IMG/VR virus record: IMGVR_UViG_3300042468_001294
Coordinates: 1-52,079 of that record
Length of the DNA: 52,079 nucleotides
Direction: 5' to 3' (one strand)
DNA from: a virus
Taxonomy: Duplodnaviria; Caudoviricetes
Shown piece by piece: positions 1 through 52,079 of this stretch. Made by a program: the position numbers and the translations under genes. Every line of letters starts with the position of its first letter. Within the stretch, counting starts at the first letter, position 1. The notes under the pieces were generated by a model, which did no database searches, was not told the origin of the DNA, and saw only the letters and a program-made list of their open reading frames with translations.

Positions 1-1
1 C

Positions 2-226
2 GCCCGGGCTGCCCGGGCGGCCGCCGAGCGGGGGCCCGCCGCCGCCGCCGCCCGGGCGGCCGCCCGGGCCCCCGGGGCCCCCGGCCTATGGTTCGGGGGC
101 CGGAACCGAGCCGGGGATCGGGCTGCCGAGCGGGCTGCCCGCCCGATCTGGGCTGCCGAGCGGGCTGCTGCCCGGGCGGCCGCCCGAGCCTGGGCCCGGG
201 CGGCCGCCGCCGCCGCCCAGGGCTAG
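2..226 (+). CDS. 3' part of an Ala/Arg-rich ORF whose start is probably at the far window end (52056)
   Basis: Frame 2 is open from base 2 to TAG 224-226 and reads ARAARAAAERGPAAAAARAAARAPGAPGLWFGG...RAAERAARPIWAAERAAARAAARAWARAAAAAQG*. It is followed by the same intergenic element that follows the next two genes. Confidence 0.6.
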   Translation, partial: ARAARAAAERGPAAAAARAAARAPGAPGLWFGGRNRAGDRAAERAARPIWAAERAAARAAARAWARAAAAAAQG

Positions 227-234
227 CCGCCCCC

Positions 235-305
235 GCCCCCCCGCCCGGGGGGGCCAGCCGAGAGGGCCCCGAACACGGACCCTCCCGGCTGGCAAACCCG
301 CCAGC
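235..305 (+). repeat. Structured intergenic element, copy 1 (three hairpins)
   Basis: Hairpins at 235-254, 254-292 and an alternative at 288-305; homologous to 925-993 and 1286-1354. Confidence 0.8.
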
Positions 306-328
306 ACAACCCAACCAGGAGAGCCAAA

Positions 329-916
329 ATGGCACGAGCACAGACGACAGGCAAGACCCGCACCGGAACCCGCACCGGAACCCGCACCGGAACCCAGAAC
401 CCCGAGCAGACCCAGAACCCCGAGCAGGCCCAGAACCCCGAGCAGGCCGCCCAGGCCGCCGCCGCCGAAGCCGCCGCCCAGGCCGCCGCCCAGGCCGCCG
501 CCCAGGCCGCCGCCTGGACCGAGACCATGCGGATCGACTGGCAGGCCGAGTCCGAAGCCGGGACCTTCCTGGGGACCTTCGCAGACTACCTGGCCCTGCA
601 GCAAGTCGGGGTCGGCCCCCGGGAGCGCTACACGGGTCGGATGTTGGCCCTGGTCGCAGCCCGCCAGCACTACGTGAAGGGGGGCAACGGGAACCAGCAC
701 TCGGGGGACTGGATCGGAACAGCCTTCCAAAATCTCCCCCGCACCGAAGTGGTCCGGTGCTGCATGGAGATTCTGCACCTGGAAGCCAACCCCTACACGC
801 ACCTCAACCCCGGGCAGCAGAGCATGAATCTCCGGAATAAGGTCCGGGGGGCCTGCCAGCGCGGCGAGATCCCAGTCGACCACGTGAAGGCCACGATCGC
901 GAAGTTCACGGCATAA
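329..916 (+). CDS. Early protein: low-complexity N-terminus (TRTG, QNPEQ, QAAA repeats) plus helical HLNxGxQxMNLxN domain
   Basis: GGAG SD, strong GC3 codon bias, motif shared with ORFs 7311 and 8997. Confidence 0.85.
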   Translation: MARAQTTGKTRTGTRTGTRTGTQNPEQTQNPEQAQNPEQAAQAAAAEAAAQAAAQAAAQAAAWTETMRIDWQAESEAGTFLGTFADYLALQQVGVGPRERYTGRMLALVAARQHYVKGGNGNQHSGDWIGTAFQNLPRTEVVRCCMEILHLEANPYTHLNPGQQSMNLRNKVRGACQRGEIPVDHVKATIAKFTA

Positions 917-924
917 GCCGGGGC

Positions 925-993
925 GGGGGCCGAAAGGCCCCCAGCCGAGAGGGTCCGGCAAGACGGGCCTTCCCGGCTGGGAATCCCCCCAGC
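925..993 (+). repeat. Structured intergenic element, copy 2
   Basis: GGGGGCC-GAAA-GGCCCCC; CCAGCCG..CGGCTGG long stem 941-980; GCTGGG-AATCCC-CCCAGC. Confidence 0.85.
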
Positions 994-1013
994 ACCAACC
1001 AACGGAGAGTAAG

Positions 1014-1277
1014 ATGACACAAACACTTGCACAAGCGGTCCAAGCCTACCGGACATCACAGGACGACACCGACCCCTCCGAGCAACACCGGCTGACCGAA
1101 GACGTAAGACGAGCCCTCACCGAGTCGAAGTTGCCCACGGACTTCCGCACCGTCGAGGACGACGACGAAGACGGGATTTTCGTTACCTTCCCCGACGAGT
1201 CTTACCTGAACGTGAAGCCGACCGGAGCCTGGTGGCACCACGAGGCCGAAGGTCAGCTGATCGCCAAATCGGAGTAA
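1014..1277 (+). CDS. Acidic early hypothetical protein
   Basis: GGAG SD, flanked by the repeat element. Confidence 0.8.
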   Translation: MTQTLAQAVQAYRTSQDDTDPSEQHRLTEDVRRALTESKLPTDFRTVEDDDEDGIFVTFPDESYLNVKPTGAWWHHEAEGQLIAKSE

Positions 1278-1285
1278 GCCGGGGC

Positions 1286-1354
1286 GGGGGCCTTACGGCC
1301 CCCAGCCGAGAGGGTCCGACACCACGGGCCTTCCCGGCTGGGAATCCCCCCAGC
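1286..1354 (+). repeat. Structured intergenic element, copy 3
   Basis: Stems identical to copy 2; differences are confined to loops (TTAC, ACACCA). Confidence 0.85.
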
Positions 1355-1375
1355 ACCAACCCAACGGAGAACGAA

Positions 1376-1681
1376 GTGGCACACGAAATCAGACTGACGA
1401 GCGAAGCTGCGGCGAAGCTGGAGCGCTTGTGGACCGTCTACAAGGAACTCGGACTGTCCCCCGACCAAGCCTTGGCTCTTACCATGGCCAAGGATCTGGC
1501 GGACCAACTGACAGAACAGATCCGGGCGCCCTTCTTGAACTGGCCCGAGAGCGAAGACGACACCTTCGACCTGACCGTCGAAGCCGAGAGGATGCTGGGC
1601 GAGTGGTTGGAAGATAGCCGCGAATCCTGGCGCGACGTACTGAGCGAAGTCACGCAGTACCTGACGGACAAACCGGAGTAA
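1376..1681 (+). CDS. Acidic helical early hypothetical protein (GTG start)
   Basis: GGAG SD at the same position after the repeat element as in other copies. Confidence 0.75.
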   Translation: MAHEIRLTSEAAAKLERLWTVYKELGLSPDQALALTMAKDLADQLTEQIRAPFLNWPESEDDTFDLTVEAERMLGEWLEDSRESWRDVLSEVTQYLTDKPE

Positions 1682-1689
1682 GGCCCCCC

Positions 1690-1740
1690 ATGGCCTTCCT
1701 GATTGCCCTGATCCGAGCGATACTTCGCGCAGGCAGATAA
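1690..1740 (+). CDS. Possible 16-aa peptide MAFLIALIRAILRAGR
   Basis: Fills the gap between a stop codon and the promoter; GGAG upstream; ends in TAAGCC like neighbouring genes. Confidence 0.35.
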   Translation: MAFLIALIRAILRAGR

Positions 1741-1748
1741 GCCAGCAC

Positions 1749-1777
1749 TTGACAAACCCGGGGCCCCGTGCTAAAAT
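1749..1777 (+). promoter_or_regulatory. sigma70 promoter TTGACA-17-TAAAAT with extended -10
   Basis: Consensus match; duplicated at 2285. Confidence 0.85.
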
Positions 1778-1809
1778 CGGGGTTCCCAACCGATAGAGGA
1801 GATAGCGAA

Positions 1810-2016
1810 ATGAGCAAGACCCCCGCAGACTTGGCCGCAGCCGTGGCCACCTGGGCGGAAGCCCAGCCCGAAGACACCAAGCGCGAGTGGCTGGAGCTTA
1901 GCGAGCCTTACCACGCCATGCTTAAGCAGAGCGGGCTGGGCCCGGAGTTCGACCGACTCACCCCGGACCAGCAGCACAAATTCTGGGACAAACTCGACAG
2001 CCGCTTCGTGGACTAA
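1810..2016 (+). CDS. Early hypothetical protein (MSKTPA...)
   Basis: GAGGAGATAG SD downstream of the promoter. Confidence 0.8.
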   Translation: MSKTPADLAAAVATWAEAQPEDTKREWLELSEPYHAMLKQSGLGPEFDRLTPDQQHKFWDKLDSRFVD

Positions 2017-2075
2017 GCCGCCCGGGGCCCCCGGCACCAGGGGCCCCACCCTCTTCGACCTTAGGAGAAACCAAG

Positions 2076-2276
2076 ATGACCAGCCCCCTGGACACCACTT
2101 ACGAAATCACCCTCACCCTGAAGCTGAAGGTGGATTGCGCTAACTTCGGACTTCCCTCGGAAACCCTGGCGCAAGCCATCAGCGAAGCACTCGCTGACTA
2201 CCGGCAGGTCCCGTTGACCGTCGTGGGCGACGATGAGGTCTTCATCAAGGAAGCCACCCTTGTAAACGTAGGCTAA
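2076..2276 (+). CDS. Early hypothetical protein
   Basis: TAGGAG SD after a GC hairpin at 2024-2047. Confidence 0.7.
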   Translation: MTSPLDTTYEITLTLKLKVDCANFGLPSETLAQAISEALADYRQVPLTVVGDDEVFIKEATLVNVG

Positions 2277-2284
2277 GCCTACCA

Positions 2285-2313
2285 TTGACAAACCCGGGGC
2301 CCCGTGCTAAAAT
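2285..2313 (+). promoter_or_regulatory. sigma70 promoter, identical copy of 1749-1777
   Basis: TTGACAAACCCGGGGCCCCGTGCTAAAAT. Confidence 0.85.
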
Positions 2314-2345
2314 CGGGGTTCCCGTTCACTAGAGGAGATAGCGAA

Positions 2346-2618
2346 ATGAGCAAGACCCCAGCAGCCTTTAGCAATCAGCAACTTTTGGCGCTTCGCCTTA
2401 TCGGTAACGGCTGGAATACTAAGCTCACCCCGTTTGGGAACGTGATTGTTTCCGCTCAAGCGCAAAGCCTCCAACGCGCCGGTTTGATTGTCCAAGAACC
2501 TCGCCGCTGGATGGGATATCGACTTACCGCCGCTGGCCGTACTATTGCCGCCAAGCCGACCAGGGCCCCCGGCACCGGGGGCCCCACTCTACCTTCGAAA
2601 TTAGGAGAAGCACGATGA
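2346..2618 (+). CDS. Early hypothetical protein (MSKTPA...), possibly winged-helix-like
   Basis: Same SD and first codons as 1810; LQRAGLIV...YRLTAAGR resembles a wHTH wing. Confidence 0.7.
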   Translation: MSKTPAAFSNQQLLALRLIGNGWNTKLTPFGNVIVSAQAQSLQRAGLIVQEPRRWMGYRLTAAGRTIAAKPTRAPGTGGPTLPSKLGEAR

Positions 2619-2827
2619 TCAGCGAAGACCGCAAGCAGGAGTTGACCCGCAAGGGCTACTACGTCGAAGACATGGGCGCGGAGTACGGCCCTGAATGGAA
2701 AGGGCAATTCCGTTGGATGAACAATATCGCCGCAGATTTCCAGGACGACGACACTTCCTTCAGTGTTGAGGATACCTGGGATTCCGCTGACCACCACGAA
2801 CAACACACGGGGACACAAAATGCGTAA
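2615..2827 (+). CDS. Acidic early hypothetical protein
   Basis: TAGGAG SD, ATGA overlap. Confidence 0.7.
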   Translation: MISEDRKQELTRKGYYVEDMGAEYGPEWKGQFRWMNNIAADFQDDDTSFSVEDTWDSADHHEQHTGTQNA

Positions 2828-2894
2828 GCAAGACATCCTGTTTGCCACGGCTTTTGGGCTTTGCCTCGGCATCCTGATCGGCCTGGGAATTTAA
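2820..2894 (+). CDS. 24-aa hydrophobic peptide MRKQDILFATAFGLCLGILIGLGI
   Basis: Overlaps the upstream stop, single TM-like segment, ends just before a terminator. Confidence 0.55.
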   Translation: MRKQDILFATAFGLCLGILIGLGI

Positions 2895-2901
2895 ACCCGC
2901 G

Positions 2902-2925
2902 AAGCCCGCCTTGTGCGGGCTTTTT
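2902..2925 (+). terminator. Rho-independent terminator
   Basis: AAGCCCGC-CTTGT-GCGGGCTTTTT. Confidence 0.85.
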
Positions 2926-2939
2926 CGTATCCGTCCTCA

Positions 2940-3001
2940 GCTTCGCTCTTCGGGCTTCGCAGCGGCGAGGGACACCTCGGCTTCGCTCTTCGGGCTTCGC
3001 A
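2940..3001. repeat. Direct repeat GCTTCGCTCTTCGGGCTTCGCA x2 (CTTCG-rich)
   Basis: Copies at 2940-2961 and 2980-3001. Confidence 0.85.
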
Positions 3002-3014
3002 CTTCGCCGCAAGT

Positions 3015-3104
3015 CCGAATCCGTAAGCCGACCTAGCTGAACCCCGAATCCGTAAGCCGACCTAGCTGAACCCCGAATCCGTAAGCCGACCTAGCTGAAC
3101 CCCG
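3015..3104. repeat. Perfect tandem repeat, 3 x 29 bp (CCGAATCCGTAAGCCGACCTAGCTGAACC)
   Basis: Units start at 3015, 3044 and 3073; no spacers. Confidence 0.95.
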
Positions 3105-3808
3105 GACCTTCGCACTTCGGAGTTATAGCGAAGTGCGAATTTCGAAGCCCAGAGGGAGAGGGTCTGGACCCACCTTCGGACTTACCGGAAAACCTAATTT
3201 TGAAGCCGGAAAAACAGGAACCAGGACAGCCCGAATATGATGAGAAAACATGGCGTTACCACGTTGTATACGATGTACACCGCTTATATAATTGACGTAC
3301 ATCCCCCGGCTGTGTTTTAATCTATATATTCTAAATAGTTTCGAAAAACACCTCGGAAGCCTATTTAGAAGATACTTGACGTACGGTCATGCCTTAGTTC
3401 AAAGAACGTTATATGGCCTTAGCTAGAGCCTAGATCCGACTTCCCCTTTATCATATATATACGGAAAACCCGGAAGGACGAGGGGAAAACCCCCCTGAGC
3501 ACACTTTTCCGGATTGGCTTGTGTCCAGTGGCTCTGGCATCACCGATTAGGTGTTCCACGCTGCTGTACAGTGGCTCTCGGAATATCGGAATCGGCCAGG
3601 GGGGTATTTCTGTTTTCCCGGGAACGTGGTACTGAACAGAGGGGCTTTCCCGACCCCCTCAGTTGCGTCCCAGCAACGCTAACCTTTGTCCTTGAGCCTA
3701 TCTTGGGACACCCTTTGTCCTTGGCTCGTGCTTGTTGTCCACTCGCACTTCGTGCTTGTTCCATTACCACCTTTCGCCCTTGTATCTAAGGCGGTGGTAA
3801 TGCACCTA

Positions 3809-3837
3809 TTGACAAATGTCCCTCCCTCTGTTAAAAT
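3809..3837 (+). promoter_or_regulatory. sigma70 promoter TTGACA-17-TAAAAT, extended -10
   Basis: Consensus match at the start of the second early operon. Confidence 0.85.
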
Positions 3838-3886
3838 ATATATATGGATCGAGAGTGGTCCATCACAACCCGGAGCATAGAGCATT

Positions 3887-4030
3887 ATGATCAACCAACT
3901 CGCCCTCGAATACGCGCAAGCGCTGATTCAGTACCACAAGGATCCCAGCACTTACCCGGCCTTGCTGTTCGCGCAGAATTTGCTTAACGCCGCTTGCAGC
4001 GCTGCTGCTCAAGAGGAGGCCGCCAAATGA
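3887..4030 (+). CDS. 47-aa hypothetical protein (MINQLALEY...), not in the ORF track
   Basis: GGAG SD; ATGA overlap with the next gene. Confidence 0.65.
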   Translation: MINQLALEYAQALIQYHKDPSTYPALLFAQNLLNAACSAAAQEEAAK

Positions 4031-4239
4031 TCAAGATTGGTGACACCGTGTGGGTGCAGCCTTGGGGCGATGCCGCCCCTGTTCAGCGTGTTGTTGAATA
4101 CATGGAGCTTTGCGACTCCGTTCGTGGCAAGCACGGCAAGCCTGTGACCACTGCTGATCTCGCCACCCAGGCCGATCGTTTGGTGGTCGATTTCGTCGGT
4201 AACAATGGCTGGGCGTATGGTACCCAGATACGGGTATGA
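4027..4239 (+). CDS. Small SH3/KOW-like hypothetical protein
   Basis: MIKIGDTVWV start; coupled overlaps. Confidence 0.7.
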   Translation: MIKIGDTVWVQPWGDAAPVQRVVEYMELCDSVRGKHGKPVTTADLATQADRLVVDFVGNNGWAYGTQIRV

Positions 4240-4577
4240 TTAAGACTTTTGTGTCCCCCCGCTTGACTCACCGCTACGTGGGTACTTGCAAACATCTTGA
4301 TCGCTGGTCATTCAAAGCTTTTCGGGTGACTTTCACTCCGGAGCGTCTTGTTGATCGGGGTAATCGCTTCGACGACTACGGGGCCACCATTAGATGGGCC
4401 ACCTTGCCAGCCGGTGTCGACCGAGCTTTGGTCGAACGAGCCATAGTCGAGACGCTTTCCCGCGAAGGCTGCCACCACGACTACGACTGCTGCGGCTGCC
4501 TCTCGTATCGTGTCCGTGTTCTGCACCGCAAGGGCAGACGTCTAGTGCTCAAGACCACCTACTCAAGGAACTATTGA
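4236..4577 (+). CDS. Hypothetical protein with CHHDYDCCGC metal-binding motif
   Basis: ATGA overlap; Cys/His cluster. Confidence 0.7.
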   Translation: MIKTFVSPRLTHRYVGTCKHLDRWSFKAFRVTFTPERLVDRGNRFDDYGATIRWATLPAGVDRALVERAIVETLSREGCHHDYDCCGCLSYRVRVLHRKGRRLVLKTTYSRNY

Positions 4578-4771
4578 TGCTCGCCACCTCAATCGCCGCC
4601 GCCGCCAAGGTGGCTAATTACACCGCCCAGCAATGCAAGTGGGCGATTGCTGACTGCCACGACACATTGAAGGTCGGTGGTTACGAATACGAACATCCCT
4701 ATGCCCAGAAGTTGTGGGCGGAGATCGATGCTTGCCGCGACCGTCTGAAGGTACTCACACCATGTACTTAG
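4577..4771 (+). CDS. Hypothetical protein
   Basis: TGATG overlap, AAGGA SD. Confidence 0.65.
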   Translation: MLATSIAAAAKVANYTAQQCKWAIADCHDTLKVGGYEYEHPYAQKLWAEIDACRDRLKVLTPCT

Positions 4772-4917
4772 TCACAAAACACTTTGTCTCTGGTCTTCTT
4801 GCAGGGCTACATATCACTGAGCAAACCCGGGTACGTTACGTGGTTGGGGTGCTTTACACACCTTGCGCGGGCTCCAGTAGTTACGTGGTGACGGGCATCG
4901 AGGAGGTCCCGACATGA
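4762..4917 (+). CDS. Hypothetical protein (MYLVTKHF...)
   Basis: Tiles the operon, ATGA overlap. Confidence 0.55.
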   Translation: MYLVTKHFVSGLLAGLHITEQTRVRYVVGVLYTPCAGSSSYVVTGIEEVPT

Positions 4918-5126
4918 GCAATTACCCAAACATGAGTTACTGCATGAACCAGAACACCTTAACTGCCTTGCAGCAGGTTGTGGATACCATGCAAGAGGAT
5001 GGGGTTGCCTTCTTGCGCGACCTTTCGCACGACGAACGTCGCGCCTTCCACGAATTGTTCAGCACCAGCCAGGAATTCCAGCGCTTGGCTGAAGAATTGC
5101 AAAGTGAATTAGAAGCCGGGGGTTGA
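4914..5126 (+). CDS. Hypothetical protein (MSNYPNMSYC...)
   Basis: GAGGAGG SD. Confidence 0.75.
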   Translation: MSNYPNMSYCMNQNTLTALQQVVDTMQEDGVAFLRDLSHDERRAFHELFSTSQEFQRLAEELQSELEAGG

Positions 5127-5151
5127 CAAACCCTACTGCCCCTGTTAAAAT
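5123..5151 (+). promoter_or_regulatory. sigma70 promoter TTGACA-17-TAAAAT, extended -10
   Basis: Consensus match followed by a GAGGAGATAG SD. Confidence 0.85.
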
Positions 5152-5181
5152 AGGTATTTTAACGATAGAGGAGATAGACGA

Positions 5182-5370
5182 ATGCCCCCTGTGCGAACGT
5201 ACATCAGCCGCAATCCCCAGGTTCCCAACACCCCGGTGTTGTTCAATATCGTCACCGACCACCTTAGCATGACCTGCTGGTTGAGCGACGAGCAAACCCG
5301 CATCATCCGCGATTCCCTAAACCTTGTTCTTGGAGAGCAAACATGCCCCGTACAGTCGACATCCAACTGA
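5182..5370 (+). CDS. Hypothetical protein
   Basis: Strong SD. Confidence 0.7.
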   Translation: MPPVRTYISRNPQVPNTPVLFNIVTDHLSMTCWLSDEQTRIIRDSLNLVLGEQTCPVQSTSN

Positions 5371-5579
5371 CCGACGAAGACCTCATCGCCATGGGTTATC
5401 CCTTGGTGTCCATCGGCTACCTGTCCACCTGGGCACTCGATGCCTACGACACCGTGACCATCTTTCGCGATGGTCGATCGCTTGACATGGTGGCCCACTT
5501 CCGCAGCACCGCCACAGGCAGGACATACACCATAGGTGCTGTCCGGAACGCAGACGGTAGCTACGGGTACCACTCCTGA
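5343..5579 (+). CDS. Hypothetical protein (ends YGYHS)
   Basis: GGAG SD. Confidence 0.7.
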   Translation: MPRTVDIQLTDEDLIAMGYPLVSIGYLSTWALDAYDTVTIFRDGRSLDMVAHFRSTATGRTYTIGAVRNADGSYGYHS

Positions 5580-5603
5580 GGCACGGAGCGTTTTCACAGC
5601 AAC

Positions 5604-5629
5604 CGGGTAGCTATATAGGTAGCTACCCG
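5604..5629. promoter_or_regulatory. Intergenic inverted repeat CGGGTAGCTA-TATAGG-TAGCTACCCG
   Basis: Perfect 10-bp arms; core recurs inverted at 13732-13746. Confidence 0.5.
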
Positions 5630-5654
5630 CCCCCTTTTAAAAAGGAAAGACGCC

Positions 5655-6023
5655 ATGCAAGTCATTAAACTCCGACCCGATGTCCTAGGTAATCACGGTG
5701 GTGCGCGTGTCTACATCAATGGCCGCCGCTGCAGTGTCTCCTCGGTTCGTCGATACACCGAATACAACAACCTCGTTTACGGCGAAAACCGCAATATCGA
5801 AGCTCGCGTGGCTCGCGCCAAAGAGCTTGGCCACCCGCTAGTGTGGATCAACCTGGAGTCCAGTGTAGTCTGCAGCGATCCCGGGTATTACGAACGTCAA
5901 GCAGCCCTTTGGGCTGACGCGCCAAGGATCATGACTGGCGATTTTGTAGACTTCGACGGTGAAGTGTTCAAGGTCGAGCCCACACACAACGGCAATTTCC
6001 AACTCATCCCCCGCAAGCCATGA
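5655..6023 (+). CDS. Hypothetical protein
   Basis: AGGA SD, coupled to the next gene. Confidence 0.75.
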   Translation: MQVIKLRPDVLGNHGGARVYINGRRCSVSSVRRYTEYNNLVYGENRNIEARVARAKELGHPLVWINLESSVVCSDPGYYERQAALWADAPRIMTGDFVDFDGEVFKVEPTHNGNFQLIPRKP

Positions 6024-6208
6024 AGTTCAACGACGCACAAATTGCAACGCTCCGCGCCGAATGGTCGAAGATCCGGAGCGTCGATCCAGGTATGCCTGCC
6101 TACAAACGTCTGATCACGTTTCTCGACAAGCTGCCACCCTCTCTTCTGGAGCAACTCGCTAACGAACAGATTCCGTTCGTTAGCGGCTTAGCGAGAAACC
6201 GAGTTTAA
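6020..6208 (+). CDS. Hypothetical protein
   Basis: ATGA overlap. Confidence 0.7.
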   Translation: MKFNDAQIATLRAEWSKIRSVDPGMPAYKRLITFLDKLPPSLLEQLANEQIPFVSGLARNRV

Positions 6209-6210
6209 TC

Positions 6211-6483
6211 ATGTACTACGTCCAATTCTACCAAAAGAGCGCAATTAGCGACGCGCTGATCGAAGCCAACGGCGATCGAAGTGTTGTAATACTCGACGGT
6301 CGCTGCTCCAGGCAGTGGATGGGCGAGACTGCCGCCGCTGAATGCAAAAGACGCGGATACCTCGCTTGGCGTATCTTTCGGGGTGAATCGTTCACGCGAA
6401 GCGCGCCAGTCAGCCAACTTTGGTATGCGAACACCACTACACCAACACGCAATCCAGCGTGGCTGGGTGCAATGGGGATGTAA
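6211..6483 (+). CDS. Hypothetical protein
   Basis: Tiles the operon; ILDGR motif. Confidence 0.7.
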   Translation: MYYVQFYQKSAISDALIEANGDRSVVILDGRCSRQWMGETAAAECKRRGYLAWRIFRGESFTRSAPVSQLWYANTTTPTRNPAWLGAMGM

Positions 6484-6491
6484 GCAAACCA

Positions 6492-6520
6492 TTGACAAAC
6501 CCTCTCTGGTCTGGTATAAT
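6492..6520 (+). promoter_or_regulatory. sigma70 promoter TTGACA-17-TATAAT, extended -10
   Basis: Perfect consensus. Confidence 0.9.
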
Positions 6521-6549
6521 TGGTGTACCAAATATAGAGGAGTGCCCCC

Positions 6550-6783
6550 GTGGACTACATAGCGCAAATCCCAACACACATCGACGGCATCCCCTGCTTG
6601 GTCGGTGTCACTTGCCACGAGCCTATCGTGCCCGCCACGTGGCACGACCCTGCCGAAGGTGGCGAGGTCGAGTGGAGAATTCTCGACAGCCGTGGTCGAG
6701 TGGCACCCTGGCTGGAACGCAAGCAGAACAGCGTAACCATCGAAAGGTTGATCAATGACTACTTCCTTCGCCTCGATCGCTGA
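6550..6783 (+). CDS. Conserved small phage protein (GIPCLVGV...ILDSRGRVAPWLERK)
   Basis: GAGGAG SD; recurrent phage motif. Confidence 0.75.
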   Translation: MDYIAQIPTHIDGIPCLVGVTCHEPIVPATWHDPAEGGEVEWRILDSRGRVAPWLERKQNSVTIERLINDYFLRLDR

Positions 6784-6931
6784 AGCCGTGGCGTACTACC
6801 TCAAAAGGGGGTACACCTCGACCAGCGATCAAGCACCATTCACCCGCTGGATGAAGTCGGCCACTGGCCAGCTTGTTCGCATTGAGCAGGTCGACTTTCT
6901 GACGGTGAAGGTGTCCCCGGAAAATGATTAA
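6755..6931 (+). CDS. 58-aa hypothetical protein (MTTSFASIAEAVAYY...), not in the ORF track
   Basis: Fills the gap between 6783 and 6924. Confidence 0.5.
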   Translation: MTTSFASIAEAVAYYLKRGYTSTSDQAPFTRWMKSATGQLVRIEQVDFLTVKVSPEND

Positions 6932-7247
6932 GATCGGTGACCTCATCATAGAGAAGCCGACGAAGCTGCTGCGGCAGGACGGTGAGTATACGTGCTCCGC
7001 CGGTACCTACGCAGTAAATTACACCGTCAACGACCTCGGAGTCGGTGGTTACATGACCGAGGTACCTGGGGTCGACCCTGGTGGCCACCGTTGTGTGATC
7101 TTCCTCGGTGGTGGTTGGTTCAGCAACACTAATTTGGAGGTACCAAATTACAATGGTCTTGGAAAATTCGAATCGACCGTAGATACTTTGCCAGTGGTCG
7201 GCAAATTCCAGACACAACTCGTGCCGAATCCGCAGTCACTACAATAG
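6924..7247 (+). CDS. Hypothetical protein
   Basis: MIKIGD start as in ORF 4027. Confidence 0.7.
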   Translation: MIKIGDLIIEKPTKLLRQDGEYTCSAGTYAVNYTVNDLGVGGYMTEVPGVDPGGHRCVIFLGGGWFSNTNLEVPNYNGLGKFESTVDTLPVVGKFQTQLVPNPQSLQ

Positions 7248-7276
7248 TTGACACACGAACGAGCCTGTGTTAAACT
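7248..7276 (+). promoter_or_regulatory. sigma70 promoter TTGACA-17-TAAACT, extended -10
   Basis: Consensus match. Confidence 0.8.
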
Positions 7277-7310
7277 CCAGTTTCCCTAGTTGATAGAGAG
7301 GTTTTTCCCC

Positions 7311-7898
7311 ATGTTCACAGTAGACAATACCCCCGTTCAAATCGTCAGCGTTTCTGGTGGCTGGACTACCGTTCAGTTCCAGGATGGTTCGACGAAGAAG
7401 GTTCGCAACTCAACCATCGTAGAGGTCAAAGTGGAAAAGAAGAAGGAAGCAAGCAAGATCGCCAAGATCAAGGAAACGCAGATCGACCTGAGCCGGTACT
7501 TCGTGTCCGACCAGAAGACGCCCTCGGGCCGCAAGACGATCGACTGCAACGACGAGATCGGCGTCGAACTCCGTGGCCGTGCCATCGACGAAGTGTACAC
7601 GGTCGCCGCCGAGCGACTGGGAACCACAGTCGATGCCTTGCGCAGCCAATACGGTCACCTCAATGTCGGCATGCAGCGCATGAACCTGGGCAACCGCATT
7701 CGTGGTGCCGGTCCCGCCCAGCAGAAGGCTGCTGCCCGGTTGCAGCGAGCCGCTGAACGCGAAGAGGCCGCACAGGCTCGCGCCATCGAACGTGCCCGCA
7801 TCGACGCCGAAAAGGCTGAGGCCAAGCGGCTGCGCGATGCTGAACTGGTGGCCAAGCGAGCGGCAAAGAAGGCCGTTGAAGAGGTGGCAATCGCCTAG
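7311..7898 (+). CDS. Basic protein with the HLNxGxQRMNLGN helical domain and Ala/Lys/Arg-rich tail
   Basis: GAGG SD; paralogue of 329 and 8997. Confidence 0.85.
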   Translation: MFTVDNTPVQIVSVSGGWTTVQFQDGSTKKVRNSTIVEVKVEKKKEASKIAKIKETQIDLSRYFVSDQKTPSGRKTIDCNDEIGVELRGRAIDEVYTVAAERLGTTVDALRSQYGHLNVGMQRMNLGNRIRGAGPAQQKAAARLQRAAEREEAAQARAIERARIDAEKAEAKRLRDAELVAKRAAKKAVEEVAIA

Positions 7899-7927
7899 TT
7901 GACACCGGGGGACGGCGGTGGTATACT
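7899..7927 (+). promoter_or_regulatory. sigma70 promoter TTGACA-17-TATACT, extended -10
   Basis: Consensus match. Confidence 0.85.
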
Positions 7928-7970
7928 ACCAATGTCCCCCACCCCACACATAGACTAGAGGATAGACAGC

Positions 7971-8216
7971 ATGGCAATCACTAGCACCGACTACCTGGGC
8001 CGCGAATGTACACTCGTGCACGAGAGCATGAACGAGCCAGTGAAAATTGACGAAGTGGTGAAATCCTTTCGAGGTGAGCCCTACCGAGTGATCGGTGGCC
8101 GAGCACCTCACAAATCCAGTTCGCAAGGCAAAGTCTGGTACGGCGATCCGCAGGACGAGCAAATCGGCGGCGAGTTTTACCCCTCGGTGCTGGGCTTGCA
8201 GTGGCGGCTGGCATGA
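7971..8216 (+). CDS. Conserved small phage protein (PHKSSSQGKV...EFYPSV)
   Basis: GAGGA SD. Confidence 0.75.
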   Translation: MAITSTDYLGRECTLVHESMNEPVKIDEVVKSFRGEPYRVIGGRAPHKSSSQGKVWYGDPQDEQIGGEFYPSVLGLQWRLA

Positions 8217-8344
8217 AGAAGGACAAGGGTTTCATTCTCGAAACGCTGGAAGGTACCAGTAGCTGGGTCCTGGTACCCATCGCAATAGTCGTTGGTGTTT
8301 TTGTGGCAGTCATTAACGCAGCACTCAAGATCGGGAGACAGTGA
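8213..8344 (+). CDS. 43-aa single-TM protein, not in the ORF track
   Basis: ATGA and TGATG overlaps; hydrophobic segment WVLVPIAIVVGVFVAVINAAL. Confidence 0.6.
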   Translation: MKKDKGFILETLEGTSSWVLVPIAIVVGVFVAVINAALKIGRQ

Positions 8345-8589
8345 TGAAGCAACGTCAATTTTTCAACCACCCAGCCCACCACCGAACCGGTGGCATTGCC
8401 TCCCGCGACCAAGCGTTTGCGTTGTGCGTAGATCGCACACACCGAGCCAACGACGCCATGTCTTTGATCATCGCAGGGGGACCTTTGGATGCCTGCGAAG
8501 TGATACCGGCAGGCGGCTGCAATTCCAACGTCTGGACCGACTGGCAAGGCGTACCTGTGCCAACCGTGTCCGGCATCGATCGCCCCTGA
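8344..8589 (+). CDS. Hypothetical protein
   Basis: GGGAG SD. Confidence 0.6.
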   Translation: MKQRQFFNHPAHHRTGGIASRDQAFALCVDRTHRANDAMSLIIAGGPLDACEVIPAGGCNSNVWTDWQGVPVPTVSGIDRP

Positions 8590-8600
8590 GGAGCAGCGTG

Positions 8601-8840
8601 ATGAAGTATTGGGTCGCGATGACTGACACATTCATGTCGGGCTGGGTGCACGATATGCGCATCAGCAAACTCGTGGTCGAATGTGACGACTACAAGCAAG
8701 CACTTTCAATTCACGGCCGCGCCCAGCGCAGGCCGGAAATGAAGTACATCAACATCCATGTCCGTCAACCTTCTTACGACGCACTTCGTTTTGTGGTGAG
8801 CACCAAGAGGTTCGACGAAATCCTATGGGAACACGTATGA
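8601..8840 (+). CDS. Conserved small phage protein (MTDTFMSGW...RPEMKYI)
   Basis: GAGGAG SD. Confidence 0.7.
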   Translation: MKYWVAMTDTFMSGWVHDMRISKLVVECDDYKQALSIHGRAQRRPEMKYINIHVRQPSYDALRFVVSTKRFDEILWEHV

Positions 8841-9064
8841 GAACCCTCGACGAACGTTGGGCGGCAGCACACGCTAACGGTACCCCCGAACTGCCCCTGT
8901 TGGCCGAGTTGGTCAGCCAGCAGGACACCGACGATAACCTTTACAACCGAGTGACGCAGCTAATCTGCAGCGCACTCGCACACTTGGAGAAGAAAGATGC
9001 TGACAAAGCGATTTTCTACGCGAAGCGCGACCTTGGAGAGTGTCGAGCACTCCTTGACTGCTGA
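8837..9064 (+). CDS. Hypothetical protein
   Basis: ATGA overlap. Confidence 0.6.
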   Translation: MRTLDERWAAAHANGTPELPLLAELVSQQDTDDNLYNRVTQLICSALAHLEKKDADKAIFYAKRDLGECRALLDC

Positions 9065-9539
9065 CCCCGCTCCGGAGTATACTCCGGGTGATTCCGTGAT
9101 GTACCGGGGGGATCCGGAGAATGTCTGGAGGGTGATCCATGTTGAAAGGGGCGTTAGCTGCTGGTGGACAAGGGCTGCGCAAAATAGCGTAAATCAGTCA
9201 TTCCCTGCCAACGTTTTCACCCGCATTGAGCGTCTGCGCGTGGCGAAAGTCGAGACTCCGAAAGTCGAGAAGATCGAGAAGCCGAAGCCGGTGACGATCG
9301 AGACGCCAAAGCCCGACCGTATCGCTGCACTCCTGGCTGAGGCCAGGGGATTGGACGAGGTGATCGAGATTGCCCGACTCGCCGGGATCGATTACACCAA
9401 AGACGAGGCGCGATCGCCAGGGCTGCAGCGTATGTACCTCGGTAACCTGCTGCGCAACAAAATGAAGCGAGGTGAATTCGACCCCGAGTCGATTTACTGG
9501 ACTGGACAAGGTTTTGCCCCCCGTGCATCACCTGTATAG
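8997..9539 (+). CDS. Protein with N-terminal SH3-like part and divergent GLQRMYLGN helical domain (true start probably 9054 or later)
   Basis: Motif shared with 329 and 7311. Confidence 0.7.
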   Translation: MLTKRFSTRSATLESVEHSLTADPAPEYTPGDSVMYRGDPENVWRVIHVERGVSCWWTRAAQNSVNQSFPANVFTRIERLRVAKVETPKVEKIEKPKPVTIETPKPDRIAALLAEARGLDEVIEIARLAGIDYTKDEARSPGLQRMYLGNLLRNKMKRGEFDPESIYWTGQGFAPRASPV

Positions 9540-9685
9540 CACATGCAGTTCTCGCCGGTTGGGGGGTTTGTAAGTTCGTAAACCGGCGGGATCTCCAAAG
9601 CAAGTAACGCCATTGCAATGTGTTTCGGCGTGACACCTCGGAGAGACGAGGACCAACATTCATTTAACACCGGAGATAGAGCAAA

Positions 9686-9961
9686 ATGGCAATTCCGAGC
9701 GTTTCAATCACAGATCCGAAGTTCATCTACCAAAACAGCGTGACGACTGATATTCGCAACCTTTGGCGTAAACACGGCTGGGCACCCCCTCAACGAATCA
9801 AGTCCCGGGTACGAAAGGTTGACATCCTGCAAGGCGGGCAGTTGATTGCGACCGTCGACCGACTCGACGACCACGCTACTCTGGTTGACGTCAAGACTCG
9901 CAACGGGATCGATTGGTTTCAACTGCAGCGAGAGGTGCAAAATGTGTTCCGACCAAGGTAG
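9686..9961 (+). CDS. Hypothetical protein
   Basis: GGAGATAG SD. Confidence 0.75.
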   Translation: MAIPSVSITDPKFIYQNSVTTDIRNLWRKHGWAPPQRIKSRVRKVDILQGGQLIATVDRLDDHATLVDVKTRNGIDWFQLQREVQNVFRPR

Positions 9962-10069
9962 GAAGCCCCGCACGGACGGCGTGGGTAGGCTGTTTTTGAT
10001 CGTCGCTGGTGCTGTGGCTGCTGCAGCATTGTTCGTTACCGTGGTTGGTTTGTTAATTTACATAATCAA

Positions 10070-10282
10070 ATGACCGAACGCAATTACGATACTGTCTCTG
10101 ATCTGACGATGAGAAACGTTTTTCGCGGGGAAGGTCTTGCATACCGACGCCGCTGTTTCGAATGTAATCAATCGAAAGAACAAACAGGTGGTTCAACGAG
10201 CAAGAAGCTCAAAATCTGGCGGTGCGCTGCTTGCACGACGAAAGCGAAGTCCGGGGTTGACAAACCCGCCGCCCCTTGTTAA
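10070..10282 (+). CDS. Small zinc-finger-like protein (CFEC...CAAC)
   Basis: Two CxxC pairs. Confidence 0.6.
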   Translation: MTERNYDTVSDLTMRNVFRGEGLAYRRRCFECNQSKEQTGGSTSKKLKIWRCAACTTKAKSGVDKPAAPC

Positions 10283-10285
10283 AAT
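10257..10285 (+). promoter_or_regulatory. sigma70 promoter TTGACA-17-TAAAAT, extended -10
   Basis: Consensus match followed by GAGGAGATAG. Confidence 0.85.
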
Positions 10286-10307
10286 AGAGTTTTTAGAGGA
10301 GATAGAT

Positions 10308-10556
10308 ATGGCCATCGAAAAGTGGACACAACACGACGAGGAGCTTTTGGCCCAAATGCAAGCTCGACGAGAGCGAGTTCATCAAGCCACGAGAAAGCCA
10401 CTCCAGCAATTCATCGATTTGTCGATGCCTACGGTGACCGAGCGTGAAGCTGTGATGTTGGTCACTGACTGGATGATCGCGAATGCCAAGTTCCTACGTG
10501 ATCTTCTTGAGCCATTTGATGACGGAGTGCGCCCGCCATGCGTAAATCAGGAATGA
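10308..10556 (+). CDS. Hypothetical protein
   Basis: Strong SD. Confidence 0.75.
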   Translation: MAIEKWTQHDEELLAQMQARRERVHQATRKPLQQFIDLSMPTVTEREAVMLVTDWMIANAKFLRDLLEPFDDGVRPPCVNQE

Positions 10557-10792
10557 CTGTCCGGGAATTGGTCCAGTGGCTCTCCACGTTCAAAGATCAG
10601 GACGCTGAAGTGGAAGTGATACGGCACAATCGTAGTACAAGCTGCTACGACCAAGGCGGCAGTATTAATGTTGTGGCGTTTGATCCCGACAAGCACACGA
10701 CATATCTCGACCTGCGCGGCAACCCGTTTGTCAAACCCGATGCGCCTTTTTATGGCAAACGGACGCTGTTGTTAGGTGAAACGGACGCATAA
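10553..10792 (+). CDS. Hypothetical protein (MTVRELVQWL...)
   Basis: ATGA overlap. Confidence 0.7.
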   Translation: MTVRELVQWLSTFKDQDAEVEVIRHNRSTSCYDQGGSINVVAFDPDKHTTYLDLRGNPFVKPDAPFYGKRTLLLGETDA

Positions 10793-10814
10793 CTTTCTTA
10801 GGAGATAGATACAT

Positions 10815-11135
10815 ATGAGCAAGCACACACCGGGGCCATGGCGAGCCACACTAGCGCCCTCACAATGCGAGGGTGTCAACGTGCAATTTTGCATCGATAC
10901 GGGGGGAGCGATCAGTATCGCGTATGGCCAAAGCCAGGAACACTTAGCCGACTATCGCGAGGCTGTGCTTGAAGAGCAGTGTCGCGCTAATGCTCTGCTT
11001 ATTGCCGCCGCGCCTGATCTGCTGGAGGTAGCAAAGCTCGCTCTGCGTATGGGTGTATATGGTGGCGTGTCCCCCAGCACTGTAGAAGACGCCGCCCGCG
11101 CCGCCATCGCCAAAGCTACCAGAGAAGCGAAATGA
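10815..11135 (+). CDS. Conserved phage protein (HTPGPW...ANALLIAAAPDLL)
   Basis: Common phage motif, GGAGATAG SD. Confidence 0.8.
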   Translation: MSKHTPGPWRATLAPSQCEGVNVQFCIDTGGAISIAYGQSQEHLADYREAVLEEQCRANALLIAAAPDLLEVAKLALRMGVYGGVSPSTVEDAARAAIAKATREAK

Positions 11136-11455
11136 AGTGGTACAACAAGCATAAGACAAATGAACTGACCGGAGCCGCCCTGGATTGGGCTGTGCACATA
11201 GCTCAAGGGCTGGGTGATGAGATCTATGGTCCGTACTCCACATCCTGGCAGGAGGGCGGGCCGATCATCGACCGAGAGATCACGCTTATGGCACTGAACA
11301 AACCCGACTGCCAAGCAACGATCATTCAAGGCGCAAATGCTTGGACAGCCTTCGGTCCCACCCCGCTCATCGCAGCTATGCGCTGCTTCGTCGCCTCCCG
11401 CCTGGGCGACACCATCAACATCCCCGCTAATTGGCCAGAGAGGAGCAAGACATGA
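11132..11455 (+). CDS. NinX/DUF2591-like phage protein
   Basis: LTGAALDWAV...YSTSWQEGGPII...GPTPLIAAMRCFV motifs. Confidence 0.75.
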   Translation: MKWYNKHKTNELTGAALDWAVHIAQGLGDEIYGPYSTSWQEGGPIIDREITLMALNKPDCQATIIQGANAWTAFGPTPLIAAMRCFVASRLGDTINIPANWPERSKT

Positions 11456-11577
11456 AACAGAAGTACGAAGGCCAGGGCTTGGAGAGGTTCTGGCACACCC
11501 TGCTCACCTTCGCCATCATCGGCGCGGTGTCGGTGCTGGGGTGGAGTCTGTATGTGCTGTGGAGGGTACTGACATGA
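11452..11577 (+). CDS. 41-aa single-TM protein, not in the ORF track
   Basis: ATGA overlaps at both ends, AGGAG SD. Confidence 0.6.
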   Translation: MKQKYEGQGLERFWHTLLTFAIIGAVSVLGWSLYVLWRVLT

Positions 11578-11951
11578 CTGACCTGAGAGACGCTGCGCAT
11601 CAGGCACTGGAGGCGTTGGAGAGCACGCAGCTTTTTGCGGCGCATGAGCACTACCCGCGCCGGCGTGTTGCTGACACCCTCGACGCCCTCCGCGCCGCGC
11701 TGGAGCAGACGGAGCAGGAGCCGGTGGCTCGGTTTGACGAGCGATACGGTGGACCAGTCTTGCTGGCAAGTGCGCCGATGTTGCGTGACGGCCAACTGTT
11801 ATATACCGACCCACCCCGCCGCGAGTGGCGGTCGTTGAGTGAGGAGGAGATTCTCCCGCGCTATCTAGGCCGCATGCTGTACAGCCACGCGGAGATGCTT
11901 GAGTTTTCCCGCGCCATCGAGGCCGCTTTAAGGAGCAAGAACCATGAGTGA
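11574..11951 (+). CDS. Modular phage protein (QALEAL...EQEPVA...RAIEAALRSKN)
   Basis: GGAGG SD; motifs typical of proteobacterial phage accessory genes. Confidence 0.75.
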   Translation: MTDLRDAAHQALEALESTQLFAAHEHYPRRRVADTLDALRAALEQTEQEPVARFDERYGGPVLLASAPMLRDGQLLYTDPPRREWRSLSEEEILPRYLGRMLYSHAEMLEFSRAIEAALRSKNHE

Positions 11952-12480
11952 CCTACGAACCGCCGCCCAGCAGGCGCTGGAGCAGCCGGAGCAGGGGCCG
12001 GTGGCGTGGCCGAAGGGGCGTGATCTATTTCTGCGCGATGACATGGGGAAAGGTCAACTGCGCGTCATGTTCGACGGCGACAACGATGTAATCGTGGCGA
12101 TCTGGCCCCATGACAAACCTTCCGCATCGGTGGAGTTTTGCAATGGATTCAACGGCGGTGGCAAGTCATTGGAGACACGCAAGGCGCTGATCGCGCTGAT
12201 GTGTGCGATGGAGCGTGACGGCGCACACGCCAGACCGCACGTCGATAACACTGGCCCTCTGCCCCGCGCCGCGCTGGAGCAGCCGGAGCAGGACACCGAC
12301 TGCCACGCGCAGGGCATCTGCCAGCGCAGCGGATACGGCATAGGGCAGCCGGAGCAGGTCGTTCCCTACGCCGTATGGCGGCAGGGCTTCGACGCTGTGA
12401 GGAAATACAAGGAGCAGTCGGATCAAGGCGGCAAAACCGGATGGCCTCCAGGCCAAGCTGAAGGAGTTGAACCACCATGA
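11944..12480 (+). CDS. Modular phage protein with EQPEQ repeats
   Basis: AAGGAG SD; shares DNA repeats with the upstream gene. Confidence 0.7.
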   Translation: MSDLRTAAQQALEQPEQGPVAWPKGRDLFLRDDMGKGQLRVMFDGDNDVIVAIWPHDKPSASVEFCNGFNGGGKSLETRKALIALMCAMERDGAHARPHVDNTGPLPRAALEQPEQDTDCHAQGICQRSGYGIGQPEQVVPYAVWRQGFDAVRKYKEQSDQGGKTGWPPGQAEGVEPP

Positions 12481-12989
12481 CTGAACAAACCAAAGTCGAG
12501 CCAGTTGGTGAGGTCTACAGACATGGCAAAGATTCACACGGGCGGCAATGGCATGGGGTCCACTGGTACGACCCTAATCTGGATGTGCCGACAGGAACAA
12601 AACTCTTCATCCACGCACCTTACCAGACAAACCCCTGGCGCGATGCCGTAGACCATGAGCTTTCAACCCTGCACATGGTCGCCAGCGATGACCCGCGAGA
12701 GTCCATTCGACGCCTGATCAATTGGCACTGCGCTGTGCAGATCGACCCGCTGGTTTCCTCCGCCGCTCAAGCACTTATTGAACGGGGACGGAAAGAAGCG
12801 TTGGGGCAGCCCGCCGAATGCCATTGGGTACAAGATGGTCATGAAGACTCAGAAACCTGGGCCGCATCGTGCAGCAGACACCGATACTTCTCGCTAAACG
12901 AAGGGACTCCCAAAGACAACCACATGAAGTATTGTTGCTACTGTGGTAAACCTTTGGTGGAAGTACCATTTGAAGCGGAGGACAAATAA
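12477..12989 (+). CDS. Phage protein with C-terminal Zn ribbon (YCCYCGK)
   Basis: ATGA overlap, AAGGAG SD. Confidence 0.75.
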   Translation: MTEQTKVEPVGEVYRHGKDSHGRQWHGVHWYDPNLDVPTGTKLFIHAPYQTNPWRDAVDHELSTLHMVASDDPRESIRRLINWHCAVQIDPLVSSAAQALIERGRKEALGQPAECHWVQDGHEDSETWAASCSRHRYFSLNEGTPKDNHMKYCCYCGKPLVEVPFEAEDK

Positions 12990-13234
12990 TGCGTGACCCG
13001 ATCTGGGATGCAATGAAACAGCATTCCCGTGAGAAATTCGACGCTGATCGTGCTCGATTTTTGGCACAAGCACAAACCGAGGACGATGGTGGTTGGATGA
13101 AGCACACCGAATACCACTGGTCGCGGTACGTGAACGGGGAACGCCTGGATTATTGGCCAAGCCGTAAGAAGTTCCAGTGGCGCGGCAAGGTGCAGCGTGG
13201 TGATGTGATGAAGATTGTGAAAGGACAGGCATGA
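12989..13234 (+). CDS. Hypothetical protein (HTEYHWSR...LDYWPSRKK)
   Basis: GGAGG SD, TAATG overlap. Confidence 0.75.
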   Translation: MRDPIWDAMKQHSREKFDADRARFLAQAQTEDDGGWMKHTEYHWSRYVNGERLDYWPSRKKFQWRGKVQRGDVMKIVKGQA

Positions 13235-13470
13235 CCCGCGACGACATCATTAAGTGGGCGCAGCAGGCCGGTATCAAATTACCGGATGGTCCGTTCCCAG
13301 AACGTGGCTCGTTCGACTTGCCTGAAGTGATTCGCTTGTCTGGTTTGGCTTACGCCGCTGGAACTGCTGCCGAGCACAAGAGATGTGTCGAAAGAGTAAA
13401 CATCGCGTTACTTGGTTGCGAGATATCCATCCGTGACAGGGTAATACGCGCTTTGGAGGTAAAATCGTGA
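13231..13470 (+). CDS. Hypothetical protein (MTRDDIIKWAQQAG...)
   Basis: ATGA overlap. Confidence 0.7.
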   Translation: MTRDDIIKWAQQAGIKLPDGPFPERGSFDLPEVIRLSGLAYAAGTAAEHKRCVERVNIALLGCEISIRDRVIRALEVKS

Positions 13471-13682
13471 TTAACTGGTTCATACTGAACACCGGTTCAC
13501 CTGAAGCCCCGCCCGACAAACCGTGGCGGGTGACGCGGTATCGAGCACACCCCTATTGGGGCACTCCGGTAGGCCCGGATTACGCCGCCGATTTCCGTAC
13601 GTACTGGCAAGCCAACGCGGTGAGTTGGTTTTACCACCACATCCTCGGGTGGTCCTGTAACACTTGGAAAAAACGGAACTAG
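13467..13682 (+). CDS. Trp-rich hypothetical protein
   Basis: GGAGG SD, GTGA overlap. Confidence 0.65.
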   Translation: MINWFILNTGSPEAPPDKPWRVTRYRAHPYWGTPVGPDYAADFRTYWQANAVSWFYHHILGWSCNTWKKRN

Positions 13683-13791
13683 CGTTCTGGAAGATTCCGG
13701 GGGCTTCTCTCCTTTTTAGAGATATATAGCCAGCTACCTATATAGCCATGTACTCAGCCAAAAACAGCGGTGGCCCCACGGGAGCCCACCC

Positions 13792-14244
13792 GTGAGCGAG
13801 TCCAGACTGTGGGAGTACCTGCGCACCGGAATGGGCGCACGATGGGAAGCACAACGGCACGAAGACCGGTTCACACCGGGTATCCCGGACGTGTCTTACT
13901 CGATCACCCGGCACGGTTGGATCGAGTTGAAGTATCTACCGACTAAACCTAAAAAGTCGTCTTCGATCTTGAAAATCGACCATTACACCCAGGATCAACG
14001 TAACTGGGCGATACGCCACGGCAGGAGAGCAGGGTTGTGCTTCATGCTACTCCAGGTGAACAAAACTTACATGCTCTTCGACTGGACGAAAGCGACGCTG
14101 ATCGGATCCACTGATTTCGAGACACACAAACGACTTGCACTCGGTGTTTGGGAGTCAAAAATAGATTGGCGACACCTAAGATCGCTCCTGGTGTCGCCAG
14201 TGGTGAGGGAACAAATCAGCGTTTTTCGTTCAACATCGCCTTAA
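13792..14244 (+). CDS. PD-(D/E)xK nuclease, VRR-NUC/Holliday-junction-resolvase-like
   Basis: E near the N-terminus, GIPDV and WIELK catalytic motifs. Confidence 0.8.
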   Translation: MSESRLWEYLRTGMGARWEAQRHEDRFTPGIPDVSYSITRHGWIELKYLPTKPKKSSSILKIDHYTQDQRNWAIRHGRRAGLCFMLLQVNKTYMLFDWTKATLIGSTDFETHKRLALGVWESKIDWRHLRSLLVSPVVREQISVFRSTSP

Positions 14245-15343
14245 ACAGCAGCAGGTACAGGATCGCGTCGGACACCCGGCTTTCAATAGGCTCGGACATC
14301 GCGGGATTGTTGGTTTTGCTGAGTTGACCAACATAGGACTTGATCGAGTCGATGTGCTTGTTGAAGTACACTGACCAGACCTGTTCGGGGGTCAGCCCCA
14401 GGTCAACCGCGTTTCGCTTGAAATTCGCCAGTTGATCATCCGACCTGGAGTACTCCTCGCCCTTGCTTCGCGTCAACTCAAGGATTTTGGTGAATTCGTC
14501 CTCGATCAACTCGATGAAGGATTCTTTCGTTGTGGTCCGGGCGGCAGGTGTTAAACCAGGAATGGCGACCTGTTGCTGTTGACGCTGCAACATTTCGCAG
14601 GTCGTCTTGAACAGATGCTTTTGTGAATTGTGGCAAACCAACACCTCGTGGACGGACTTCGTAACCGCCATCGTCAAAGTGTTCCCGAAGTTGTAGAGCA
14701 CTTCGAAATCGTCTGGTACCGTGAATTCGGTGACGAGCACAATGTGACCGTCGTACACCATCGAGCGAACGTTGTTCCAGAAGACCTCTGAATCGAACGG
14801 TTCGGAATCATGTATGTCCCCCGCGTTGGCGTATGGGGGGTCACAATAGATCACACTGTTAGGTGGGATCTTCAATTCTCGGTAGTCGCAGTTGAACAGG
14901 CTGACGTCCTTACCGCTGCGGAACAGATTCAGCCGCTTGGTATCCGTTGAGTTCTTGAGTGTCTTGGCTTTGTTCGTGCCGCCCTTCCCGATCCGAGCTT
15001 CCGGTTTCACGTAGCTCGCGAAGAACCTGGAACCGAACGACATACCAAACCCGTAGTAGGCTGTTTTCCAGTCGTCGGGATCGCGGACCTTTTTGACCTC
15101 GTTGTATTCATCCTCACTGATCTCGTCAGGGAGGACAAAATCGGTGTTGTGCTGGAAAAACGCCCACATGCTCATCAAGCAGCGGCTAACGTCGGACAAG
15201 ATCATCCGTTTGTGGTTCATCCGGGATGCCACCCACATGGAACCGCAAAACGGTTCAACATAAGTTTTCTCCGGGGTCAATACCTCTTCCAGAAACTGGA
15301 TGATCGTGGGGCCTTGACGAAACTTACCACCCATGTAGTTCAT
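14216..15343 (-). CDS. Dam-family (alpha-class) N6-adenine DNA methyltransferase fused to an Nmad1/DUF1599-like helical domain
   Basis: YMGGK (motif X), YVEPFCGS (motif I), YCDPPY (motif IV); poly-Q linker; C-terminal KGEEY..ANF..K..EPIESRVSDAILY. Confidence 0.8.
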   Translation of the reverse strand: MNYMGGKFRQGPTIIQFLEEVLTPEKTYVEPFCGSMWVASRMNHKRMILSDVSRCLMSMWAFFQHNTDFVLPDEISEDEYNEVKKVRDPDDWKTAYYGFGMSFGSRFFASYVKPEARIGKGGTNKAKTLKNSTDTKRLNLFRSGKDVSLFNCDYRELKIPPNSVIYCDPPYANAGDIHDSEPFDSEVFWNNVRSMVYDGHIVLVTEFTVPDDFEVLYNFGNTLTMAVTKSVHEVLVCHNSQKHLFKTTCEMLQRQQQQVAIPGLTPAARTTTKESFIELIEDEFTKILELTRSKGEEYSRSDDQLANFKRNAVDLGLTPEQVWSVYFNKHIDSIKSYVGQLSKTNNPAMSEPIESRVSDAILYLLLFKAMLNEKR

Positions 15344-15357
15344 TTAACTATTTCCCT

Positions 15358-15606
15358 TCAGAATTTGACGTTGTAAACAAAGAACCCCTGCCCGCGACAG
15401 GAATACATCACGATGACGAAAATATTCTTGGCGGGGCTAACACTGGAGTGCATCCCCCATTGCGTAGGATCCTCACCAATTTCTCGGCAAACTGCTGCGT
15501 GGACACCAACAGCGATCGATGGGGTTTCGACCGGAAGATAGTGACTTTGTGTGGTGTTCATCGCTGAATCCCACACCGTGATGTACGCCCAAGCGGTTGT
15601 AGTCAT
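15358..15606 (-). CDS. Hypothetical protein (MTTTAWAY...)
   Basis: ATGA overlap with the upstream HTH gene. Confidence 0.55.
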   Translation of the reverse strand: MTTTAWAYITVWDSAMNTTQSHYLPVETPSIAVGVHAAVCREIGEDPTQWGMHSSVSPAKNIFVIVMYSCRGQGFFVYNVKF

Positions 15607-16016
15607 ACCAATCCCGATCTTGCAGTAAGGTGGCTGAACGGAGTGCGGGGACCCGGATCGGCTCGACGGGCTCGACGTCTTGCGTTGATCATCGCACGAT
15701 TCTTCTCGCGGTACGCTGCCTGCTTCTCCCGCTCGCTCATCTTCTTCGGTTTCTTGATGTCCCGGACATGTGCACTTAGTACATAACCGTACATCGGTGC
15801 CCAATCACCGCCGTTTTCCCGCTCAGCCCGTTGCCAACCACAGATGTAGGCCAAACCTTTTTCGCGCCACAACCGGATGTGCATCAAAATGTTGCGCTTG
15901 CTGATCCCCACTGCTTGCGCAAGTTCATTCGCTGTCAAACCCTCGGGGTTCTCCTTCAAAGCTTTGAGGCCCATGAAGTAGTTGGGGGTCAAATGCCGTT
16001 CTCGTCCCATCTGCAA
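15603..16016 (-). CDS. Helix-turn-helix DNA-binding protein
   Basis: GLTANELAQAVGISKRNILMHIR; basic C-terminus. Confidence 0.75.
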   Translation of the reverse strand: MQMGRERHLTPNYFMGLKALKENPEGLTANELAQAVGISKRNILMHIRLWREKGLAYICGWQRAERENGGDWAPMYGYVLSAHVRDIKKPKKMSEREKQAAYREKNRAMINARRRARRADPGPRTPFSHLTARSGLV

Positions 16017-16561
16017 ATCTCCTGTCTAATCTCGTTAATCACTCGGTGCCAATCGAAATGTGGGTGTCGCGTTTTGGCCGATTCTATCTGGTCGTCGATC
16101 TTTTTGTCAATGAGTCGCTTCACCTCGCTTGCGTGGCCGCCCATTCCCTCGACCGAAAGAAAGTCGACCGCTTCGATATCGTCAGCCAGCTTCACAATTC
16201 GCAGCGCTATCGGGTAATCCTGCTCGATCTTTCGGTAAAGCTTTCTGGTGGGTTCGTCCAACCAAAGTTCGATGTTGAGCATTAGATCGGGATCACCGGC
16301 ACGCTCCTCGATCATTCTCTTGGTTGGAGTGGCCACATCGCCCGTCATCACCTCGGTCAGGTCGTGAGCAAGCGCCCACTCGATGGCCCTGACTTCTTCG
16401 ATGAGCGACACTTTCAGCCTGGAACAAATCTCCTTTGTGATCAGGTACACACGGTACATGTGCTCCGCGATCGTTTGTTCCCTGGCCACACGTACGATTT
16501 GCCACCGCTTCACGTGGCCCGTACGTAGCTGCTGCTTGAGCGTCAGGCGATTACGGTTCAT
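15989..16561 (-). CDS. datZ: HD-domain dATP triphosphohydrolase
   Basis: VKRW, AEH, HDLTE..GD..TP, KLAD motifs; adjacent to mazZ and purZ. Confidence 0.88.
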   Translation of the reverse strand: MNRNRLTLKQQLRTGHVKRWQIVRVAREQTIAEHMYRVYLITKEICSRLKVSLIEEVRAIEWALAHDLTEVMTGDVATPTKRMIEERAGDPDLMLNIELWLDEPTRKLYRKIEQDYPIALRIVKLADDIEAVDFLSVEGMGGHASEVKRLIDKKIDDQIESAKTRHPHFDWHRVINEIRQEICRWDENGI

Positions 16562-16844
16562 GTTGCAGTGTCCCGGTTGCGGTCACTCGCCACGTTCTGG
16601 CCTTATTTATCTGCATCTTTTCCTTGATCGCGCTTGCCAAATCGACCCCGTGCATGTGGGCCAGATCGAACACCATGATGCAGATGTCCGCGTATTCACC
16701 CGGCGAATGAGGGTCTTTGACCAATTCACCGACTTCCTCAAACAGCTTGAGGAGAGCCGAAGAATTGGTACGATCAGGGAACACTTGATCTGCCCACTCG
16801 ACAATTTCTTGTGTCAGTTCGTCGATGTTCCCTGTGGTATGCAT
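16551..16844 (-). CDS. mazZ: MazG-like (DUF550) (d)GTP/dATP pyrophosphohydrolase
   Basis: W..VF, KLFEEVGEL, EYAD, KMQINKARTW; directly downstream of purZ. Confidence 0.88.
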   Translation of the reverse strand: MHTTGNIDELTQEIVEWADQVFPDRTNSSALLKLFEEVGELVKDPHSPGEYADICIMVFDLAHMHGVDLASAIKEKMQINKARTWRVTATGTLQHEP

Positions 16845-16846
16845 GT

Positions 16847-17887
16847 TCAGACCCCCACCCGGTGGACGTCATGGAAAGTGGGCCCCCGGCCAATCCAATG
16901 CACCGTAGCGCCGCTTTCTTCGTCGATGCGTCGAATCATGTCCCTTACGTGGTTCTCGCAGGACAGATAATTCGTGAAATTCAAAAAAATTTGGTTGACC
17001 CCGCACATTCGCACCGCTTCGGTGACCTGCTGCATCGAGAACGTGAAAATCCGGCGCGGCAACTTGGTCACAGTCGTGAGTTCGACCTCCTGGCCGATCA
17101 TTTCGAAAGTGATCTCCTCTTGGTCCGAATAGGCGGGGCCACTCCAACCCACCTGCTCACCGGCTTCGTTAAACCGATTGGCCACACGAATCGGGTAGGT
17201 GCGAGCCGTGCCGATGACTTCAAGGTCACCAAAGCGGTGCGGGATACCGCAATCCGCCAGTACTTGATTCGTCGATACATCACGGGAAGTGCAGTACGGG
17301 TAGAACCCGTGATACATCGACAGGCTGTAACCCTGTGCACCTTCGATTTGGACATACTCGGAGTCGTCGAGCAACATTGCGTATTGCTGCGGAGTCACGA
17401 CCGTCACCCAATCGAGCACCCGGTGACCACGCAAAGCAAAAGCAGCCGTGTTCATGTCCTCAGGATCGCGCCTGATTCGCTGGATCGCCGCCGCCCCAAC
17501 GCCCTTCTTGGTCGAACCGATCTTGGTCATGGGACCGGCTTCCTCATCCCGGTGTCGTTGGCTGATCACCGCCGCATTTTGATGGACGAAAATGTGAGCA
17601 CCAGCCAGGTAACCGGAGGCTTCCTGGCATTCACGCAAGAGATTATCCGGGTCGATAATGGAGCCCGGGCCAATCAGTATCTGTTTCAGCCCTTTCGACA
17701 CGATACCATTGGCCAACATCGTATGGACGAAGCGGCGACCCGCCGAGTCGATGTAAGTGTGTCCAGCGTTCGCGGCCCATGCCGTAACCAACGTATCCGG
17801 GTTGTTCTGCTCAGCCAGGTAACCTGCCAGCAAACCCTTACCCGTGGACCCGAATTGCAGGTCCATGATCATGTCAATTTTACGCAT
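16847..17887 (-). CDS. purZ: N6-succino-2-amino-2'-deoxyadenylate synthase
   Basis: PurA fold with the PurZ substitutions QFGSTGKG (Ser for the catalytic Asp), YPIRV, TTVTKLPRR (Leu for Arg) and LNFTN in place of the GTP-binding TKxD. Confidence 0.95.
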   Translation of the reverse strand: MRKIDMIMDLQFGSTGKGLLAGYLAEQNNPDTLVTAWAANAGHTYIDSAGRRFVHTMLANGIVSKGLKQILIGPGSIIDPDNLLRECQEASGYLAGAHIFVHQNAAVISQRHRDEEAGPMTKIGSTKKGVGAAAIQRIRRDPEDMNTAAFALRGHRVLDWVTVVTPQQYAMLLDDSEYVQIEGAQGYSLSMYHGFYPYCTSRDVSTNQVLADCGIPHRFGDLEVIGTARTYPIRVANRFNEAGEQVGWSGPAYSDQEEITFEMIGQEVELTTVTKLPRRIFTFSMQQVTEAVRMCGVNQIFLNFTNYLSCENHVRDMIRRIDEESGATVHWIGRGPTFHDVHRVGV

Positions 17888-17913
17888 TTTGAGTCTATCT
17901 CCTATGAAAGAAA

Positions 17914-18171
17914 CTACGATTTTAACACGTCACCAGACGCGCTGGCAATCTGCGCTTTCCACTCCTCGACCAAGCGACTCAATCGGCCACTTGTCGTGAT
18001 GATCTTCGGGTCGAGCATATGGAACTGCCCGATCAAAATCTCGCCCTTTTTGTGATTCATGATTCGGAAGGCTTCCAGCCCTTTGCCTGAACTCCCTACC
18101 GTGTAACCCCTCTTTTGGGCCCAAAGTAAGAACGAACCGCGCATATGGGCCGCGAATTCATGACGCTTCAT
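17914..18171 (-). CDS. Hypothetical protein (MKRHEF...)
   Basis: ATGA overlap, GAGG SD. Confidence 0.6.
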   Translation of the reverse strand: MKRHEFAAHMRGSFLLWAQKRGYTVGSSGKGLEAFRIMNHKKGEILIGQFHMLDPKIITTSGRLSRLVEEWKAQIASASGDVLKS

Positions 18172-18578
18172 GGTTTCACCTCTTCGCAAACGACACCTGC
18201 CTTGTTCAAGAAATCGACACCATCTGTGTTGTGGTACGCGTCCCGGTAGTACACTTTTCGGATATTAGCTCCGAGCACCCGTTTCGCGCACTCTATGCAG
18301 GGTGCCGTGGTCACAAACATCACCGCATTTTCACTCGAAACGGTGCTGCGCGTGATCTTGTCCAACGCGTTTTGTTCAGCGTGGATGACCTCGGGCCTGG
18401 TTTTGTTCCAGTCATCTTCGCAATCATTATCCCAGCCGGGTGGGGTGCCGTTGTAACCGATACCGATGATGGTGTCATACTTTACGATAACACACCCAAC
18501 TTTTCGTCGCTCCGCATAACTGAGTTCCGCGTAAATCTCGGCCACTTTCATGTGGGCTTTGATGAATTTCGTTTTCAT
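18168..18578 (-). CDS. dCMP deaminase
   Basis: VGCVI, GYNG, HAEQNA, PCIEC; AGGAG SD. Confidence 0.92.
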   Translation of the reverse strand: MKTKFIKAHMKVAEIYAELSYAERRKVGCVIVKYDTIIGIGYNGTPPGWDNDCEDDWNKTRPEVIHAEQNALDKITRSTVSSENAVMFVTTAPCIECAKRVLGANIRKVYYRDAYHNTDGVDFLNKAGVVCEEVKP

Positions 18579-18724
18579 ATCAATGCTTCTCCTACGGTTT
18601 TCTTAGCTTCTTTGTATTTCGAGTCCAGCCGGGGACCGGGGTTGAAATACATTTTCCCTTTTTCCTGGTAGAACAAAAACGGCCAATTCGGTCGTTTCTT
18701 GGTTTCTACTTGCTGGCCGTCCAC
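18575..18724 (-). CDS. 49-aa hypothetical protein (…KRPNWPF…GEALI), not in the ORF track
   Basis: Fills the gap between polymerase and deaminase; ATGA overlap. Confidence 0.45.
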   Translation of the reverse strand: MDGQQVETKKRPNWPFLFYQEKGKMYFNPGPRLDSKYKEAKKTVGEALI

Positions 18725-20544
18725 CAATTTGGTCCGCATCCTTGATCCGTTCTGATTGGTACTCTAAACTTTATCGGCGTCGTCGCGCCACTGAAATCGG
18801 TCACGATTCGAGTGATCTCGGGTTTGATGTCCGGGCTGTCCAGCGGCACCGAGGTATCGAATTCGTCGTGCACATTCAAAAGCAGCCGTGCACCGCAATC
18901 CTGTTCCTTCAAAAACCGGTGCAATTCGATCAATTTCACTTTCAGAGCATCCGCCGCTGATCCCTGGAAAATCAAGCCACCTGCTTTGTGCGTGAACTGG
19001 CCCCGGGGGAAACGGATGTGCCTGCCCATAATGGTGCGCACATGCCCTCTCGATTTTGCTACGCTCGACGCATTCTTCAAAAGGTCCTGTACTCCGGGGA
19101 TAGCTGCGTGGTATTTATTGAACACTTCGACGGCCTGATCACCCGGCTTGAGCCACTGCTTTTTGCCATCGTCACTTGATTCGACAGTGTAGGGTAGGCC
19201 CATTTCGGCAGCGAGCTTGCCCTGCCCCATACCGAACACGAGCCCTAGGTTAATCTGCTTTGCATTCGGATCCCCCGCGAACCGGGGCGAGCGAGGTAAC
19301 CCCGTCAAATCCGCCGCCAGTCGGTGGAAATCCGTGTCCGGGTCCGTTTCGTACATCTTCAGGATACGCTCGTCGTTCACGTAGTGAGCAAACACCCGAA
19401 AGTCCATCTGCGACCAGTCGTTGCAAACCCATTCACTTCGATCATCAGGCAAAAACAAAGCCCGGACAACCGATGCAATACCGGCGTCACGCTTGTGGAT
19501 TTGCTGCAGCGCTGGCGCATTGACCGACAGTCGACCCGTACCAGTGCCGAGATCGTTGTCGGATTTAGTCTGGTTGAAATTCGCGTGGATCACCCCGTTG
19601 TGGTGGTGTCCGAGAATATGGCCTTTGAGGAACGTATCCCTCGTCTTGATCAGCTTTCGCAGATTCAGAATCAAGGCAGCCGCTGGGTCCTTCATCGATC
19701 GCAAAGCGTCGGAATCGATACTCGGAGCACCAGCGGGGGTAGCAGCCACACGGGTTCCGTCGCGCACCACCCAATTACCCGACTCGTCCTTCTTTGGCTT
19801 AAACAATTCCTTGATCGAGTTCGACGGGTTGGGATTCACCTCAAAACCGGCGAGTTGATTCAGATCGTACTGAGCCTGCTTAGTCGCGTGGTCAATATCC
19901 TTCACCGCGAGTTCTGCTGCTTCGATATCGATCGCGACACCGCCGTGTTCCATATCGACCAACACAGGGAGCAATTCTCGCTCAAGTTCAGCCACCACGT
20001 GCAGGCCCTGCTTTTCGATCTCAGCCCGTTGCCACTGCCAGAGCTTCAGCGTAGTCCGAGTGTCCTGCTTCGCATACCTGCCAACCAGCGATTTCGGTGC
20101 TCGCGGTAAATTGGCGATTTGGCCGTTTTTCGTCGGGCGACCACCGAACAACTCCGCTAAATCCTGCCAGATATCCGAGTCCTTGCCCTGACCCAGGTAC
20201 TTCTTGCCCAGCGTATCGAGGTCGTAAGACAGCAGGTGTTCGTCGATCAATGCTGCCCGCACCATAGTGTCGTCCACCCGATCGGCGGGGAATCGAATAC
20301 CGATCTCGCGACACATATGCCAATCAAACTTGGCGTTATGGCAGATGACGAGGTTACACCGGGGCACTTGATCACGTAGGTACTCCACCGCGTGTGGGTC
20401 CCGGCGAATGTCCCAGTAGTAATCCTCGCCATCGGGAGTAGAGACAGAAACCCCGAAAACGCGATCCGACCACCACTTCAGTCCTGTTGTCTCGGTATCT
20501 AAAGCCAAGTATTCAAATCGCGTCAGATCGGGGTACATGCTCAT
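18706..20544 (-). CDS. dpoZ: Family A DNA polymerase with 3'-5' exonuclease, DpoZ type
   Basis: DTETTGL, HNAKFD, TGRLS, DWSQMDFR, AKQINLGLVFG (L/F for canonical F/Y), KAGGLIFQGSAAD (Gly for canonical Asn), VHDE; linked to purZ. Confidence 0.88.
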   Translation of the reverse strand: MSMYPDLTRFEYLALDTETTGLKWWSDRVFGVSVSTPDGEDYYWDIRRDPHAVEYLRDQVPRCNLVICHNAKFDWHMCREIGIRFPADRVDDTMVRAALIDEHLLSYDLDTLGKKYLGQGKDSDIWQDLAELFGGRPTKNGQIANLPRAPKSLVGRYAKQDTRTTLKLWQWQRAEIEKQGLHVVAELERELLPVLVDMEHGGVAIDIEAAELAVKDIDHATKQAQYDLNQLAGFEVNPNPSNSIKELFKPKKDESGNWVVRDGTRVAATPAGAPSIDSDALRSMKDPAAALILNLRKLIKTRDTFLKGHILGHHHNGVIHANFNQTKSDNDLGTGTGRLSVNAPALQQIHKRDAGIASVVRALFLPDDRSEWVCNDWSQMDFRVFAHYVNDERILKMYETDPDTDFHRLAADLTGLPRSPRFAGDPNAKQINLGLVFGMGQGKLAAEMGLPYTVESSDDGKKQWLKPGDQAVEVFNKYHAAIPGVQDLLKNASSVAKSRGHVRTIMGRHIRFPRGQFTHKAGGLIFQGSAADALKVKLIELHRFLKEQDCGARLLLNVHDEFDTSVPLDSPDIKPEITRIVTDFSGATTPIKFRVPIRTDQGCGPNWWTASK

Positions 20545-20550
20545 ATTCTA

Positions 20551-20808
20551 TCAGAACGGGATGTCGTCGTCAAATGTGTCGTTCGAAGTTGTGTGTTGCT
20601 GCGGTCGAGACTGCTGCGGCTGCTGGGCATCCTTCTTGGTGAAACTCATCGAGAAGAATTTGCCGTGGGGACCGTCCTTGATCCAGGCACCAATCCAGTA
20701 CTCCACCCCGTCGATGATGGCCTGGCCCCGGTGATCGGGGTGATTGGGTTGCTGCTTGCGGTCGTTCCGGTTGAGAGTGCCGGAATTATCTCGTCTTTCA
20801 TATGCCAT
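20551..20808 (-). CDS. Small SSB-like protein with DDDIPF tail
   Basis: PDHRG..IDGVEYWIGAW beta core; bacterial SSB-type C-terminal tip. Confidence 0.65.
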   Translation of the reverse strand: MAYERRDNSGTLNRNDRKQQPNHPDHRGQAIIDGVEYWIGAWIKDGPHGKFFSMSFTKKDAQQPQQSRPQQHTTSNDTFDDDIPF

Positions 20809-22216
20809 ATGCCATATCCCCTTCTAGGATATCTAGTGTTTGTCTTGATCGCGTCACACCGACATACCAAACGCGGGCTTCGGCGTCTGGATTCTTGTCG
20901 ATATCATTCCATGTCTTTGCAGTTAGTCCTGTGTTCAATACTACGTGGTCGGCCTCCCTTCCTTTTGCTGCGTGAATTGTGGACAAACGGATCGTTGGCT
21001 CGACAGTCAAGTCAGCGTCCCGGTAAAAATCCACCAACGTCGGTGGAATCAGAAGTGATCGCATGAATCCACGCCTCAACATCGGCGTAAACTCCTTGAG
21101 GTCGATTTCGCGGCGTGTCCGGTCGTCAGCCACCGCGTAAATCTTGTTCAGATCCGTCTTCGTGATCGCATCGCCCGCCTGGAATCGAACAAACGCCCGG
21201 ATGCCATGTGCGATCCGAGAATCAAACAGACCCGGCATCCCACCATCATTTTTATAGGGAATCCTGCGCCTGATGAGTTCGTCTTCTAACTCTTTGCGGG
21301 TTACATAATTGCGACACAAAATCATGACATCCTCACCCGGCTTGAACGATGTCGGGTCGAAATGTGACATTCTGCGGATCAAACCCTGCTCGTTCCGGGG
21401 CTTGTATTCCTTTTCCACTCGATTCGCGATCCGGCTGGTGATCTCCATTGCCTTTGTGTGGATCGCCACCGGCACCCGCCACGATTGGCTCAAAATTGTG
21501 CGGTGCGCCTCATATCGCTCTTCGAACTGAGCCATGCCATGAGTGTTCGCACCCGACCATTCGTAAATCGCTTGGTCATCGTCCCCTGCGATATGTACTT
21601 CCTGCACACGTTTGAATTTCAACATGTCGTCGATCACCATCCACTGGAGATTCGAGAGATCCTGTGCTTCGTCGATGAACAGCACACTAGCTCCGTGGTC
21701 GCTGGGCTGCTGCACATACCTGACCAACATGTCGTTGAAATCAACGTAACCGTTTTGCAGCTTGAATTCGCGATACGCACGGCAAAAGAATTCGAACCCA
21801 TTCCAATCACCTGGGCGATCCGATTCGTGGTACTCTTCCTTCAAACTCGTCTGCCGATTCACCGCTTTCGACAGAATGTTCATGTACTGGTCACCCAACT
21901 CCATCTGCTCACCGGTGTCGTTGACCATTCCACGAAAAATGAAACCAGTCTTCTCGCCAAACTTCTTGAGTTTGTGGGTGTCGATCACGGCAGGGACACT
22001 ACACCTCGTCAGCCTGAACATCAACGAATGGATCGTCGAAATCTTCTCAGACTTCGTGATATTCAACCGCTTGAGAGCTTCAGCCGCCGCCGCCTTAGTG
22101 AACGACAAGAAGCTGATGTTTTCGGCACCATACACCGCTTTCGCCTGCTCCAAACGGTTGAGCATTTCGGTGGTCTTACCACACCCCGGGGGGCCGTAGA
22201 TCGCATGTGTTTGCAT
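20798..22216 (-). CDS. SF1 UvrD/Rep-like helicase
   Basis: GPPGCGKT, SFT, TIHS, DEAQD, GDDDQAIY, STIHAAKGRE, YVGVTR. Confidence 0.92.
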   Translation of the reverse strand: MQTHAIYGPPGCGKTTEMLNRLEQAKAVYGAENISFLSFTKAAAAEALKRLNITKSEKISTIHSLMFRLTRCSVPAVIDTHKLKKFGEKTGFIFRGMVNDTGEQMELGDQYMNILSKAVNRQTSLKEEYHESDRPGDWNGFEFFCRAYREFKLQNGYVDFNDMLVRYVQQPSDHGASVLFIDEAQDLSNLQWMVIDDMLKFKRVQEVHIAGDDDQAIYEWSGANTHGMAQFEERYEAHRTILSQSWRVPVAIHTKAMEITSRIANRVEKEYKPRNEQGLIRRMSHFDPTSFKPGEDVMILCRNYVTRKELEDELIRRRIPYKNDGGMPGLFDSRIAHGIRAFVRFQAGDAITKTDLNKIYAVADDRTRREIDLKEFTPMLRRGFMRSLLIPPTLVDFYRDADLTVEPTIRLSTIHAAKGREADHVVLNTGLTAKTWNDIDKNPDAEARVWYVGVTRSRQTLDILEGDMAYGI

Positions 22217-22229
22217 ATATTCTCTAATC

Positions 22230-22262
22230 AAAAGCGGGGAACGACATGCAGCCGTCCCCCGC
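22230..22262 (-). terminator. Rho-independent terminator
   Basis: GCGGGGGACGGC-TGCAT-GTCGTTCCCCGC-TTTT on the minus strand. Confidence 0.7.
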
Positions 22263-22280
22263 CTACCACTAACCGATGAA

Positions 22281-23033
22281 TCAGTATTCGCCAGAGCCAC
22301 CGGCAGCCGGTTCATCAGTACGGCGATCGATCGAGACGGTGCCGTCCTTGATCGCTTCGTACAGGCTCTCAGCCTTCTTGTACAACTCCTGTGTGGGGAA
22401 ACCGGCAGGAGCCACAGTCAGGTTGAAGTAGTCCTGATTCTTGCTGTTCTTCTCCGAGGTCGTACCGATCTTGTAGACTCGGCTGAACGAGTCACCCTCG
22501 TTCATGCGGATCAGGGAGTTCAGCTTGCGGGACACCTTCATCTTCGACTTGTTCATCGAAATGACGATTTCCTCCACCCGACCATCAGAGTTGATAAGTA
22601 GGCAGAAATGCTGCGCGGTGTCGGTCACCTCGCACTTATCGCCGTCCTCCAGGCTCTCCAGCGCCACTTCAGCCGCATCCTGGGTGGCGAAGGCTCCCCG
22701 GAAACCGCCGCCCTCGATGCGGTGCTTCCAGATCAACCATTCCTTGCGGAAGTAGACCGGGACGACCAGGATTTCGTTGCCGTAAAGCTGGCGAGTGACG
22801 TTGTTGTACAACATCCCCTCTTCGCACCCGGGAATGTAACTCGGGTCCGCCTTCTTGCGGCAGGGGCTGAGGTCCTGCACCAACTCCAGGCGGGGAATGA
22901 CCAGATCAGCGGCACCGACGTTCTCGGAGCCCCGTCCACCGGTCTGCCCCTTCAGAAAGTCCGGAATCGCGTCCGAAACCATCATCATCGGGTTGGTGGT
23001 CTGCACTGCAGTCGTTTGATTCTTGGTAGCCAT
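22281..23033 (-). CDS. Conserved phage replication protein, probable ssDNA-binding protein
   Basis: G.ENV...DLVIPRLELVQ.LSP motif; acidic tail ending in Tyr; replication context. Confidence 0.6.
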   Translation of the reverse strand: MATKNQTTAVQTTNPMMMVSDAIPDFLKGQTGGRGSENVGAADLVIPRLELVQDLSPCRKKADPSYIPGCEEGMLYNNVTRQLYGNEILVVPVYFRKEWLIWKHRIEGGGFRGAFATQDAAEVALESLEDGDKCEVTDTAQHFCLLINSDGRVEEIVISMNKSKMKVSRKLNSLIRMNEGDSFSRVYKIGTTSEKNSKNQDYFNLTVAPAGFPTQELYKKAESLYEAIKDGTVSIDRRTDEPAAGGSGEY

Positions 23034-23087
23034 GATGAAAAATTACCTTTCAAAGTTCTAGCCCTAGCGCAGGGACCATGCGACTCC

Positions 23088-23528
23088 TCAGCGCTTCGTG
23101 ATAGAAGCTCTGGTGAATGGGGTTACCTTGATCAAATCCTCGGGGAATGTCTCACCCGACCTGATCATGGCTTTAACTGTGGCCTTCAGCGTGGAAGGGT
23201 TGATCGACTCAGTGATGAGGCTCGCCTTGCCGAGATCCCGGAAATACCGGTTCACGAGTTCACGGTGCTCAGCCAACACCCGCACGTACATATCGCCCGT
23301 GAGCGAAACACGACCGACGCCCTCAACGCGAATGCTGTCGATGCCTTCCTGCTCCATCAACTTCGGCACCAAATTGTGGCGCAAGAAGTCGTACTCTTTG
23401 TTGAGTTCCGTCAACCGCTTGTCCAGGTCGTCGATCACCTCGCGCATGTTGTCCATTGCGCGAATGGTGTCTATCGCCTTTTGACCGGCGTACTTCTCGT
23501 CGTAGATGGAAACTTGGGACTCGTTCAT
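23088..23528 (-). CDS. Conserved replication-module protein (coiled N-terminus, NPSTLKATVK)
   Basis: Operon position and codon bias. Confidence 0.7.
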   Translation of the reverse strand: MNESQVSIYDEKYAGQKAIDTIRAMDNMREVIDDLDKRLTELNKEYDFLRHNLVPKLMEQEGIDSIRVEGVGRVSLTGDMYVRVLAEHRELVNRYFRDLGKASLITESINPSTLKATVKAMIRSGETFPEDLIKVTPFTRASITKR

Positions 23529-23530
23529 GA

Positions 23531-23860
23531 TTAGACCTTTTTGACGGAAAGAATGAGGTGCTGGTAAAAGTGATCGCGGTTGCTCCACCGAAGAACATTC
23601 AGCGTATCCGTGATCTCCCGCAACAGCATGAACACAATGCCCGACACCACGGGGGAGCCGGACATTACAACGTAGTCGACCGCAGGGTCGAACTTGCGCA
23701 GTTTCGTTCTGACTTCATCGATCAAACGCTCGTTGTTCAACGAATTGCGGATCGGGCTGAAATCACCTCTCGTCAAGAAAATCACCTCTCCAAACTCCTC
23801 AGCGGGGAGGTAGTTCAAATTCGGATTCTCTTGCGTGATGTATACCTTTTTCGTCGTCAT
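23531..23860 (-). CDS. Conserved hypothetical protein
   Basis: GAGGATAG SD downstream of a promoter. Confidence 0.75.
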   Translation of the reverse strand: MTTKKVYITQENPNLNYLPAEEFGEVIFLTRGDFSPIRNSLNNERLIDEVRTKLRKFDPAVDYVVMSGSPVVSGIVFMLLREITDTLNVLRWSNRDHFYQHLILSVKKV

Positions 23861-23886
23861 CCCAGGTCTATCCTCTAAAAACCTCG

Positions 23887-23915
23887 AGTGTACCATAGCG
23901 CTGCGCTCCTGTCAA
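23887..23915 (-). promoter_or_regulatory. sigma70 promoter TTGACA-17-TACACT, extended -10
   Basis: Consensus match heading the SSB/polymerase/Z operon. Confidence 0.75.
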
Positions 23916-25669
23916 TGGGTCGGATTACCGTAGATCTTGTCTTTCAACGTGTCGATGCTTGATCGCACGAACTCCGAAATGTTCTTTTTGTCAACAAGGG
24001 CATTGAGAATGTGCTCGTCCACAGTTCCCTCAGCCAGGATGTCGATGATCACGGTCCCGTTGGGTTTATCTGGTCCGAACGCCCGCTCTTCGGATTGTTC
24101 ACGATCGATGTAGTTAAAGGTGTTGGAGTAATAAATCTCGACCGCCGCCGCTGACATCGTGAGGCCCATACCGCCTGTGGCTGCATTGGCCACCAAGAAT
24201 CTGGCTTTTTTGCCCTGGAAAAGAACGTTGACGTTCAGATCCCGGGTGGCTTCGTCGACATCGCCGTGAAGTTCCACCACTTGGTCTTCACCGTAGGCCA
24301 ACACAAGTGCTTTTTTCACAAGTTGGATCTCTTCTTTATAGGCGCACCAGATGATGGTGGACCCGGGGTTCTCCTCGACACAAAAAAGCAATTCCTCCAA
24401 CTTCGGGTTGGGTCCCTCGATGTATTCGCGGTAGTATTTCTGGCCTTTCTCCTGCATTTCCTCCTCGGCCACCGAGTACGACACAATGCCGCCCGTGATC
24501 TCCTGCAGCCGCAACATTTTATCAAGCGTGTTCTGGATGATCAAGAATTTGTTATCAGTCTGGATCATCTGGGACTTCTTGACTTGATCATAGAGGCGAC
24601 GCTGCTCCTTGGATAACTTTATCTCCCGGCGCACGTAAATCTTTTTTGGTGCGTCCGGGAACACCTCGTCTTTGCGCACCTGGAACACGAACGGTTCGAT
24701 GATCTCGGTCAATTCATCGAGGTGGTTGTAACCGATGATTTGCTTGTCCTCGTACCCACCCATCACGGCGTAACGATTTCGGAACGAGTAAAAATCCCCA
24801 AGACCGATAATGTTCGGGTCCAGGAATTCGAACTGCATGAAAACGTCCATCGGACCGTTTGCGATCGGGGTGCCCGTCATCGCAATCCGAGTTTCACACA
24901 AACGACCAAGCTTAACGCAGTTCTGCGCCCGGATAGCCGTGTGATTCTTGATCTTCGACGATTCGTCCACCGCCATAATTGCCTTGGTGGACGACATCAA
25001 AAACCGTTCAGCGAATCGGAACGCGGACCCGGCTGCCAACGATTCGACTCCGATGATCAGGCACTTGAAATCGTGTTTGGTAAAATACCAGTTATCGAAT
25101 TTCTTGGGGTGGCTGGTGTCCAAGAGGTGAACATCGACCTCGAAAGGCGCGTGGATTTTGAACTCCCGGAGCCAGTTGTTACGGATCGACAACGGGCAGA
25201 TCACAAGCATTCGATCAGCGTAGCCCTGCATTCGCATAGCGCAGGCCAAGTCGATCACCACCTTGGTTTTACCAGTCCGCATATCCATGTACAGGGCAAT
25301 GGCTTTGTTACCATATACCTTGTTCAGTGCCTCCATTTGCTTTTTGCGAGGCTCGGTCTTGAACTCGTACCAAGTCGGGAACTTCGGTGAATTATCGAGT
25401 GCTGCATCCCGGGCTTGGCGATACTTCTTCAAGCAATGGTCAATTATCGCAAGCGCTTCCTCCGTGTAATCTGTGGTCGCCCGTGTGAAATACATGTTGA
25501 TGTACTCAACGTTTGCCCGGATCGCGGGGGCGGTCCAATACTTGTTCTTTGCCTCCCACCTGCGATTCGGGATGTCGCGGGTTAACTCGTTGAGGTGGAA
25601 AGGGCACATGATCAAAAACCGGCCCTTGGTTTTGTCGTAGTGAATACGTACTTTGGGGTAGCTGGCCAT
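23912..25669 (-). CDS. SNF2-family (SF2) helicase
   Basis: DMRTGKT, ICP, VDES, MTGTP, GGMGLTM, QSEER. Confidence 0.9.
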   Translation of the reverse strand: MASYPKVRIHYDKTKGRFLIMCPFHLNELTRDIPNRRWEAKNKYWTAPAIRANVEYINMYFTRATTDYTEEALAIIDHCLKKYRQARDAALDNSPKFPTWYEFKTEPRKKQMEALNKVYGNKAIALYMDMRTGKTKVVIDLACAMRMQGYADRMLVICPLSIRNNWLREFKIHAPFEVDVHLLDTSHPKKFDNWYFTKHDFKCLIIGVESLAAGSAFRFAERFLMSSTKAIMAVDESSKIKNHTAIRAQNCVKLGRLCETRIAMTGTPIANGPMDVFMQFEFLDPNIIGLGDFYSFRNRYAVMGGYEDKQIIGYNHLDELTEIIEPFVFQVRKDEVFPDAPKKIYVRREIKLSKEQRRLYDQVKKSQMIQTDNKFLIIQNTLDKMLRLQEITGGIVSYSVAEEEMQEKGQKYYREYIEGPNPKLEELLFCVEENPGSTIIWCAYKEEIQLVKKALVLAYGEDQVVELHGDVDEATRDLNVNVLFQGKKARFLVANAATGGMGLTMSAAAVEIYYSNTFNYIDREQSEERAFGPDKPNGTVIIDILAEGTVDEHILNALVDKKNISEFVRSSIDTLKDKIYGNPTH

Positions 25670-25674
25670 GGCTC

Positions 25675-27243
25675 TCAATACTCCGGACTGAAATCAGGGG
25701 TTTCGAATTTGATATGCGCGAGCTTTTCAAATTCGACGTACCACACCGAGATCAATTGCTGTTTGACTCGCACACGGTCGAAATTAACACCCATGTCTTT
25801 ATGTGCCCGGTGCCACAAATTCTTGTTCCGGGGGATCTCCGTGCGAGTCCTGCGCAGGTAATCCTCGTAATCGATCGCCCGGAACATGATCACCTTCTTG
25901 CCGCTGGCCATTAGCTGAACGACCGGCATCCCGCGCATCAATGCCTCTCGGTCCTTGGTGTCGGAACCATCGGACGTCAGATCAGCCTTGCGCAAGAATT
26001 CGTCTAGTCGCAGCGCCAAACTGCCGGTTGGGCTGGATTCGATAGGTGCTTCCTCGATCTCCAGTTTGTTCATCAAGTCGGCCAAGATGTCGTCAGTCCA
26101 CTGTGCCGATTTGATTTGCGACGGCAGCACCACGTGCAGACGCTCCATCGCCTTGAGTCGCACCGACTTGTAGTCGATCAACTCATCCGTGGTCATCGTG
26201 ATCGGGACACCATTCATCTTGAGTTCCCACATGACGGGCTCGGTGTTCATGTACTTGATCAGATCACTAAACACCGGGAGCTTATTGTCCGCTGAAAGCA
26301 GATCGTACTCGGTTTCGGAGATGCCGAATTTAACCTTTCGGCAGGCCTCACGATCGCACCAATCCTTCCAGGGCTCCTTTTTGCACAGATACCCGTAGGT
26401 CTTTCTCGCCGCGCTCTTGATTGTCTTGTCAGCCTCGGAAAATGGCAGCGGTTCTGCGAAAAACTGCCCTTGCATCGAGTGCGACATTTCCCGGGCACCC
26501 TCGGGATTGCGCTTGCGATTATAAATGGTGATGTGGAACAGCGCTTCGTTGCGCGATCCCTCCCCGATCCCCTCTTTCAGCGCCTTTCGAATACAGGGCG
26601 GGGCCTCTGAATGCTCCGATCCAAAATAGTCCTCCAACTGCTCCTGAGTAATTGCGCGAGTCTCGGCGTTGGTCAGGAACAGGTCCAGCGGCGACGGTTT
26701 ACCCGCTTCAATCGCGTACCGATTAGTGTCGTAGGCGTTGAAATACGGCAGGTTAATCCAGTTACCTAGTGCTTTGTTGCCGTAGCTGTCGAGCACCAAC
26801 TTGGTCTGCTTCGGGAACACACAATCGGACCCTTCCAGGCTCAGGTCCGACATCCACCGCGTCAAGATAGTCTTGAGCATATCGGCCCGCAGAGGCTCGG
26901 ATCCAAATATGTACAGGTGAGCACCGCCCGATTTGGACCGGCAGATGATCAGCGGGAGTTCAAGCGACTTGACTTTCGCTTCGATAGCGACCAGATCCAG
27001 GTCCAGGCTTTTGCCGTGGTTGTCGATATCGATCGCGCCCCAATAGCACATCCCATCGTCACGAATAGGAACAATGCCTAGGCCCCTTTTGCCGTCCAAG
27101 TGGTCAACGATCTGCTGCTCCGTGTACGCCTCCTTGATCGTCTGCATCGTCCTGCCTTTTGGACGATACGGGTCAAACTCACCGTAAGAACGGCTATTGC
27201 CCTTGAACAAAGCCATGAATCGCTTGATCTGCATCAATTCCAT
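25675..27243 (-). CDS. Archaeo-eukaryotic primase (PrimPol) with PriCT-like domain
   Basis: IDID, RSKSGGAHLY, FPKQ, GNWINLPY, PPC...GEGSRNEALF. Confidence 0.85.
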   Translation of the reverse strand: MELMQIKRFMALFKGNSRSYGEFDPYRPKGRTMQTIKEAYTEQQIVDHLDGKRGLGIVPIRDDGMCYWGAIDIDNHGKSLDLDLVAIEAKVKSLELPLIICRSKSGGAHLYIFGSEPLRADMLKTILTRWMSDLSLEGSDCVFPKQTKLVLDSYGNKALGNWINLPYFNAYDTNRYAIEAGKPSPLDLFLTNAETRAITQEQLEDYFGSEHSEAPPCIRKALKEGIGEGSRNEALFHITIYNRKRNPEGAREMSHSMQGQFFAEPLPFSEADKTIKSAARKTYGYLCKKEPWKDWCDREACRKVKFGISETEYDLLSADNKLPVFSDLIKYMNTEPVMWELKMNGVPITMTTDELIDYKSVRLKAMERLHVVLPSQIKSAQWTDDILADLMNKLEIEEAPIESSPTGSLALRLDEFLRKADLTSDGSDTKDREALMRGMPVVQLMASGKKVIMFRAIDYEDYLRRTRTEIPRNKNLWHRAHKDMGVNFDRVRVKQQLISVWYVEFEKLAHIKFETPDFSPEY

Positions 27244-27291
27244 TTAACCATCACTCCTTTAGGTGGTCCTATATCCTCTAGACAGGTCTGG

Positions 27292-27321
27292 ATCGTACCA
27301 CACCACGCCACCCTGTGTCAA
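27292..27321 (-). promoter_or_regulatory. sigma70 promoter TTGACA-18-TACGAT, extended -10
   Basis: Upstream of the primase. Confidence 0.75.
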
Positions 27322-27592
27322 TGTACAGTCACATTTGATTACGAAACACCACTCGACACCCACTCGGATGCAAGAAACTTACCGGAGAGACGTACGGTGA
27401 CCCATTATGTAATGTACACGGAGAGAGGACACCAGAGACACCTCCCTCCCGACGCGACACATTTTTTATGGCATCACCGACTGTATCCGAGTGGTCCTGT
27501 ACAGTCTCCGCCGAAAAGTCTGTCACGCTACAGACCTCTCGCGTGTACGTGAGGAGAACATACAGCGCATCATAGTCGGTAGAGCCACTACA

Positions 27593-27877
27593 CTATTTCG
27601 GGATACTCGTGGTGCTCAGCCGGTGCACCGCATCGATGTCGATACCCCGCGCAGGTACTGCCGTGGTACCGCCGCTGTTTTCTGACGCCGGGGTGGCTAT
27701 ATCAGTAGCTCCCCGGTTTCTGGAAACGCTCCGTGGCTTCCTGGGAGATACTACGATCTCTTCGCTGGTGGAAAATCTGTGTCCATTTGCGCACTGATAC
27801 CTCCTTCGGCGTGTGTTGTCGGGTTGAGGTCTGGTTATCAGCACCCAAGTCCAAGATCCGCATTGTGGGCATTTCAT
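27593..27877 (-). CDS. Zn-ribbon regulator, NrdR N-terminal/Ogr-like
   Basis: MKCPQCG...TR...RRRRYQC..GHRFSTSE. Confidence 0.7.
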   Translation of the reverse strand: MKCPQCGSWTWVLITRPQPDNTRRRRYQCANGHRFSTSEEIVVSPRKPRSVSRNRGATDIATPASENSGGTTAVPARGIDIDAVHRLSTTSIPK

Positions 27878-27891
27878 ACTTTAGCAGACGG

Positions 27892-30333
27892 TCATCCGAA
27901 ATTAAGACTTAATGATGTTATTTTCATTGGGACACCATCGATTTCACCGAGAACTTGCACTATTTGTTCCTTACTTATGTTATCATTATTTATGATAACA
28001 TATTTAGCCTTAGTATTGTCAAAATATGGATGGCCGGGAACTAGCTGATACAAACCAGTTGCGTATGGTCCCGGTATTATTGTCGGTACCATCAATACAC
28101 AATGATATTTATCGAGCAGATTAACTGTTTGGTTATTACCTAAAGAACCTAATGGTATACATTCACTTGCCATAAGCAAATATTGAGCATCGATATTCGT
28201 ATATGTACTGCCATCCGTTTTAAAGAAGCTGCCCGCATAAAGATCAACTACCGGGTTACCATTGATACAGAAAGTAGCTGACGATGTTGTAACTTGGCCG
28301 TCGTATGTGAATGAGCTTTGAGGAGTCACTGTTGTGTAAGCAAATATTTTTTGACTCGGTTCCCAATAATGGGCGAAAACTAACCCTGGATTATCTACAC
28401 TGACATGTTTTCTGTTTCCTGGTGGACCACCACGGCTAGCCGTATATGTTCTTGAAAAACTTAAGCTACCCCATGAATACGAAACCGAACCACCGTAACT
28501 TAGGCCGACCCAATAGGGGGTACTCGGAGTCGAAAAATTAAGAACTAATTGAGTATCATCCGACAGCCATTCCGGGAACGGGGGGTCTGTTGGAGGATTA
28601 ATGGTGCCCATAGACACGGCAGTGTCCGACCCAGCCGTGGAGTAATTTCCTGTTGTAGCCGATATCATTAAAAAGACCAATTGATCACCATCATAGTCGA
28701 CCGCTTGAATTTCATCACCCGACATTGACCAACTGCAACTGAAGTTAAAAGAGTAATCTATTCTCGGTCCAAACATCGGACTACTTTTGTCTTCTACTTT
28801 AGTAATAGACTTGGAAATTTTAGTTGTGGGTACGAATCCTTTTTCGTAATCTGTTCTGGACGATATGTTAATCCCACTGATTGAAAGAACAGTGTATCTA
28901 CTTCGAATCGATGAATAACTAAGACTTGCTGGGTACGTATACCCAATCGAAAATGTACCTTCAACACTAATATCACCGTATATACTCAAACTGTTGCCTC
29001 GCCAGGTCATTGATACTGCTTCTGTGCAAGACGCATTGAAGTTCACACATCGTGAATCTCCGAAATTTATTGAATAAATTATTTCCCAACCCAGGGGTTT
29101 ACCTGTAGAGTCCAATGCAGACCTACGTATATCAAGACTGGTAGCGACAAAAGCATACCACACACCACCCACGAATTTCAATGATGCACCACGGACAGAA
29201 CTGCCGATTTCACTAGTCCAACGCACGTTGTTATTTCTAAATGTAACTATTGAACTAGCGGCATAACCTGAACTGCTTTCAATATTCAACGGTTTTTTGT
29301 AAAGCAAATACATCCGGTTACCTTCGGTGCCGAATGCTTTTAAAGTATTGTAGTTGGTGCTCGACGGGATGGGTTTTTGCTCGGTGTCTATTATTGGTTT
29401 CCCAAGTTTAGCACCATCAGCATCTAAATTTCTTTTAATACGTAATCTGTTTGAATATATAATATTTACGAACGAGCATGGTTTCGGGTTATTCATAAAC
29501 CCAATAATTTGCGGATTCGACCAGTTTTGATTAACAAATTGGACGACACACTCATCACCGACATTGAAAACGGAAGAACCACAATCATAGACTATCGGAA
29601 CATCGATTAGTTCACTGTCTTGATTAATCCCGAGATTTTGCGCGGTGGATACGTCACTCAAGAGGGTGACATTGGCTTTGCCAGTTGTTTGATTGACCGC
29701 TGTGATAACACCTCGACGGTAAGTTGGCTTGAACTTCTGCCACCCAGGCAGGATAGCCGCGTTAAAAAACGCCTGCGGCCCCGTCATTGCTTTCCGTGCT
29801 AACACCTGGCCATCAGCCGCATTCGGGACCGGAGCACCAGGCGCAATCAATACATTTTGTGGTTCGCCCGGAATTTCGATGGTAGCTACATCCCCCGTGG
29901 CGTCGTCCGTGTAATCGGCACACCAAGCGTCGAAGGTGGACACAAGATTAACAGACTGAAGCGCTGTTATTTCTTTTGCGATAGAAGCTTTGCTGGCTCT
30001 CAGCCGTTCCAATTCTCGACTAGATTCGTCGTATTGAGCCTGTAGGGTCAACAGTTCTTTTTGCGCTGTTTCCCAGCCGGTGGTCGATGCCTTTGGGTCC
30101 CCGGCGACTGCAGCCACATACTGTTCAGTGGCCAGTTCAAAATTTAATCGCGCTTGGATGAGTTGGGAGTCGAGTTGTGACCGCTTGTTCAACACGGTGA
30201 TGATTTGCTGGTCTACTGTTGCTAACTTTGATTGGAGCCCAAGAATCTTAGCGTCGACGACCGCTTTCCCCGTATCGCGTTCAACAGTATAGAGTCCTTC
30301 GCCCAGATTCGCTACGATCTTTGCTTTGCCCAT
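27892..30333 (-). CDS. Tail tip/receptor-binding protein (coiled coil, OB-like part, AT-rich C-terminal region)
   Basis: Last gene of the tail module; AWCADY and PGWQKFKPTYR motifs. Confidence 0.65.
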   Translation of the reverse strand: MGKAKIVANLGEGLYTVERDTGKAVVDAKILGLQSKLATVDQQIITVLNKRSQLDSQLIQARLNFELATEQYVAAVAGDPKASTTGWETAQKELLTLQAQYDESSRELERLRASKASIAKEITALQSVNLVSTFDAWCADYTDDATGDVATIEIPGEPQNVLIAPGAPVPNAADGQVLARKAMTGPQAFFNAAILPGWQKFKPTYRRGVITAVNQTTGKANVTLLSDVSTAQNLGINQDSELIDVPIVYDCGSSVFNVGDECVVQFVNQNWSNPQIIGFMNNPKPCSFVNIIYSNRLRIKRNLDADGAKLGKPIIDTEQKPIPSSTNYNTLKAFGTEGNRMYLLYKKPLNIESSSGYAASSIVTFRNNNVRWTSEIGSSVRGASLKFVGGVWYAFVATSLDIRRSALDSTGKPLGWEIIYSINFGDSRCVNFNASCTEAVSMTWRGNSLSIYGDISVEGTFSIGYTYPASLSYSSIRSRYTVLSISGINISSRTDYEKGFVPTTKISKSITKVEDKSSPMFGPRIDYSFNFSCSWSMSGDEIQAVDYDGDQLVFLMISATTGNYSTAGSDTAVSMGTINPPTDPPFPEWLSDDTQLVLNFSTPSTPYWVGLSYGGSVSYSWGSLSFSRTYTASRGGPPGNRKHVSVDNPGLVFAHYWEPSQKIFAYTTVTPQSSFTYDGQVTTSSATFCINGNPVVDLYAGSFFKTDGSTYTNIDAQYLLMASECIPLGSLGNNQTVNLLDKYHCVLMVPTIIPGPYATGLYQLVPGHPYFDNTKAKYVIINNDNISKEQIVQVLGEIDGVPMKITSLSLNFG

Positions 30334-30339
30334 GGTCGA

Positions 30340-31641
30340 TCAACGCTCCCCGACATCCATGTATATGTCGTTCGAATTAACGTAGTAGTTAATGTAACCC
30401 ACCACGAAATTCAAATCTTTCGCATACGCTCTTTGGGATGGCCGTAGTAACCAATCAATCGAACACCGCACACGGGCCATGCCTTGGTTGATACTAATCG
30501 ATCGAATGTCGGTCAACGTACGATCGTAAAGCGCCAATGGATCCTCGGACGCTTCAAACCCGTCCGTGTAACCACTTAACGTACAGGTATAACGTTCCGG
30601 TCCTTGATCAAACACCACAGTATCTGCGGTGGATTGCGCCATTAACTGCTCAATCACACCCACCCCAGGTATTTCCATGCGACGAGAAATCACAAATTCC
30701 GTGGCATCGTTAATGATGGTTGTGTAGTCAAATGCAGCTGGAATCACACACTGCACATAGTTAGCAGACCCTGATTGCAAAGTAGCCTGCCATGACGAAA
30801 TCGGAATCCGGACTTTCGATCCGGCTGCATTGAACAGATCAACAACATAATAGCTCGGATAATCACCGGCTATTTTTGAAGTGAAATCATGGAACCCGAC
30901 GATTTTAGCACCACCCAATGGACTTTCTGCTTTAGCATACATAACGGCTTGTCCTTGCGCTACAAAAAGCCCAGAGTTGAGTGGTGTCGGAACAGCAACC
31001 AGCGCCCAAACATCAGTTCGAACTAAAGGCAACGGATTAGCGAGAGGTGTCCCGACGCTAACTTGACAATTGGCACTGACCCCCGATAAGAACGCACCAC
31101 TATCTAAAGGTGTACGGACATCGACCATCATTTGAATGGTCGACAGAACCAAGGGCAGCGGGTTAGCCAGTGGTGTCGGAACAGCAACCAACACCCGGAC
31201 ATCACTCCGCACCAAGAAAGACCCACTGTTCAGAGGAGTGGGGGCAGCCACAAAACCCCGGGTAGGTGTATCTAATCTGAATAATCCCGAATCGAGCGGA
31301 GTCGAAACGCTTATGAAAACCGAAGTCGGTATCCCTACCAATGAAGACGGATTACCAAGAGGTGTCAGGGCATCTACGAAAATCGGAGTCGGTATCGATA
31401 TCAACGAAGACAAGTCACCGAGAGGTGTTGAAGCTTCGAAATAAGCCATCGAAGCAACAGCAGCTAGCATCGACCCTTCAAGTAACGGGCTATCTACCTC
31501 TAAAAAACTCAGAGTAGAACCATTCGCGACAAATGACCCGATTTCAAGTGGAGTCGGAGCACTAACGATACCACTTATGTTGGTATTCCCGGCCCCGAAT
31601 TGGAACTGGATAGCATTTGCTGGGGGCCTGGCGTAACTCAT
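30340..31641 (-). CDS. Tail protein with repeated VxTPL units
   Basis: Tail module position; repetitive beta-rich N-terminal half. Confidence 0.65.
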   Translation of the reverse strand: MSYARPPANAIQFQFGAGNTNISGIVSAPTPLEIGSFVANGSTLSFLEVDSPLLEGSMLAAVASMAYFEASTPLGDLSSLISIPTPIFVDALTPLGNPSSLVGIPTSVFISVSTPLDSGLFRLDTPTRGFVAAPTPLNSGSFLVRSDVRVLVAVPTPLANPLPLVLSTIQMMVDVRTPLDSGAFLSGVSANCQVSVGTPLANPLPLVRTDVWALVAVPTPLNSGLFVAQGQAVMYAKAESPLGGAKIVGFHDFTSKIAGDYPSYYVVDLFNAAGSKVRIPISSWQATLQSGSANYVQCVIPAAFDYTTIINDATEFVISRRMEIPGVGVIEQLMAQSTADTVVFDQGPERYTCTLSGYTDGFEASEDPLALYDRTLTDIRSISINQGMARVRCSIDWLLRPSQRAYAKDLNFVVGYINYYVNSNDIYMDVGER

Positions 31642-32180
31642 ACCGGCAGGACACGCTGAACCAAATCGTTCTCAAGATCATCAGCTTCGTCGTCCAGACA
31701 CATAACTTGCACCTCGGACGTAGCTGGCACGGCGATGCTGAAAAGACCAGTAACCGGGTCGCTGGTGGTTTCCCCTAATTTGTAGCCATCACTGCGTTGA
31801 AGCACACGAATTTTTCGTGCAACAGGGACACCGGCAGGGTCCTTAACGATACCCGAGAACGTCTTCCAATCTTGCCCCAAAATGTAGTCAGTATCACGAT
31901 ATATAACCCCCCGAGCCAATATCGGGTTAAGGGAAATATTTAAAGCTTCAGGTACATTTAGTATCTGAGCAATATTCACTGCCGGTAAACCCCGAGCCAA
32001 TATCGGGTTCAGAGTGATATCTAAAGCCTCAAATACATCCAATATCTGAGCAATATTTGCTGCTGGTAAACCCCGAGCCAATATCGGGTTCAGAGTGATA
32101 TCTAAAGCCTCAGTTACACCGACCAATATCGCGCTAACAGTTTTTGGTACTGAAGCAGCTATGACTCCCCTGTAAGGCAT
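31638..32180 (-). CDS. Tail-associated protein with 27-aa tandem repeats and C-terminal prealbumin-like domain
   Basis: EALDITLNPILARGLPAxNIAQIL x~2.5; SGIVKD..GVPVARKI...TTSDPVTGLF. Confidence 0.65.
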   Translation of the reverse strand: MPYRGVIAASVPKTVSAILVGVTEALDITLNPILARGLPAANIAQILDVFEALDITLNPILARGLPAVNIAQILNVPEALNISLNPILARGVIYRDTDYILGQDWKTFSGIVKDPAGVPVARKIRVLQRSDGYKLGETTSDPVTGLFSIAVPATSEVQVMCLDDEADDLENDLVQRVLPV

Positions 32181-32186
32181 GGTGGA

Positions 32187-33116
32187 TCACCAAGTATTGC
32201 TGATTTCGAATACCGGCATACTGTTGTTAGAAAACTTCAGTAGCAGAAATGATTTACCAGCTAGGTCCCCGGTGCCGTCAACTGTGTCGCCACTTTGGAG
32301 CGTTGTTTGACTGTGCAGTGGGTTCCAAATACCTGGAAGCAATCCGCGAACAACCTGGGCTAGGGGTTGTGTCACCAGAATAGGTGCCAAGTCGAATGCT
32401 CCAGTCACTGGATTCGGGAAGGGTAAAGTAAACCCCGGTGAACCTATGCCGCCGTTAGTTCTATCTCCTGAAGATATCACACCCGCGAATATTGATGTAC
32501 CAGTTTGGGTATGCGACCTTGTTATGAAATGGCCATTCGAAGTCCCGGTTGGGTTACCGGCTGATTCCGCGAGACGGCCCACGACTTGTGGTGAACCGGC
32601 ATCGTTCCCTCCGACAATCAAAGTGTTGAAGGTATCCCCGGATTTATAGGAAGTGAAATCACCAAAAAACGAACCGGAGCAATTGTTAGGGCCATATAAC
32701 GCCTCGTCCGAATGCCAAACCATCAAATAAAACAATCGCTCAGTGGCTACCAAAATCCATGGTCTTGGTGTATTGTCAGCACTAGAAGATTTAGCGACAT
32801 AAAGACCACCATTGAATTGAGCCGATGTCGGAAACAGACCTGTCCCGGCACTGACGCTCGTCATGTTTTCGTAACCGATGATTCTTGCCCATTGGCCGAG
32901 GTTGTCGATGACCCGCAAAAAACGACGGTTTCCCTGGCCAGTTCCCGCTCGGTAGGCAGCCAGATTAGTGCCGGTAAACGCTTTGGTCCAACCCAAGCTC
33001 GCTTTTCCAGTATAACCGTTGACCAAACAACCGTCGATAACACTTATCAACGAACCGTTCAATCCGGTCAGTACCGGAGCGCTTGCATCAGTTGAATAGT
33101 AAACACGAACGGTCAT
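32187..33116 (-). CDS. Virion/tail fibre-associated protein
   Basis: STDASAPVLTG..GSLISVIDGCLVNGY..LGWT motif recurrent in tail modules. Confidence 0.65.
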   Translation of the reverse strand: MTVRVYYSTDASAPVLTGLNGSLISVIDGCLVNGYTGKASLGWTKAFTGTNLAAYRAGTGQGNRRFLRVIDNLGQWARIIGYENMTSVSAGTGLFPTSAQFNGGLYVAKSSSADNTPRPWILVATERLFYLMVWHSDEALYGPNNCSGSFFGDFTSYKSGDTFNTLIVGGNDAGSPQVVGRLAESAGNPTGTSNGHFITRSHTQTGTSIFAGVISSGDRTNGGIGSPGFTLPFPNPVTGAFDLAPILVTQPLAQVVRGLLPGIWNPLHSQTTLQSGDTVDGTGDLAGKSFLLLKFSNNSMPVFEISNTW

Positions 33117-33145
33117 TTTTCACACCCTCGAAATGAGAAAAGGCA

Positions 33146-33544
33146 TCAACCCACGGTGGCGGACACAAGAACGACCGGAGTGTTGATCACGAGCGACAGC
33201 GTGTTCATCACGAGGAAGCCGGATACTGCGGTGGTGCCTGTTTGCGTTGGCAACGCAAGGTGCACCAGACCAGCGGAATCGGTGAATTCACCATATGCTG
33301 CCGTACCGGTCGCATTGGCCAACAGGTCCTGGACGCCACCAGTCAAGTCGAAGGTAAGCTGTCCCGTGGTACCGTTGACAGTCCCGGAAGGGTCTTTCAA
33401 AGTCAACTCGGCCAGCAGGACGTCACTGGACGACCGGATTCTGAGAAAGCCAGGGCCTGAACCTGCGTCCAGCAGATCCCGGAAAGCGGTATGGGCTGCA
33501 GTACGAGTTGCGACAGAATAGGTGGCCGATGAAGGAGCGGGCAT
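33146..33544 (-). CDS. Virion structural protein
   Basis: A.ATGTAAY motif; tail module. Confidence 0.65.
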   Translation of the reverse strand: MPAPSSATYSVATRTAAHTAFRDLLDAGSGPGFLRIRSSSDVLLAELTLKDPSGTVNGTTGQLTFDLTGGVQDLLANATGTAAYGEFTDSAGLVHLALPTQTGTTAVSGFLVMNTLSLVINTPVVLVSATVG

Positions 33545-33545
33545 A

Positions 33546-33899
33546 TCAATCCTCTTTAGATTTCACAAGCAAAGTCAAAGTACCTTGCTCTTGGGTTGAA
33601 GAAAAACTTTCCGGGGCACAAATGAACACACCATCAGGAATGGACACTCGCAAAAACGAGTTCAAACGAACCAAACGCTGAATTGATGCGCTTTGTTGCA
33701 TGGATTCGATTATCCAAACGAGTCTAATCGTTCTGTCCGAATAAGTGAATCCAAAATCATTAAACACCGCGCCACCATCAAGGGTAGCAACACGATTTGT
33801 TCTGCGTCTATTTTCCCCGAAATCACTACTGTCGCTAAGAACATTCAGTTCTATGCTACCAAGTGGATCGAATGCAAGAGCAGCTACGTGGACTCTCAT
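33546..33899 (-). CDS. Distal tail protein-like
   Basis: Follows the tape measure gene; RRTNRVATLDGG. Confidence 0.6.
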   Translation of the reverse strand: MRVHVAALAFDPLGSIELNVLSDSSDFGENRRRTNRVATLDGGAVFNDFGFTYSDRTIRLVWIIESMQQSASIQRLVRLNSFLRVSIPDGVFICAPESFSSTQEQGTLTLLVKSKED

Positions 33900-35809
33900 A
33901 CACCCACCAACATATCCAGGCCATCATTGTTGACCCGGACTTGGATAGTCTTCAAAATTTCCCACATGAACGCTTCCAAGTGCGGTTGAAGACCAGCACC
34001 GTCGATCTTAACAAGTGCTTGACCCGAGGTCATTGCGTAGGTCTTGGCGCGCAGATTCTCGATTGTAGCCTGGGTGAGGTCTTCTTGCAATTCCAGTGCT
34101 CGATCCCGGTATTCGTTTTCTCGTTCAAGTTGCGCCTCGATCAATTCGAGCTTCTCAAGGCCGTAGAAACCATCAACCTCACCGAGCGCACCGAGTGCGG
34201 AACCGATGACATCGCCCGTGGACTCAAAAATCGACCCGATATTCTTGGCAATCCCAATTACGATCTCGGCATCCGCTTTGATTTGCGCGATGTTCAGCGC
34301 CACACGCGCCTCGATCAACTTAATGCGCTCATTGGAAGCCAGTTGTTGTAATTGTTTCTCGTAATCAACCACGGACTTCGTGTTGTCCCTGATCTTTTCG
34401 CTTTTTTTCTCCAGACCCTTGCTGTTGGCTTTATTGGCTTCATCGAGGTCCACGAAGCCTTTTTGCAGCAAATTTATTGCTTTGAGCGAACCGTCCGAGG
34501 CCATCCCCAGGGCGGTGAAAGCCGACATACCTTGATCGATTGAGATTTTTCCTGTATTAATGGCGTCTTTAACTGCTACCGCGAATTTCCCGATGCCATC
34601 TGGGCTATCGATAACTTTACTGAGATTGGTATTGAAAACGTTAAGGAATTGCTCGCCATTGGTTTGTGGGTTATTAGCGATTTCACCCAATGCGTCTCCA
34701 AGCTTGTAAACATCATCAAGACGCTCTTTTGAGCCCAACGTTTGGAACGCTTTATTGGCTGACGAAACAGCCTCGCCCATCAATTTAGCATTCTGAGTGA
34801 CGTTGTAAAAACTGGTATCCAGTGATGCCAGGATCTCGTTGTCAAGTCGACGAAGATCGGAGATAGCGTTCGGATCAACGCTGATCGGAATATTTAATTC
34901 ATTTCCCTTGAAAGCATTGTTGAAAATCCCTTTAATAAGAGCAGCAACGCTAGCAACCGGTACGTTTTTTTCTGCTAATCTGGCAATCGCTGCTTCAAAA
35001 CCAATATTTATGGCTCCGAAAACATCGGACCAATTTCCGTTTTGGATGTCTTCGCGAAATTCTCGGAAAGCGCGTGGAAGTTTATCAACCGCATCCGCAA
35101 ATCGAAAAATTTCGTCGGATGCTTGGTCAACAATAAACTTAATCGCATCGTTGACACCTGCTTCACCGATCTCAGTGGCAGCCAAAGCAACTGCCGTATT
35201 CAGTCGACCAAAAGTGGCCCGCAAAGTCTCGACTTTCTCAGTACCATCACCGTAACGCCTTTCCAGGATATCGGCAACGTTTACGAGAACATCGGAACTG
35301 ATCTTGCCCGCTTCAACAAGTTCGAAAAACTTGTCGACTGTGACACCTGCTGCTTCAGCAAACAGCGGCACAGCGCCTGGGATCGCATCACCCAACTGGC
35401 CACGGACTTCCTCAAGGGATACTCGGCCTTTCGATGCAATCTGCTCGATTGCCTTCAGTGCTCGTTCAGCCGAAGTACCATCTAGGCCCAATCTTGCAGC
35501 CGCTGATGCGATACCGGTGAACAATCTATCGGTGGTTGCCCCCTCGATGTTGGTGCCCTTAACAGCTTCCAACAGCTTGGCGTAGCTCTTACCGAGTGGT
35601 TCGATACTCAGGCCGAGGGTTTCGGCTGTCTTTCTAAGAAATTCGAATTTCTCGTCTGCAGCAACAGCACCGCCACCGACTAACTCCAGGGTTCTTTTCA
35701 GGGCATCAATACGAGTATTGATATCAATGAAAGACTCTGCGAAATCAGAGGCGAGCTTTGCGCTGAAAAGAATCTCTATCGTCTTAGTGAGCGCTGCGGG
35801 GAGTGCCAT
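33896..35809 (-). CDS. Tail tape measure protein
   Basis: AIEQIASKGRVSLEEVRGQLGDAIPGA tape-measure motif. Confidence 0.9.
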   Translation of the reverse strand: MALPAALTKTIEILFSAKLASDFAESFIDINTRIDALKRTLELVGGGAVAADEKFEFLRKTAETLGLSIEPLGKSYAKLLEAVKGTNIEGATTDRLFTGIASAAARLGLDGTSAERALKAIEQIASKGRVSLEEVRGQLGDAIPGAVPLFAEAAGVTVDKFFELVEAGKISSDVLVNVADILERRYGDGTEKVETLRATFGRLNTAVALAATEIGEAGVNDAIKFIVDQASDEIFRFADAVDKLPRAFREFREDIQNGNWSDVFGAINIGFEAAIARLAEKNVPVASVAALIKGIFNNAFKGNELNIPISVDPNAISDLRRLDNEILASLDTSFYNVTQNAKLMGEAVSSANKAFQTLGSKERLDDVYKLGDALGEIANNPQTNGEQFLNVFNTNLSKVIDSPDGIGKFAVAVKDAINTGKISIDQGMSAFTALGMASDGSLKAINLLQKGFVDLDEANKANSKGLEKKSEKIRDNTKSVVDYEKQLQQLASNERIKLIEARVALNIAQIKADAEIVIGIAKNIGSIFESTGDVIGSALGALGEVDGFYGLEKLELIEAQLERENEYRDRALELQEDLTQATIENLRAKTYAMTSGQALVKIDGAGLQPHLEAFMWEILKTIQVRVNNDGLDMLVGV

Positions 35810-35991
35810 TATTTTTTACCCGTGTCTGACTTCCATTGGTAATACAAGGCCCACACCGCTAATTCATCTTGAGTTAAGAATCCCTGCGGAAACAAATCCC
35901 GTCTATGTTGGTAAAGGAACCCTCCTCGCGCTTCGCATAGTTTCAGCGAAACAAGCAAACTCTTGTCTACGGCGAGGAGGGTGGCGGCTTT
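35809..35991 (-). CDS. -1 frame extension (gpT-like) of the tail assembly chaperone
   Basis: Open -1 frame from GTA-AAG to a TAA overlapping the TMP ATG; ELAVWALYY motif. Confidence 0.65.
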   Translation of the reverse strand, partial: KAATLLAVDKSLLVSLKLCEARGGFLYQHRRDLFPQGFLTQDELAVWALYYQWKSDTGKK

Positions 35992-36419
35992 ACATGAGAG
36001 CCGCCCATACCAGTCAGATGCAGAATCCGGTTCGTGATGTCGAAGAATTCAACCGGAAAAGTCTCAGCGAACTTAACCGCCATCGCGTGGTTGAATGCAG
36101 GGAACACCAATCCAGACACCAAAGTCTCAATTCTCTTGGCGATTTCGCCCGGGACGTTGTTGGACACACCCAATGTCTTGCGAATGCTCTCGACCTGATC
36201 CTTGTCGCTAGCAATCGCCTTGATGATGTTGTCGACGTTCTTTTGCTTCAAATTGGCTTCGATAGAAGCGTTCAACTCGATAGCATTCAAACCCTTGATG
36301 ATGAACTTTGGTTCAACATCTTTTTCGAAGAAGTCCACCATGCAGGGCATAGGGACTTCTTCACGACGAGCCTCGAATTGGGTGTCCGAGAATTTATTCG
36401 CTAGAAACCCGTTCATCAT
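35967..36419 (-). CDS. Tail assembly chaperone (gpG-like)
   Basis: Between the major tail and TMP genes. Confidence 0.75.
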   Translation of the reverse strand: MMNGFLANKFSDTQFEARREEVPMPCMVDFFEKDVEPKFIIKGLNAIELNASIEANLKQKNVDNIIKAIASDKDQVESIRKTLGVSNNVPGEIAKRIETLVSGLVFPAFNHAMAVKFAETFPVEFFDITNRILHLTGMGGSHVKPPPSSP

Positions 36420-37396
36420 ACGACCTCTTGAGCAGCCTTGGTAGAACTGATCGTGCAGGCGGCTTGGATGTCAGCACCAGACGGGAAGGTGCGAGCGATA
36501 CCGAGTTTGCCTTGGCACAAAATGTACGGCGATTTGTACCGGTCGGGGTAGAAGCGGAACCACAGGATCTGGTCCTTTTGCTGGATCAGCGAATCGGTGA
36601 TCCCGTCTTCCAGATAGGCCGTGAACGACCCCTGGCCCAGGGTGGACGAAGTGCTACCCAGCGTGGTGCCGTAGATTTGGGTCGAGGTCACTGAATGAGT
36701 GGTTTCCGGGGGAACGAAATCCGAGGACAACGAAACATCGGCGTAGATCGGGGCTGCGAAAGATGCGTACACCCGCTTGGCTACGACACCCGTGTGGATT
36801 TTGGGCAGATCCGACAGGAAACTCACACTGCCGGTGCGGTAGTCCAGTTCGAACAGCGGGAAATTCGCCATTTCCGTGTGCAAACCGGCGACGGCGAAAA
36901 TCTGCGCGGCGGTGACCGGAGCGGCGGTGTTGGATGTGACCCGCACTTGGGCGATCTCGATGCTGTCCACCGGGATCAGCGGGGGGCCACCGGCTGCGCC
37001 ACGCGTTTCGCTAAACGCGGTGGTGGTGCCGTCAGTCCCCGCGATCGCTGCGATAGCGCCAGCCGAAGTCACCGTGATCGAATTCACCTTGGACACAGCC
37101 GTGGCAGGCCGGGTGATGGCGACACCACCGGCAGCGACCGAAGTCACGACACCATTGAGGTTGCAAGTCAGGGCCGCGACATCAACTTCATTGTTCGCGA
37201 GGTCAACGGCTGCGATGACAGCACCGCCAGTCAGAAGACCATTCGGTCGGACAACCGGAGTGTACCCGGCTTTGCCCGACCACTGCGAAGCAGTCGAGTT
37301 GAACTTGATCGCGTTACCGCTGTCCGTCAGCAGCGTCATCGCAGAAGATTGTTGGCCACTCTCGTATTGCAGTTTTGCGTTTTCAGCGGTAGACAT
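36416..37396 (-). CDS. Major tail protein
   Basis: GGAGG SD, strong codon bias, synteny. Confidence 0.75.
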   Translation of the reverse strand: MSTAENAKLQYESGQQSSAMTLLTDSGNAIKFNSTASQWSGKAGYTPVVRPNGLLTGGAVIAAVDLANNEVDVAALTCNLNGVVTSVAAGGVAITRPATAVSKVNSITVTSAGAIAAIAGTDGTTTAFSETRGAAGGPPLIPVDSIEIAQVRVTSNTAAPVTAAQIFAVAGLHTEMANFPLFELDYRTGSVSFLSDLPKIHTGVVAKRVYASFAAPIYADVSLSSDFVPPETTHSVTSTQIYGTTLGSTSSTLGQGSFTAYLEDGITDSLIQQKDQILWFRFYPDRYKSPYILCQGKLGIARTFPSGADIQAACTISSTKAAQEVV

Positions 37397-37411
37397 TTCG
37401 GTAACCTCCGG

Positions 37412-37897
37412 TTAAATGATCGTCATCGGGTTGTTTGCCGCCACCCGATAATTGAAAGCACAATTCAGAATTACTCCACACCAAGGCGTCTGTCCCTCCC
37501 CGATTTGGGGAGTAATGGTCACGAACTCGATGCTTTTGATCAAACCACCCAATGTCGGATCAGGATCATCAGAAACTTTTGGATCAGCCACTGACCTGAG
37601 CAAGGTGGTCATGACAGCGCTTGAAAGCTCAAACGCTACGTCAGTGAACACCTTGTCTCGCGTCCTGTCGTAGCATTCTATCACAACAGACAGGGTACGG
37701 TCAACCCAATTATATTTCTTTTCAATTTGCTGATCACCTTCCGGCCAATAGTTGATAGCCGGAAGATCATCATCGATGAACGGTTTGAGTGTGGCGCGCT
37801 TTACGCGGCTGACTGTGAACGTGTGTTCGTTTGAAGTCTTGATCAGCTTCAATCTGTCTTCGATCGCGTCGATGATCTGCAGTTGCGGGACGGTCAT
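37412..37897 (-). CDS. Tail terminator/completion protein
   Basis: Synteny; LPAI and DPTLGGL motifs. Confidence 0.7.
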   Translation of the reverse strand: MTVPQLQIIDAIEDRLKLIKTSNEHTFTVSRVKRATLKPFIDDDLPAINYWPEGDQQIEKKYNWVDRTLSVVIECYDRTRDKVFTDVAFELSSAVMTTLLRSVADPKVSDDPDPTLGGLIKSIEFVTITPQIGEGQTPWCGVILNCAFNYRVAANNPMTII

Positions 37898-38475
37898 CTG
37901 GTATTCGCCAAATAAATCTCTTCAAGCCTGGAGAGCAATTGGGGGAAATAGTCAATGGCCGTTTCGCGCATCCGAAGTCTTGCAGGGACTTTGACCTTTT
38001 TAGCAAGGTGCATCATCTTGACATCATCGAGGTAGATACCAAATCCCCGACTACCGTTCTGCACCCGTGCTTTCATCGAGAACAACTCTCGCGCACTCCT
38101 AATCGCCCGACCACGACTGTAATTGATGGTAGTCGGGAAACTCATGTACGGACCGCCACGGAGCCAAAGATACTTGTTCTTTGCTCGGATTGTTGCGCCC
38201 TCTTCTTGGACCTTAGCATACCGGTTGTTGGTCGAAATACTTGCTCGGAGAGTACTCAAATCAGTTCCGGAAACCTTCCAACCAATGCTGTCGTACAATT
38301 CACCTGTTCGTCTCTGGACACCCTTACCACTCGCCCTGGCTCGGACGGCGGGGTAAGCTTTGCCCCCAACTATGTCGACAAAAGCCTTTCGCGCATCCGC
38401 GAACGCCTCGTCAGGGAGTTGGTCAAGGAACTCCTTGAACACCCCGTACGACAGTAATCTGACCTGGATAGCCAT
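37894..38475 (-). CDS. HK97 gp10-like neck protein
   Basis: RTGELYDSI, YAKVQEEG..I, VPAR. Confidence 0.7.
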   Translation of the reverse strand: MAIQVRLLSYGVFKEFLDQLPDEAFADARKAFVDIVGGKAYPAVRARASGKGVQRRTGELYDSIGWKVSGTDLSTLRASISTNNRYAKVQEEGATIRAKNKYLWLRGGPYMSFPTTINYSRGRAIRSARELFSMKARVQNGSRGFGIYLDDVKMMHLAKKVKVPARLRMRETAIDYFPQLLSRLEEIYLANTR

Positions 38476-38476
38476 T

Positions 38477-39007
38477 TCAGATATACTTCATCGGATGCAC
38501 AAAGGGGTCAAGAAGTCTCCTAACTTCTTTCAAAAGACCGAATTCGGGCCAAAGGACGGATCCCCCGTCATTCGTGACGTTTTGGGCCCCGAGTTGGTCT
38601 TTGCGCTGCCATTCGTGCAGGGTTTGCATCAAGGCAGCACGTTTGATCGCAGCAGGTGCATCTTCAAATCCACCGGAGTAAGTGATGCTCACAAAAGAGT
38701 TCACTTCTCGCGGCAACTGAACATGGCCCACCATCCTTGTGCAGGTGGTGGCCATATCAGTCGTCGGATCGTTGTCCGCAATCACTGCGGTCACCGCAGT
38801 GATCGGGTAAGCTTGGACGGGCACCAGCCGGTTCCGGACATCAACACGTTCGGTATACGTGTCGAACTCCAGAACCCTACCGGTGTACGACTCAATCGCC
38901 ACGTAGACCGATGAAATTAGCAACTTCAACGAGGGGTACTCGTCGATGGACTCTTTTTGAAGATCGAGCATTGCTGCCAGATCTTCAAAAGTCACTAACT
39001 TCAACAT
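38477..39007 (-). CDS. Head-tail connector
   Basis: LVTFEDL, IESYTGR, ITYSGG..AP.AIKRA. Confidence 0.8.
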   Translation of the reverse strand: MLKLVTFEDLAAMLDLQKESIDEYPSLKLLISSVYVAIESYTGRVLEFDTYTERVDVRNRLVPVQAYPITAVTAVIADNDPTTDMATTCTRMVGHVQLPREVNSFVSITYSGGFEDAPAAIKRAALMQTLHEWQRKDQLGAQNVTNDGGSVLWPEFGLLKEVRRLLDPFVHPMKYI

Positions 39008-39016
39008 GGTGGTCTA

Positions 39017-39409
39017 TTAGGGGTTAGCGCTCACGCTGTTCAGCGGACCGTGGGCAGTGGTGACACTGAACACGACAGCAGCGACCGCGACGGTGGTGGC
39101 CACACGGTAGAACCGTCGACGCGGGTTGACCACGTTCAACTGGGCGTGGCCAGCAGCAGTGAGGGTCGTGATCGCGGTGTCGTTACCAGCACCGGCCACC
39201 TCGTCGGTCCAGTCGGTCGAACCATCAGCCGAGTGCTGCAGCTTCGCGGCCAGTGTAGCACTGGCACCGAAAGTACCGGCACTGATCAGAAAGCTGGCCG
39301 AACGACCAGCGGACATGTCCGCATTAGCCGTGTTGTAAGCAGCAGCCGTACGGGACTGAGCAGCCAGACCTTCGACCAACGCGTAGTTGGATTTGACATC
39401 TTGACGCAT
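39017..39409 (-). CDS. Head-associated/decoration-like protein
   Basis: Follows the MCP gene; LQHSADG.TDW, RRFYRV. Confidence 0.6.
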   Translation of the reverse strand: MRQDVKSNYALVEGLAAQSRTAAAYNTANADMSAGRSASFLISAGTFGASATLAAKLQHSADGSTDWTDEVAGAGNDTAITTLTAAGHAQLNVVNPRRRFYRVATTVAVAAVVFSVTTAHGPLNSVSANP

Positions 39410-39435
39410 GATGTAGTACCTTTCTTTGAATGATG

Positions 39436-39465
39436 AACCGGCCCGACAGCGTTGACGGGCCGGTT
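39436..39465. other. Hairpin downstream of the major capsid gene
   Basis: AACCGGCCCG-N10-CGGGCCGGTT; no U-tract. Confidence 0.55.
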
Positions 39466-39495
39466 AGATTGCTTCGACGTTGATCCCGACCCGGA

Positions 39496-40683
39496 TTAGG
39501 CCGCGATCTTCAGGGTCACGAAAGCCTCAGCCTTCGCCACCTTGCCACCAGTCCGACGCTTGATCAGGAAGCCGGTCTGATCGAACTCGGCATAGCGCTC
39601 GACGAGTCGTTGCACGGAGATCCCGGCCCGGTCACGGATGTAGTATCCGGCACGGAAGTCACCCAACACGATGGGGAACTTGTTCGCAGCGATGTCGGCC
39701 ATCCCTTCCGGGTTGATCAGCGGGCGACCCAGGAGCGTGGCAGGTGACCCGGCTTGCACCGGGGGTTGCCACAGGTACTGGCCGTCCTTGTCCTTCAGCT
39801 TGCGAACTTCACCTTCGACGGTGCTGTTCATGGCCCAGGTCGAGTTGCGGCGGTAGGTCTTCTTGAGCGAATGCAGCATTTCGATGAGGGGATCCACACC
39901 GTTGAACGTTGCGTCACTCAGGGCGGCGGCGACACCCGACTTCTTGAAGTTCGCCACCACGGCTGCCGCAGTCATCAGGCCCTGCGGTGCATTGGTACCA
40001 TCACCGGCGATGAAGGCATTGTCTTCGGCTTCAGCGATAGCGCTGCTGAAGGCCATGGACAGTTCACCCCAAACGTCGGCGGCGGCGTCATCCAGCGTGT
40101 TGTTGTGGATCAACGCCAAAGCGCGAAGGTCGTTGATCTGCAACGTTTCGCCACCAGCGCTCAGGTCCTGGGCGGCGACAGCCACATTGGTCACGCCCCA
40201 GGCCACAGTGGGCTTCTTGAGCGAGGGCATGAACACCTTGTCGCGACTCGTGGTGCCGGTGTTGGCCACCGGGCGCACCGCCGACTCGTTGAATGCATCC
40301 ATCAGGATGACATTCTGGAAGTCGACCGGCACCAAGAAGCCGCCTTCAGCATCGCTGGCGCTCGACAGGGTACGCACTTCGTCGGGGTTCATCATCGAAC
40401 GACCCGTTTCACCGACACCGTAGCGCAGGTACTTGACGAAAGCAGCGTGACGCAGTTCGGTGTCCTTGTCCTTCGCACCGGGGGTGCTGACTGCGGGGCG
40501 CTGGGAAGCCTTGACCAATTCCTCGTACTGCCCGCGCAGTTCGGTGATGGACGCGTTGGCCTTGTCGATGGCGACTTGGATCAGGGGGTCGGATTGACCC
40601 TCGATCTTGCGATCCACGTAAGACCGCATTTCGGCGGTGGCCTTGTTGATTTCGTCGAGAACGACTTGGATTTCTTTGGACAT
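39496..40683 (-). CDS. Major capsid protein, HK97 family
   Basis: GGFLVP, LRKLKDKDGQYLWQP-type segment, LLGRP, GDF, RTGG. Confidence 0.95.
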   Translation of the reverse strand: MSKEIQVVLDEINKATAEMRSYVDRKIEGQSDPLIQVAIDKANASITELRGQYEELVKASQRPAVSTPGAKDKDTELRHAAFVKYLRYGVGETGRSMMNPDEVRTLSSASDAEGGFLVPVDFQNVILMDAFNESAVRPVANTGTTSRDKVFMPSLKKPTVAWGVTNVAVAAQDLSAGGETLQINDLRALALIHNNTLDDAAADVWGELSMAFSSAIAEAEDNAFIAGDGTNAPQGLMTAAAVVANFKKSGVAAALSDATFNGVDPLIEMLHSLKKTYRRNSTWAMNSTVEGEVRKLKDKDGQYLWQPPVQAGSPATLLGRPLINPEGMADIAANKFPIVLGDFRAGYYIRDRAGISVQRLVERYAEFDQTGFLIKRRTGGKVAKAEAFVTLKIAA

Positions 40684-40700
40684 GGAAAATGCTCCTTGAT

Positions 40701-41777
40701 TCAGGTGAAAGAGGCACGGAACTTGTTCAGTTCCTGGATGATTTTGGAGTATTCAGGCTCATCCTGGGGCAGAAGGCCGCGAATGCGGGCGACTTCTGCC
40801 GGATCGAGTTGACCCCGGCGTAGTTCGTTGCACAAAACCTCGATCTTGGAAGCTCGGTCAGCGATGATCGCCTTCCTGACTTCTTCGGGGAGGTCTGCCA
40901 GTTTCGCCGGGTCGACTTCAACGGTTTGACCGTCCAGAAGTGACCTGACTTCTTCCACGGTGAACGAAGTGTTCGCCGCGAAATTTTCCGGTGTAGAAGC
41001 GCTGTCCATGAGGTGCTTGCGCAACGCCATTTGGACGGGGGTTCCACGGATATCTCGTTGCTGCATCTGCAGCATTTCGTCGGTATAGGACGAGTACATT
41101 CCCGAGAATTGCGTCAAAGCATCGTTGATCTTCGTGCGCACTTCATCGGAATTGAGACTGCTGTACCAAATGTCGTCGAGCGTCCGGTACAAGCTGCTCA
41201 GGATCAACGAACCGCGCTGGCCCAACTCGTACTTGGCGTACGTGGCTTGGTATTCCTGATCACGCTTCTCGATCTTCATATTTCTCACTCCTGTGATGAC
41301 GGCGGAGTCATTGGCTTCGAAGATGACCGGCGATACTTCCATCAACATCACCTCAGTAATCACCCGCACACCATCGACCCACTTGTCTTTGACTGTTCTG
41401 AAACCAAAACTGAACGTGTCGATTGCACCAGCTTTGACGAGTTCAAAGACCTCGCGGGCTTTCGGTACACCCATCACCAACTGGATTCGAGCGAAAAGAC
41501 CCTTGTCATCCTCTCGGATCTCGATCGGCTTGCCGATCACTTCATCTTCGTGGTTCCAAAGTACCTTTACTCGATTCCCTCGCTCCTGGAGCGTCTTGGT
41601 AAAAGCCCCACGTTGGAACGAACTCTTGTAGGAATCAATGACCCCCCACACAGTCACGTAACCTTCGATGATACCTTCGGCACCGGTGCTTTCGGCCCTG
41701 AGTTCACCATGGTGACAACTGCGGTAGTCTTTTTGGGACATTTTGCTTTGACTGTAAGATCGAGTTGATTCTACCAC
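40701..41777 (-). CDS. HK97-family prohead protease with C-terminal helical extension
   Basis: IEGY, GAFTKT, LWNH, IGK, SFGF, EVSPV.FEAN. Confidence 0.92.
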   Translation of the reverse strand: MVESTRSYSQSKMSQKDYRSCHHGELRAESTGAEGIIEGYVTVWGVIDSYKSSFQRGAFTKTLQERGNRVKVLWNHEDEVIGKPIEIREDDKGLFARIQLVMGVPKAREVFELVKAGAIDTFSFGFRTVKDKWVDGVRVITEVMLMEVSPVIFEANDSAVITGVRNMKIEKRDQEYQATYAKYELGQRGSLILSSLYRTLDDIWYSSLNSDEVRTKINDALTQFSGMYSSYTDEMLQMQQRDIRGTPVQMALRKHLMDSASTPENFAANTSFTVEEVRSLLDGQTVEVDPAKLADLPEEVRKAIIADRASKIEVLCNELRRGQLDPAEVARIRGLLPQDEPEYSKIIQELNKFRASFT

Positions 41778-41793
41778 AATCAGTTATCATCCG

Positions 41794-43263
41794 TCAATAA
41801 TCTGCAACACCACGGAAAATCCCGGTGTCGATGATCGCTTTTCGGATTCTGTTTGCGTCAAATGCAGCTGCACGACCATAGGTCACCTGTTCTTGGATGA
41901 CTTTACAAATCGCACCCACTGCCCGACTTTCCGGGTTGGCTTCTTGAAACTGCTTAATCACGACCTCGAAATCATCCCTCTCAGCCAAAGCCTCAGCGAG
42001 TCCCCCAAATACAGCTTTCCGAACGTCATCCATGTTTTGATCAGTGGATGGATTCTTGCTTTCGCTGTCTTGAATCGACTTGAGTTGAGCCGCACCAGCC
42101 TCAGCGGGCATGATCACACGATTCACCTTATCCCAGCCTTCATATTGCTTGAGGCCAAGAGCGAGTTTCTCGTTCGTCATCGACACGGGGACACCGATCT
42201 CGTAGTAGATCTTGGCTACCTTTGCCTTGTCTTCTTCGTTGTGGCGGAGTGCCGCTACTTCGCTGGTGTCGTAGTTCAACGACATCCCGTCCGGCAAATT
42301 GAACCGGTGATTAAATGCGTCTTTCAGCATATCAAGCAGCGGGAGCACCGTAGTCTCCCAAAAGATTTTCATGCTGATCGAGTAGTTATTGTACGTGCTG
42401 GAATCCTGGATACCGATCAACTGCGGTGGGACACCAAACACACTGAGGATCTCCTCCCGGTTGTGCTTGCGTGAATTCAAAAAGTCGAGTTCGATCGCGT
42501 TTAGCGAAAGGCGCGTGTAAGTGGCATCGTCCCCGATCACCAACGGCTTGCGGGCGTTCTTTTTGCCACTGAATTTGTCGATCAAACGATCAACAATGCT
42601 TTGGGCCTGCTGACCGTCGATGGACCGCTTGAACGTGAACACGCCGTCGACGACACCCCGGTTTTGCATCGTAGAGGTGTTCCACTCCAGTTGAGCATTG
42701 TCCAGGTCAACTGACTTTGCAGCCGCCTGCAGTGGGCTGATCCCGAGGTAAGGATTGCTCGGGTCGAACAGTTTGATGTGCATCACGTTGTCCCGGTTAT
42801 AATCGGGATCAATTCGTTCCGCACCGCCATCTGCGATGATCTTGTAACCGTCAATGTATTTCGACGGATTTGCACTCGGGATCGGTGAAATACGGTCCGG
42901 GCTGATAGGCCAAAGTTCACTGATATCGCCGTTGACGTTGATCTCTTTGAGATAGGCGTTGCCCGAGAGTTGCAACCACATGACAACAAGTTCAACCAGT
43001 TGTTGTCCACTGAAATGTTCGTTCGGTCGCTTCATCAACTTCGTTATCGGGTGTTCCCAAACTGGGGTCATCTTCGCGTCCATCACGACCCACGGCACAC
43101 TACCCGCGTTCTGAGCGATCAATTTCACCGCACGATAGACCCATGGATTGACCTTGTAGCCATCCGCCACGGCGTTATCGACACGCCAATTAGTCCAATT
43201 CGGGATTTTGTTCTGAACAAAGAATGCATCACTGGATGCCATCGAACGGCGGTTGAATTCCAC
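41794..43263 (-). CDS. Portal protein, HK97 family
   Basis: NPWVYRAV, GNAY, GISPLQAA, EILSVFGVPP. Confidence 0.93.
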   Translation of the reverse strand: MEFNRRSMASSDAFFVQNKIPNWTNWRVDNAVADGYKVNPWVYRAVKLIAQNAGSVPWVVMDAKMTPVWEHPITKLMKRPNEHFSGQQLVELVVMWLQLSGNAYLKEINVNGDISELWPISPDRISPIPSANPSKYIDGYKIIADGGAERIDPDYNRDNVMHIKLFDPSNPYLGISPLQAAAKSVDLDNAQLEWNTSTMQNRGVVDGVFTFKRSIDGQQAQSIVDRLIDKFSGKKNARKPLVIGDDATYTRLSLNAIELDFLNSRKHNREEILSVFGVPPQLIGIQDSSTYNNYSISMKIFWETTVLPLLDMLKDAFNHRFNLPDGMSLNYDTSEVAALRHNEEDKAKVAKIYYEIGVPVSMTNEKLALGLKQYEGWDKVNRVIMPAEAGAAQLKSIQDSESKNPSTDQNMDDVRKAVFGGLAEALAERDDFEVVIKQFQEANPESRAVGAICKVIQEQVTYGRAAAFDANRIRKAIIDTGIFRGVADY

Positions 43264-43395
43264 GATTTTTCTTTCTATAAATTGATGTTATCGAAATACC
43301 GGACCTTGTAAATTGTTGAAATATATTTAGTGATGACAGGTCGCGCAGCAGTCAGGGTCCAAGAAAATCGATAAAAAGATTTTATCGAAAAACTT

Positions 43396-43923
43396 TTATG
43401 GCTGAACACCTGCACCTCGCCACGGATTAGGCTCAGATCCGGTACCAATTACTTCAGCAGAGTTGATCAATTGAACATCCACTGGAATAGGTGGGTTAGT
43501 TTCTAAATTAGTGCGCACTGCTACGGCTACCTGTGCGGCGGTTGGTACACTACCACTAGCCGTAACAACAGTCGAAGCTGCCGATTGGATCAAGAGAGTT
43601 TGGACTCCAGCGCTGTACGCGATGGGATCCCCTCCTGGTCCCCCGATGAGGTTGCCACCTGCGACTCGGGCAATGTAGCTACCTTGCGCGAAGCGAAGTT
43701 GCCACAACCCCAATAATTCGATGGTGAGGCCGACTTGGACCCCCGGCCCAAGTTCAGAGAGTCCCGATCCTGCTGCGATTCTATCATATAAAACCCCCTC
43801 CTCACTAGCTTGCGCTTGTTTGATTGCGGTGTACAATTGCCCACAATCAATGTCCGATGACCCAGAATCGATTTCGATGCGTGATGCACCGAAATCGAAA
43901 GTAAATGGTGCGATGTAAAACAC
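43396..43923 (-). CDS. Putative virion-associated protein
   Basis: Coupled to upstream Thr/Ala/Gly-rich genes. Confidence 0.6.
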   Translation of the reverse strand: MFYIAPFTFDFGASRIEIDSGSSDIDCGQLYTAIKQAQASEEGVLYDRIAAGSGLSELGPGVQVGLTIELLGLWQLRFAQGSYIARVAGGNLIGGPGGDPIAYSAGVQTLLIQSAASTVVTASGSVPTAAQVAVAVRTNLETNPPIPVDVQLINSAEVIGTGSEPNPWRGAGVQP

Positions 43924-43924
43924 T

Positions 43925-45361
43925 TTAGACGTCGCTGTTGCGGCTGGTGTTCACTGAACCCCCCGCCGATGTGACAGATAAAATGGTACTGAACGGCACA
44001 ATGGGAGACACGCCAGAACCGTTACGTACATCCACACGGGCACTGAAATTGGTCGAATAGATGAATGTCACCGACTCAGTAGCGGATGCCGCTACCTTAT
44101 CTATGAAGGGCACAAACACATCATCAGCCGTCACAATGTTTGAAGCCAGAGCCGGGGACAGGCCCGAAAAGGTCTTGGTACCTGCGTTGAATGCTGAATA
44201 GGTGTAGCGAAGACCCTTGACACGAATGACACCTGAACTCGGTGTATCAGTCTTAATGGACTCCACCACCGTGAGCGAGGTTGCCCCAGCACTAGCAGCT
44301 ACCGGCGTGTATTCATCCTTTAGTACACCACCCGAGCCGTCTTCACGCGCCACCAACACTCGGTCACCCGAAACAAGGTTACCAATTGTGACAATGGCGG
44401 TCGTGGGTGGTACCTGGGTCGTGCCGTCGTGGGCGATCAGTTGGTAGCGGGTGGATTCTGCTGCAAGTACACCAGTCAATGCCCAGCCACGGGCCACGAA
44501 AAACGTACCACCAGCGAAGGTGCCGAACGGGGCAGATGGAATTTCCGTGTACGCCGCATTAAGCACGCGGTAGCGCCAGCCTGGGACACCATCAAGGGTA
44601 GCAGTGCTGGTTTCGCGGGCCAGGTACTGTAGGTATTGGTATGCCTCTTGCAGCGTGCAACCACCGGTCAGCGCGATGGTGCCCTTGTACGCCTTGCTGC
44701 CGTTACCGTTACCCAAATCGAGCGTGGTATCTGCGAAGGTCACAGTAACCTTCGTGGACAGCGCCGCCGCCTGTACCTCGGTAAGCACGATATTGCTGTC
44801 CAATGCGGTTGAAAGAGCAGCATTGCTTTCGCCACCGGCTGCAAGGTTCACATCGAAGTGTGAATAGGTCTGCCCCCACTTGCGACTGAATGCCGTGACG
44901 TTACCTGAGTCGATCAGCGCGTTGGCTGTCTTTACCTTGACCAAGATCTGGATATGGCCATCCGCCCAAAACTTCGTAAGCTTGCTGCCGTTCTGAACCA
45001 CATATACGGGCGAAGCAGCGACAATACCGCCGATGGTCTTGAGTCCCGAATATTGAACAGCAGCACTGGATTGCTTGACTGAGCCGAAGTTAATGTATTG
45101 AGCCGCATCGTCGTCGAGGTTGAAAACCACCGATCCGGAAGTTAGAAGGTTCAGCCTGGATGCAACGGCTGCGTCCCGTGGGCCGTCCAATTTGGATGGA
45201 TTGGGTGCGAGAATGTCGAGCAGATCATTATTCGCAGCACTGGCATCATCTGCAAGGTCTTGCAACCAAGCATGTAATTCCAATACCGAATAGATAGTGG
45301 TACCACTGGCGTGACGGATGTCACCATTAACGGCGACCGAGAAATCTGCGGCGATTGGCAT
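43925..45361 (-). CDS. Putative virion structural (fibre/appendage) protein
   Basis: Beta-rich composition; APFGTFAGGTFFVARG. Confidence 0.6.
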   Translation of the reverse strand: MPIAADFSVAVNGDIRHASGTTIYSVLELHAWLQDLADDASAANNDLLDILAPNPSKLDGPRDAAVASRLNLLTSGSVVFNLDDDAAQYINFGSVKQSSAAVQYSGLKTIGGIVAASPVYVVQNGSKLTKFWADGHIQILVKVKTANALIDSGNVTAFSRKWGQTYSHFDVNLAAGGESNAALSTALDSNIVLTEVQAAALSTKVTVTFADTTLDLGNGNGSKAYKGTIALTGGCTLQEAYQYLQYLARETSTATLDGVPGWRYRVLNAAYTEIPSAPFGTFAGGTFFVARGWALTGVLAAESTRYQLIAHDGTTQVPPTTAIVTIGNLVSGDRVLVAREDGSGGVLKDEYTPVAASAGATSLTVVESIKTDTPSSGVIRVKGLRYTYSAFNAGTKTFSGLSPALASNIVTADDVFVPFIDKVAASATESVTFIYSTNFSARVDVRNGSGVSPIVPFSTILSVTSAGGSVNTSRNSDV

Positions 45362-45367
45362 GGTGAT

Positions 45368-47851
45368 TTACTCGTCAAGTTGCTGGTTTGCGGTCAGACT
45401 TACACCAGCAGCTACTAATGTGGCTGTCGTGCGCCACTCTTGGTAAGCCGGGGAGCCCGTGGCCTTACGTACCACAACCTCCACGGGGATGTTAATCGTG
45501 TGGTTGTAAGCATAGGTGAACGTGGTTCCGGCGACAGTCTGATTCGCTAGGACCGCTTGGTTATCAGTACGGCGCAGCAAAATGCGGGAACCTGCGATCA
45601 TACCAGCAACTGTCAGCGTGGCCGAGGTCACGGTGCCAGTTGAATCAGTTCTCGCACCAACGAAAACACCGCCGTTGGCCAGGGTTATCGTGCCCGTGGT
45701 TGTCAGGGTCCCACCGCTGGTGACGGTGCAACCGTCGATCACGAGGTTGTAGGCACCAATGTTGAGCGCAGCCAACGTGCCGCTGAGGTAATCCGCCTCG
45801 GCAAGATTTGCCGTCAAGCCGAGGTCATAGCGCAGGTAGTCGTAAAGCTGCGCAATGGTGCGATTGGTCGTCACCGTGATTGTGTCGGTGGCGTGGTTGA
45901 CGCTGATTCCGGTATAGGCCGCGACTGTGGCTTCGTTGCTCACGCTGATGACGGGATCGACGGTCTGGAACACGGCATTGTTGTAGAGGTAGCCGTAGTG
46001 TCGCGCCGCAACAATAAAGGGCGGAATGATGACGCCATCGAGGTAGTAGTTGCCGGTGGTGTTTGCGCTGGTGCCCGTGACGGTCAGCGTCAGGTCGCCC
46101 GTGGATGTCGGCGTCACCGTCAGCGCGAAGTCGTGCCACGCGTCTGCGGTGGCGGGTGCAGTGAAGGTTGCGGGCGTGCTGCCCTGGCCCGACAGCGTGA
46201 TCGAGGGCGGCGTGGCTGTGCCGTAAGTGGTGTCGAAGCGAAGGCTGCCACGCACCAAATAGGTTTGGCCCGCCGATGCGCCAGCCAACAAATAGGTGCG
46301 GCCATGGGCGCGGCCTGCCGCCTGCGGCTGAAACCGGATCGACGAAGTGCTTCGCTTGTTCACCACGTTGTCGCGGGCGATGAACCCACGAGCATTCTGG
46401 ATTTCCTGCACCGTCACATCGGAGTTTTTGTTGACGAAAGCAAACTCTGCCAACGGATTTGCAGGCGCGGTGACGAACACGGAGGTGGCCAGCGCCATGC
46501 TACCCACGGTGCAATCGGTCAGTGTGCATCGCACCAACGCCAGGCCGCCCACGCTGTTCGTTACTGCGCCAGCATTGTTCGCGCCAAGATTCGCGCCATT
46601 GACGGTAATGTCGCCGGTGCCCACGAGGGTAAATCGGTTGTAGCGGTCGAAGTCGCCACCGTCGACCACCAGCGCGGTGCCGGGCTGAACCACTACCGGC
46701 GTCGTCACGTTGCGCGTCACAAAATCAGTGAGCACAATTCCCGAGCCACCATCGGAAAAGTTGCTCATGTAAGCGATTGGGACGTTCAACACGCAACAGT
46801 TCCGAAACCCGGCCCCCGCACTGTTTGACGCGCCGCGCAATCCCAATTGACTTCCAAGCCCCGCCCCGCGAGTGGCGACCACGCACTCCAAAAAATCAAA
46901 CTCCACCGCGCTGTTTGCAACCCCAATGCCGAGGCCATTGCCACTGATGGCGGTTTGCACCGAGCCGTCGCGCCGGATGTTGCTTACCGCAAGGCGTGAA
47001 ATAACACCATCGCGGAACACGGCTGTGGAGTTTGCGAAGTAGGGCGCGGTCAATACCGTGAATGCTGACTGGTTACCGAACGTGCCATCAACACCTAATC
47101 CGTGGCAACTGACGTTTTTGATGTCAACGCTGTTCGCAGGCATCCCTGTGCGTGGCGTGATCGTGAAACCGGACCAGTTGGTTGCGTTGAAGTGTTCGAT
47201 GTAGACGTTCGACCAGACGTTCACCACAACCGCACCTGCGGCGCGACTGTTCGTCCATGCTGTTGCTACCGTGACGTCGTTGCCGCTGATTGCGCTGATT
47301 TGGCGGTGTTCTACCAGGGTGCTGCTGATGCCGTTGATCTCGGCGCTCAGGATCATCCAATCACCAACCGCCCAGCCGGTCGCGTCAGTCACCGTGAACG
47401 TGGTCGTGCTTCCACCAGTGACAGCTGTCGTGGTCTTTGTGTGACGCCGCTTGTCCACGCCACGCATGCCAATCAAATTCATGCGGGTCGTGGTGCCCAG
47501 GCCGACGATGTATTTGTTGTTAGCCATCGTCCCCGAGTAGTTGACGCGCACTCCTGCCGTAACCGAGGCTGGGATCGTGTCGCCTTCAACCCCCCAATCC
47601 CATTCGCCCGTGGCCGCGTTCGCGACCGTGCCTTTGATGGTGAGTAGGCTGCTCGTCGTGCGGCTGGCGCGCAAGCGACCGTTGATGGTCAGGCCCGGCG
47701 TCGCGTCATTGCCAACGATGCGGGTGCCGTCAACGGTGACCGTGTGCGTGGCCGCGATGGTTACGGTGTCATTCTCCCCGGGCACAACACCGCCCACCCA
47801 GGTCGCGGTGGCTGACCAAAGGCCGGTTTGTGCGGAAGTTATTGCGGCCAT
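45368..47851 (-). CDS. Putative spike/adhesin: G8-like N-terminus, beta-helix core, possible carbohydrate-binding module
   Basis: SAQTGLWSATATWVGGVVP..DTVTIAATHTVT; Asn/Gly/Val beta-helix pattern. Confidence 0.65.
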   Translation of the reverse strand: MAAITSAQTGLWSATATWVGGVVPGENDTVTIAATHTVTVDGTRIVGNDATPGLTINGRLRASRTTSSLLTIKGTVANAATGEWDWGVEGDTIPASVTAGVRVNYSGTMANNKYIVGLGTTTRMNLIGMRGVDKRRHTKTTTAVTGGSTTTFTVTDATGWAVGDWMILSAEINGISSTLVEHRQISAISGNDVTVATAWTNSRAAGAVVVNVWSNVYIEHFNATNWSGFTITPRTGMPANSVDIKNVSCHGLGVDGTFGNQSAFTVLTAPYFANSTAVFRDGVISRLAVSNIRRDGSVQTAISGNGLGIGVANSAVEFDFLECVVATRGAGLGSQLGLRGASNSAGAGFRNCCVLNVPIAYMSNFSDGGSGIVLTDFVTRNVTTPVVVQPGTALVVDGGDFDRYNRFTLVGTGDITVNGANLGANNAGAVTNSVGGLALVRCTLTDCTVGSMALATSVFVTAPANPLAEFAFVNKNSDVTVQEIQNARGFIARDNVVNKRSTSSIRFQPQAAGRAHGRTYLLAGASAGQTYLVRGSLRFDTTYGTATPPSITLSGQGSTPATFTAPATADAWHDFALTVTPTSTGDLTLTVTGTSANTTGNYYLDGVIIPPFIVAARHYGYLYNNAVFQTVDPVISVSNEATVAAYTGISVNHATDTITVTTNRTIAQLYDYLRYDLGLTANLAEADYLSGTLAALNIGAYNLVIDGCTVTSGGTLTTTGTITLANGGVFVGARTDSTGTVTSATLTVAGMIAGSRILLRRTDNQAVLANQTVAGTTFTYAYNHTINIPVEVVVRKATGSPAYQEWRTTATLVAAGVSLTANQQLDE

Positions 47852-48039
47852 TAGACTTCAATGATGCTCAAAGGAATTTCGGTTTTATCGATCGTTCGAA
47901 ATATTGTATCATCATCAACGGACTTGAACAATATACTGGTATCCGCGACCCGAAAAACGTGACTGGAATCAACAGTCTTGAGAATGACATCCGTGTCTGA
48001 CTGTCTGTAGATTGTTTGTTTCTCTACTTTGATCGACAT
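47851..48039 (-). CDS. Small protein with internal 9-aa repeats
   Basis: TAATG coupling; VILKTVDSS/VFRVADTS/LFKSVDDD/IFRTIDK. Confidence 0.5.
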   Translation of the reverse strand: MSIKVEKQTIYRQSDTDVILKTVDSSHVFRVADTSILFKSVDDDTIFRTIDKTEIPLSIIEV

Positions 48040-48046
48040 TTTCAGT

Positions 48047-48403
48047 TCACCGAGTAACTTCGCGGTCCAGAACCAAAGTACCCTTAACCAGTCGAGTTAC
48101 GACACCCGAACCGGACACAATTTCGATGTCGAATACGGCCTTCTTGAATTGGAACGCGGTCGTGGTAGCTGCCGGGATTGTGAGAGTAACCAATCCTGAA
48201 GCGCCAATGATAACAATGGCACCACTTTCAGTGGTTGCTGAATAAATGGTCGTTGTCGAATCGACCTTCTCGCGAATTTGCATCCGCGCAGTGTGTCCGG
48301 TCAGATTGATAGGCAGTTGCGTCTGTGGATCTTTGTAAGTAATCTCATAGACGAAAGTCGCCCCCTGAGGGACGATCAATTCTACTTCTTTAACGGCTGG
48401 CAT
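48047..48403 (-). CDS. Ig-like virion protein (BppU-N-like)
   Basis: QGATF, PINLTGHTARMQIR, VFDIEI, VTRLVKG, EVTR. Confidence 0.7.
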   Translation of the reverse strand: MPAVKEVELIVPQGATFVYEITYKDPQTQLPINLTGHTARMQIREKVDSTTTIYSATTESGAIVIIGASGLVTLTIPAATTTAFQFKKAVFDIEIVSGSGVVTRLVKGTLVLDREVTR

Positions 48404-48551
48404 TTTGTTTGTTCCTGTGGGTGTACTTGTAATTGCACACGGCGTAACGCTGCGCAGGGTCTTTGTAGTCCTTGACCATCACGGAATCACCCATGCACCG
48501 TTCAAGATACTTTTTCTTGGTTTCTTCTTTCTTGGGGGCGGGGATCGGCAT
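48390..48551 (-). CDS. 53-aa protein MPIPAP...RCM...QRYAVC, not in the ORF track
   Basis: Motif recurrent in phage head modules; fills the gap after Rz. Confidence 0.65.
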   Translation of the reverse strand: MPIPAPKKEETKKKYLERCMGDSVMVKDYKDPAQRYAVCNYKYTHRNKQNASR

Positions 48552-48557
48552 ATATGA

Positions 48558-49022
48558 TTATTTTAATGCTTCGTAAGCCTGTTGGCAAGTAGCACCCGCC
48601 AGTGCCCGTTCGTCCGCTATTTTAGCAAGCTCTCGACCAGCCGCTTCCAACCGTCCAAGCATGTCGGTAAGCACAGCGGAGGGGGCGGAGGCTGCTGGGC
48701 TTGCGGGGGCAACGGGGGGATCTGGGCAATGTTGGGTGGTGTAGGCTTCGGTACGCTGCCGCAACCCGTCACCAGCCACAACAGTGACAGCAAAAGAATC
48801 CACGATACGTTTCGACCGAGCGTGACTTTCATTCGCTACCTCATTCAATTTTCGTACCCATTTGGATTCGGCCTGTCTCGCCTGTTCTTCGGCTGCTAAC
48901 TTGGTCGCACTGATTTCAGTCTTTAACTTCAAGTTCGCGATCCCAGCCTCGCTCAACCGCCAAGTTTGTATACCGAGGCACACCAACAAAGCGAGGATCA
49001 ATATCAGTAGTAGTCTGATCAT
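48558..49022 (-). CDS. i-spanin (Rz-like)
   Basis: N-terminal TM, coiled coil, C-terminal AGATCQQAY; ATGA overlap with the endolysin. Confidence 0.85.
   Translation of the reverse strand: MIRLLLILILALLVCLGIQTWRLSEAGIANLKLKTEISATKLAAEEQARQAESKWVRKLNEVANESHARSKRIVDSFAVTVVAGDGLRQRTEAYTTQHCPDPPVAPASPAASAPSAVLTDMLGRLEAAGRELAKIADERALAGATCQQAYEALK
48617..48832 (-). CDS. o-spanin (Rz1-like), embedded lipoprotein
   Basis: Lipobox VTGC, Pro-rich, nested in the alternate frame of Rz. Confidence 0.85.
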   Translation of the reverse strand: MKVTLGRNVSWILLLSLLWLVTGCGSVPKPTPPNIAQIPPLPPQAQQPPPPPLCLPTCLDGWKRLVESLLK

Positions 49023-49492
49023 GATCCGATGCAGGTTTTGTATTCGCTTTCGCGCCTGACGGTCAAACCGTTGACCACTTGGCCTTTGAATCTGTTCCAC
49101 CGCAGTATTTCGCGACAGGCCCCTGTGTAGTCACCAACATTGAGTTTGGAAACCAGCGTGGATGTGCAAAACGCGGACTGCCCGATGTTATAGGCGAGGC
49201 TCAGGTAGGCGTCGTATTCGTGCTGGTGCAGGGGTACACGGACACACTTCTTGATCGCACCCTCGAATTTCTGAATATCTTCGAATTTTCTGGCAAGCGC
49301 TTGCGGCGGTGTGATCTTGTCCCCGATCTTGACCGGGGTACCGTCTGTCTTGGTTGTGGTCCCAAACCCGTAAGTTGGTACATCACCCGGCAGCGGTCTG
49401 ACCGCTTGGCCCGTGTACCCTTCTTTCAGCGCGAGGCTCACCAGCCCAGCCGCACTGAGAACCAGACTAGCCGCGACCAGGCGCTGTTTCAT
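49019..49492 (-). CDS. SAR endolysin, GH24 lysozyme
   Basis: Hydrophobic N-terminus, EG-x7-D-x5-GT catalytic region, YNIG, GLTVRRESE. Confidence 0.92.
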   Translation of the reverse strand: MKQRLVAASLVLSAAGLVSLALKEGYTGQAVRPLPGDVPTYGFGTTTKTDGTPVKIGDKITPPQALARKFEDIQKFEGAIKKCVRVPLHQHEYDAYLSLAYNIGQSAFCTSTLVSKLNVGDYTGACREILRWNRFKGQVVNGLTVRRESEYKTCIGS

Positions 49493-49725
49493 TTGATTTG
49501 GCCCATCCGAGCTTCGTACTCAGCTTGCCGCCGTTTGTCTTCTCGGTGCTTGTAGAACCAGTTCACCGCGAAACCGGCAACGCCAAGAACAATACCGATG
49601 AGAACAGCCGCTTCGCTGCTCAGCAGCCAACCGCTTATCGTCATACCGGCCCCGGTATAGGTCGCCTTGGAGGCCACGGTCCCGATGGTTGTGTCCAAAG
49701 TTTGGACTATGGTTTCCTTTTCCAC
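49489..49725 (-). CDS. Holin
   Basis: Small, TM segment(s), VNWFYKHREDKR basic tail, upstream of the endolysin. Confidence 0.85.
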   Translation of the reverse strand: MEKETIVQTLDTTIGTVASKATYTGAGMTISGWLLSSEAAVLIGIVLGVAGFAVNWFYKHREDKRRQAEYEARMGQIK

Positions 49726-49730
49726 GGCTT

Positions 49731-50978
49731 TTATCCTATGAAGATTTCGGATGGTTCACGGACACGCGTCAAGTATTGCGTCATCGCGTCCACTTGGTCG
49801 TCGTGGAATTCCGGCAGTGGGAAATTCTCCACTTCCTGTTCGAATTCGTTGAGCCAGTGCGCGGATTCGGGCAGGTACACAGTTCCGCTTTCGATCGCCG
49901 GGGCGACCCTCGATGCCCGGATGATTTTGTCGAATCCCTTGTGCCCCATCGGGATTATGGGGTACGGGCCTTCGCGCCGCAGGTCCTCAATCAAGGCTTG
50001 GCCTGACGCCGCGTCTTCGATCAACACCTCGTGCGGGTTCCACTTGTCGCACAGATCTTTCGCGATCCGCCGCAGATCCGGGTACACCACTTTGTCTTTC
50101 CAGACGTCCAACAGGTAATGCCCGGTTTTGTCCTGTGCCCACACTTCGCACACGCTCGGGTCGTTGATTTGCCCGGGTTTGTACGCAGTGTCGAAGCTCA
50201 GTCGCACCATGGACACCTCTCGATCCGGTGGCCGTTTATAGCGCTTAAACCACTTTACTTTGATCAGGCCCTGTTCGTTGAAATCCACGATTTCCGCGTG
50301 GATTTCCTGTTGACCCAGCCGTGTCCCTTCGTACTGCATGATCGCCTTACGGAACGGAGCCGCGAGGTTTTCCATGTTGTCGTAGGTTGACCCTTTTGTT
50401 ATCACCACCCCGGGGTCGGTCGATTTGATCAGGTCTTTGATAAACTTCACTGGCTTCGGTGTCGTGGTGAGCACCTTTTGTGGTGCTTTCCCTAGTCGAA
50501 GGCCGAAGTTCAGCATGTCCATCACCATTTGCGGGTCCGGCCACGCTGCTACTTCGTCGCACCAAGCGTTGTCGTGCTGCGGACCGCGAAGGCGTTCGGG
50601 CTCTTCGGCTGAAAACAGCGTGGCCATCGCCCCGTTGTCCCAGGTCACCCGCCGCTTCGACGGTTCGTACGTGGGTTTGTTCCAGGGCGGCGAAATCGCG
50701 AGAATCCCGGATTCCCCCTCGACGATAACGTCACGAAGGTCAGCCGAGGTGGGCGCAATGATGGCCATTCGACTGGAGACACCCGCCTCAATCCGGTCCC
50801 GTACCCACTCCGCCCCGGTTCGTGTTTTGCCGAAACCCCGACCAGCGAGCACAAGCCAAGTGTGCCAATCGCCGTTGGGCGCTAACTGCTGCGGCCTCGC
50901 CCAGGTTGGCCAGTCGTAAATGAGCGCTGCGGCTTGCCTGTCGGTCAACCCCGCGACGAAATCATTTCTGGGATTCAT
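49731..50978 (-). CDS. terL: Terminase large subunit
   Basis: AGRGFGKT, PERLRGPQ, WCDE, TTTP, DTA, HDDQVDA. Confidence 0.95.
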   Translation of the reverse strand: MNPRNDFVAGLTDRQAAALIYDWPTWARPQQLAPNGDWHTWLVLAGRGFGKTRTGAEWVRDRIEAGVSSRMAIIAPTSADLRDVIVEGESGILAISPPWNKPTYEPSKRRVTWDNGAMATLFSAEEPERLRGPQHDNAWCDEVAAWPDPQMVMDMLNFGLRLGKAPQKVLTTTPKPVKFIKDLIKSTDPGVVITKGSTYDNMENLAAPFRKAIMQYEGTRLGQQEIHAEIVDFNEQGLIKVKWFKRYKRPPDREVSMVRLSFDTAYKPGQINDPSVCEVWAQDKTGHYLLDVWKDKVVYPDLRRIAKDLCDKWNPHEVLIEDAASGQALIEDLRREGPYPIIPMGHKGFDKIIRASRVAPAIESGTVYLPESAHWLNEFEQEVENFPLPEFHDDQVDAMTQYLTRVREPSEIFIG

Positions 50979-51618
50979 CGGTGCGCTTCGCCATCATCGC
51001 GGCGAGCCTGTCCTTAGCCCACCCAAGGTCCTCAGTTTGGATCGGTGCCCCGTTCGGCCCACTGAGTTCGTTTGCAGTACGCTGCTTGTAAACCCCCGAA
51101 CGCCTTCCCTGCAGCATCATCGTCAGCACCGCATCCGAATAGTTGCGCCGCGTACCGATCTCGACACCCCGCCAGAACACCGGTTCGACCACCCCTTCGA
51201 TCGCCCGCTTCAGACCCGCTTCTTCCAGATCGTCCGTCACGCCTTCGTAGGTGTCATCCCAAGCTCGTGCAAACGCGTCGAGCCGCTGCCGCAATGTATC
51301 AGCCTGTAGCTTCGTCAGACCCGACATCGTGCAAGCCTTGGACACATTACAACCCGTGGCACGAAGAGCCCGAATAAACTTCGTCAGCTTGTCCTTCAGT
51401 GCCATCCGATACGCGTTTTCGCTGGCAGCAAGCTCCAGGATCTCGCCCTTTTTGCTTCCCGACATCAGGTACGGGTTGCTCTTCAGAAACTCCGTGGCCT
51501 CCGCCTCGGAATCAGTGGGTACAAACCCACCCACCGCGAACATGGTGAATTCCCCACCTTCGTCGATGGGCTCCTCAGCGTAGATGTGCTGCCACTGCTT
51601 GTTGATCGTCGCGTCCAT
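50962..51618 (-). CDS. terS: Terminase small subunit
   Basis: HTH (NVSKAC..SGL), LEEAGLKRAIEG, YSD, ELSGPNGAPI; upstream of terL. Confidence 0.8.
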   Translation of the reverse strand: MDATINKQWQHIYAEEPIDEGGEFTMFAVGGFVPTDSEAEATEFLKSNPYLMSGSKKGEILELAASENAYRMALKDKLTKFIRALRATGCNVSKACTMSGLTKLQADTLRQRLDAFARAWDDTYEGVTDDLEEAGLKRAIEGVVEPVFWRGVEIGTRRNYSDAVLTMMLQGRRSGVYKQRTANELSGPNGAPIQTEDLGWAKDRLAAMMAKRTDESQK

Positions 51619-51625
51619 AGGCGCG

Positions 51626-51655
51626 ATTTTACCACCGGCTTACACTTTCTTGCAA
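51626..51655 (-). promoter_or_regulatory. Putative late-operon promoter TTGCAA-18-TAAAAT, extended -10
   Basis: -10 box lies 7 nt from the terS ATG. Confidence 0.55.
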
Positions 51656-51704
51656 TATATATACCCCCTGGCCACCGCGAGCGGTACACTACCTTCGCGG
51701 AAAA

Positions 51705-51841
51705 ATATATACGTATATATAACCGTGGTTATATATACACTGACCAAGGAGCTATATGCAAGAGAAGAGGACCAAGTAGACGCAACCAAGAGAGGAGGAC
51801 CAAGTAAAGAGGACCAAATACATACAACAAGTTGTATGTAT
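51705..51841. repeat. Palindrome / 14-bp-period CAAG array / palindrome; candidate packaging or genome-end signal
   Basis: CAAG at 51745, 51759, 51773, 51787, 51801 and CAAA at 51815; inverted repeats at 51713-51738 and 51818-51841. Confidence 0.7.
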
Positions 51842-51942
51842 GGTGACCAAGGTGTGCCGACAAATATGGTAGCCCTCGGCTCTTCTCTAGAACGCGGAGA
51901 AACCATATTCTACTCTGCCCGCGCGCGGCGTTTTCGGGGGGC

Positions 51943-51971
51943 TTGCGCGCCCGGGCGCGCCATGGTTTAAT
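51943..51971 (+). promoter_or_regulatory. Putative first early promoter TTGCGC-17-TTTAAT, extended -10
   Basis: Same architecture as other promoters; points toward the window end and a GAGGAGATA SD. Confidence 0.6.
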
Positions 51972-52055
51972 AAGTTATCGGTTGGGGGGCGGGCCCCGCC
52001 GCCGCCGCCCGGGGGCCCCCCCGGGGGGCCCCCCCCGCCGCCGAGGAGATATCCC

Positions 52056-52079
52056 ATGCCCTGCCCCCCCGCCCCCGCC
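52056..52079 (+). CDS. 5' end of an ORF (MPCPPAPA...) running off the window; probably continues as 2..226
   Basis: GAGGAGATATCCC-ATG, the phage's signature SD. Confidence 0.6.

Follow-up and report, generated by a model that had tools for sequence, protein, structure and literature searches.

Codons ending in T are avoided in the first five genes of the phage genome analyzed here, and this T avoidance is real, specific to one strand and one base, dependent on position, and graded. The stretch under study, referred to here as the window, comprises 52,079 nucleotides and is an entire 52-kb phage record of lake-water origin. At NNY codons, T/(T+C) was 7/100 in genes 1 to 5 compared with 1338/3470 in the other 79 ORFs (Fisher P = 1.3e-12), and at NNR codons A/(A+G) was 35/110 compared with 1159/2627 (P = 0.011). 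Depletion in this block amounted to 4- to 5-fold for T and about 1.3-fold for A. Bases 1 to 2276, together with the last ~100 bases of the window, make up the promoter-proximal part of a small-gene operon oriented divergently from the terminase genes (Table 1). Across 33 control loci and 22 complete or nearly complete phage genomes, the base-specific codon anomaly of the window ranks among the strongest, and none of the 33 control loci reaches its pair of odds ratios (T, 0.16; A, 0.86).

The phage encodes a PurZ homologue, which belongs to the adenylosuccinate synthetase homologues, was recognized by a profile match to PF00709 (E = 1.2e-30), and is 44 to 52% identical to PurZ of phages S-2L, phiVC8, SH-Ab 15497, and PMBT28. 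Genes of the DatZ and MazZ types, which clear dATP, and a family-A polymerase gene adjoin purZ. Judging from purZ, adenine is probably replaced by 2-aminoadenine (Z) in this phage; in contigs built from short reads, Z reads as A. A caller based on codon scores returned 84 ORFs and recovered genes 1 to 5, with rough calls for other small genes. Positions 485 to 3000 were covered by Logan contigs, with zero letter differences, in 4/4 lake-water runs examined; the window may itself derive from one of these runs. The 24 listed metagenome runs included no RNA dataset. Megablast of positions 1 to 8000 against 50,697 phage records gave no DNA match, and neither an Rfam match nor a tRNA gene was found within the window.

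Table 1. Coordinates of the features discussed in the text (window positions)
Feature	Position	Strand	Remarks
Extreme-GC leader, or remainder of a low-complexity ORF	1..328	+	A 10.4%, T 5.2%
Two-hairpin intergenic element, copy A	224..328	+	Ends in ORF 329 ribosome-binding site; repeat families D4, D5; -48.4 kcal/mol, z -3.25
ORF 329	329..916	+	First clear gene; 195 aa
Two-hairpin intergenic element, copy B	914..1013	+	Repeat family D3; -56.1 kcal/mol, z -3.68
Gene 2	1014..1277	+	87 aa; no known family
Two-hairpin intergenic element, copy C	1275..1375	+	z -3.64
Gene 3	1376..1681	+	101 aa from GTG behind ribosome-binding site; no known family
Predicted consensus sigma-70-type promoter, TTGACA-17-TAAAAT with TG	1749..1777	+	Copy 1 of 95-nt cassette 1738-1832 (D2)
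Gene 4	1810..2016	+	68 aa
Gene 5	2076..2276	+	66 aa; last in T-poor block
Predicted promoter in cassette copy 2 (2274-2368)	2285..2313	+	Cassette 88% identical to copy 1
First T-normal gene	2346..2618	+	Leader and first codons in common with gene 4
Predicted third consensus sigma-70-type promoter	3809..3837	+	
datZ-like HD hydrolase (YfbR-like/HD)	15989..16561	-	Z cluster (15989..20544)
mazZ-like dATP/dGTP pyrophosphohydrolase	16551..16844	-	Z cluster
purZ	16847..17887	-	Z cluster
dCMP deaminase	18168..18578	-	Z cluster
Family-A DNA polymerase (DNA_pol_A, PolA)	18706..20544	-	Z cluster
Terminase large subunit gene (terL)	49731..50978	-	Diverges from small-gene operon
Terminase small subunit gene (terS)	50962..51618	-	Diverges from small-gene operon
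Candidate promoter TTGCGC, 17 nt ending TGg, TTTAAT	51943..51971	+	Read by eye; directed at contig end
60-nt G/C run	51984..52043	+	Alternating G-runs and C-runs; base count
Ribosome-binding site GAGGAGATA, ATG at 52056, putative 8-codon ORF (MPCPPAPA)	52043..52079	+	Cut by contig end

The hand counts of the initial annotation proved exact: T-ending codons number 5/195 in ORF 329 and 5/87 in ORF 1014, and A-ending codons are commoner in both (19 and 17, respectively). The next three genes, ORFs 1376-1681, 1810-2016, and 2076-2276, have 5/101, 3/68, and 7/66 T-ending codons, and genes 1 to 4 rank lowest in T3 of the 84 called ORFs. From ORF 2346 onward T-ending codons become frequent (23/90 in ORF 2346-2618), also as first described. 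Compared with predictions from amino acids and genome codon usage, the T counts in genes 1 to 5 were 54 against 91, 34 against 46, 44 against 60, 24 against 37.5, and 35 against 45, which rules out amino-acid content as the full explanation, one of the alternatives named at the outset; from gene 6 onward, the T count matches the amino-acid-based prediction. At four-fold sites, genes 1 to 5 differ from the remaining genes in T (6.0% versus 23.5%), A (11.9% versus 16.2%), and C (53% versus 29%). Non-coding DNA follows the same course, with 8.7% T and 17.3% A in positions 1 to 2345 versus 22.3% T and 26.1% A in 2346 to 14244. Three tests that are independent of GC content gave concordant results: the four-fold T:A ratio was 16:32 in the block and 1832:1266 elsewhere (P = 5e-4), the serine ratio TCC+TCG:AGC was 8:11 versus 466:225 (P = 0.026), and the leucine ratio TTR:CTN was 8:39 versus 414:819 (P = 0.017). 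GC pressure by itself therefore does not account for the bias. Since the sense strand is T-poor, the template strand would be Z-poor.

The five genes are accompanied by repeated elements. Matches of 11/12 to the sigma-70 consensus occur at 1749, 2285, and 3809 (three found versus 0.8 expected), and genes 1 to 3 lie upstream of all of them. The T-poor block ends sharply at the second copy of the promoter cassette. The predicted promoters at 2285 and 3809 open directly onto genes with normal T usage, which the host polymerase could reach as early as the T-poor genes. All three copies of the two-hairpin intergenic element fold better than shuffled sequences (z -3.3 to -3.7) and match no Rfam family; copies B and C are 91% identical over 92 nt, and a search of IMG/VR for the element as a DNA pattern gave no match.

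The leader preceding ORF 329 is a separate element: it is G/C-only in its runs and depleted of A as well as T, a pattern not expected from template-strand Z avoidance alone, and the Z-avoidance mechanism does not account for it. Over its 432 nt it has 40 A and 25 T. The counts first reported here also stood, with 27 A/T within bases 1 to 240 (12 A, 15 T) and 60 contiguous G/C bases at 51984-52043, the longest such run anywhere in the window; another run, 59 nt long, lies at 28-86. Folded as RNA, 51984-52043 was no better than shuffles (z +0.25). Positions 1 to 328 hold a repeated palindromic motif, CCCGGGCGGCCGCC, and contig depth there was 3 to 6 times below that downstream in four runs. A 407-nt contig of run X1 extends 22 nt past base 1. 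Many unrelated GC-rich contigs matched parts of positions 1 to 480, where the listed joints had short sides; these were set aside. The candidate promoter at 51943-51971 was not called by the consensus promoter scan because its rule accepts only A as the second base of the -10-side hexamer, here TTTAAT. The 9-mer GAGGAGATA that would serve the putative ORF at the contig end is also found upstream of the ATGs at 1810 and 2346.

ORF329 defines a protein family that marks purZ phages. A search returned 52 homologues, and the family occurs only alongside purZ; for this reason no true purZ-negative relative of the early module could be identified. The N-terminal half consists of tandem 12- and 18-nt repeats, and the C-terminal domain is conserved (NPYxHLNPGQQSMNLRNKxRG). 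The closest homologues, 66 to 78% identical, are on Logan contigs; a search for the single protein in IMG/VR gave no match, and a metagenome scan returned only distant homologues. ORF329 matched no Pfam family and gave weak matches to two PHROGs families of unknown function. Its AlphaFold model (pLDDT 78.4) had no Foldseek match in the PDB at E <= 0.001 and no usable match in the Atlas. The family may or may not be among the 116 dZ-associated domains described in the available text of 10.1101/2025.10.22.683976.

We compared the operon start with that of other phages. The gene order terL, terS, gap, and an ORF329 homologue as gene 1 to 3 of the diverging operon was present in 8/8 purZ records examined, and a weaker, graded T-poverty occurs at the same operon start in 4/7 purZ relatives. 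T/(T+C) climbs gene by gene in the window and in G034, G035, G036, and G055; the rise is smooth in G035 and also in G036, where it runs from 0.17 to 0.41 across 9 genes. In phiVC8, which we take to be a phage with a demonstrated Z genome, the first four early-operon genes have a T/(T+C) of 49/208 compared with 774/1998 (P = 1e-5), with the A side unchanged (P = 0.30). The phiVC8 gene that resembles ORF329 is located ~6 kb from the operon start and has normal T usage (0.46), which indicates that the bias depends on position rather than on which gene is concerned. No T avoidance is seen in the early genes of T7 (0.44 to 0.49 versus 0.53; lowest odds ratio, 0.83).

The proposed tie between the bias and purZ held in part. 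The purZ relatives, phiVC8, and T7 speak for it; against it, 8/14 purZ genomes scanned (G019, G018, G025, G027, G031, S-2L, SH-Ab 15497, and PMBT28) had no T-specific run, defined as a T odds ratio of <= 0.5 with an A odds ratio of >= 0.67, and two purZ-negative genomes are partly similar. S-2L, being poor in both T and A over its whole length, is uninformative, and 5/6 positive purZ genomes come from one lineage and are therefore not independent. Of the two purZ-negative genomes, G002 has a GC3-rich operon start with a T/(T+C) of 23/216 (odds ratio, 0.21) and is depleted of A too, and G013 has a T-specific run (odds ratios: T, 0.44; A, 0.87) over an ArdC-like gene and the terminase genes. Genome-wide T/(T+C) versus A/(A+G) did not differ between purZ and non-purZ genomes, which indicates no genome-wide avoidance of T on the sense strand. 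Several candidate controls for the early region were rejected. A 478-aa gene at 43925-45361 was initially assigned as terminase, an assignment that was dropped in favor of terL and terS at 49731-51618 on the minus strand; its 163 relatives (78 to 87% identity) share with the window only this gene and a large neighbor, without the window's architecture, and purZ was absent from 21/21 searched records of these terminase-like loci. The PolA relatives G018, G019, and G020 have the replication module alone in common with the window.

As an explanation we tentatively put forward a weaker, quantitative form of the original proposal, which we consider possible rather than likely: T-poverty would be kept by selection because it leaves fewer Z in the template for unmodified host RNA polymerase. 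The block, adjacent to the packaging genes, would be the promoter-proximal end of a putative early operon in a Z-type phage and would probably belong to the DNA that enters the cell and is transcribed earliest. With T scarce on the sense strand, the host polymerase would meet fewer 2-aminoadenines in the strand that it copies before any phage protein exists; the putative gain is that it slows or stalls less and that stalling sets off less repair. Selection against sense-strand T would weaken with distance from the operon start. Z-containing templates reportedly inhibited both T7 RNA polymerase and human Pol II (Tan et al. 2022, ACS Chem Biol 17:1672); for the window phage itself, we infer early expression, entry order, and the effect of Z on the host polymerase. 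Sense-strand T-poverty at synonymous and non-coding sites and the presence of the Z genes bear out this part of the initial annotation, while the A-poor leader and the T-normal genes that follow promoters do not fit it. A broader version, which we regard as doubtful, is that Z phages grade template Z along their first operon as a start-up strategy, such that naive host RNA polymerase and stall-triggered repair would meet almost no Z until the first phage proteins are made; the ORF329 protein, which would be the first of these, may then adapt transcription to Z-DNA or protect Z-DNA.

The bias can also be read at the level of the message. The selected trait could be an mRNA that is U-poor, with C-ending codons and a GC-rich structured leader and intergenic hairpins, giving fast translation and resistance to U-dependent endoribonucleases, whatever the DNA base, to transcripts needed within seconds, an account that we judge somewhat unlikely. 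C-ending codons are indeed raised both in genes 1 to 5 and in late high-expression genes, whose codon (RSCU) shifts correlate (Spearman rho = 0.56, P = 5e-6), the conserved two-hairpin folds resemble processing or stabilizing sites, the gradient is compatible with expression declining along the operon, and purZ-negative G002 has C/G-ending codons at its operon start. Despite that correlation, the first five genes do not behave as translationally optimized genes: in the capsid gene, the most expressed late gene and best proxy of the translational optimum, A is much more strongly avoided than T (four-fold T:A, 42:8), the block does the reverse, and the T/(T+C) of 0.07 to 0.09 in the block is far beyond the 0.26 of the capsid gene. 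The bias is missing from T7 early genes, and we know of no description of U-poor early messages in phages, which also counts against an mRNA-level trait.

Two further accounts were weighed. In a mutational gradient, purines of the complementary strand would become G near the operon start or genome end, with the sense strand drifting from T to C, either because single-stranded 2-aminoadenine is deaminated, which directly gives guanine, or because G is misinserted opposite T when dZTP is scarce. The smooth rises in G036 and G035, the specific replacement of T by C at four-fold sites, the involvement of non-coding DNA, and the resemblance to the strand-asymmetric gradient of vertebrate mitochondria are in keeping with such a process. 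We nonetheless consider it quite improbable, as no process is known to expose this template strand alone (transcription or a rightward fork would presumably expose the sense strand), the boundary in the window is sharp at the second promoter cassette, and the terminase genes across the gap have no consistent matching bias (T/(T+C) of 0.45 for terS and 0.23 for terL in the window; both at about genome level in G027, G035, and G036). Very improbable, in our view, is that recombination at the repeated cassette recently introduced the block, with its donor's composition, from a relative of higher GC content, even though the block stops exactly at cassette copy 2, with copy 1 lying 536 nt upstream, its five genes have a GC content of 0.58 to 0.69 versus 0.54 for the genome, and the GC-rich tandem repeats in the leader and the ORF329 N terminus suggest fast local turnover. 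A high-GC donor should deplete A like T, and A/(A+G) is 0.30 to 0.32 in the block versus 0.39 to 0.44 elsewhere. Moreover, ORF329 homologues that are 33 to 61% identical are T-poor at the same operon position in 8/8 records across record GC contents of 0.48 to 0.59, and T usage is normal in the phiVC8 homologue, which is placed elsewhere in its operon. Together with the GC-independent tests, the composition of the homologues argues against recent high-GC import as the full explanation, an alternative for which the initial annotation had allowed.

How the host RNA polymerase handles a genome with adenine fully replaced matters both for Z phages and for engineered Z-DNA. If Z avoidance is the correct reading, graded, strand-specific avoidance of Z where an early operon begins would be the first sign, at the genome level, of a cost in transcription, and this cost is directly testable on templates made with dZTP. 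Whether polymerases transcribe dZ templates efficiently is a question raised in the available text of PMC12944874. The text covered from the literature on Z and transcription (10.1101/2025.10.22.683976, PMC12944874, PMC8065100, and PMC9997456) makes no mention of a T-poor early region.

The arrangement of the window recalls several known systems. Vertebrate mitochondrial DNA carries a strand-asymmetric substitution gradient, and the window shares with it a surplus of C relative to T at the silent sites of one strand that changes gradually with distance from a fixed point; unlike the mitochondrial case, the gradient in the window spans 2 to 5 kb and has a sharp boundary, and no single-stranded intermediate is known here. 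With the translational-selection bias of highly expressed genes it shares a preference for C- over T-ending codons and a shift that correlates with late structural genes, but the T:A sign is opposite to that of the capsid gene, non-coding DNA is included, and the effect is about three times stronger. The T7 early region has strong host-type promoters near one genome end and polycistronic small genes with RNase III-site hairpins between them. Clustered host-type promoters and small genes with hairpins between them are likewise predicted in the window, from its sequence and predicted folds; in contrast to T7, the first consensus promoter is preceded by three genes, and T7 DNA is unmodified, with early genes that do not avoid T. 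Finally, the window resembles S-2L, phiVC8, SH-Ab 15497, and PMBT28 in having datZ-like, mazZ-like, and family-A polymerase genes alongside purZ, and it differs from them in its extreme-GC leader and strong T avoidance, which has a moderate counterpart in phiVC8 only.

Thymine is avoided throughout the first five + strand genes. The initial annotation had counted T-ending codons in genes 1 and 2, a 60-base G/C run, and 27 A/T in bases 1-240 by hand, and every count proved exact. Genes 1 to 4 have the four lowest T3 values among the 84 called ORFs, and T-ending codons become frequent after the block, as had also been claimed (23/90 in gene 6). We compared synonymous sites in the first five genes with those in the other 79 ORFs. 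Two-fold pyrimidine codons end in T in 7 of 100 cases, versus 1,338 of 3,470 elsewhere (p = 1.3e-12), while two-fold purine codons end in A in 35 of 110 cases, versus 1,159 of 2,627 (p = 0.011). At four-fold sites, T drops from 23.5% in the other ORFs to 6.0% and A from 16.2% to 11.9%, while C rises from 29% to 53%. GC-neutral choices shift as well: four-fold T:A is 16:32, versus 1,832:1,266 (p = 5e-4), AGC is preferred to TCC/TCG for Ser (p = 0.026), and CTN is preferred to TTR for Leu (p = 0.017). Amino acid content, raised earlier as a possible full explanation, does not suffice: with expected T calculated per gene from the amino acid sequence and genome codon usage, genes 1 to 5 contain 54 versus 91, 34 versus 46, 44 versus 60, 24 versus 37.5, and 35 versus 45, and observed T equals expected T from gene 6 onward. 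Noncoding DNA has 8.7% T and 17.3% A in 1-2345, and 22.3% and 26.1% further along.

The window of 52,079 bases is an entire IMG/VR virus record, classed as linear and 100% complete by CheckV estimate. Its + strand genes, from 329 to ~14,244, are small and mostly without known family, and the layout of genes on the two strands makes the T-poor region the start of a small-gene operon diverging from the terminase genes. Sequence upstream of this start lies partly across the contig ends. Its gene content places the phage among the 2-aminoadenine (Z) phages.

Features of the window and ORF329-like genes of two cultured purZ phages
Feature	Position	Strand	Remark
Gene 1 (ORF329)	329-916	+	T-ending codons 5/195
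Gene 2	1014-1277	+	T-ending codons 5/87
Gene 3	1376-1681	+	T-ending codons 5/101
Gene 4	1810-2016	+	T-ending codons 3/68
Gene 5	2076-2276	+	T-ending codons 7/66
Two-hairpin intergenic element, three copies of ~100 nt	224-328, 914-1013, 1275-1375	+	before genes 1, 2, 3
Near-consensus sigma-70-type promoters, extended -10	1749, 2285, 3809	+	three found versus 0.8 expected by chance
AT-rich stretch with short repeats	51640-51870		between terminase small-subunit gene and G/C-only run
Candidate promoter	51943-51971	+	read by eye; no call here in promoter scan
60-base G/C run	51984-52043		after candidate promoter
Ribosome-binding 9-mer	52043	+	identical 9-mer before two later genes
ATG with reading frame	52056, open to contig end	+	
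Minus-strand genes, overall span	51,618 down to 14,216	-	
Terminase small and large subunits		-	first in - strand order
Portal, capsid, tape-measure, tail genes		-	next after terminase
AEP primase, SNF2 helicase, UvrD helicase, family-A polymerase		-	after tail genes
purZ, mazZ-like pyrophosphohydrolase, datZ-like HD hydrolase		-	after family-A polymerase
D12-class adenine methyltransferase	14216-15343	-	last in - strand order
ORF329-like gene, phiVC8	32538-33230		
ORF329-like gene, ZP6	33554-33991		

Bases 1-328 contain a repeated palindromic motif and are nearly free of A and T: when this stretch is joined to the final 104 bases, the 432 nt include 40 A and 25 T. Because a ribosome-binding 9-mer precedes an ATG whose frame leaves the contig, this leader may be partly a low-complexity gene. 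GC-rich blocks of 100 to 200 nt (GC, 0.83 to 0.85) also precede the ORF329 homologue in three other virus records (G025, G034, and G035), with a G/C run of 41 nt in G034, so the leader is an element common to these records and greatly expanded in the window. Both G/C-only runs, that of the window and that of G034 (~720 nt upstream of the homologue), have at least four G-runs (and C-runs) close together, motifs predicted to be able to form G-quadruplexes in the sense strand or RNA leader. In the nearby AT-rich stretch, a GAGGACCAA(G/A)T-like word occurs three times alongside runs of ATATATA; this stretch may serve as an operator, as an origin, or in packaging. The consensus scan found no near-consensus sigma-70-type promoter in 1-1748. 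Promoters 1749 and 2285 sit in two copies, 88% identical, of a 95-nt cassette, the second of which marks the exact end of the T-poor block. The two-hairpin elements, which have GC-rich hairpins without a T-run, fold better than shuffled sequence (z, -3.3 to -3.7); they have no further copy within the window and match no Rfam family, and could be processing or stabilizing sites of a polycistronic message.

The T-poor sequence is no assembly oddity: Logan contigs of four runs, one possibly the window's own source, show zero differences over 485-3000. Depth in these contigs is 3 to 6 times lower over the leader (~1-400) than over 500-3000, which fits a contig break in an extreme-GC stretch, and one contig reaches 22 nt past base 1. 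The ends of the record thus probably reflect a break in assembly rather than physical genome ends. Between 52079 and 1, a stretch of sequence may be absent from the record.

Several other features were noted. The window sequence is present in 24 metagenome runs, all lake water, and two genes at 22281-23588 (-) match Pfam families named for the cyanophage Pam3 (gp34-like, E = 4e-70; gp33-like, E = 3e-30); a freshwater cyanobacterium may be the host. The D12-class N6-adenine DNA methyltransferase domain occurs in a phage whose DNA is predicted by gene content to lack adenine; its possible substrates are Z, host DNA, or RNA. A 478-aa gene (43925-45361, -) matches no Pfam family and has 163 IMG/VR relatives, the 80 kept ones being 78 to 87% identical. 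At 23 mapped loci (GC, 0.39 to 0.67) it stands behind a gene of 743 to 1,203 aa (45368-47851, -, in the window), while the remaining architecture differs from that of the window, a striking conservation across very different phages. At 3015-3104, with no clear gene, a 32-nt unit recurs in three perfect overlapping copies at 29-nt spacing, flanked by an inverted repeat (2988-3019/3116-3147).

ORF329 is a real gene, with 52 homologues and an invariant C-terminal domain motif (NPYxHLNPGQQSMNLRNKxRG); its fold has no match among solved structures. Relatives are encoded at 31 IMG/VR loci (L099-L129); 13 of the 31 records carry a purZ-like gene, including 6/6 of those at least 90% complete. Among 50,697 cultured-phage records there are 20 weak matches, 18 in the phiVC8 group and 2 in Alteromonas phage ZP6, both purZ phages. 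The family occurs only with purZ and marks purZ phages. In 8/8 complete or near-complete records, of a siphovirus-like lineage, the terminase large and small genes share one strand and, after a gap of 375 to 1,141 nt, the homologue is gene 1, 2, or 3 of the diverging operon, which would place the family among the first products of a putative early operon in that lineage.

Along this operon, T/(T+C), the T share at NNY codons, is 0.04, 0.10, 0.17, 0.12, 0.19, then 0.28 to 0.44 in the window (genome, 0.41). The values are 0.17, 0.12, 0.16, 0.22, 0.25, 0.27, 0.29, 0.30, 0.41 in G036 (genome, 0.41); 0.08, 0.19, 0.18, 0.16, then 0.22 to 0.42 in G035 (genome, 0.35); and 0.16, 0.12, 0.11, 0.19, 0.05, then mixed in G034 (genome, 0.30). 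G055 resembles these three records, G027, G031, and G025 show little T depletion outside the ORF329 homologue itself, and A usage remains close to that of the genome all along the operon. Six whole records served as purZ-negative controls. Among the phages compared, a T-specific early-operon start was found only in those with purZ. G002, a purZ-negative record, has a GC3-rich operon start depleted in both T and A (odds ratios, 0.21 and 0.52). A T-specific run in purZ-negative G013 (0.44 and 0.87) was rejected as an early-operon counterpart; it covers an ArdC-like gene and the terminase genes. The window's odds ratios (0.16 and 0.86) are unmatched in the compared genomes and 33 further control loci.

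Chance and artifact are excluded as sources of the bias. The pattern does not fit plain import from a GC-rich donor: A is spared in the first five genes, distantly related homologues that occupy the same position are T-poor whatever the GC of their genomes, and the phiVC8 homologue, at another position, is not T-poor. Translational optimization accounts for part of the codon shift, which correlates with late genes (rho = 0.56), but not for its sign or size: T/(T+C) is 0.26 in the capsid gene versus 0.09 in the first five genes, and it is A rather than T that the capsid gene avoids (T:A at four-fold sites, 42:8). A mutational gradient is conceivable, although we can name no process that exposes the template strand here. 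This leaves a strand-specific, position-graded constraint against sense-strand T, directed against U in the message or Z in the template, which sequence alone cannot distinguish.

Among cultured purZ phages, we compared the four genes that open the leftward operon of phiVC8, as annotated in its record, with the operon's remainder. T/(T+C) is 49/208 versus 774/1,998 (odds ratio, 0.49; p = 1e-5), with the A side unchanged (p = 0.30). The ORF329-like gene, ~6 kb further into the operon, is T-normal at 0.46, so the bias follows operon position, not gene identity. ZP6 shows a weak trend only, S-2L is T- and A-poor throughout its genome, and no T-specific run was found in the purZ genomes G019, G018, G025, G031, SH-Ab 15497, and PMBT28. 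The initial proposal that the first-read DNA is selected to be Z-poor thus survives in part: a T-specific, strand-specific operon-start bias recurs in weaker form in four purZ relatives and phiVC8, but most purZ genomes scanned do not have it. We lean slightly toward Z avoidance in the template, a mechanism that we still consider doubtful, since most scanned purZ genomes lack the bias, positive genomes come mostly from one lineage, two consensus promoters lead directly into T-normal genes, and the shortage of A in the leader stays unexplained. The anomaly itself is real and unusually strong, a new form of uneven base composition in the early regions of phages. Its link to genome modification is testable and potentially important; the lean toward Z rests on a T-specific form so far confined to early-operon starts of purZ phages from two gene-content lineages, on the finding of no T-specific bias in T7, and on template Z reportedly hindering two RNA polymerases.

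Follow-up and report, generated by a model that had tools for sequence, protein, structure and literature searches.

Near the left end of a 52-kb, siphovirus-like record from an uncultivated lake-water phage, an element of ~70 bases that would fold into three hairpins (H1, H2, and H3) recurs among the first genes, which raises the question of what such a structure does between early cistrons. The window analyzed here is the whole stretch of 52,079 nt. An initial annotation had placed three copies on the + strand at 235-305, 925-993, and 1286-1354; all three are present there and were recovered by a repeat search, as family D5 (909-1000 vs 1270-1361; 92 nt, 91% identity, the high identity of copies 2 and 3 extending into the final codons of the preceding genes) and as the three-member family D6 (272-315, 960-1003, and 1321-1364). 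A related viral record, G001, carries a fourth, orthologous copy, and all four known copies (three in the window, one in G001) lie on the coding strand between a stop codon and the following Shine-Dalgarno sequence. The parts of the three window copies are:

235-254, + strand: H1 of copy 1, GCCCCCCC-GCCC-GGGGGGGC, 8 pairs, GC-only (from the sequence and the MFE fold)
253-293, + strand: H2 of copy 1, lower stem 253-260/286-293, mismatch A261.C285, upper stem 262-266/280-284, irregular apex
288-305, + strand: H3 of copy 1, GCUGGC (288-293, in the 3' arm of H2), loop AAACCC, GCCAGC (300-305)
306-331, + strand: leader of copy 1, A/C-rich, Shine-Dalgarno AGGAGAG at 317-323, ATG at 329 of a 195-aa gene (329-916)
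925-942, + strand: H1 of copy 2, GGGGGCC-GAAA-GGCCCCC
940-981, + strand: H2 of copy 2, lower stem 940-947/974-981, mismatch A948.C973, upper stem 949-957/964-972, loop 958-963
976-993, + strand: H3 of copy 2, GCUGGG (976-981), loop AAUCCC, CCCAGC (988-993)
994-1016, + strand: leader of copy 2, ACCAACCAAC, Shine-Dalgarno GGAGAG at 1004-1009, ATG at 1014 of an 87-aa gene (1014-1277)
1286-1303, + strand: H1 of copy 3, GGGGGCC-UUAC-GGCCCCC (DNA loop TTAC)
1301-1342, + strand: H2 of copy 3, lower stem 1301-1308/1335-1342, mismatch A1309.C1334, upper stem 1310-1318/1325-1333, loop 1319-1324
1337-1354, + strand: H3 of copy 3, GCUGGG (1337-1342), loop AAUCCC, CCCAGC (1349-1354)
1355-1378, + strand: leader of copy 3, ACCAACCCAAC, Shine-Dalgarno GGAGA at 1366-1370, GTG at 1376 of a 101-aa gene (1376-1681)

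H1 begins 8 nt past TAG 224-226 in copy 1, TAA 914-916 in copy 2, and TAA 1275-1277 in copy 3 (6-8 nt from the stop codon over all copies). A stop codon on one side and an A/C-rich leader with a Shine-Dalgarno sequence on the other, as described earlier, were seen for every copy; the stop codon before copy 1, TAG 224-226, closes a low-complexity open frame inside a GC-rich repeat, which is only a candidate gene. On folding, each copy was more stable than 200 of 200 shuffles (z = -4.0, -5.2, and -3.3 for copies 1, 2, and 3, respectively), the intergenic region as a whole reached -54 to -58 kcal/mol, and the Shine-Dalgarno sequence was unpaired in every fold. Contigs of three DNA runs matched the window sequence wherever they spanned the copies and showed no population variants; a single RNA run yielded no contig over the element, a blank that is uninformative.

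The first hairpin has the sequence claimed for it, GGGGGCC-N4-GGCCCCC in copies 2 and 3 and different arms in copy 1. Over the four copies H1 is a perfect GC stem of 6-8 pairs closed by a 4-nt loop (GCCC, GAAA, UUAC, and GGCA). It abuts H2 with zero linker, and the outermost 1-3 pairs of H2 are in competition with the final pairs of H1. Lone H1-like hairpins with no H2 were seen elsewhere between genes of this GC-rich block (2021-2048 and 2559-2586), and G001 has one in the same intergenic position (L004:~1990-2011), so H1 may function without H2.

We then examined whether the pairing of H2 has been preserved. The long stem proposed earlier was confirmed: 8 pairs form its lower part and as many as 9 its upper part, an invariant A.C mismatch separates the two, and the loops are variable; the G-C/G-U change noted in it is at alignment column 13/32. 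Read in the common register, copy 1 has 15 standard pairs out of 17 and copy 2 has 17 out of 17 (two of them G.U, in the upper stem). Across the four-copy alignment 97.1% of the 68 cells are paired, and sliding the partner column by 1-3 positions lowered this value to 31-57%. Two pairs are altered on both sides, and each of the four one-sided changes turns G-C into G-U; RNAalifold by itself predicted H1 and H2, with double changes at 4 pairs. Within the window the sole informative contrast is that of copy 1 vs copies 2 and 3, and the decisive comparison is with the second genome. G001 differs from copy 2 by six substitutions in paired columns, and all 17 pairs survived in 0.06% of random-substitution trials. 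In the lower stem, four substitutions between G001 and copy 1 left 8 of 8 pairs intact, an outcome reached in 0.8% by random substitution. From the stop codon to the Shine-Dalgarno sequence, 6 substitutions separate copy 2 from copy 3, and 6/6 fall in the 10 apical-loop bases (Fisher p = 6e-7); such loop-only variation would fit recognition of the helix, not of the loops. A covariance model of H2 (R1) scored the copies at 76-80 bits (copy 2, 80.3; copy 3, 80.5), and the best unrelated site in the window reached 13 bits. We concluded from these sequence comparisons that H2 pairing is under selection: it appears preserved over two genomes by double and wobble changes, copies 2 and 3 differing only in their apical loops, which bears out the earlier suggestion of a selected RNA structure.

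The third hairpin reuses the 3' arm of H2, and the earlier claim that H2 and H3 are mutually exclusive agrees with folding in silico, where H3 formed only when the 5' arm of H2 was missing (in copy 1, only if the RNA begins after C285). The 5' arm of H3 starts 3 nt past the mismatched C of H2 in 4/4 copies. When the RNA was shortened at that point, H3 folded with 0-3 unpaired 5' bases and left the Shine-Dalgarno sequence free, and the upstream fragment retained H1. H3 had also been said to covary (GCTGGC/GCCAGC vs GCTGGG/CCCAGC): one pair does compensate, but the signal is weak (simulation p = 0.03-0.10), and since this is a single compensatory change the covariation support for H3 is only suggestive. 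At columns 2/43/50, one position changes in step with its partners in both hairpins, H2 and H3. A free two-state switch, which had been among the suggested functions, is unlikely, as H2 dominates the intact RNA at about -30 to -36 kcal/mol vs about -12 to -18 kcal/mol on the H3 side, the latter figure being that for the truncated RNA as a whole.

The strand on which the structure acts was less clear from folding. In 3/4 copies the + strand forms the more stable H2, by 4.6-7.0 kcal/mol, whereas in copy 1 the - strand is more stable, by 8.7 kcal/mol; the invariant A.C mismatch becomes a G.U pair on the - strand. Evidence for a strand assignment from predicted pairing alone is thus mixed.

We next considered the transcriptional setting. 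A promoter scan found no sigma-70-type promoter on the + strand in 1-1748, and from 1749 on, the + strand genes have eight promoters close to the consensus; the promoter cassettes of this phage form a separate repeat family (D4/D7). Because no + strand promoter was found in 1-1748, the first three genes look like one unit that needs internal punctuation, and we infer a polycistronic transcript across them. The leaders predicted from the eight sigma-70 promoters are short, and 7/8 are essentially unstructured, so a 5' hairpin would not be a general need of the mRNAs of this phage; the idea of a shared 5' hairpin theme was dropped. Among 11 terminator-like sites in 1-15000, 0/11 fall inside a copy, and none was found between copies. 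A canonical U-tract terminator at 2904-2930 was recognized by reading the sequence and is absent from the list given by the terminator scan. In the copies no T-run follows H1, H2, or H3 (H1 is followed by AGCCGAG and H3 by ACCAACC), and inspection by eye showed no sigma-54 motif or boxA adjoining them. Identity as an intrinsic terminator was rejected on the missing U-tract and the 0/11 scanned sites.

Tentatively, as our leading reading but a possible rather than a probable one, we propose that the element is an mRNA processing and end-protection module, in which H2 would be an RNase III-type site, H1 a 3' cap, and H3 a 5' cap. Bacterial RNase III substrates are irregular double-stranded helices of about two turns with an internal loop. 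H2 offers 17 pairs with a 1x1 A.C mismatch, or ~24 stacked pairs only if the abutting H1 stacks on it. The element would act in cis as a three-hairpin structure of the + strand early mRNA, sited between cistrons, and in it H2 would be recognized and cut by an endoribonuclease specific for double strands, most likely the RNase III of the host. H1 would then stay as a 3'-terminal barrier on the upstream message, and the released 3' arm of H2 would re-pair with the downstream CCAGC segment to form H3. The downstream message would then begin with a base-paired 5' end, just before its unstructured A/C-rich leader and Shine-Dalgarno sequence. Base pairing at the 5' end impedes RppH and 5'-end-dependent RNase E, according to one study (PMC3997798, citing Emory et al. 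1992, Bouvet & Belasco 1992). RNA cleavage, RNase III as the enzyme, and end protection by H1 and H3 are steps that we infer. An RNase III-type site with H3 as the post-cut 5' hairpin fits the predicted anatomy best among the functions listed: H3 lies 3 nt past the mismatch in 4/4 copies and needs the H2 5' arm gone.

A stronger version, which we regard as doubtful, would make the module self-contained: a single cut in H2 would both yield the H1 3' hairpin and trigger the refolding into H3, and each cistron would be independently stabilized. We know of no described phage RNase III site in which cleavage triggers refolding into a protective 5' hairpin within the same 70-nt element, and keyword searches of open-access text found no phage RNase III site with such refolding. 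If the proposal is true, the element would be a compact natural insulator, cutting the transcript of an operon and shielding both new ends, would help to explain how a phage tunes relative early-gene output without extra promoters, and might be a candidate part for synthetic operons. The sample is narrow (four copies, two related viral records) and too small for R-scape-grade statistics; selection on RNA pairing proved detectable in an uncultivated lake phage from just these two genomes.

The best-known counterparts are the RNase III sites of the T7 early region (R0.5, R1, R1.3, and others). We folded T7 early intergenic regions, which we take to be the places of these sites. Like the element, they place a hairpin after a stop codon and ahead of the Shine-Dalgarno sequence that follows, are repeated along the early transcript, and have an internal irregularity in the helix; once they are cut, a hairpin closes the upstream message, as is proposed here. 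Each T7 site consists of one hairpin that is richer in AU (-20 to -26 kcal/mol) and has a larger internal loop, whereas the element has three hairpins, a GC-rich main helix with only the 1x1 A.C mismatch, and the built-in alternative H3. The T7 regions showed no similarity to the element, either in sequence or to the covariance model of H2. The T7 sites are longer and less regular than H2, which counts against the RNase III reading; the RNase III preferences of this phage's host may differ. The lambda boxB hairpin is recognized through its conserved loop by the N protein. Lambda nut resembles the element in placing a small GC hairpin before the first early gene, and the H1 loop of copy 2 is GAAA, but the loops of H1 and H2 vary and no boxA was found beside the copies; a nut/boxB identity was rejected, the H1 loops being GCCC, GAAA, UUAC, and GGCA and the H2 loops also differing. 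For H3, the nearest likeness is to the 5' stem-loop stabilizers of ompA and papA in E. coli: H3 would place a stem 0-3 nt from a processed 5' end, an arrangement said to guard against 5'-end-dependent decay (PMC3997798). Those hairpins are found at primary or RNase E-made ends, while H3 is proposed to form by refolding once a helix that competes with it has been cut.

Several other explanations have to be weighed against cleavage in H2. A rather unlikely one leaves the hairpins uncut: H1 and H2 would stop 3'-to-5' exonucleases and shorten the naked RNA between cistrons, and would also insulate the downstream ribosome-binding site and keep the A/C-rich leader unpaired, where it could serve as a standby or enhancer site, with H3 incidental. 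The high stability of each intergenic region, the unpaired Shine-Dalgarno sequence in all folds, the lone H1 hairpins at the same position in both genomes, and the weak support for H3 all agree with uncut hairpins, which nevertheless leave unexplained the position that covaries with partners in both H2 and H3, the constant 3-nt offset of H3 from the conserved mismatch, and the invariance of A.C in an otherwise near-perfect helix. It is improbable that the element acts at the DNA level, as a recombination linker that shuffles early genes in the manner of PeSLs or as a palindrome bound by a protein of the phage or its host. Copies 2 and 3 are nearly identical into the last codons of the preceding genes and flank the 87-aa and 101-aa genes, which were found in 0/4 related records (the records are 66-96% complete and do not prove absence); fixed arms with variable centers also suit dimeric DNA-binding proteins, and for copy 1, H2 makes the better palindrome on the - strand. 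Against a DNA site stand the one-sided changes in H2, 4/4 of which are G-C to G-U on the + strand and break symmetry in duplex DNA, and the two double changes, which restore a complementarity that a protein-read half-site does not need; recombination, moreover, may follow from the repeats and not be their function. PeSLs of T4-type phages carry an early promoter and a terminator stem-loop and are short intergenic repeats bordering variable early ORFs (PMC4122927). As far as that description goes, the element shares with them the repeated stem-loop cassettes at the borders of variable ORFs, plausibly points of homologous exchange, and differs from them in having no U-tract and no promoter-like site in any copy; on the promoter feature a PeSL identity was rejected.

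Readings in which the RNA acts on transcription, or on itself, are less probable again. That H1, or H1 with H2, is an attenuator or terminator without a U-tract, grading expression along the operon, seems very unlikely: the GC-only hairpins do stand directly past stop codons, and the early region of actinophage phiC31 reportedly contains U-less terminators. The closest named relatives of our phage infect Gammaproteobacteria, however, the phage owns the canonical U-tract terminator at 2904-2930, no terminator-like site of the scan lies in a copy, and H3 and the mismatch would be left unexplained. Slightly harder still to credit is an RNA element in three copies acting on RNA polymerase, either as a put-like processive antiterminator or against pausing. 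In its favor are the pair of adjacent stem-loops, about 60 nt in size, in an early operon and the lack of a recognizable N or Q function among the genes examined. R1 found nothing at E <= 10 in the whole HK022 genome, and the HK022 region 27600-30100, which is presumably that of the put sites, gave 0 Rfam matches, a blank that is uninformative on put because Rfam has no put model. The put RNAs are about 70 nt long with two stem-loops, have several bulges in their stems, stem I also forming a triplex, occur as one copy after each early promoter, and act on the beta' zinc-binding domain of RNA polymerase (PMC9378689). On that description HK022 put and the element share a length of about 60-70 nt, two adjacent stem-loops, and a place in a phage early operon, but the element has near-perfect stems (H1 is a perfect stem of 6-8 pairs) and three copies in series after coding genes, with no promoter just upstream and no terminator found between copies. 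The put-like function suggested by the initial annotation thus fails on stem architecture, copy number, and position. Least likely of all, to the point of being hardly credible, is a self-cleaving ribozyme or ligand-sensing switch of a new class, built on an H2/H3 toggle. The two hairpins are mutually exclusive, and no known family was matched: Rfam gave 0 matches at gathering score over the whole window, and the 5 matches that it gave in 150-1500 with a cutoff of E <= 10 scored 12-19 bits, all well short of their gathering scores of 40-91 bits. A conserved stem sequence with freely varying loops is, on the other hand, the reverse of a ribozyme or riboswitch pattern, no conserved junction or pocket is present, and H2 far outcompetes H3 in intact RNA. 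A known self-cleaving ribozyme or riboswitch was discarded for want of Rfam support.

To see how widely the element occurs, we searched viral, metagenome, and genome collections and found no further copies beyond those in the window and G001. Three exact-core patterns gave 0, 1 (G001), and 12 stretches in viral contigs, the 12-stretch pattern being narrow in that it missed G001 by one base; exact-core matches in metagenome contigs numbered 6 stretches (4 distinct sequences) and in genome contigs 6. None of the matches that were folded (these 10, plus 5/12 of the viral set) makes H2, and the top R1 score in the 12 viral stretches was 17 bits. Blastn against named phages returned only a 23-nt chance match, and megablast of 1-6000 gave no match. 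Searches with the primase, the 195-aa gene, and TerS each gave G001 alone, and alignment of the 195-aa protein against genome contigs yielded no relative. The DNA polymerase search added three records (G002-G004, 63-70% identity), in which R1 had no match (best 8.6 bits).

The gene that follows copy 1 encodes a 195-aa protein that matches two PHROG families of unknown function; Pfam gave no match above threshold and the protein atlas no usable one. Its ortholog in G001 is 54% identical in amino acids, and conservation is lowest at third codon positions. G003 carries a weak homologue, preceded by an AT-rich promoter-like region instead of the element. Two minor features of the folds were also seen. 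The MFE folds of copies 2 and 3 include an outer closing stem that would make a three-way junction, and G001 forms one from different bases; copy 1 lacks it, so this stem is not conserved. By eye, a tRNA-like ACCA lies 3' of H3 in copies 2 and 3 only.

The initial annotation had described a repeated RNA element with three copies, and repeat detection (families D5 and D6) and alignment confirmed that the copies are true repeats. Each copy begins a few bases past a stop codon and extends up to the Shine-Dalgarno of the following gene.

235-305, + strand: element copy 1
329-916, + strand: gene behind copy 1 (195 aa)
925-993, + strand: element copy 2
1014-1277, + strand: gene behind copy 2 (87 aa)
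1286-1354, + strand: element copy 3
1376-1681, + strand: gene behind copy 3 (101 aa, GTG start)

The first hairpin, H1, is all-GC, with 7-8 pairs and a 4-nt loop (GCCC, GAAA, and UUAC in copies 1, 2, and 3, respectively), and starts 8 nt past the stop codon in all three copies. Its first arm is C-rich in copy 1 and G-rich in copies 2 and 3; this arm flip, noted earlier, is evident in the sequence. The second hairpin, H2, abuts H1 without a linker. Its lower stem has 8 pairs (CCCAGCCG/CGGCUGGG), the outermost being G-C in copy 1 and C-G otherwise, and above it lie an invariant A.C mismatch, GAGGG/CCYUC, and a variable apical part. In the third hairpin, H3, the 6 bases that end the H2 3' arm pair with CCAGC-containing bases 6 nt downstream. 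Copies 1, 2, and 3 fold better than 200/200 shuffles (z = -4.0, -5.2, and -3.3, respectively). The frame before copy 1 (ending at TAG 224-226) is of low complexity and lies inside a GC-rich repeat.

A primase search led to one related viral record, G001 (42,476 bp, 88% primase identity), in which the 195-aa gene has an ortholog (54% amino-acid identity). One full copy of the element is found directly upstream of this ortholog, beginning 6 nt past a stop codon; the gene that ends there is unrelated, encodes 80 aa, and has no counterpart before copy 1 of the window. Its hairpins are:

H1 of the G001 copy: GCCCCC-GGCA-GGGGGC
H2 of the G001 copy: CCCAGCGG-A-GAGGGCCUG / CGGGUCCUC-C-CCGCUGGG
H3 of the G001 copy: GCUGGGC-AGCC-GCCCAGC

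Between G001 and the window the element (70-73% identity) and the adjacent coding sequence (56-65%) have diverged about equally, and the pairing of the element is preserved despite this divergence. In the alignment of the four copies, H2 comprises 17 pairs and 97.1% of the 68 cells are standard pairs; shifting the partner by 1-3 columns as a control lowered the value to 31-57%. Ten H2 pairs are invariant, two changed on both sides (column 2/43, G-C vs C-G; column 8/37, C-G vs G-C), and four changed on one side, every one from G-C to G-U or U-G. RNAalifold, run on an alignment that we had not fitted, recovered part of H1 and all of H2, with double changes in 4 pairs. A column-shuffle control on H2, limited to four sequences, is not decisive, as 38/500 shuffles reached the observed pairing. 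We also simulated random substitutions equal in count to the observed changed positions: the 6 paired-column changes that separate G001 from copy 2 keep 17/17 pairs (chance 0.0006), and from G001 to copy 1, 4 changes in the lower stem keep 8/8 pairs (chance 0.008). The two comparisons have sequences in common and are not independent. From stop codon to Shine-Dalgarno, 6 substitutions and a 1-nt indel in the leader separate copies 2 and 3; all six substitutions fall within the apical loops of H1 and H2, which total 10 bases (72 non-loop positions; Fisher p = 6e-7). H3 has 6 pairs, standard in 4/4 copies, with one double change (column 43/50); since the chance value is 0.03-0.10, selection on its pairing is suggested only. 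Covariation links column 43 to column 2, its H2 partner, and likewise to column 50, with which it pairs in H3. The compensatory changes proposed in the initial annotation are thus borne out for H2 and suggestive for H3.

Pairing does not settle the strand of the element. The + strand H2 hairpin is favored by 4.6-7.0 kcal/mol in copies 2, 3, and G001, the - strand hairpin is more stable by 8.7 kcal/mol in copy 1, and the invariant A.C mismatch becomes a G.U pair if read on the - strand. We adopted the + strand reading mainly because of gene direction, the stop codon/Shine-Dalgarno spacing, and the wobble-type one-sided changes. Scored with R1, an H2 covariance model, the four copies reached 74-80 bits on the + strand but 30-35 bits on the - strand. 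The model found no match in three further relatives (63-70% DNA polymerase identity; one 96% complete); in the 96%-complete relative, an AT-rich, promoter-like region precedes a weak homologue of the 195-aa gene. The suggested Rfam search returned no family at gathering score and nothing meaningful at E <= 10. Exact-core pattern scans covered viral contigs, metagenome contigs, and one genome each for ~185,000 species. Apart from G001 they yielded nothing but chance matches without an H2 fold, so two genomes are known to carry the element; more diverged copies would escape such scans. We concluded that it is a real, selected structure without a known family, restricted to one lineage.

The window is a complete IMG/VR virus record (52,079 bp, linear class, completeness estimate 100%), organized as follows:

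Carried on the - strand: DNA polymerase, two helicases, primase, tape-measure protein, portal, major head protein
50962-51618, - strand: small terminase subunit (terS)
51650-52079 and 1-230: region between terS (- strand) and the first + strand genes, including an AT-rich stretch
About 51752-51855: five GACCAAG/GACCAAA repeats, in the terS-to-first-gene region
terS-to-first-gene region: motif common to the window and G001, CGACAAATATGGTAG...GAACGCGGAGAAACCA
52056: Shine-Dalgarno and ATG, with the frame open to the end of the record
Across both record ends: GC-rich repeats
About 300 to 14,000, + strand: small genes
1749-10285, + strand: eight near-consensus sigma-70 promoters, extended -10 (TTGACA-17-TAAAAT)

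The eight promoters have a -10 of TAAAAT, TATAAT, or a near variant and a 17-nt spacer with TG; the promoter scan found no sigma-70 promoter on the + strand in 1-1748. The promoter of the element-bearing unit probably lies in the 51650-52079/1-230 region, where G001 carries ATCGAC-type repeats in place of those of the window. The first ~3 kb has an A>T skew and a GC content of 58-75%, vs 41-62% (mostly about 50-56%) in most of the genome.

In silico, the intact RNA forms H2 and not H3 in 4/4 copies. RNA starting just past the mismatched C folds H3, leaving 0-3 bases unpaired at the 5' end and the Shine-Dalgarno free, and the upstream fragment keeps H1. H2 could be the target of a double-strand-specific endonuclease, after which H1 would shield the new 3' end and H3 the new 5' end. 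Processing leaves ends that carry a monophosphate, and both RppH and 5'-end-dependent RNase E decay favor single-stranded 5' ends (PMC3997798). Such a cut-and-protect model, which builds on the demonstrated anatomy, selection on H2, and conditional H3 folding and in which we infer the cut, the enzyme, and the protective effects, would be the most economical, with a job for each part. The most likely role of the element appears to be mRNA punctuation through cleavage and end protection, which would make it a variant on the theme of phage intergenic processing sites.

The element sits between every cistron of a promoter-less stretch; its first hairpin comes directly past the stop codon, and an A/C-rich leader that stays open precedes the Shine-Dalgarno. 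This position matches the layout of the T7 early intergenic regions. Three T7 regions, which we take to be the places of sites R0.5, R1, and R1.3, each fold as one irregular hairpin; the annotation of the T7 RefSeq record contains no RNase III sites. Taken by itself, H2 has a shorter and more regular helix than a classical RNase III site. The helices are conserved and the loops free, therefore a reader would recognize the helix, not a loop or folded pocket, which disfavors a boxB-like site, a coat-protein-type operator, a riboswitch, or a ribozyme. As described in PMC9378689, put RNAs are ~70 nt long, with two bulged stem-loops and a triplex, occur one past each early promoter, and target the beta' zinc-binding domain. 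Against that description, the element has in common with put only its size and two adjacent hairpins; its stem architecture, copy number, and position do not match those of put. R1 had no match in HK022; Rfam has no put model, so its silence on put is uninformative. The functions listed in the initial annotation are supported in part, because one of the several options, the processing site, fits the anatomy and the T7 layout best.

The repeats may also serve, or have served, as recombination points, as proposed for PeSL cassettes in PMC4122927, because copies 2 and 3 are nearly identical and flank two genes (87 and 101 aa) that were not found in any of the four related records (66-96% complete). 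H1 may have a role of its own, since H1-like hairpins without H2 or H3 hold the same intergenic position at 2021-2048 and 2559-2586 and in G001 (locus L004, ~1990-2011). These three hairpins consist of two copies of the palindrome GGGGCCCC shortly past a stop codon. At 2559-2586 the hairpin is part of the open frame 2346-2618: the final ~20 codons of that frame run across it, and this copy has CAA where the paralogous cassette has TAA. The palindrome occurs eight times (74, 1760, 2024, 2040, 2296, 2578, 52012, and 52025; 1.1 expected from whole-window shuffles), always in the GC-rich block at the record ends. Two of these sites fall in promoter spacers (promoters at 1749 and 2285); the palindrome could be an operator or mere local composition.

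At least half of the sampled words from 200-3200 are present in 23 runs labeled lake-water metagenome, 5 of them possibly the source of the record itself. Two contigs of one freshwater metatranscriptome library match 1842-2003 and 2341-2503 with 0 differences, in genes that directly follow the 1749 and 2285 promoters. Because RNA libraries can contain DNA, the matches amount to no more than a hint of expression. A repeated cassette, which starts at a TAAGCC stop context and ends at a common Shine-Dalgarno block, ATAGAGGAGATAG, contains several of the + strand promoters; these cassettes (families D4, D7, and D11) form a second intergenic family, distinct from the element. At about 2904-2930 (+ strand) we read a U-tract terminator hairpin (GCCCGC-CTTGT-GCGGGC then TTTTT) that is absent from the terminator scan. 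It is followed by two 27-nt repeats with CGCTCTT (2935-3001), three exact 29-nt tandem units (3015-3104), and a largely non-coding stretch to about 3800; the equivalent place in G001 (L004 2280-2790) has different tandem repeats. The 195-aa protein carries short tandem repeats in its N-terminal third (TRTG x3, QNPEQ x3, AAQA-type), and its C-terminal part (..NPY.HLNPGQQSMNLRNKVRG..) also occurs in hypothetical proteins from Alteromonas phage ZP6 and the VP2/phiVC8 group of Vibrio phages (37-40% identity over 58-78 residues). Judged by primase, the nearest named phages (~40% identity) are siphoviruses that infect Salmonella, Pseudomonas, Klebsiella, and Acinetobacter. A hydrophobic mini-ORF of 16 codons (MAFLIALIRAILRAGR, 1690-1740) separates the 101-aa gene from the promoter at 1749; in the corresponding region, G001 carries two hydrophobic ORFs that are likewise small (40 and 29 aa).
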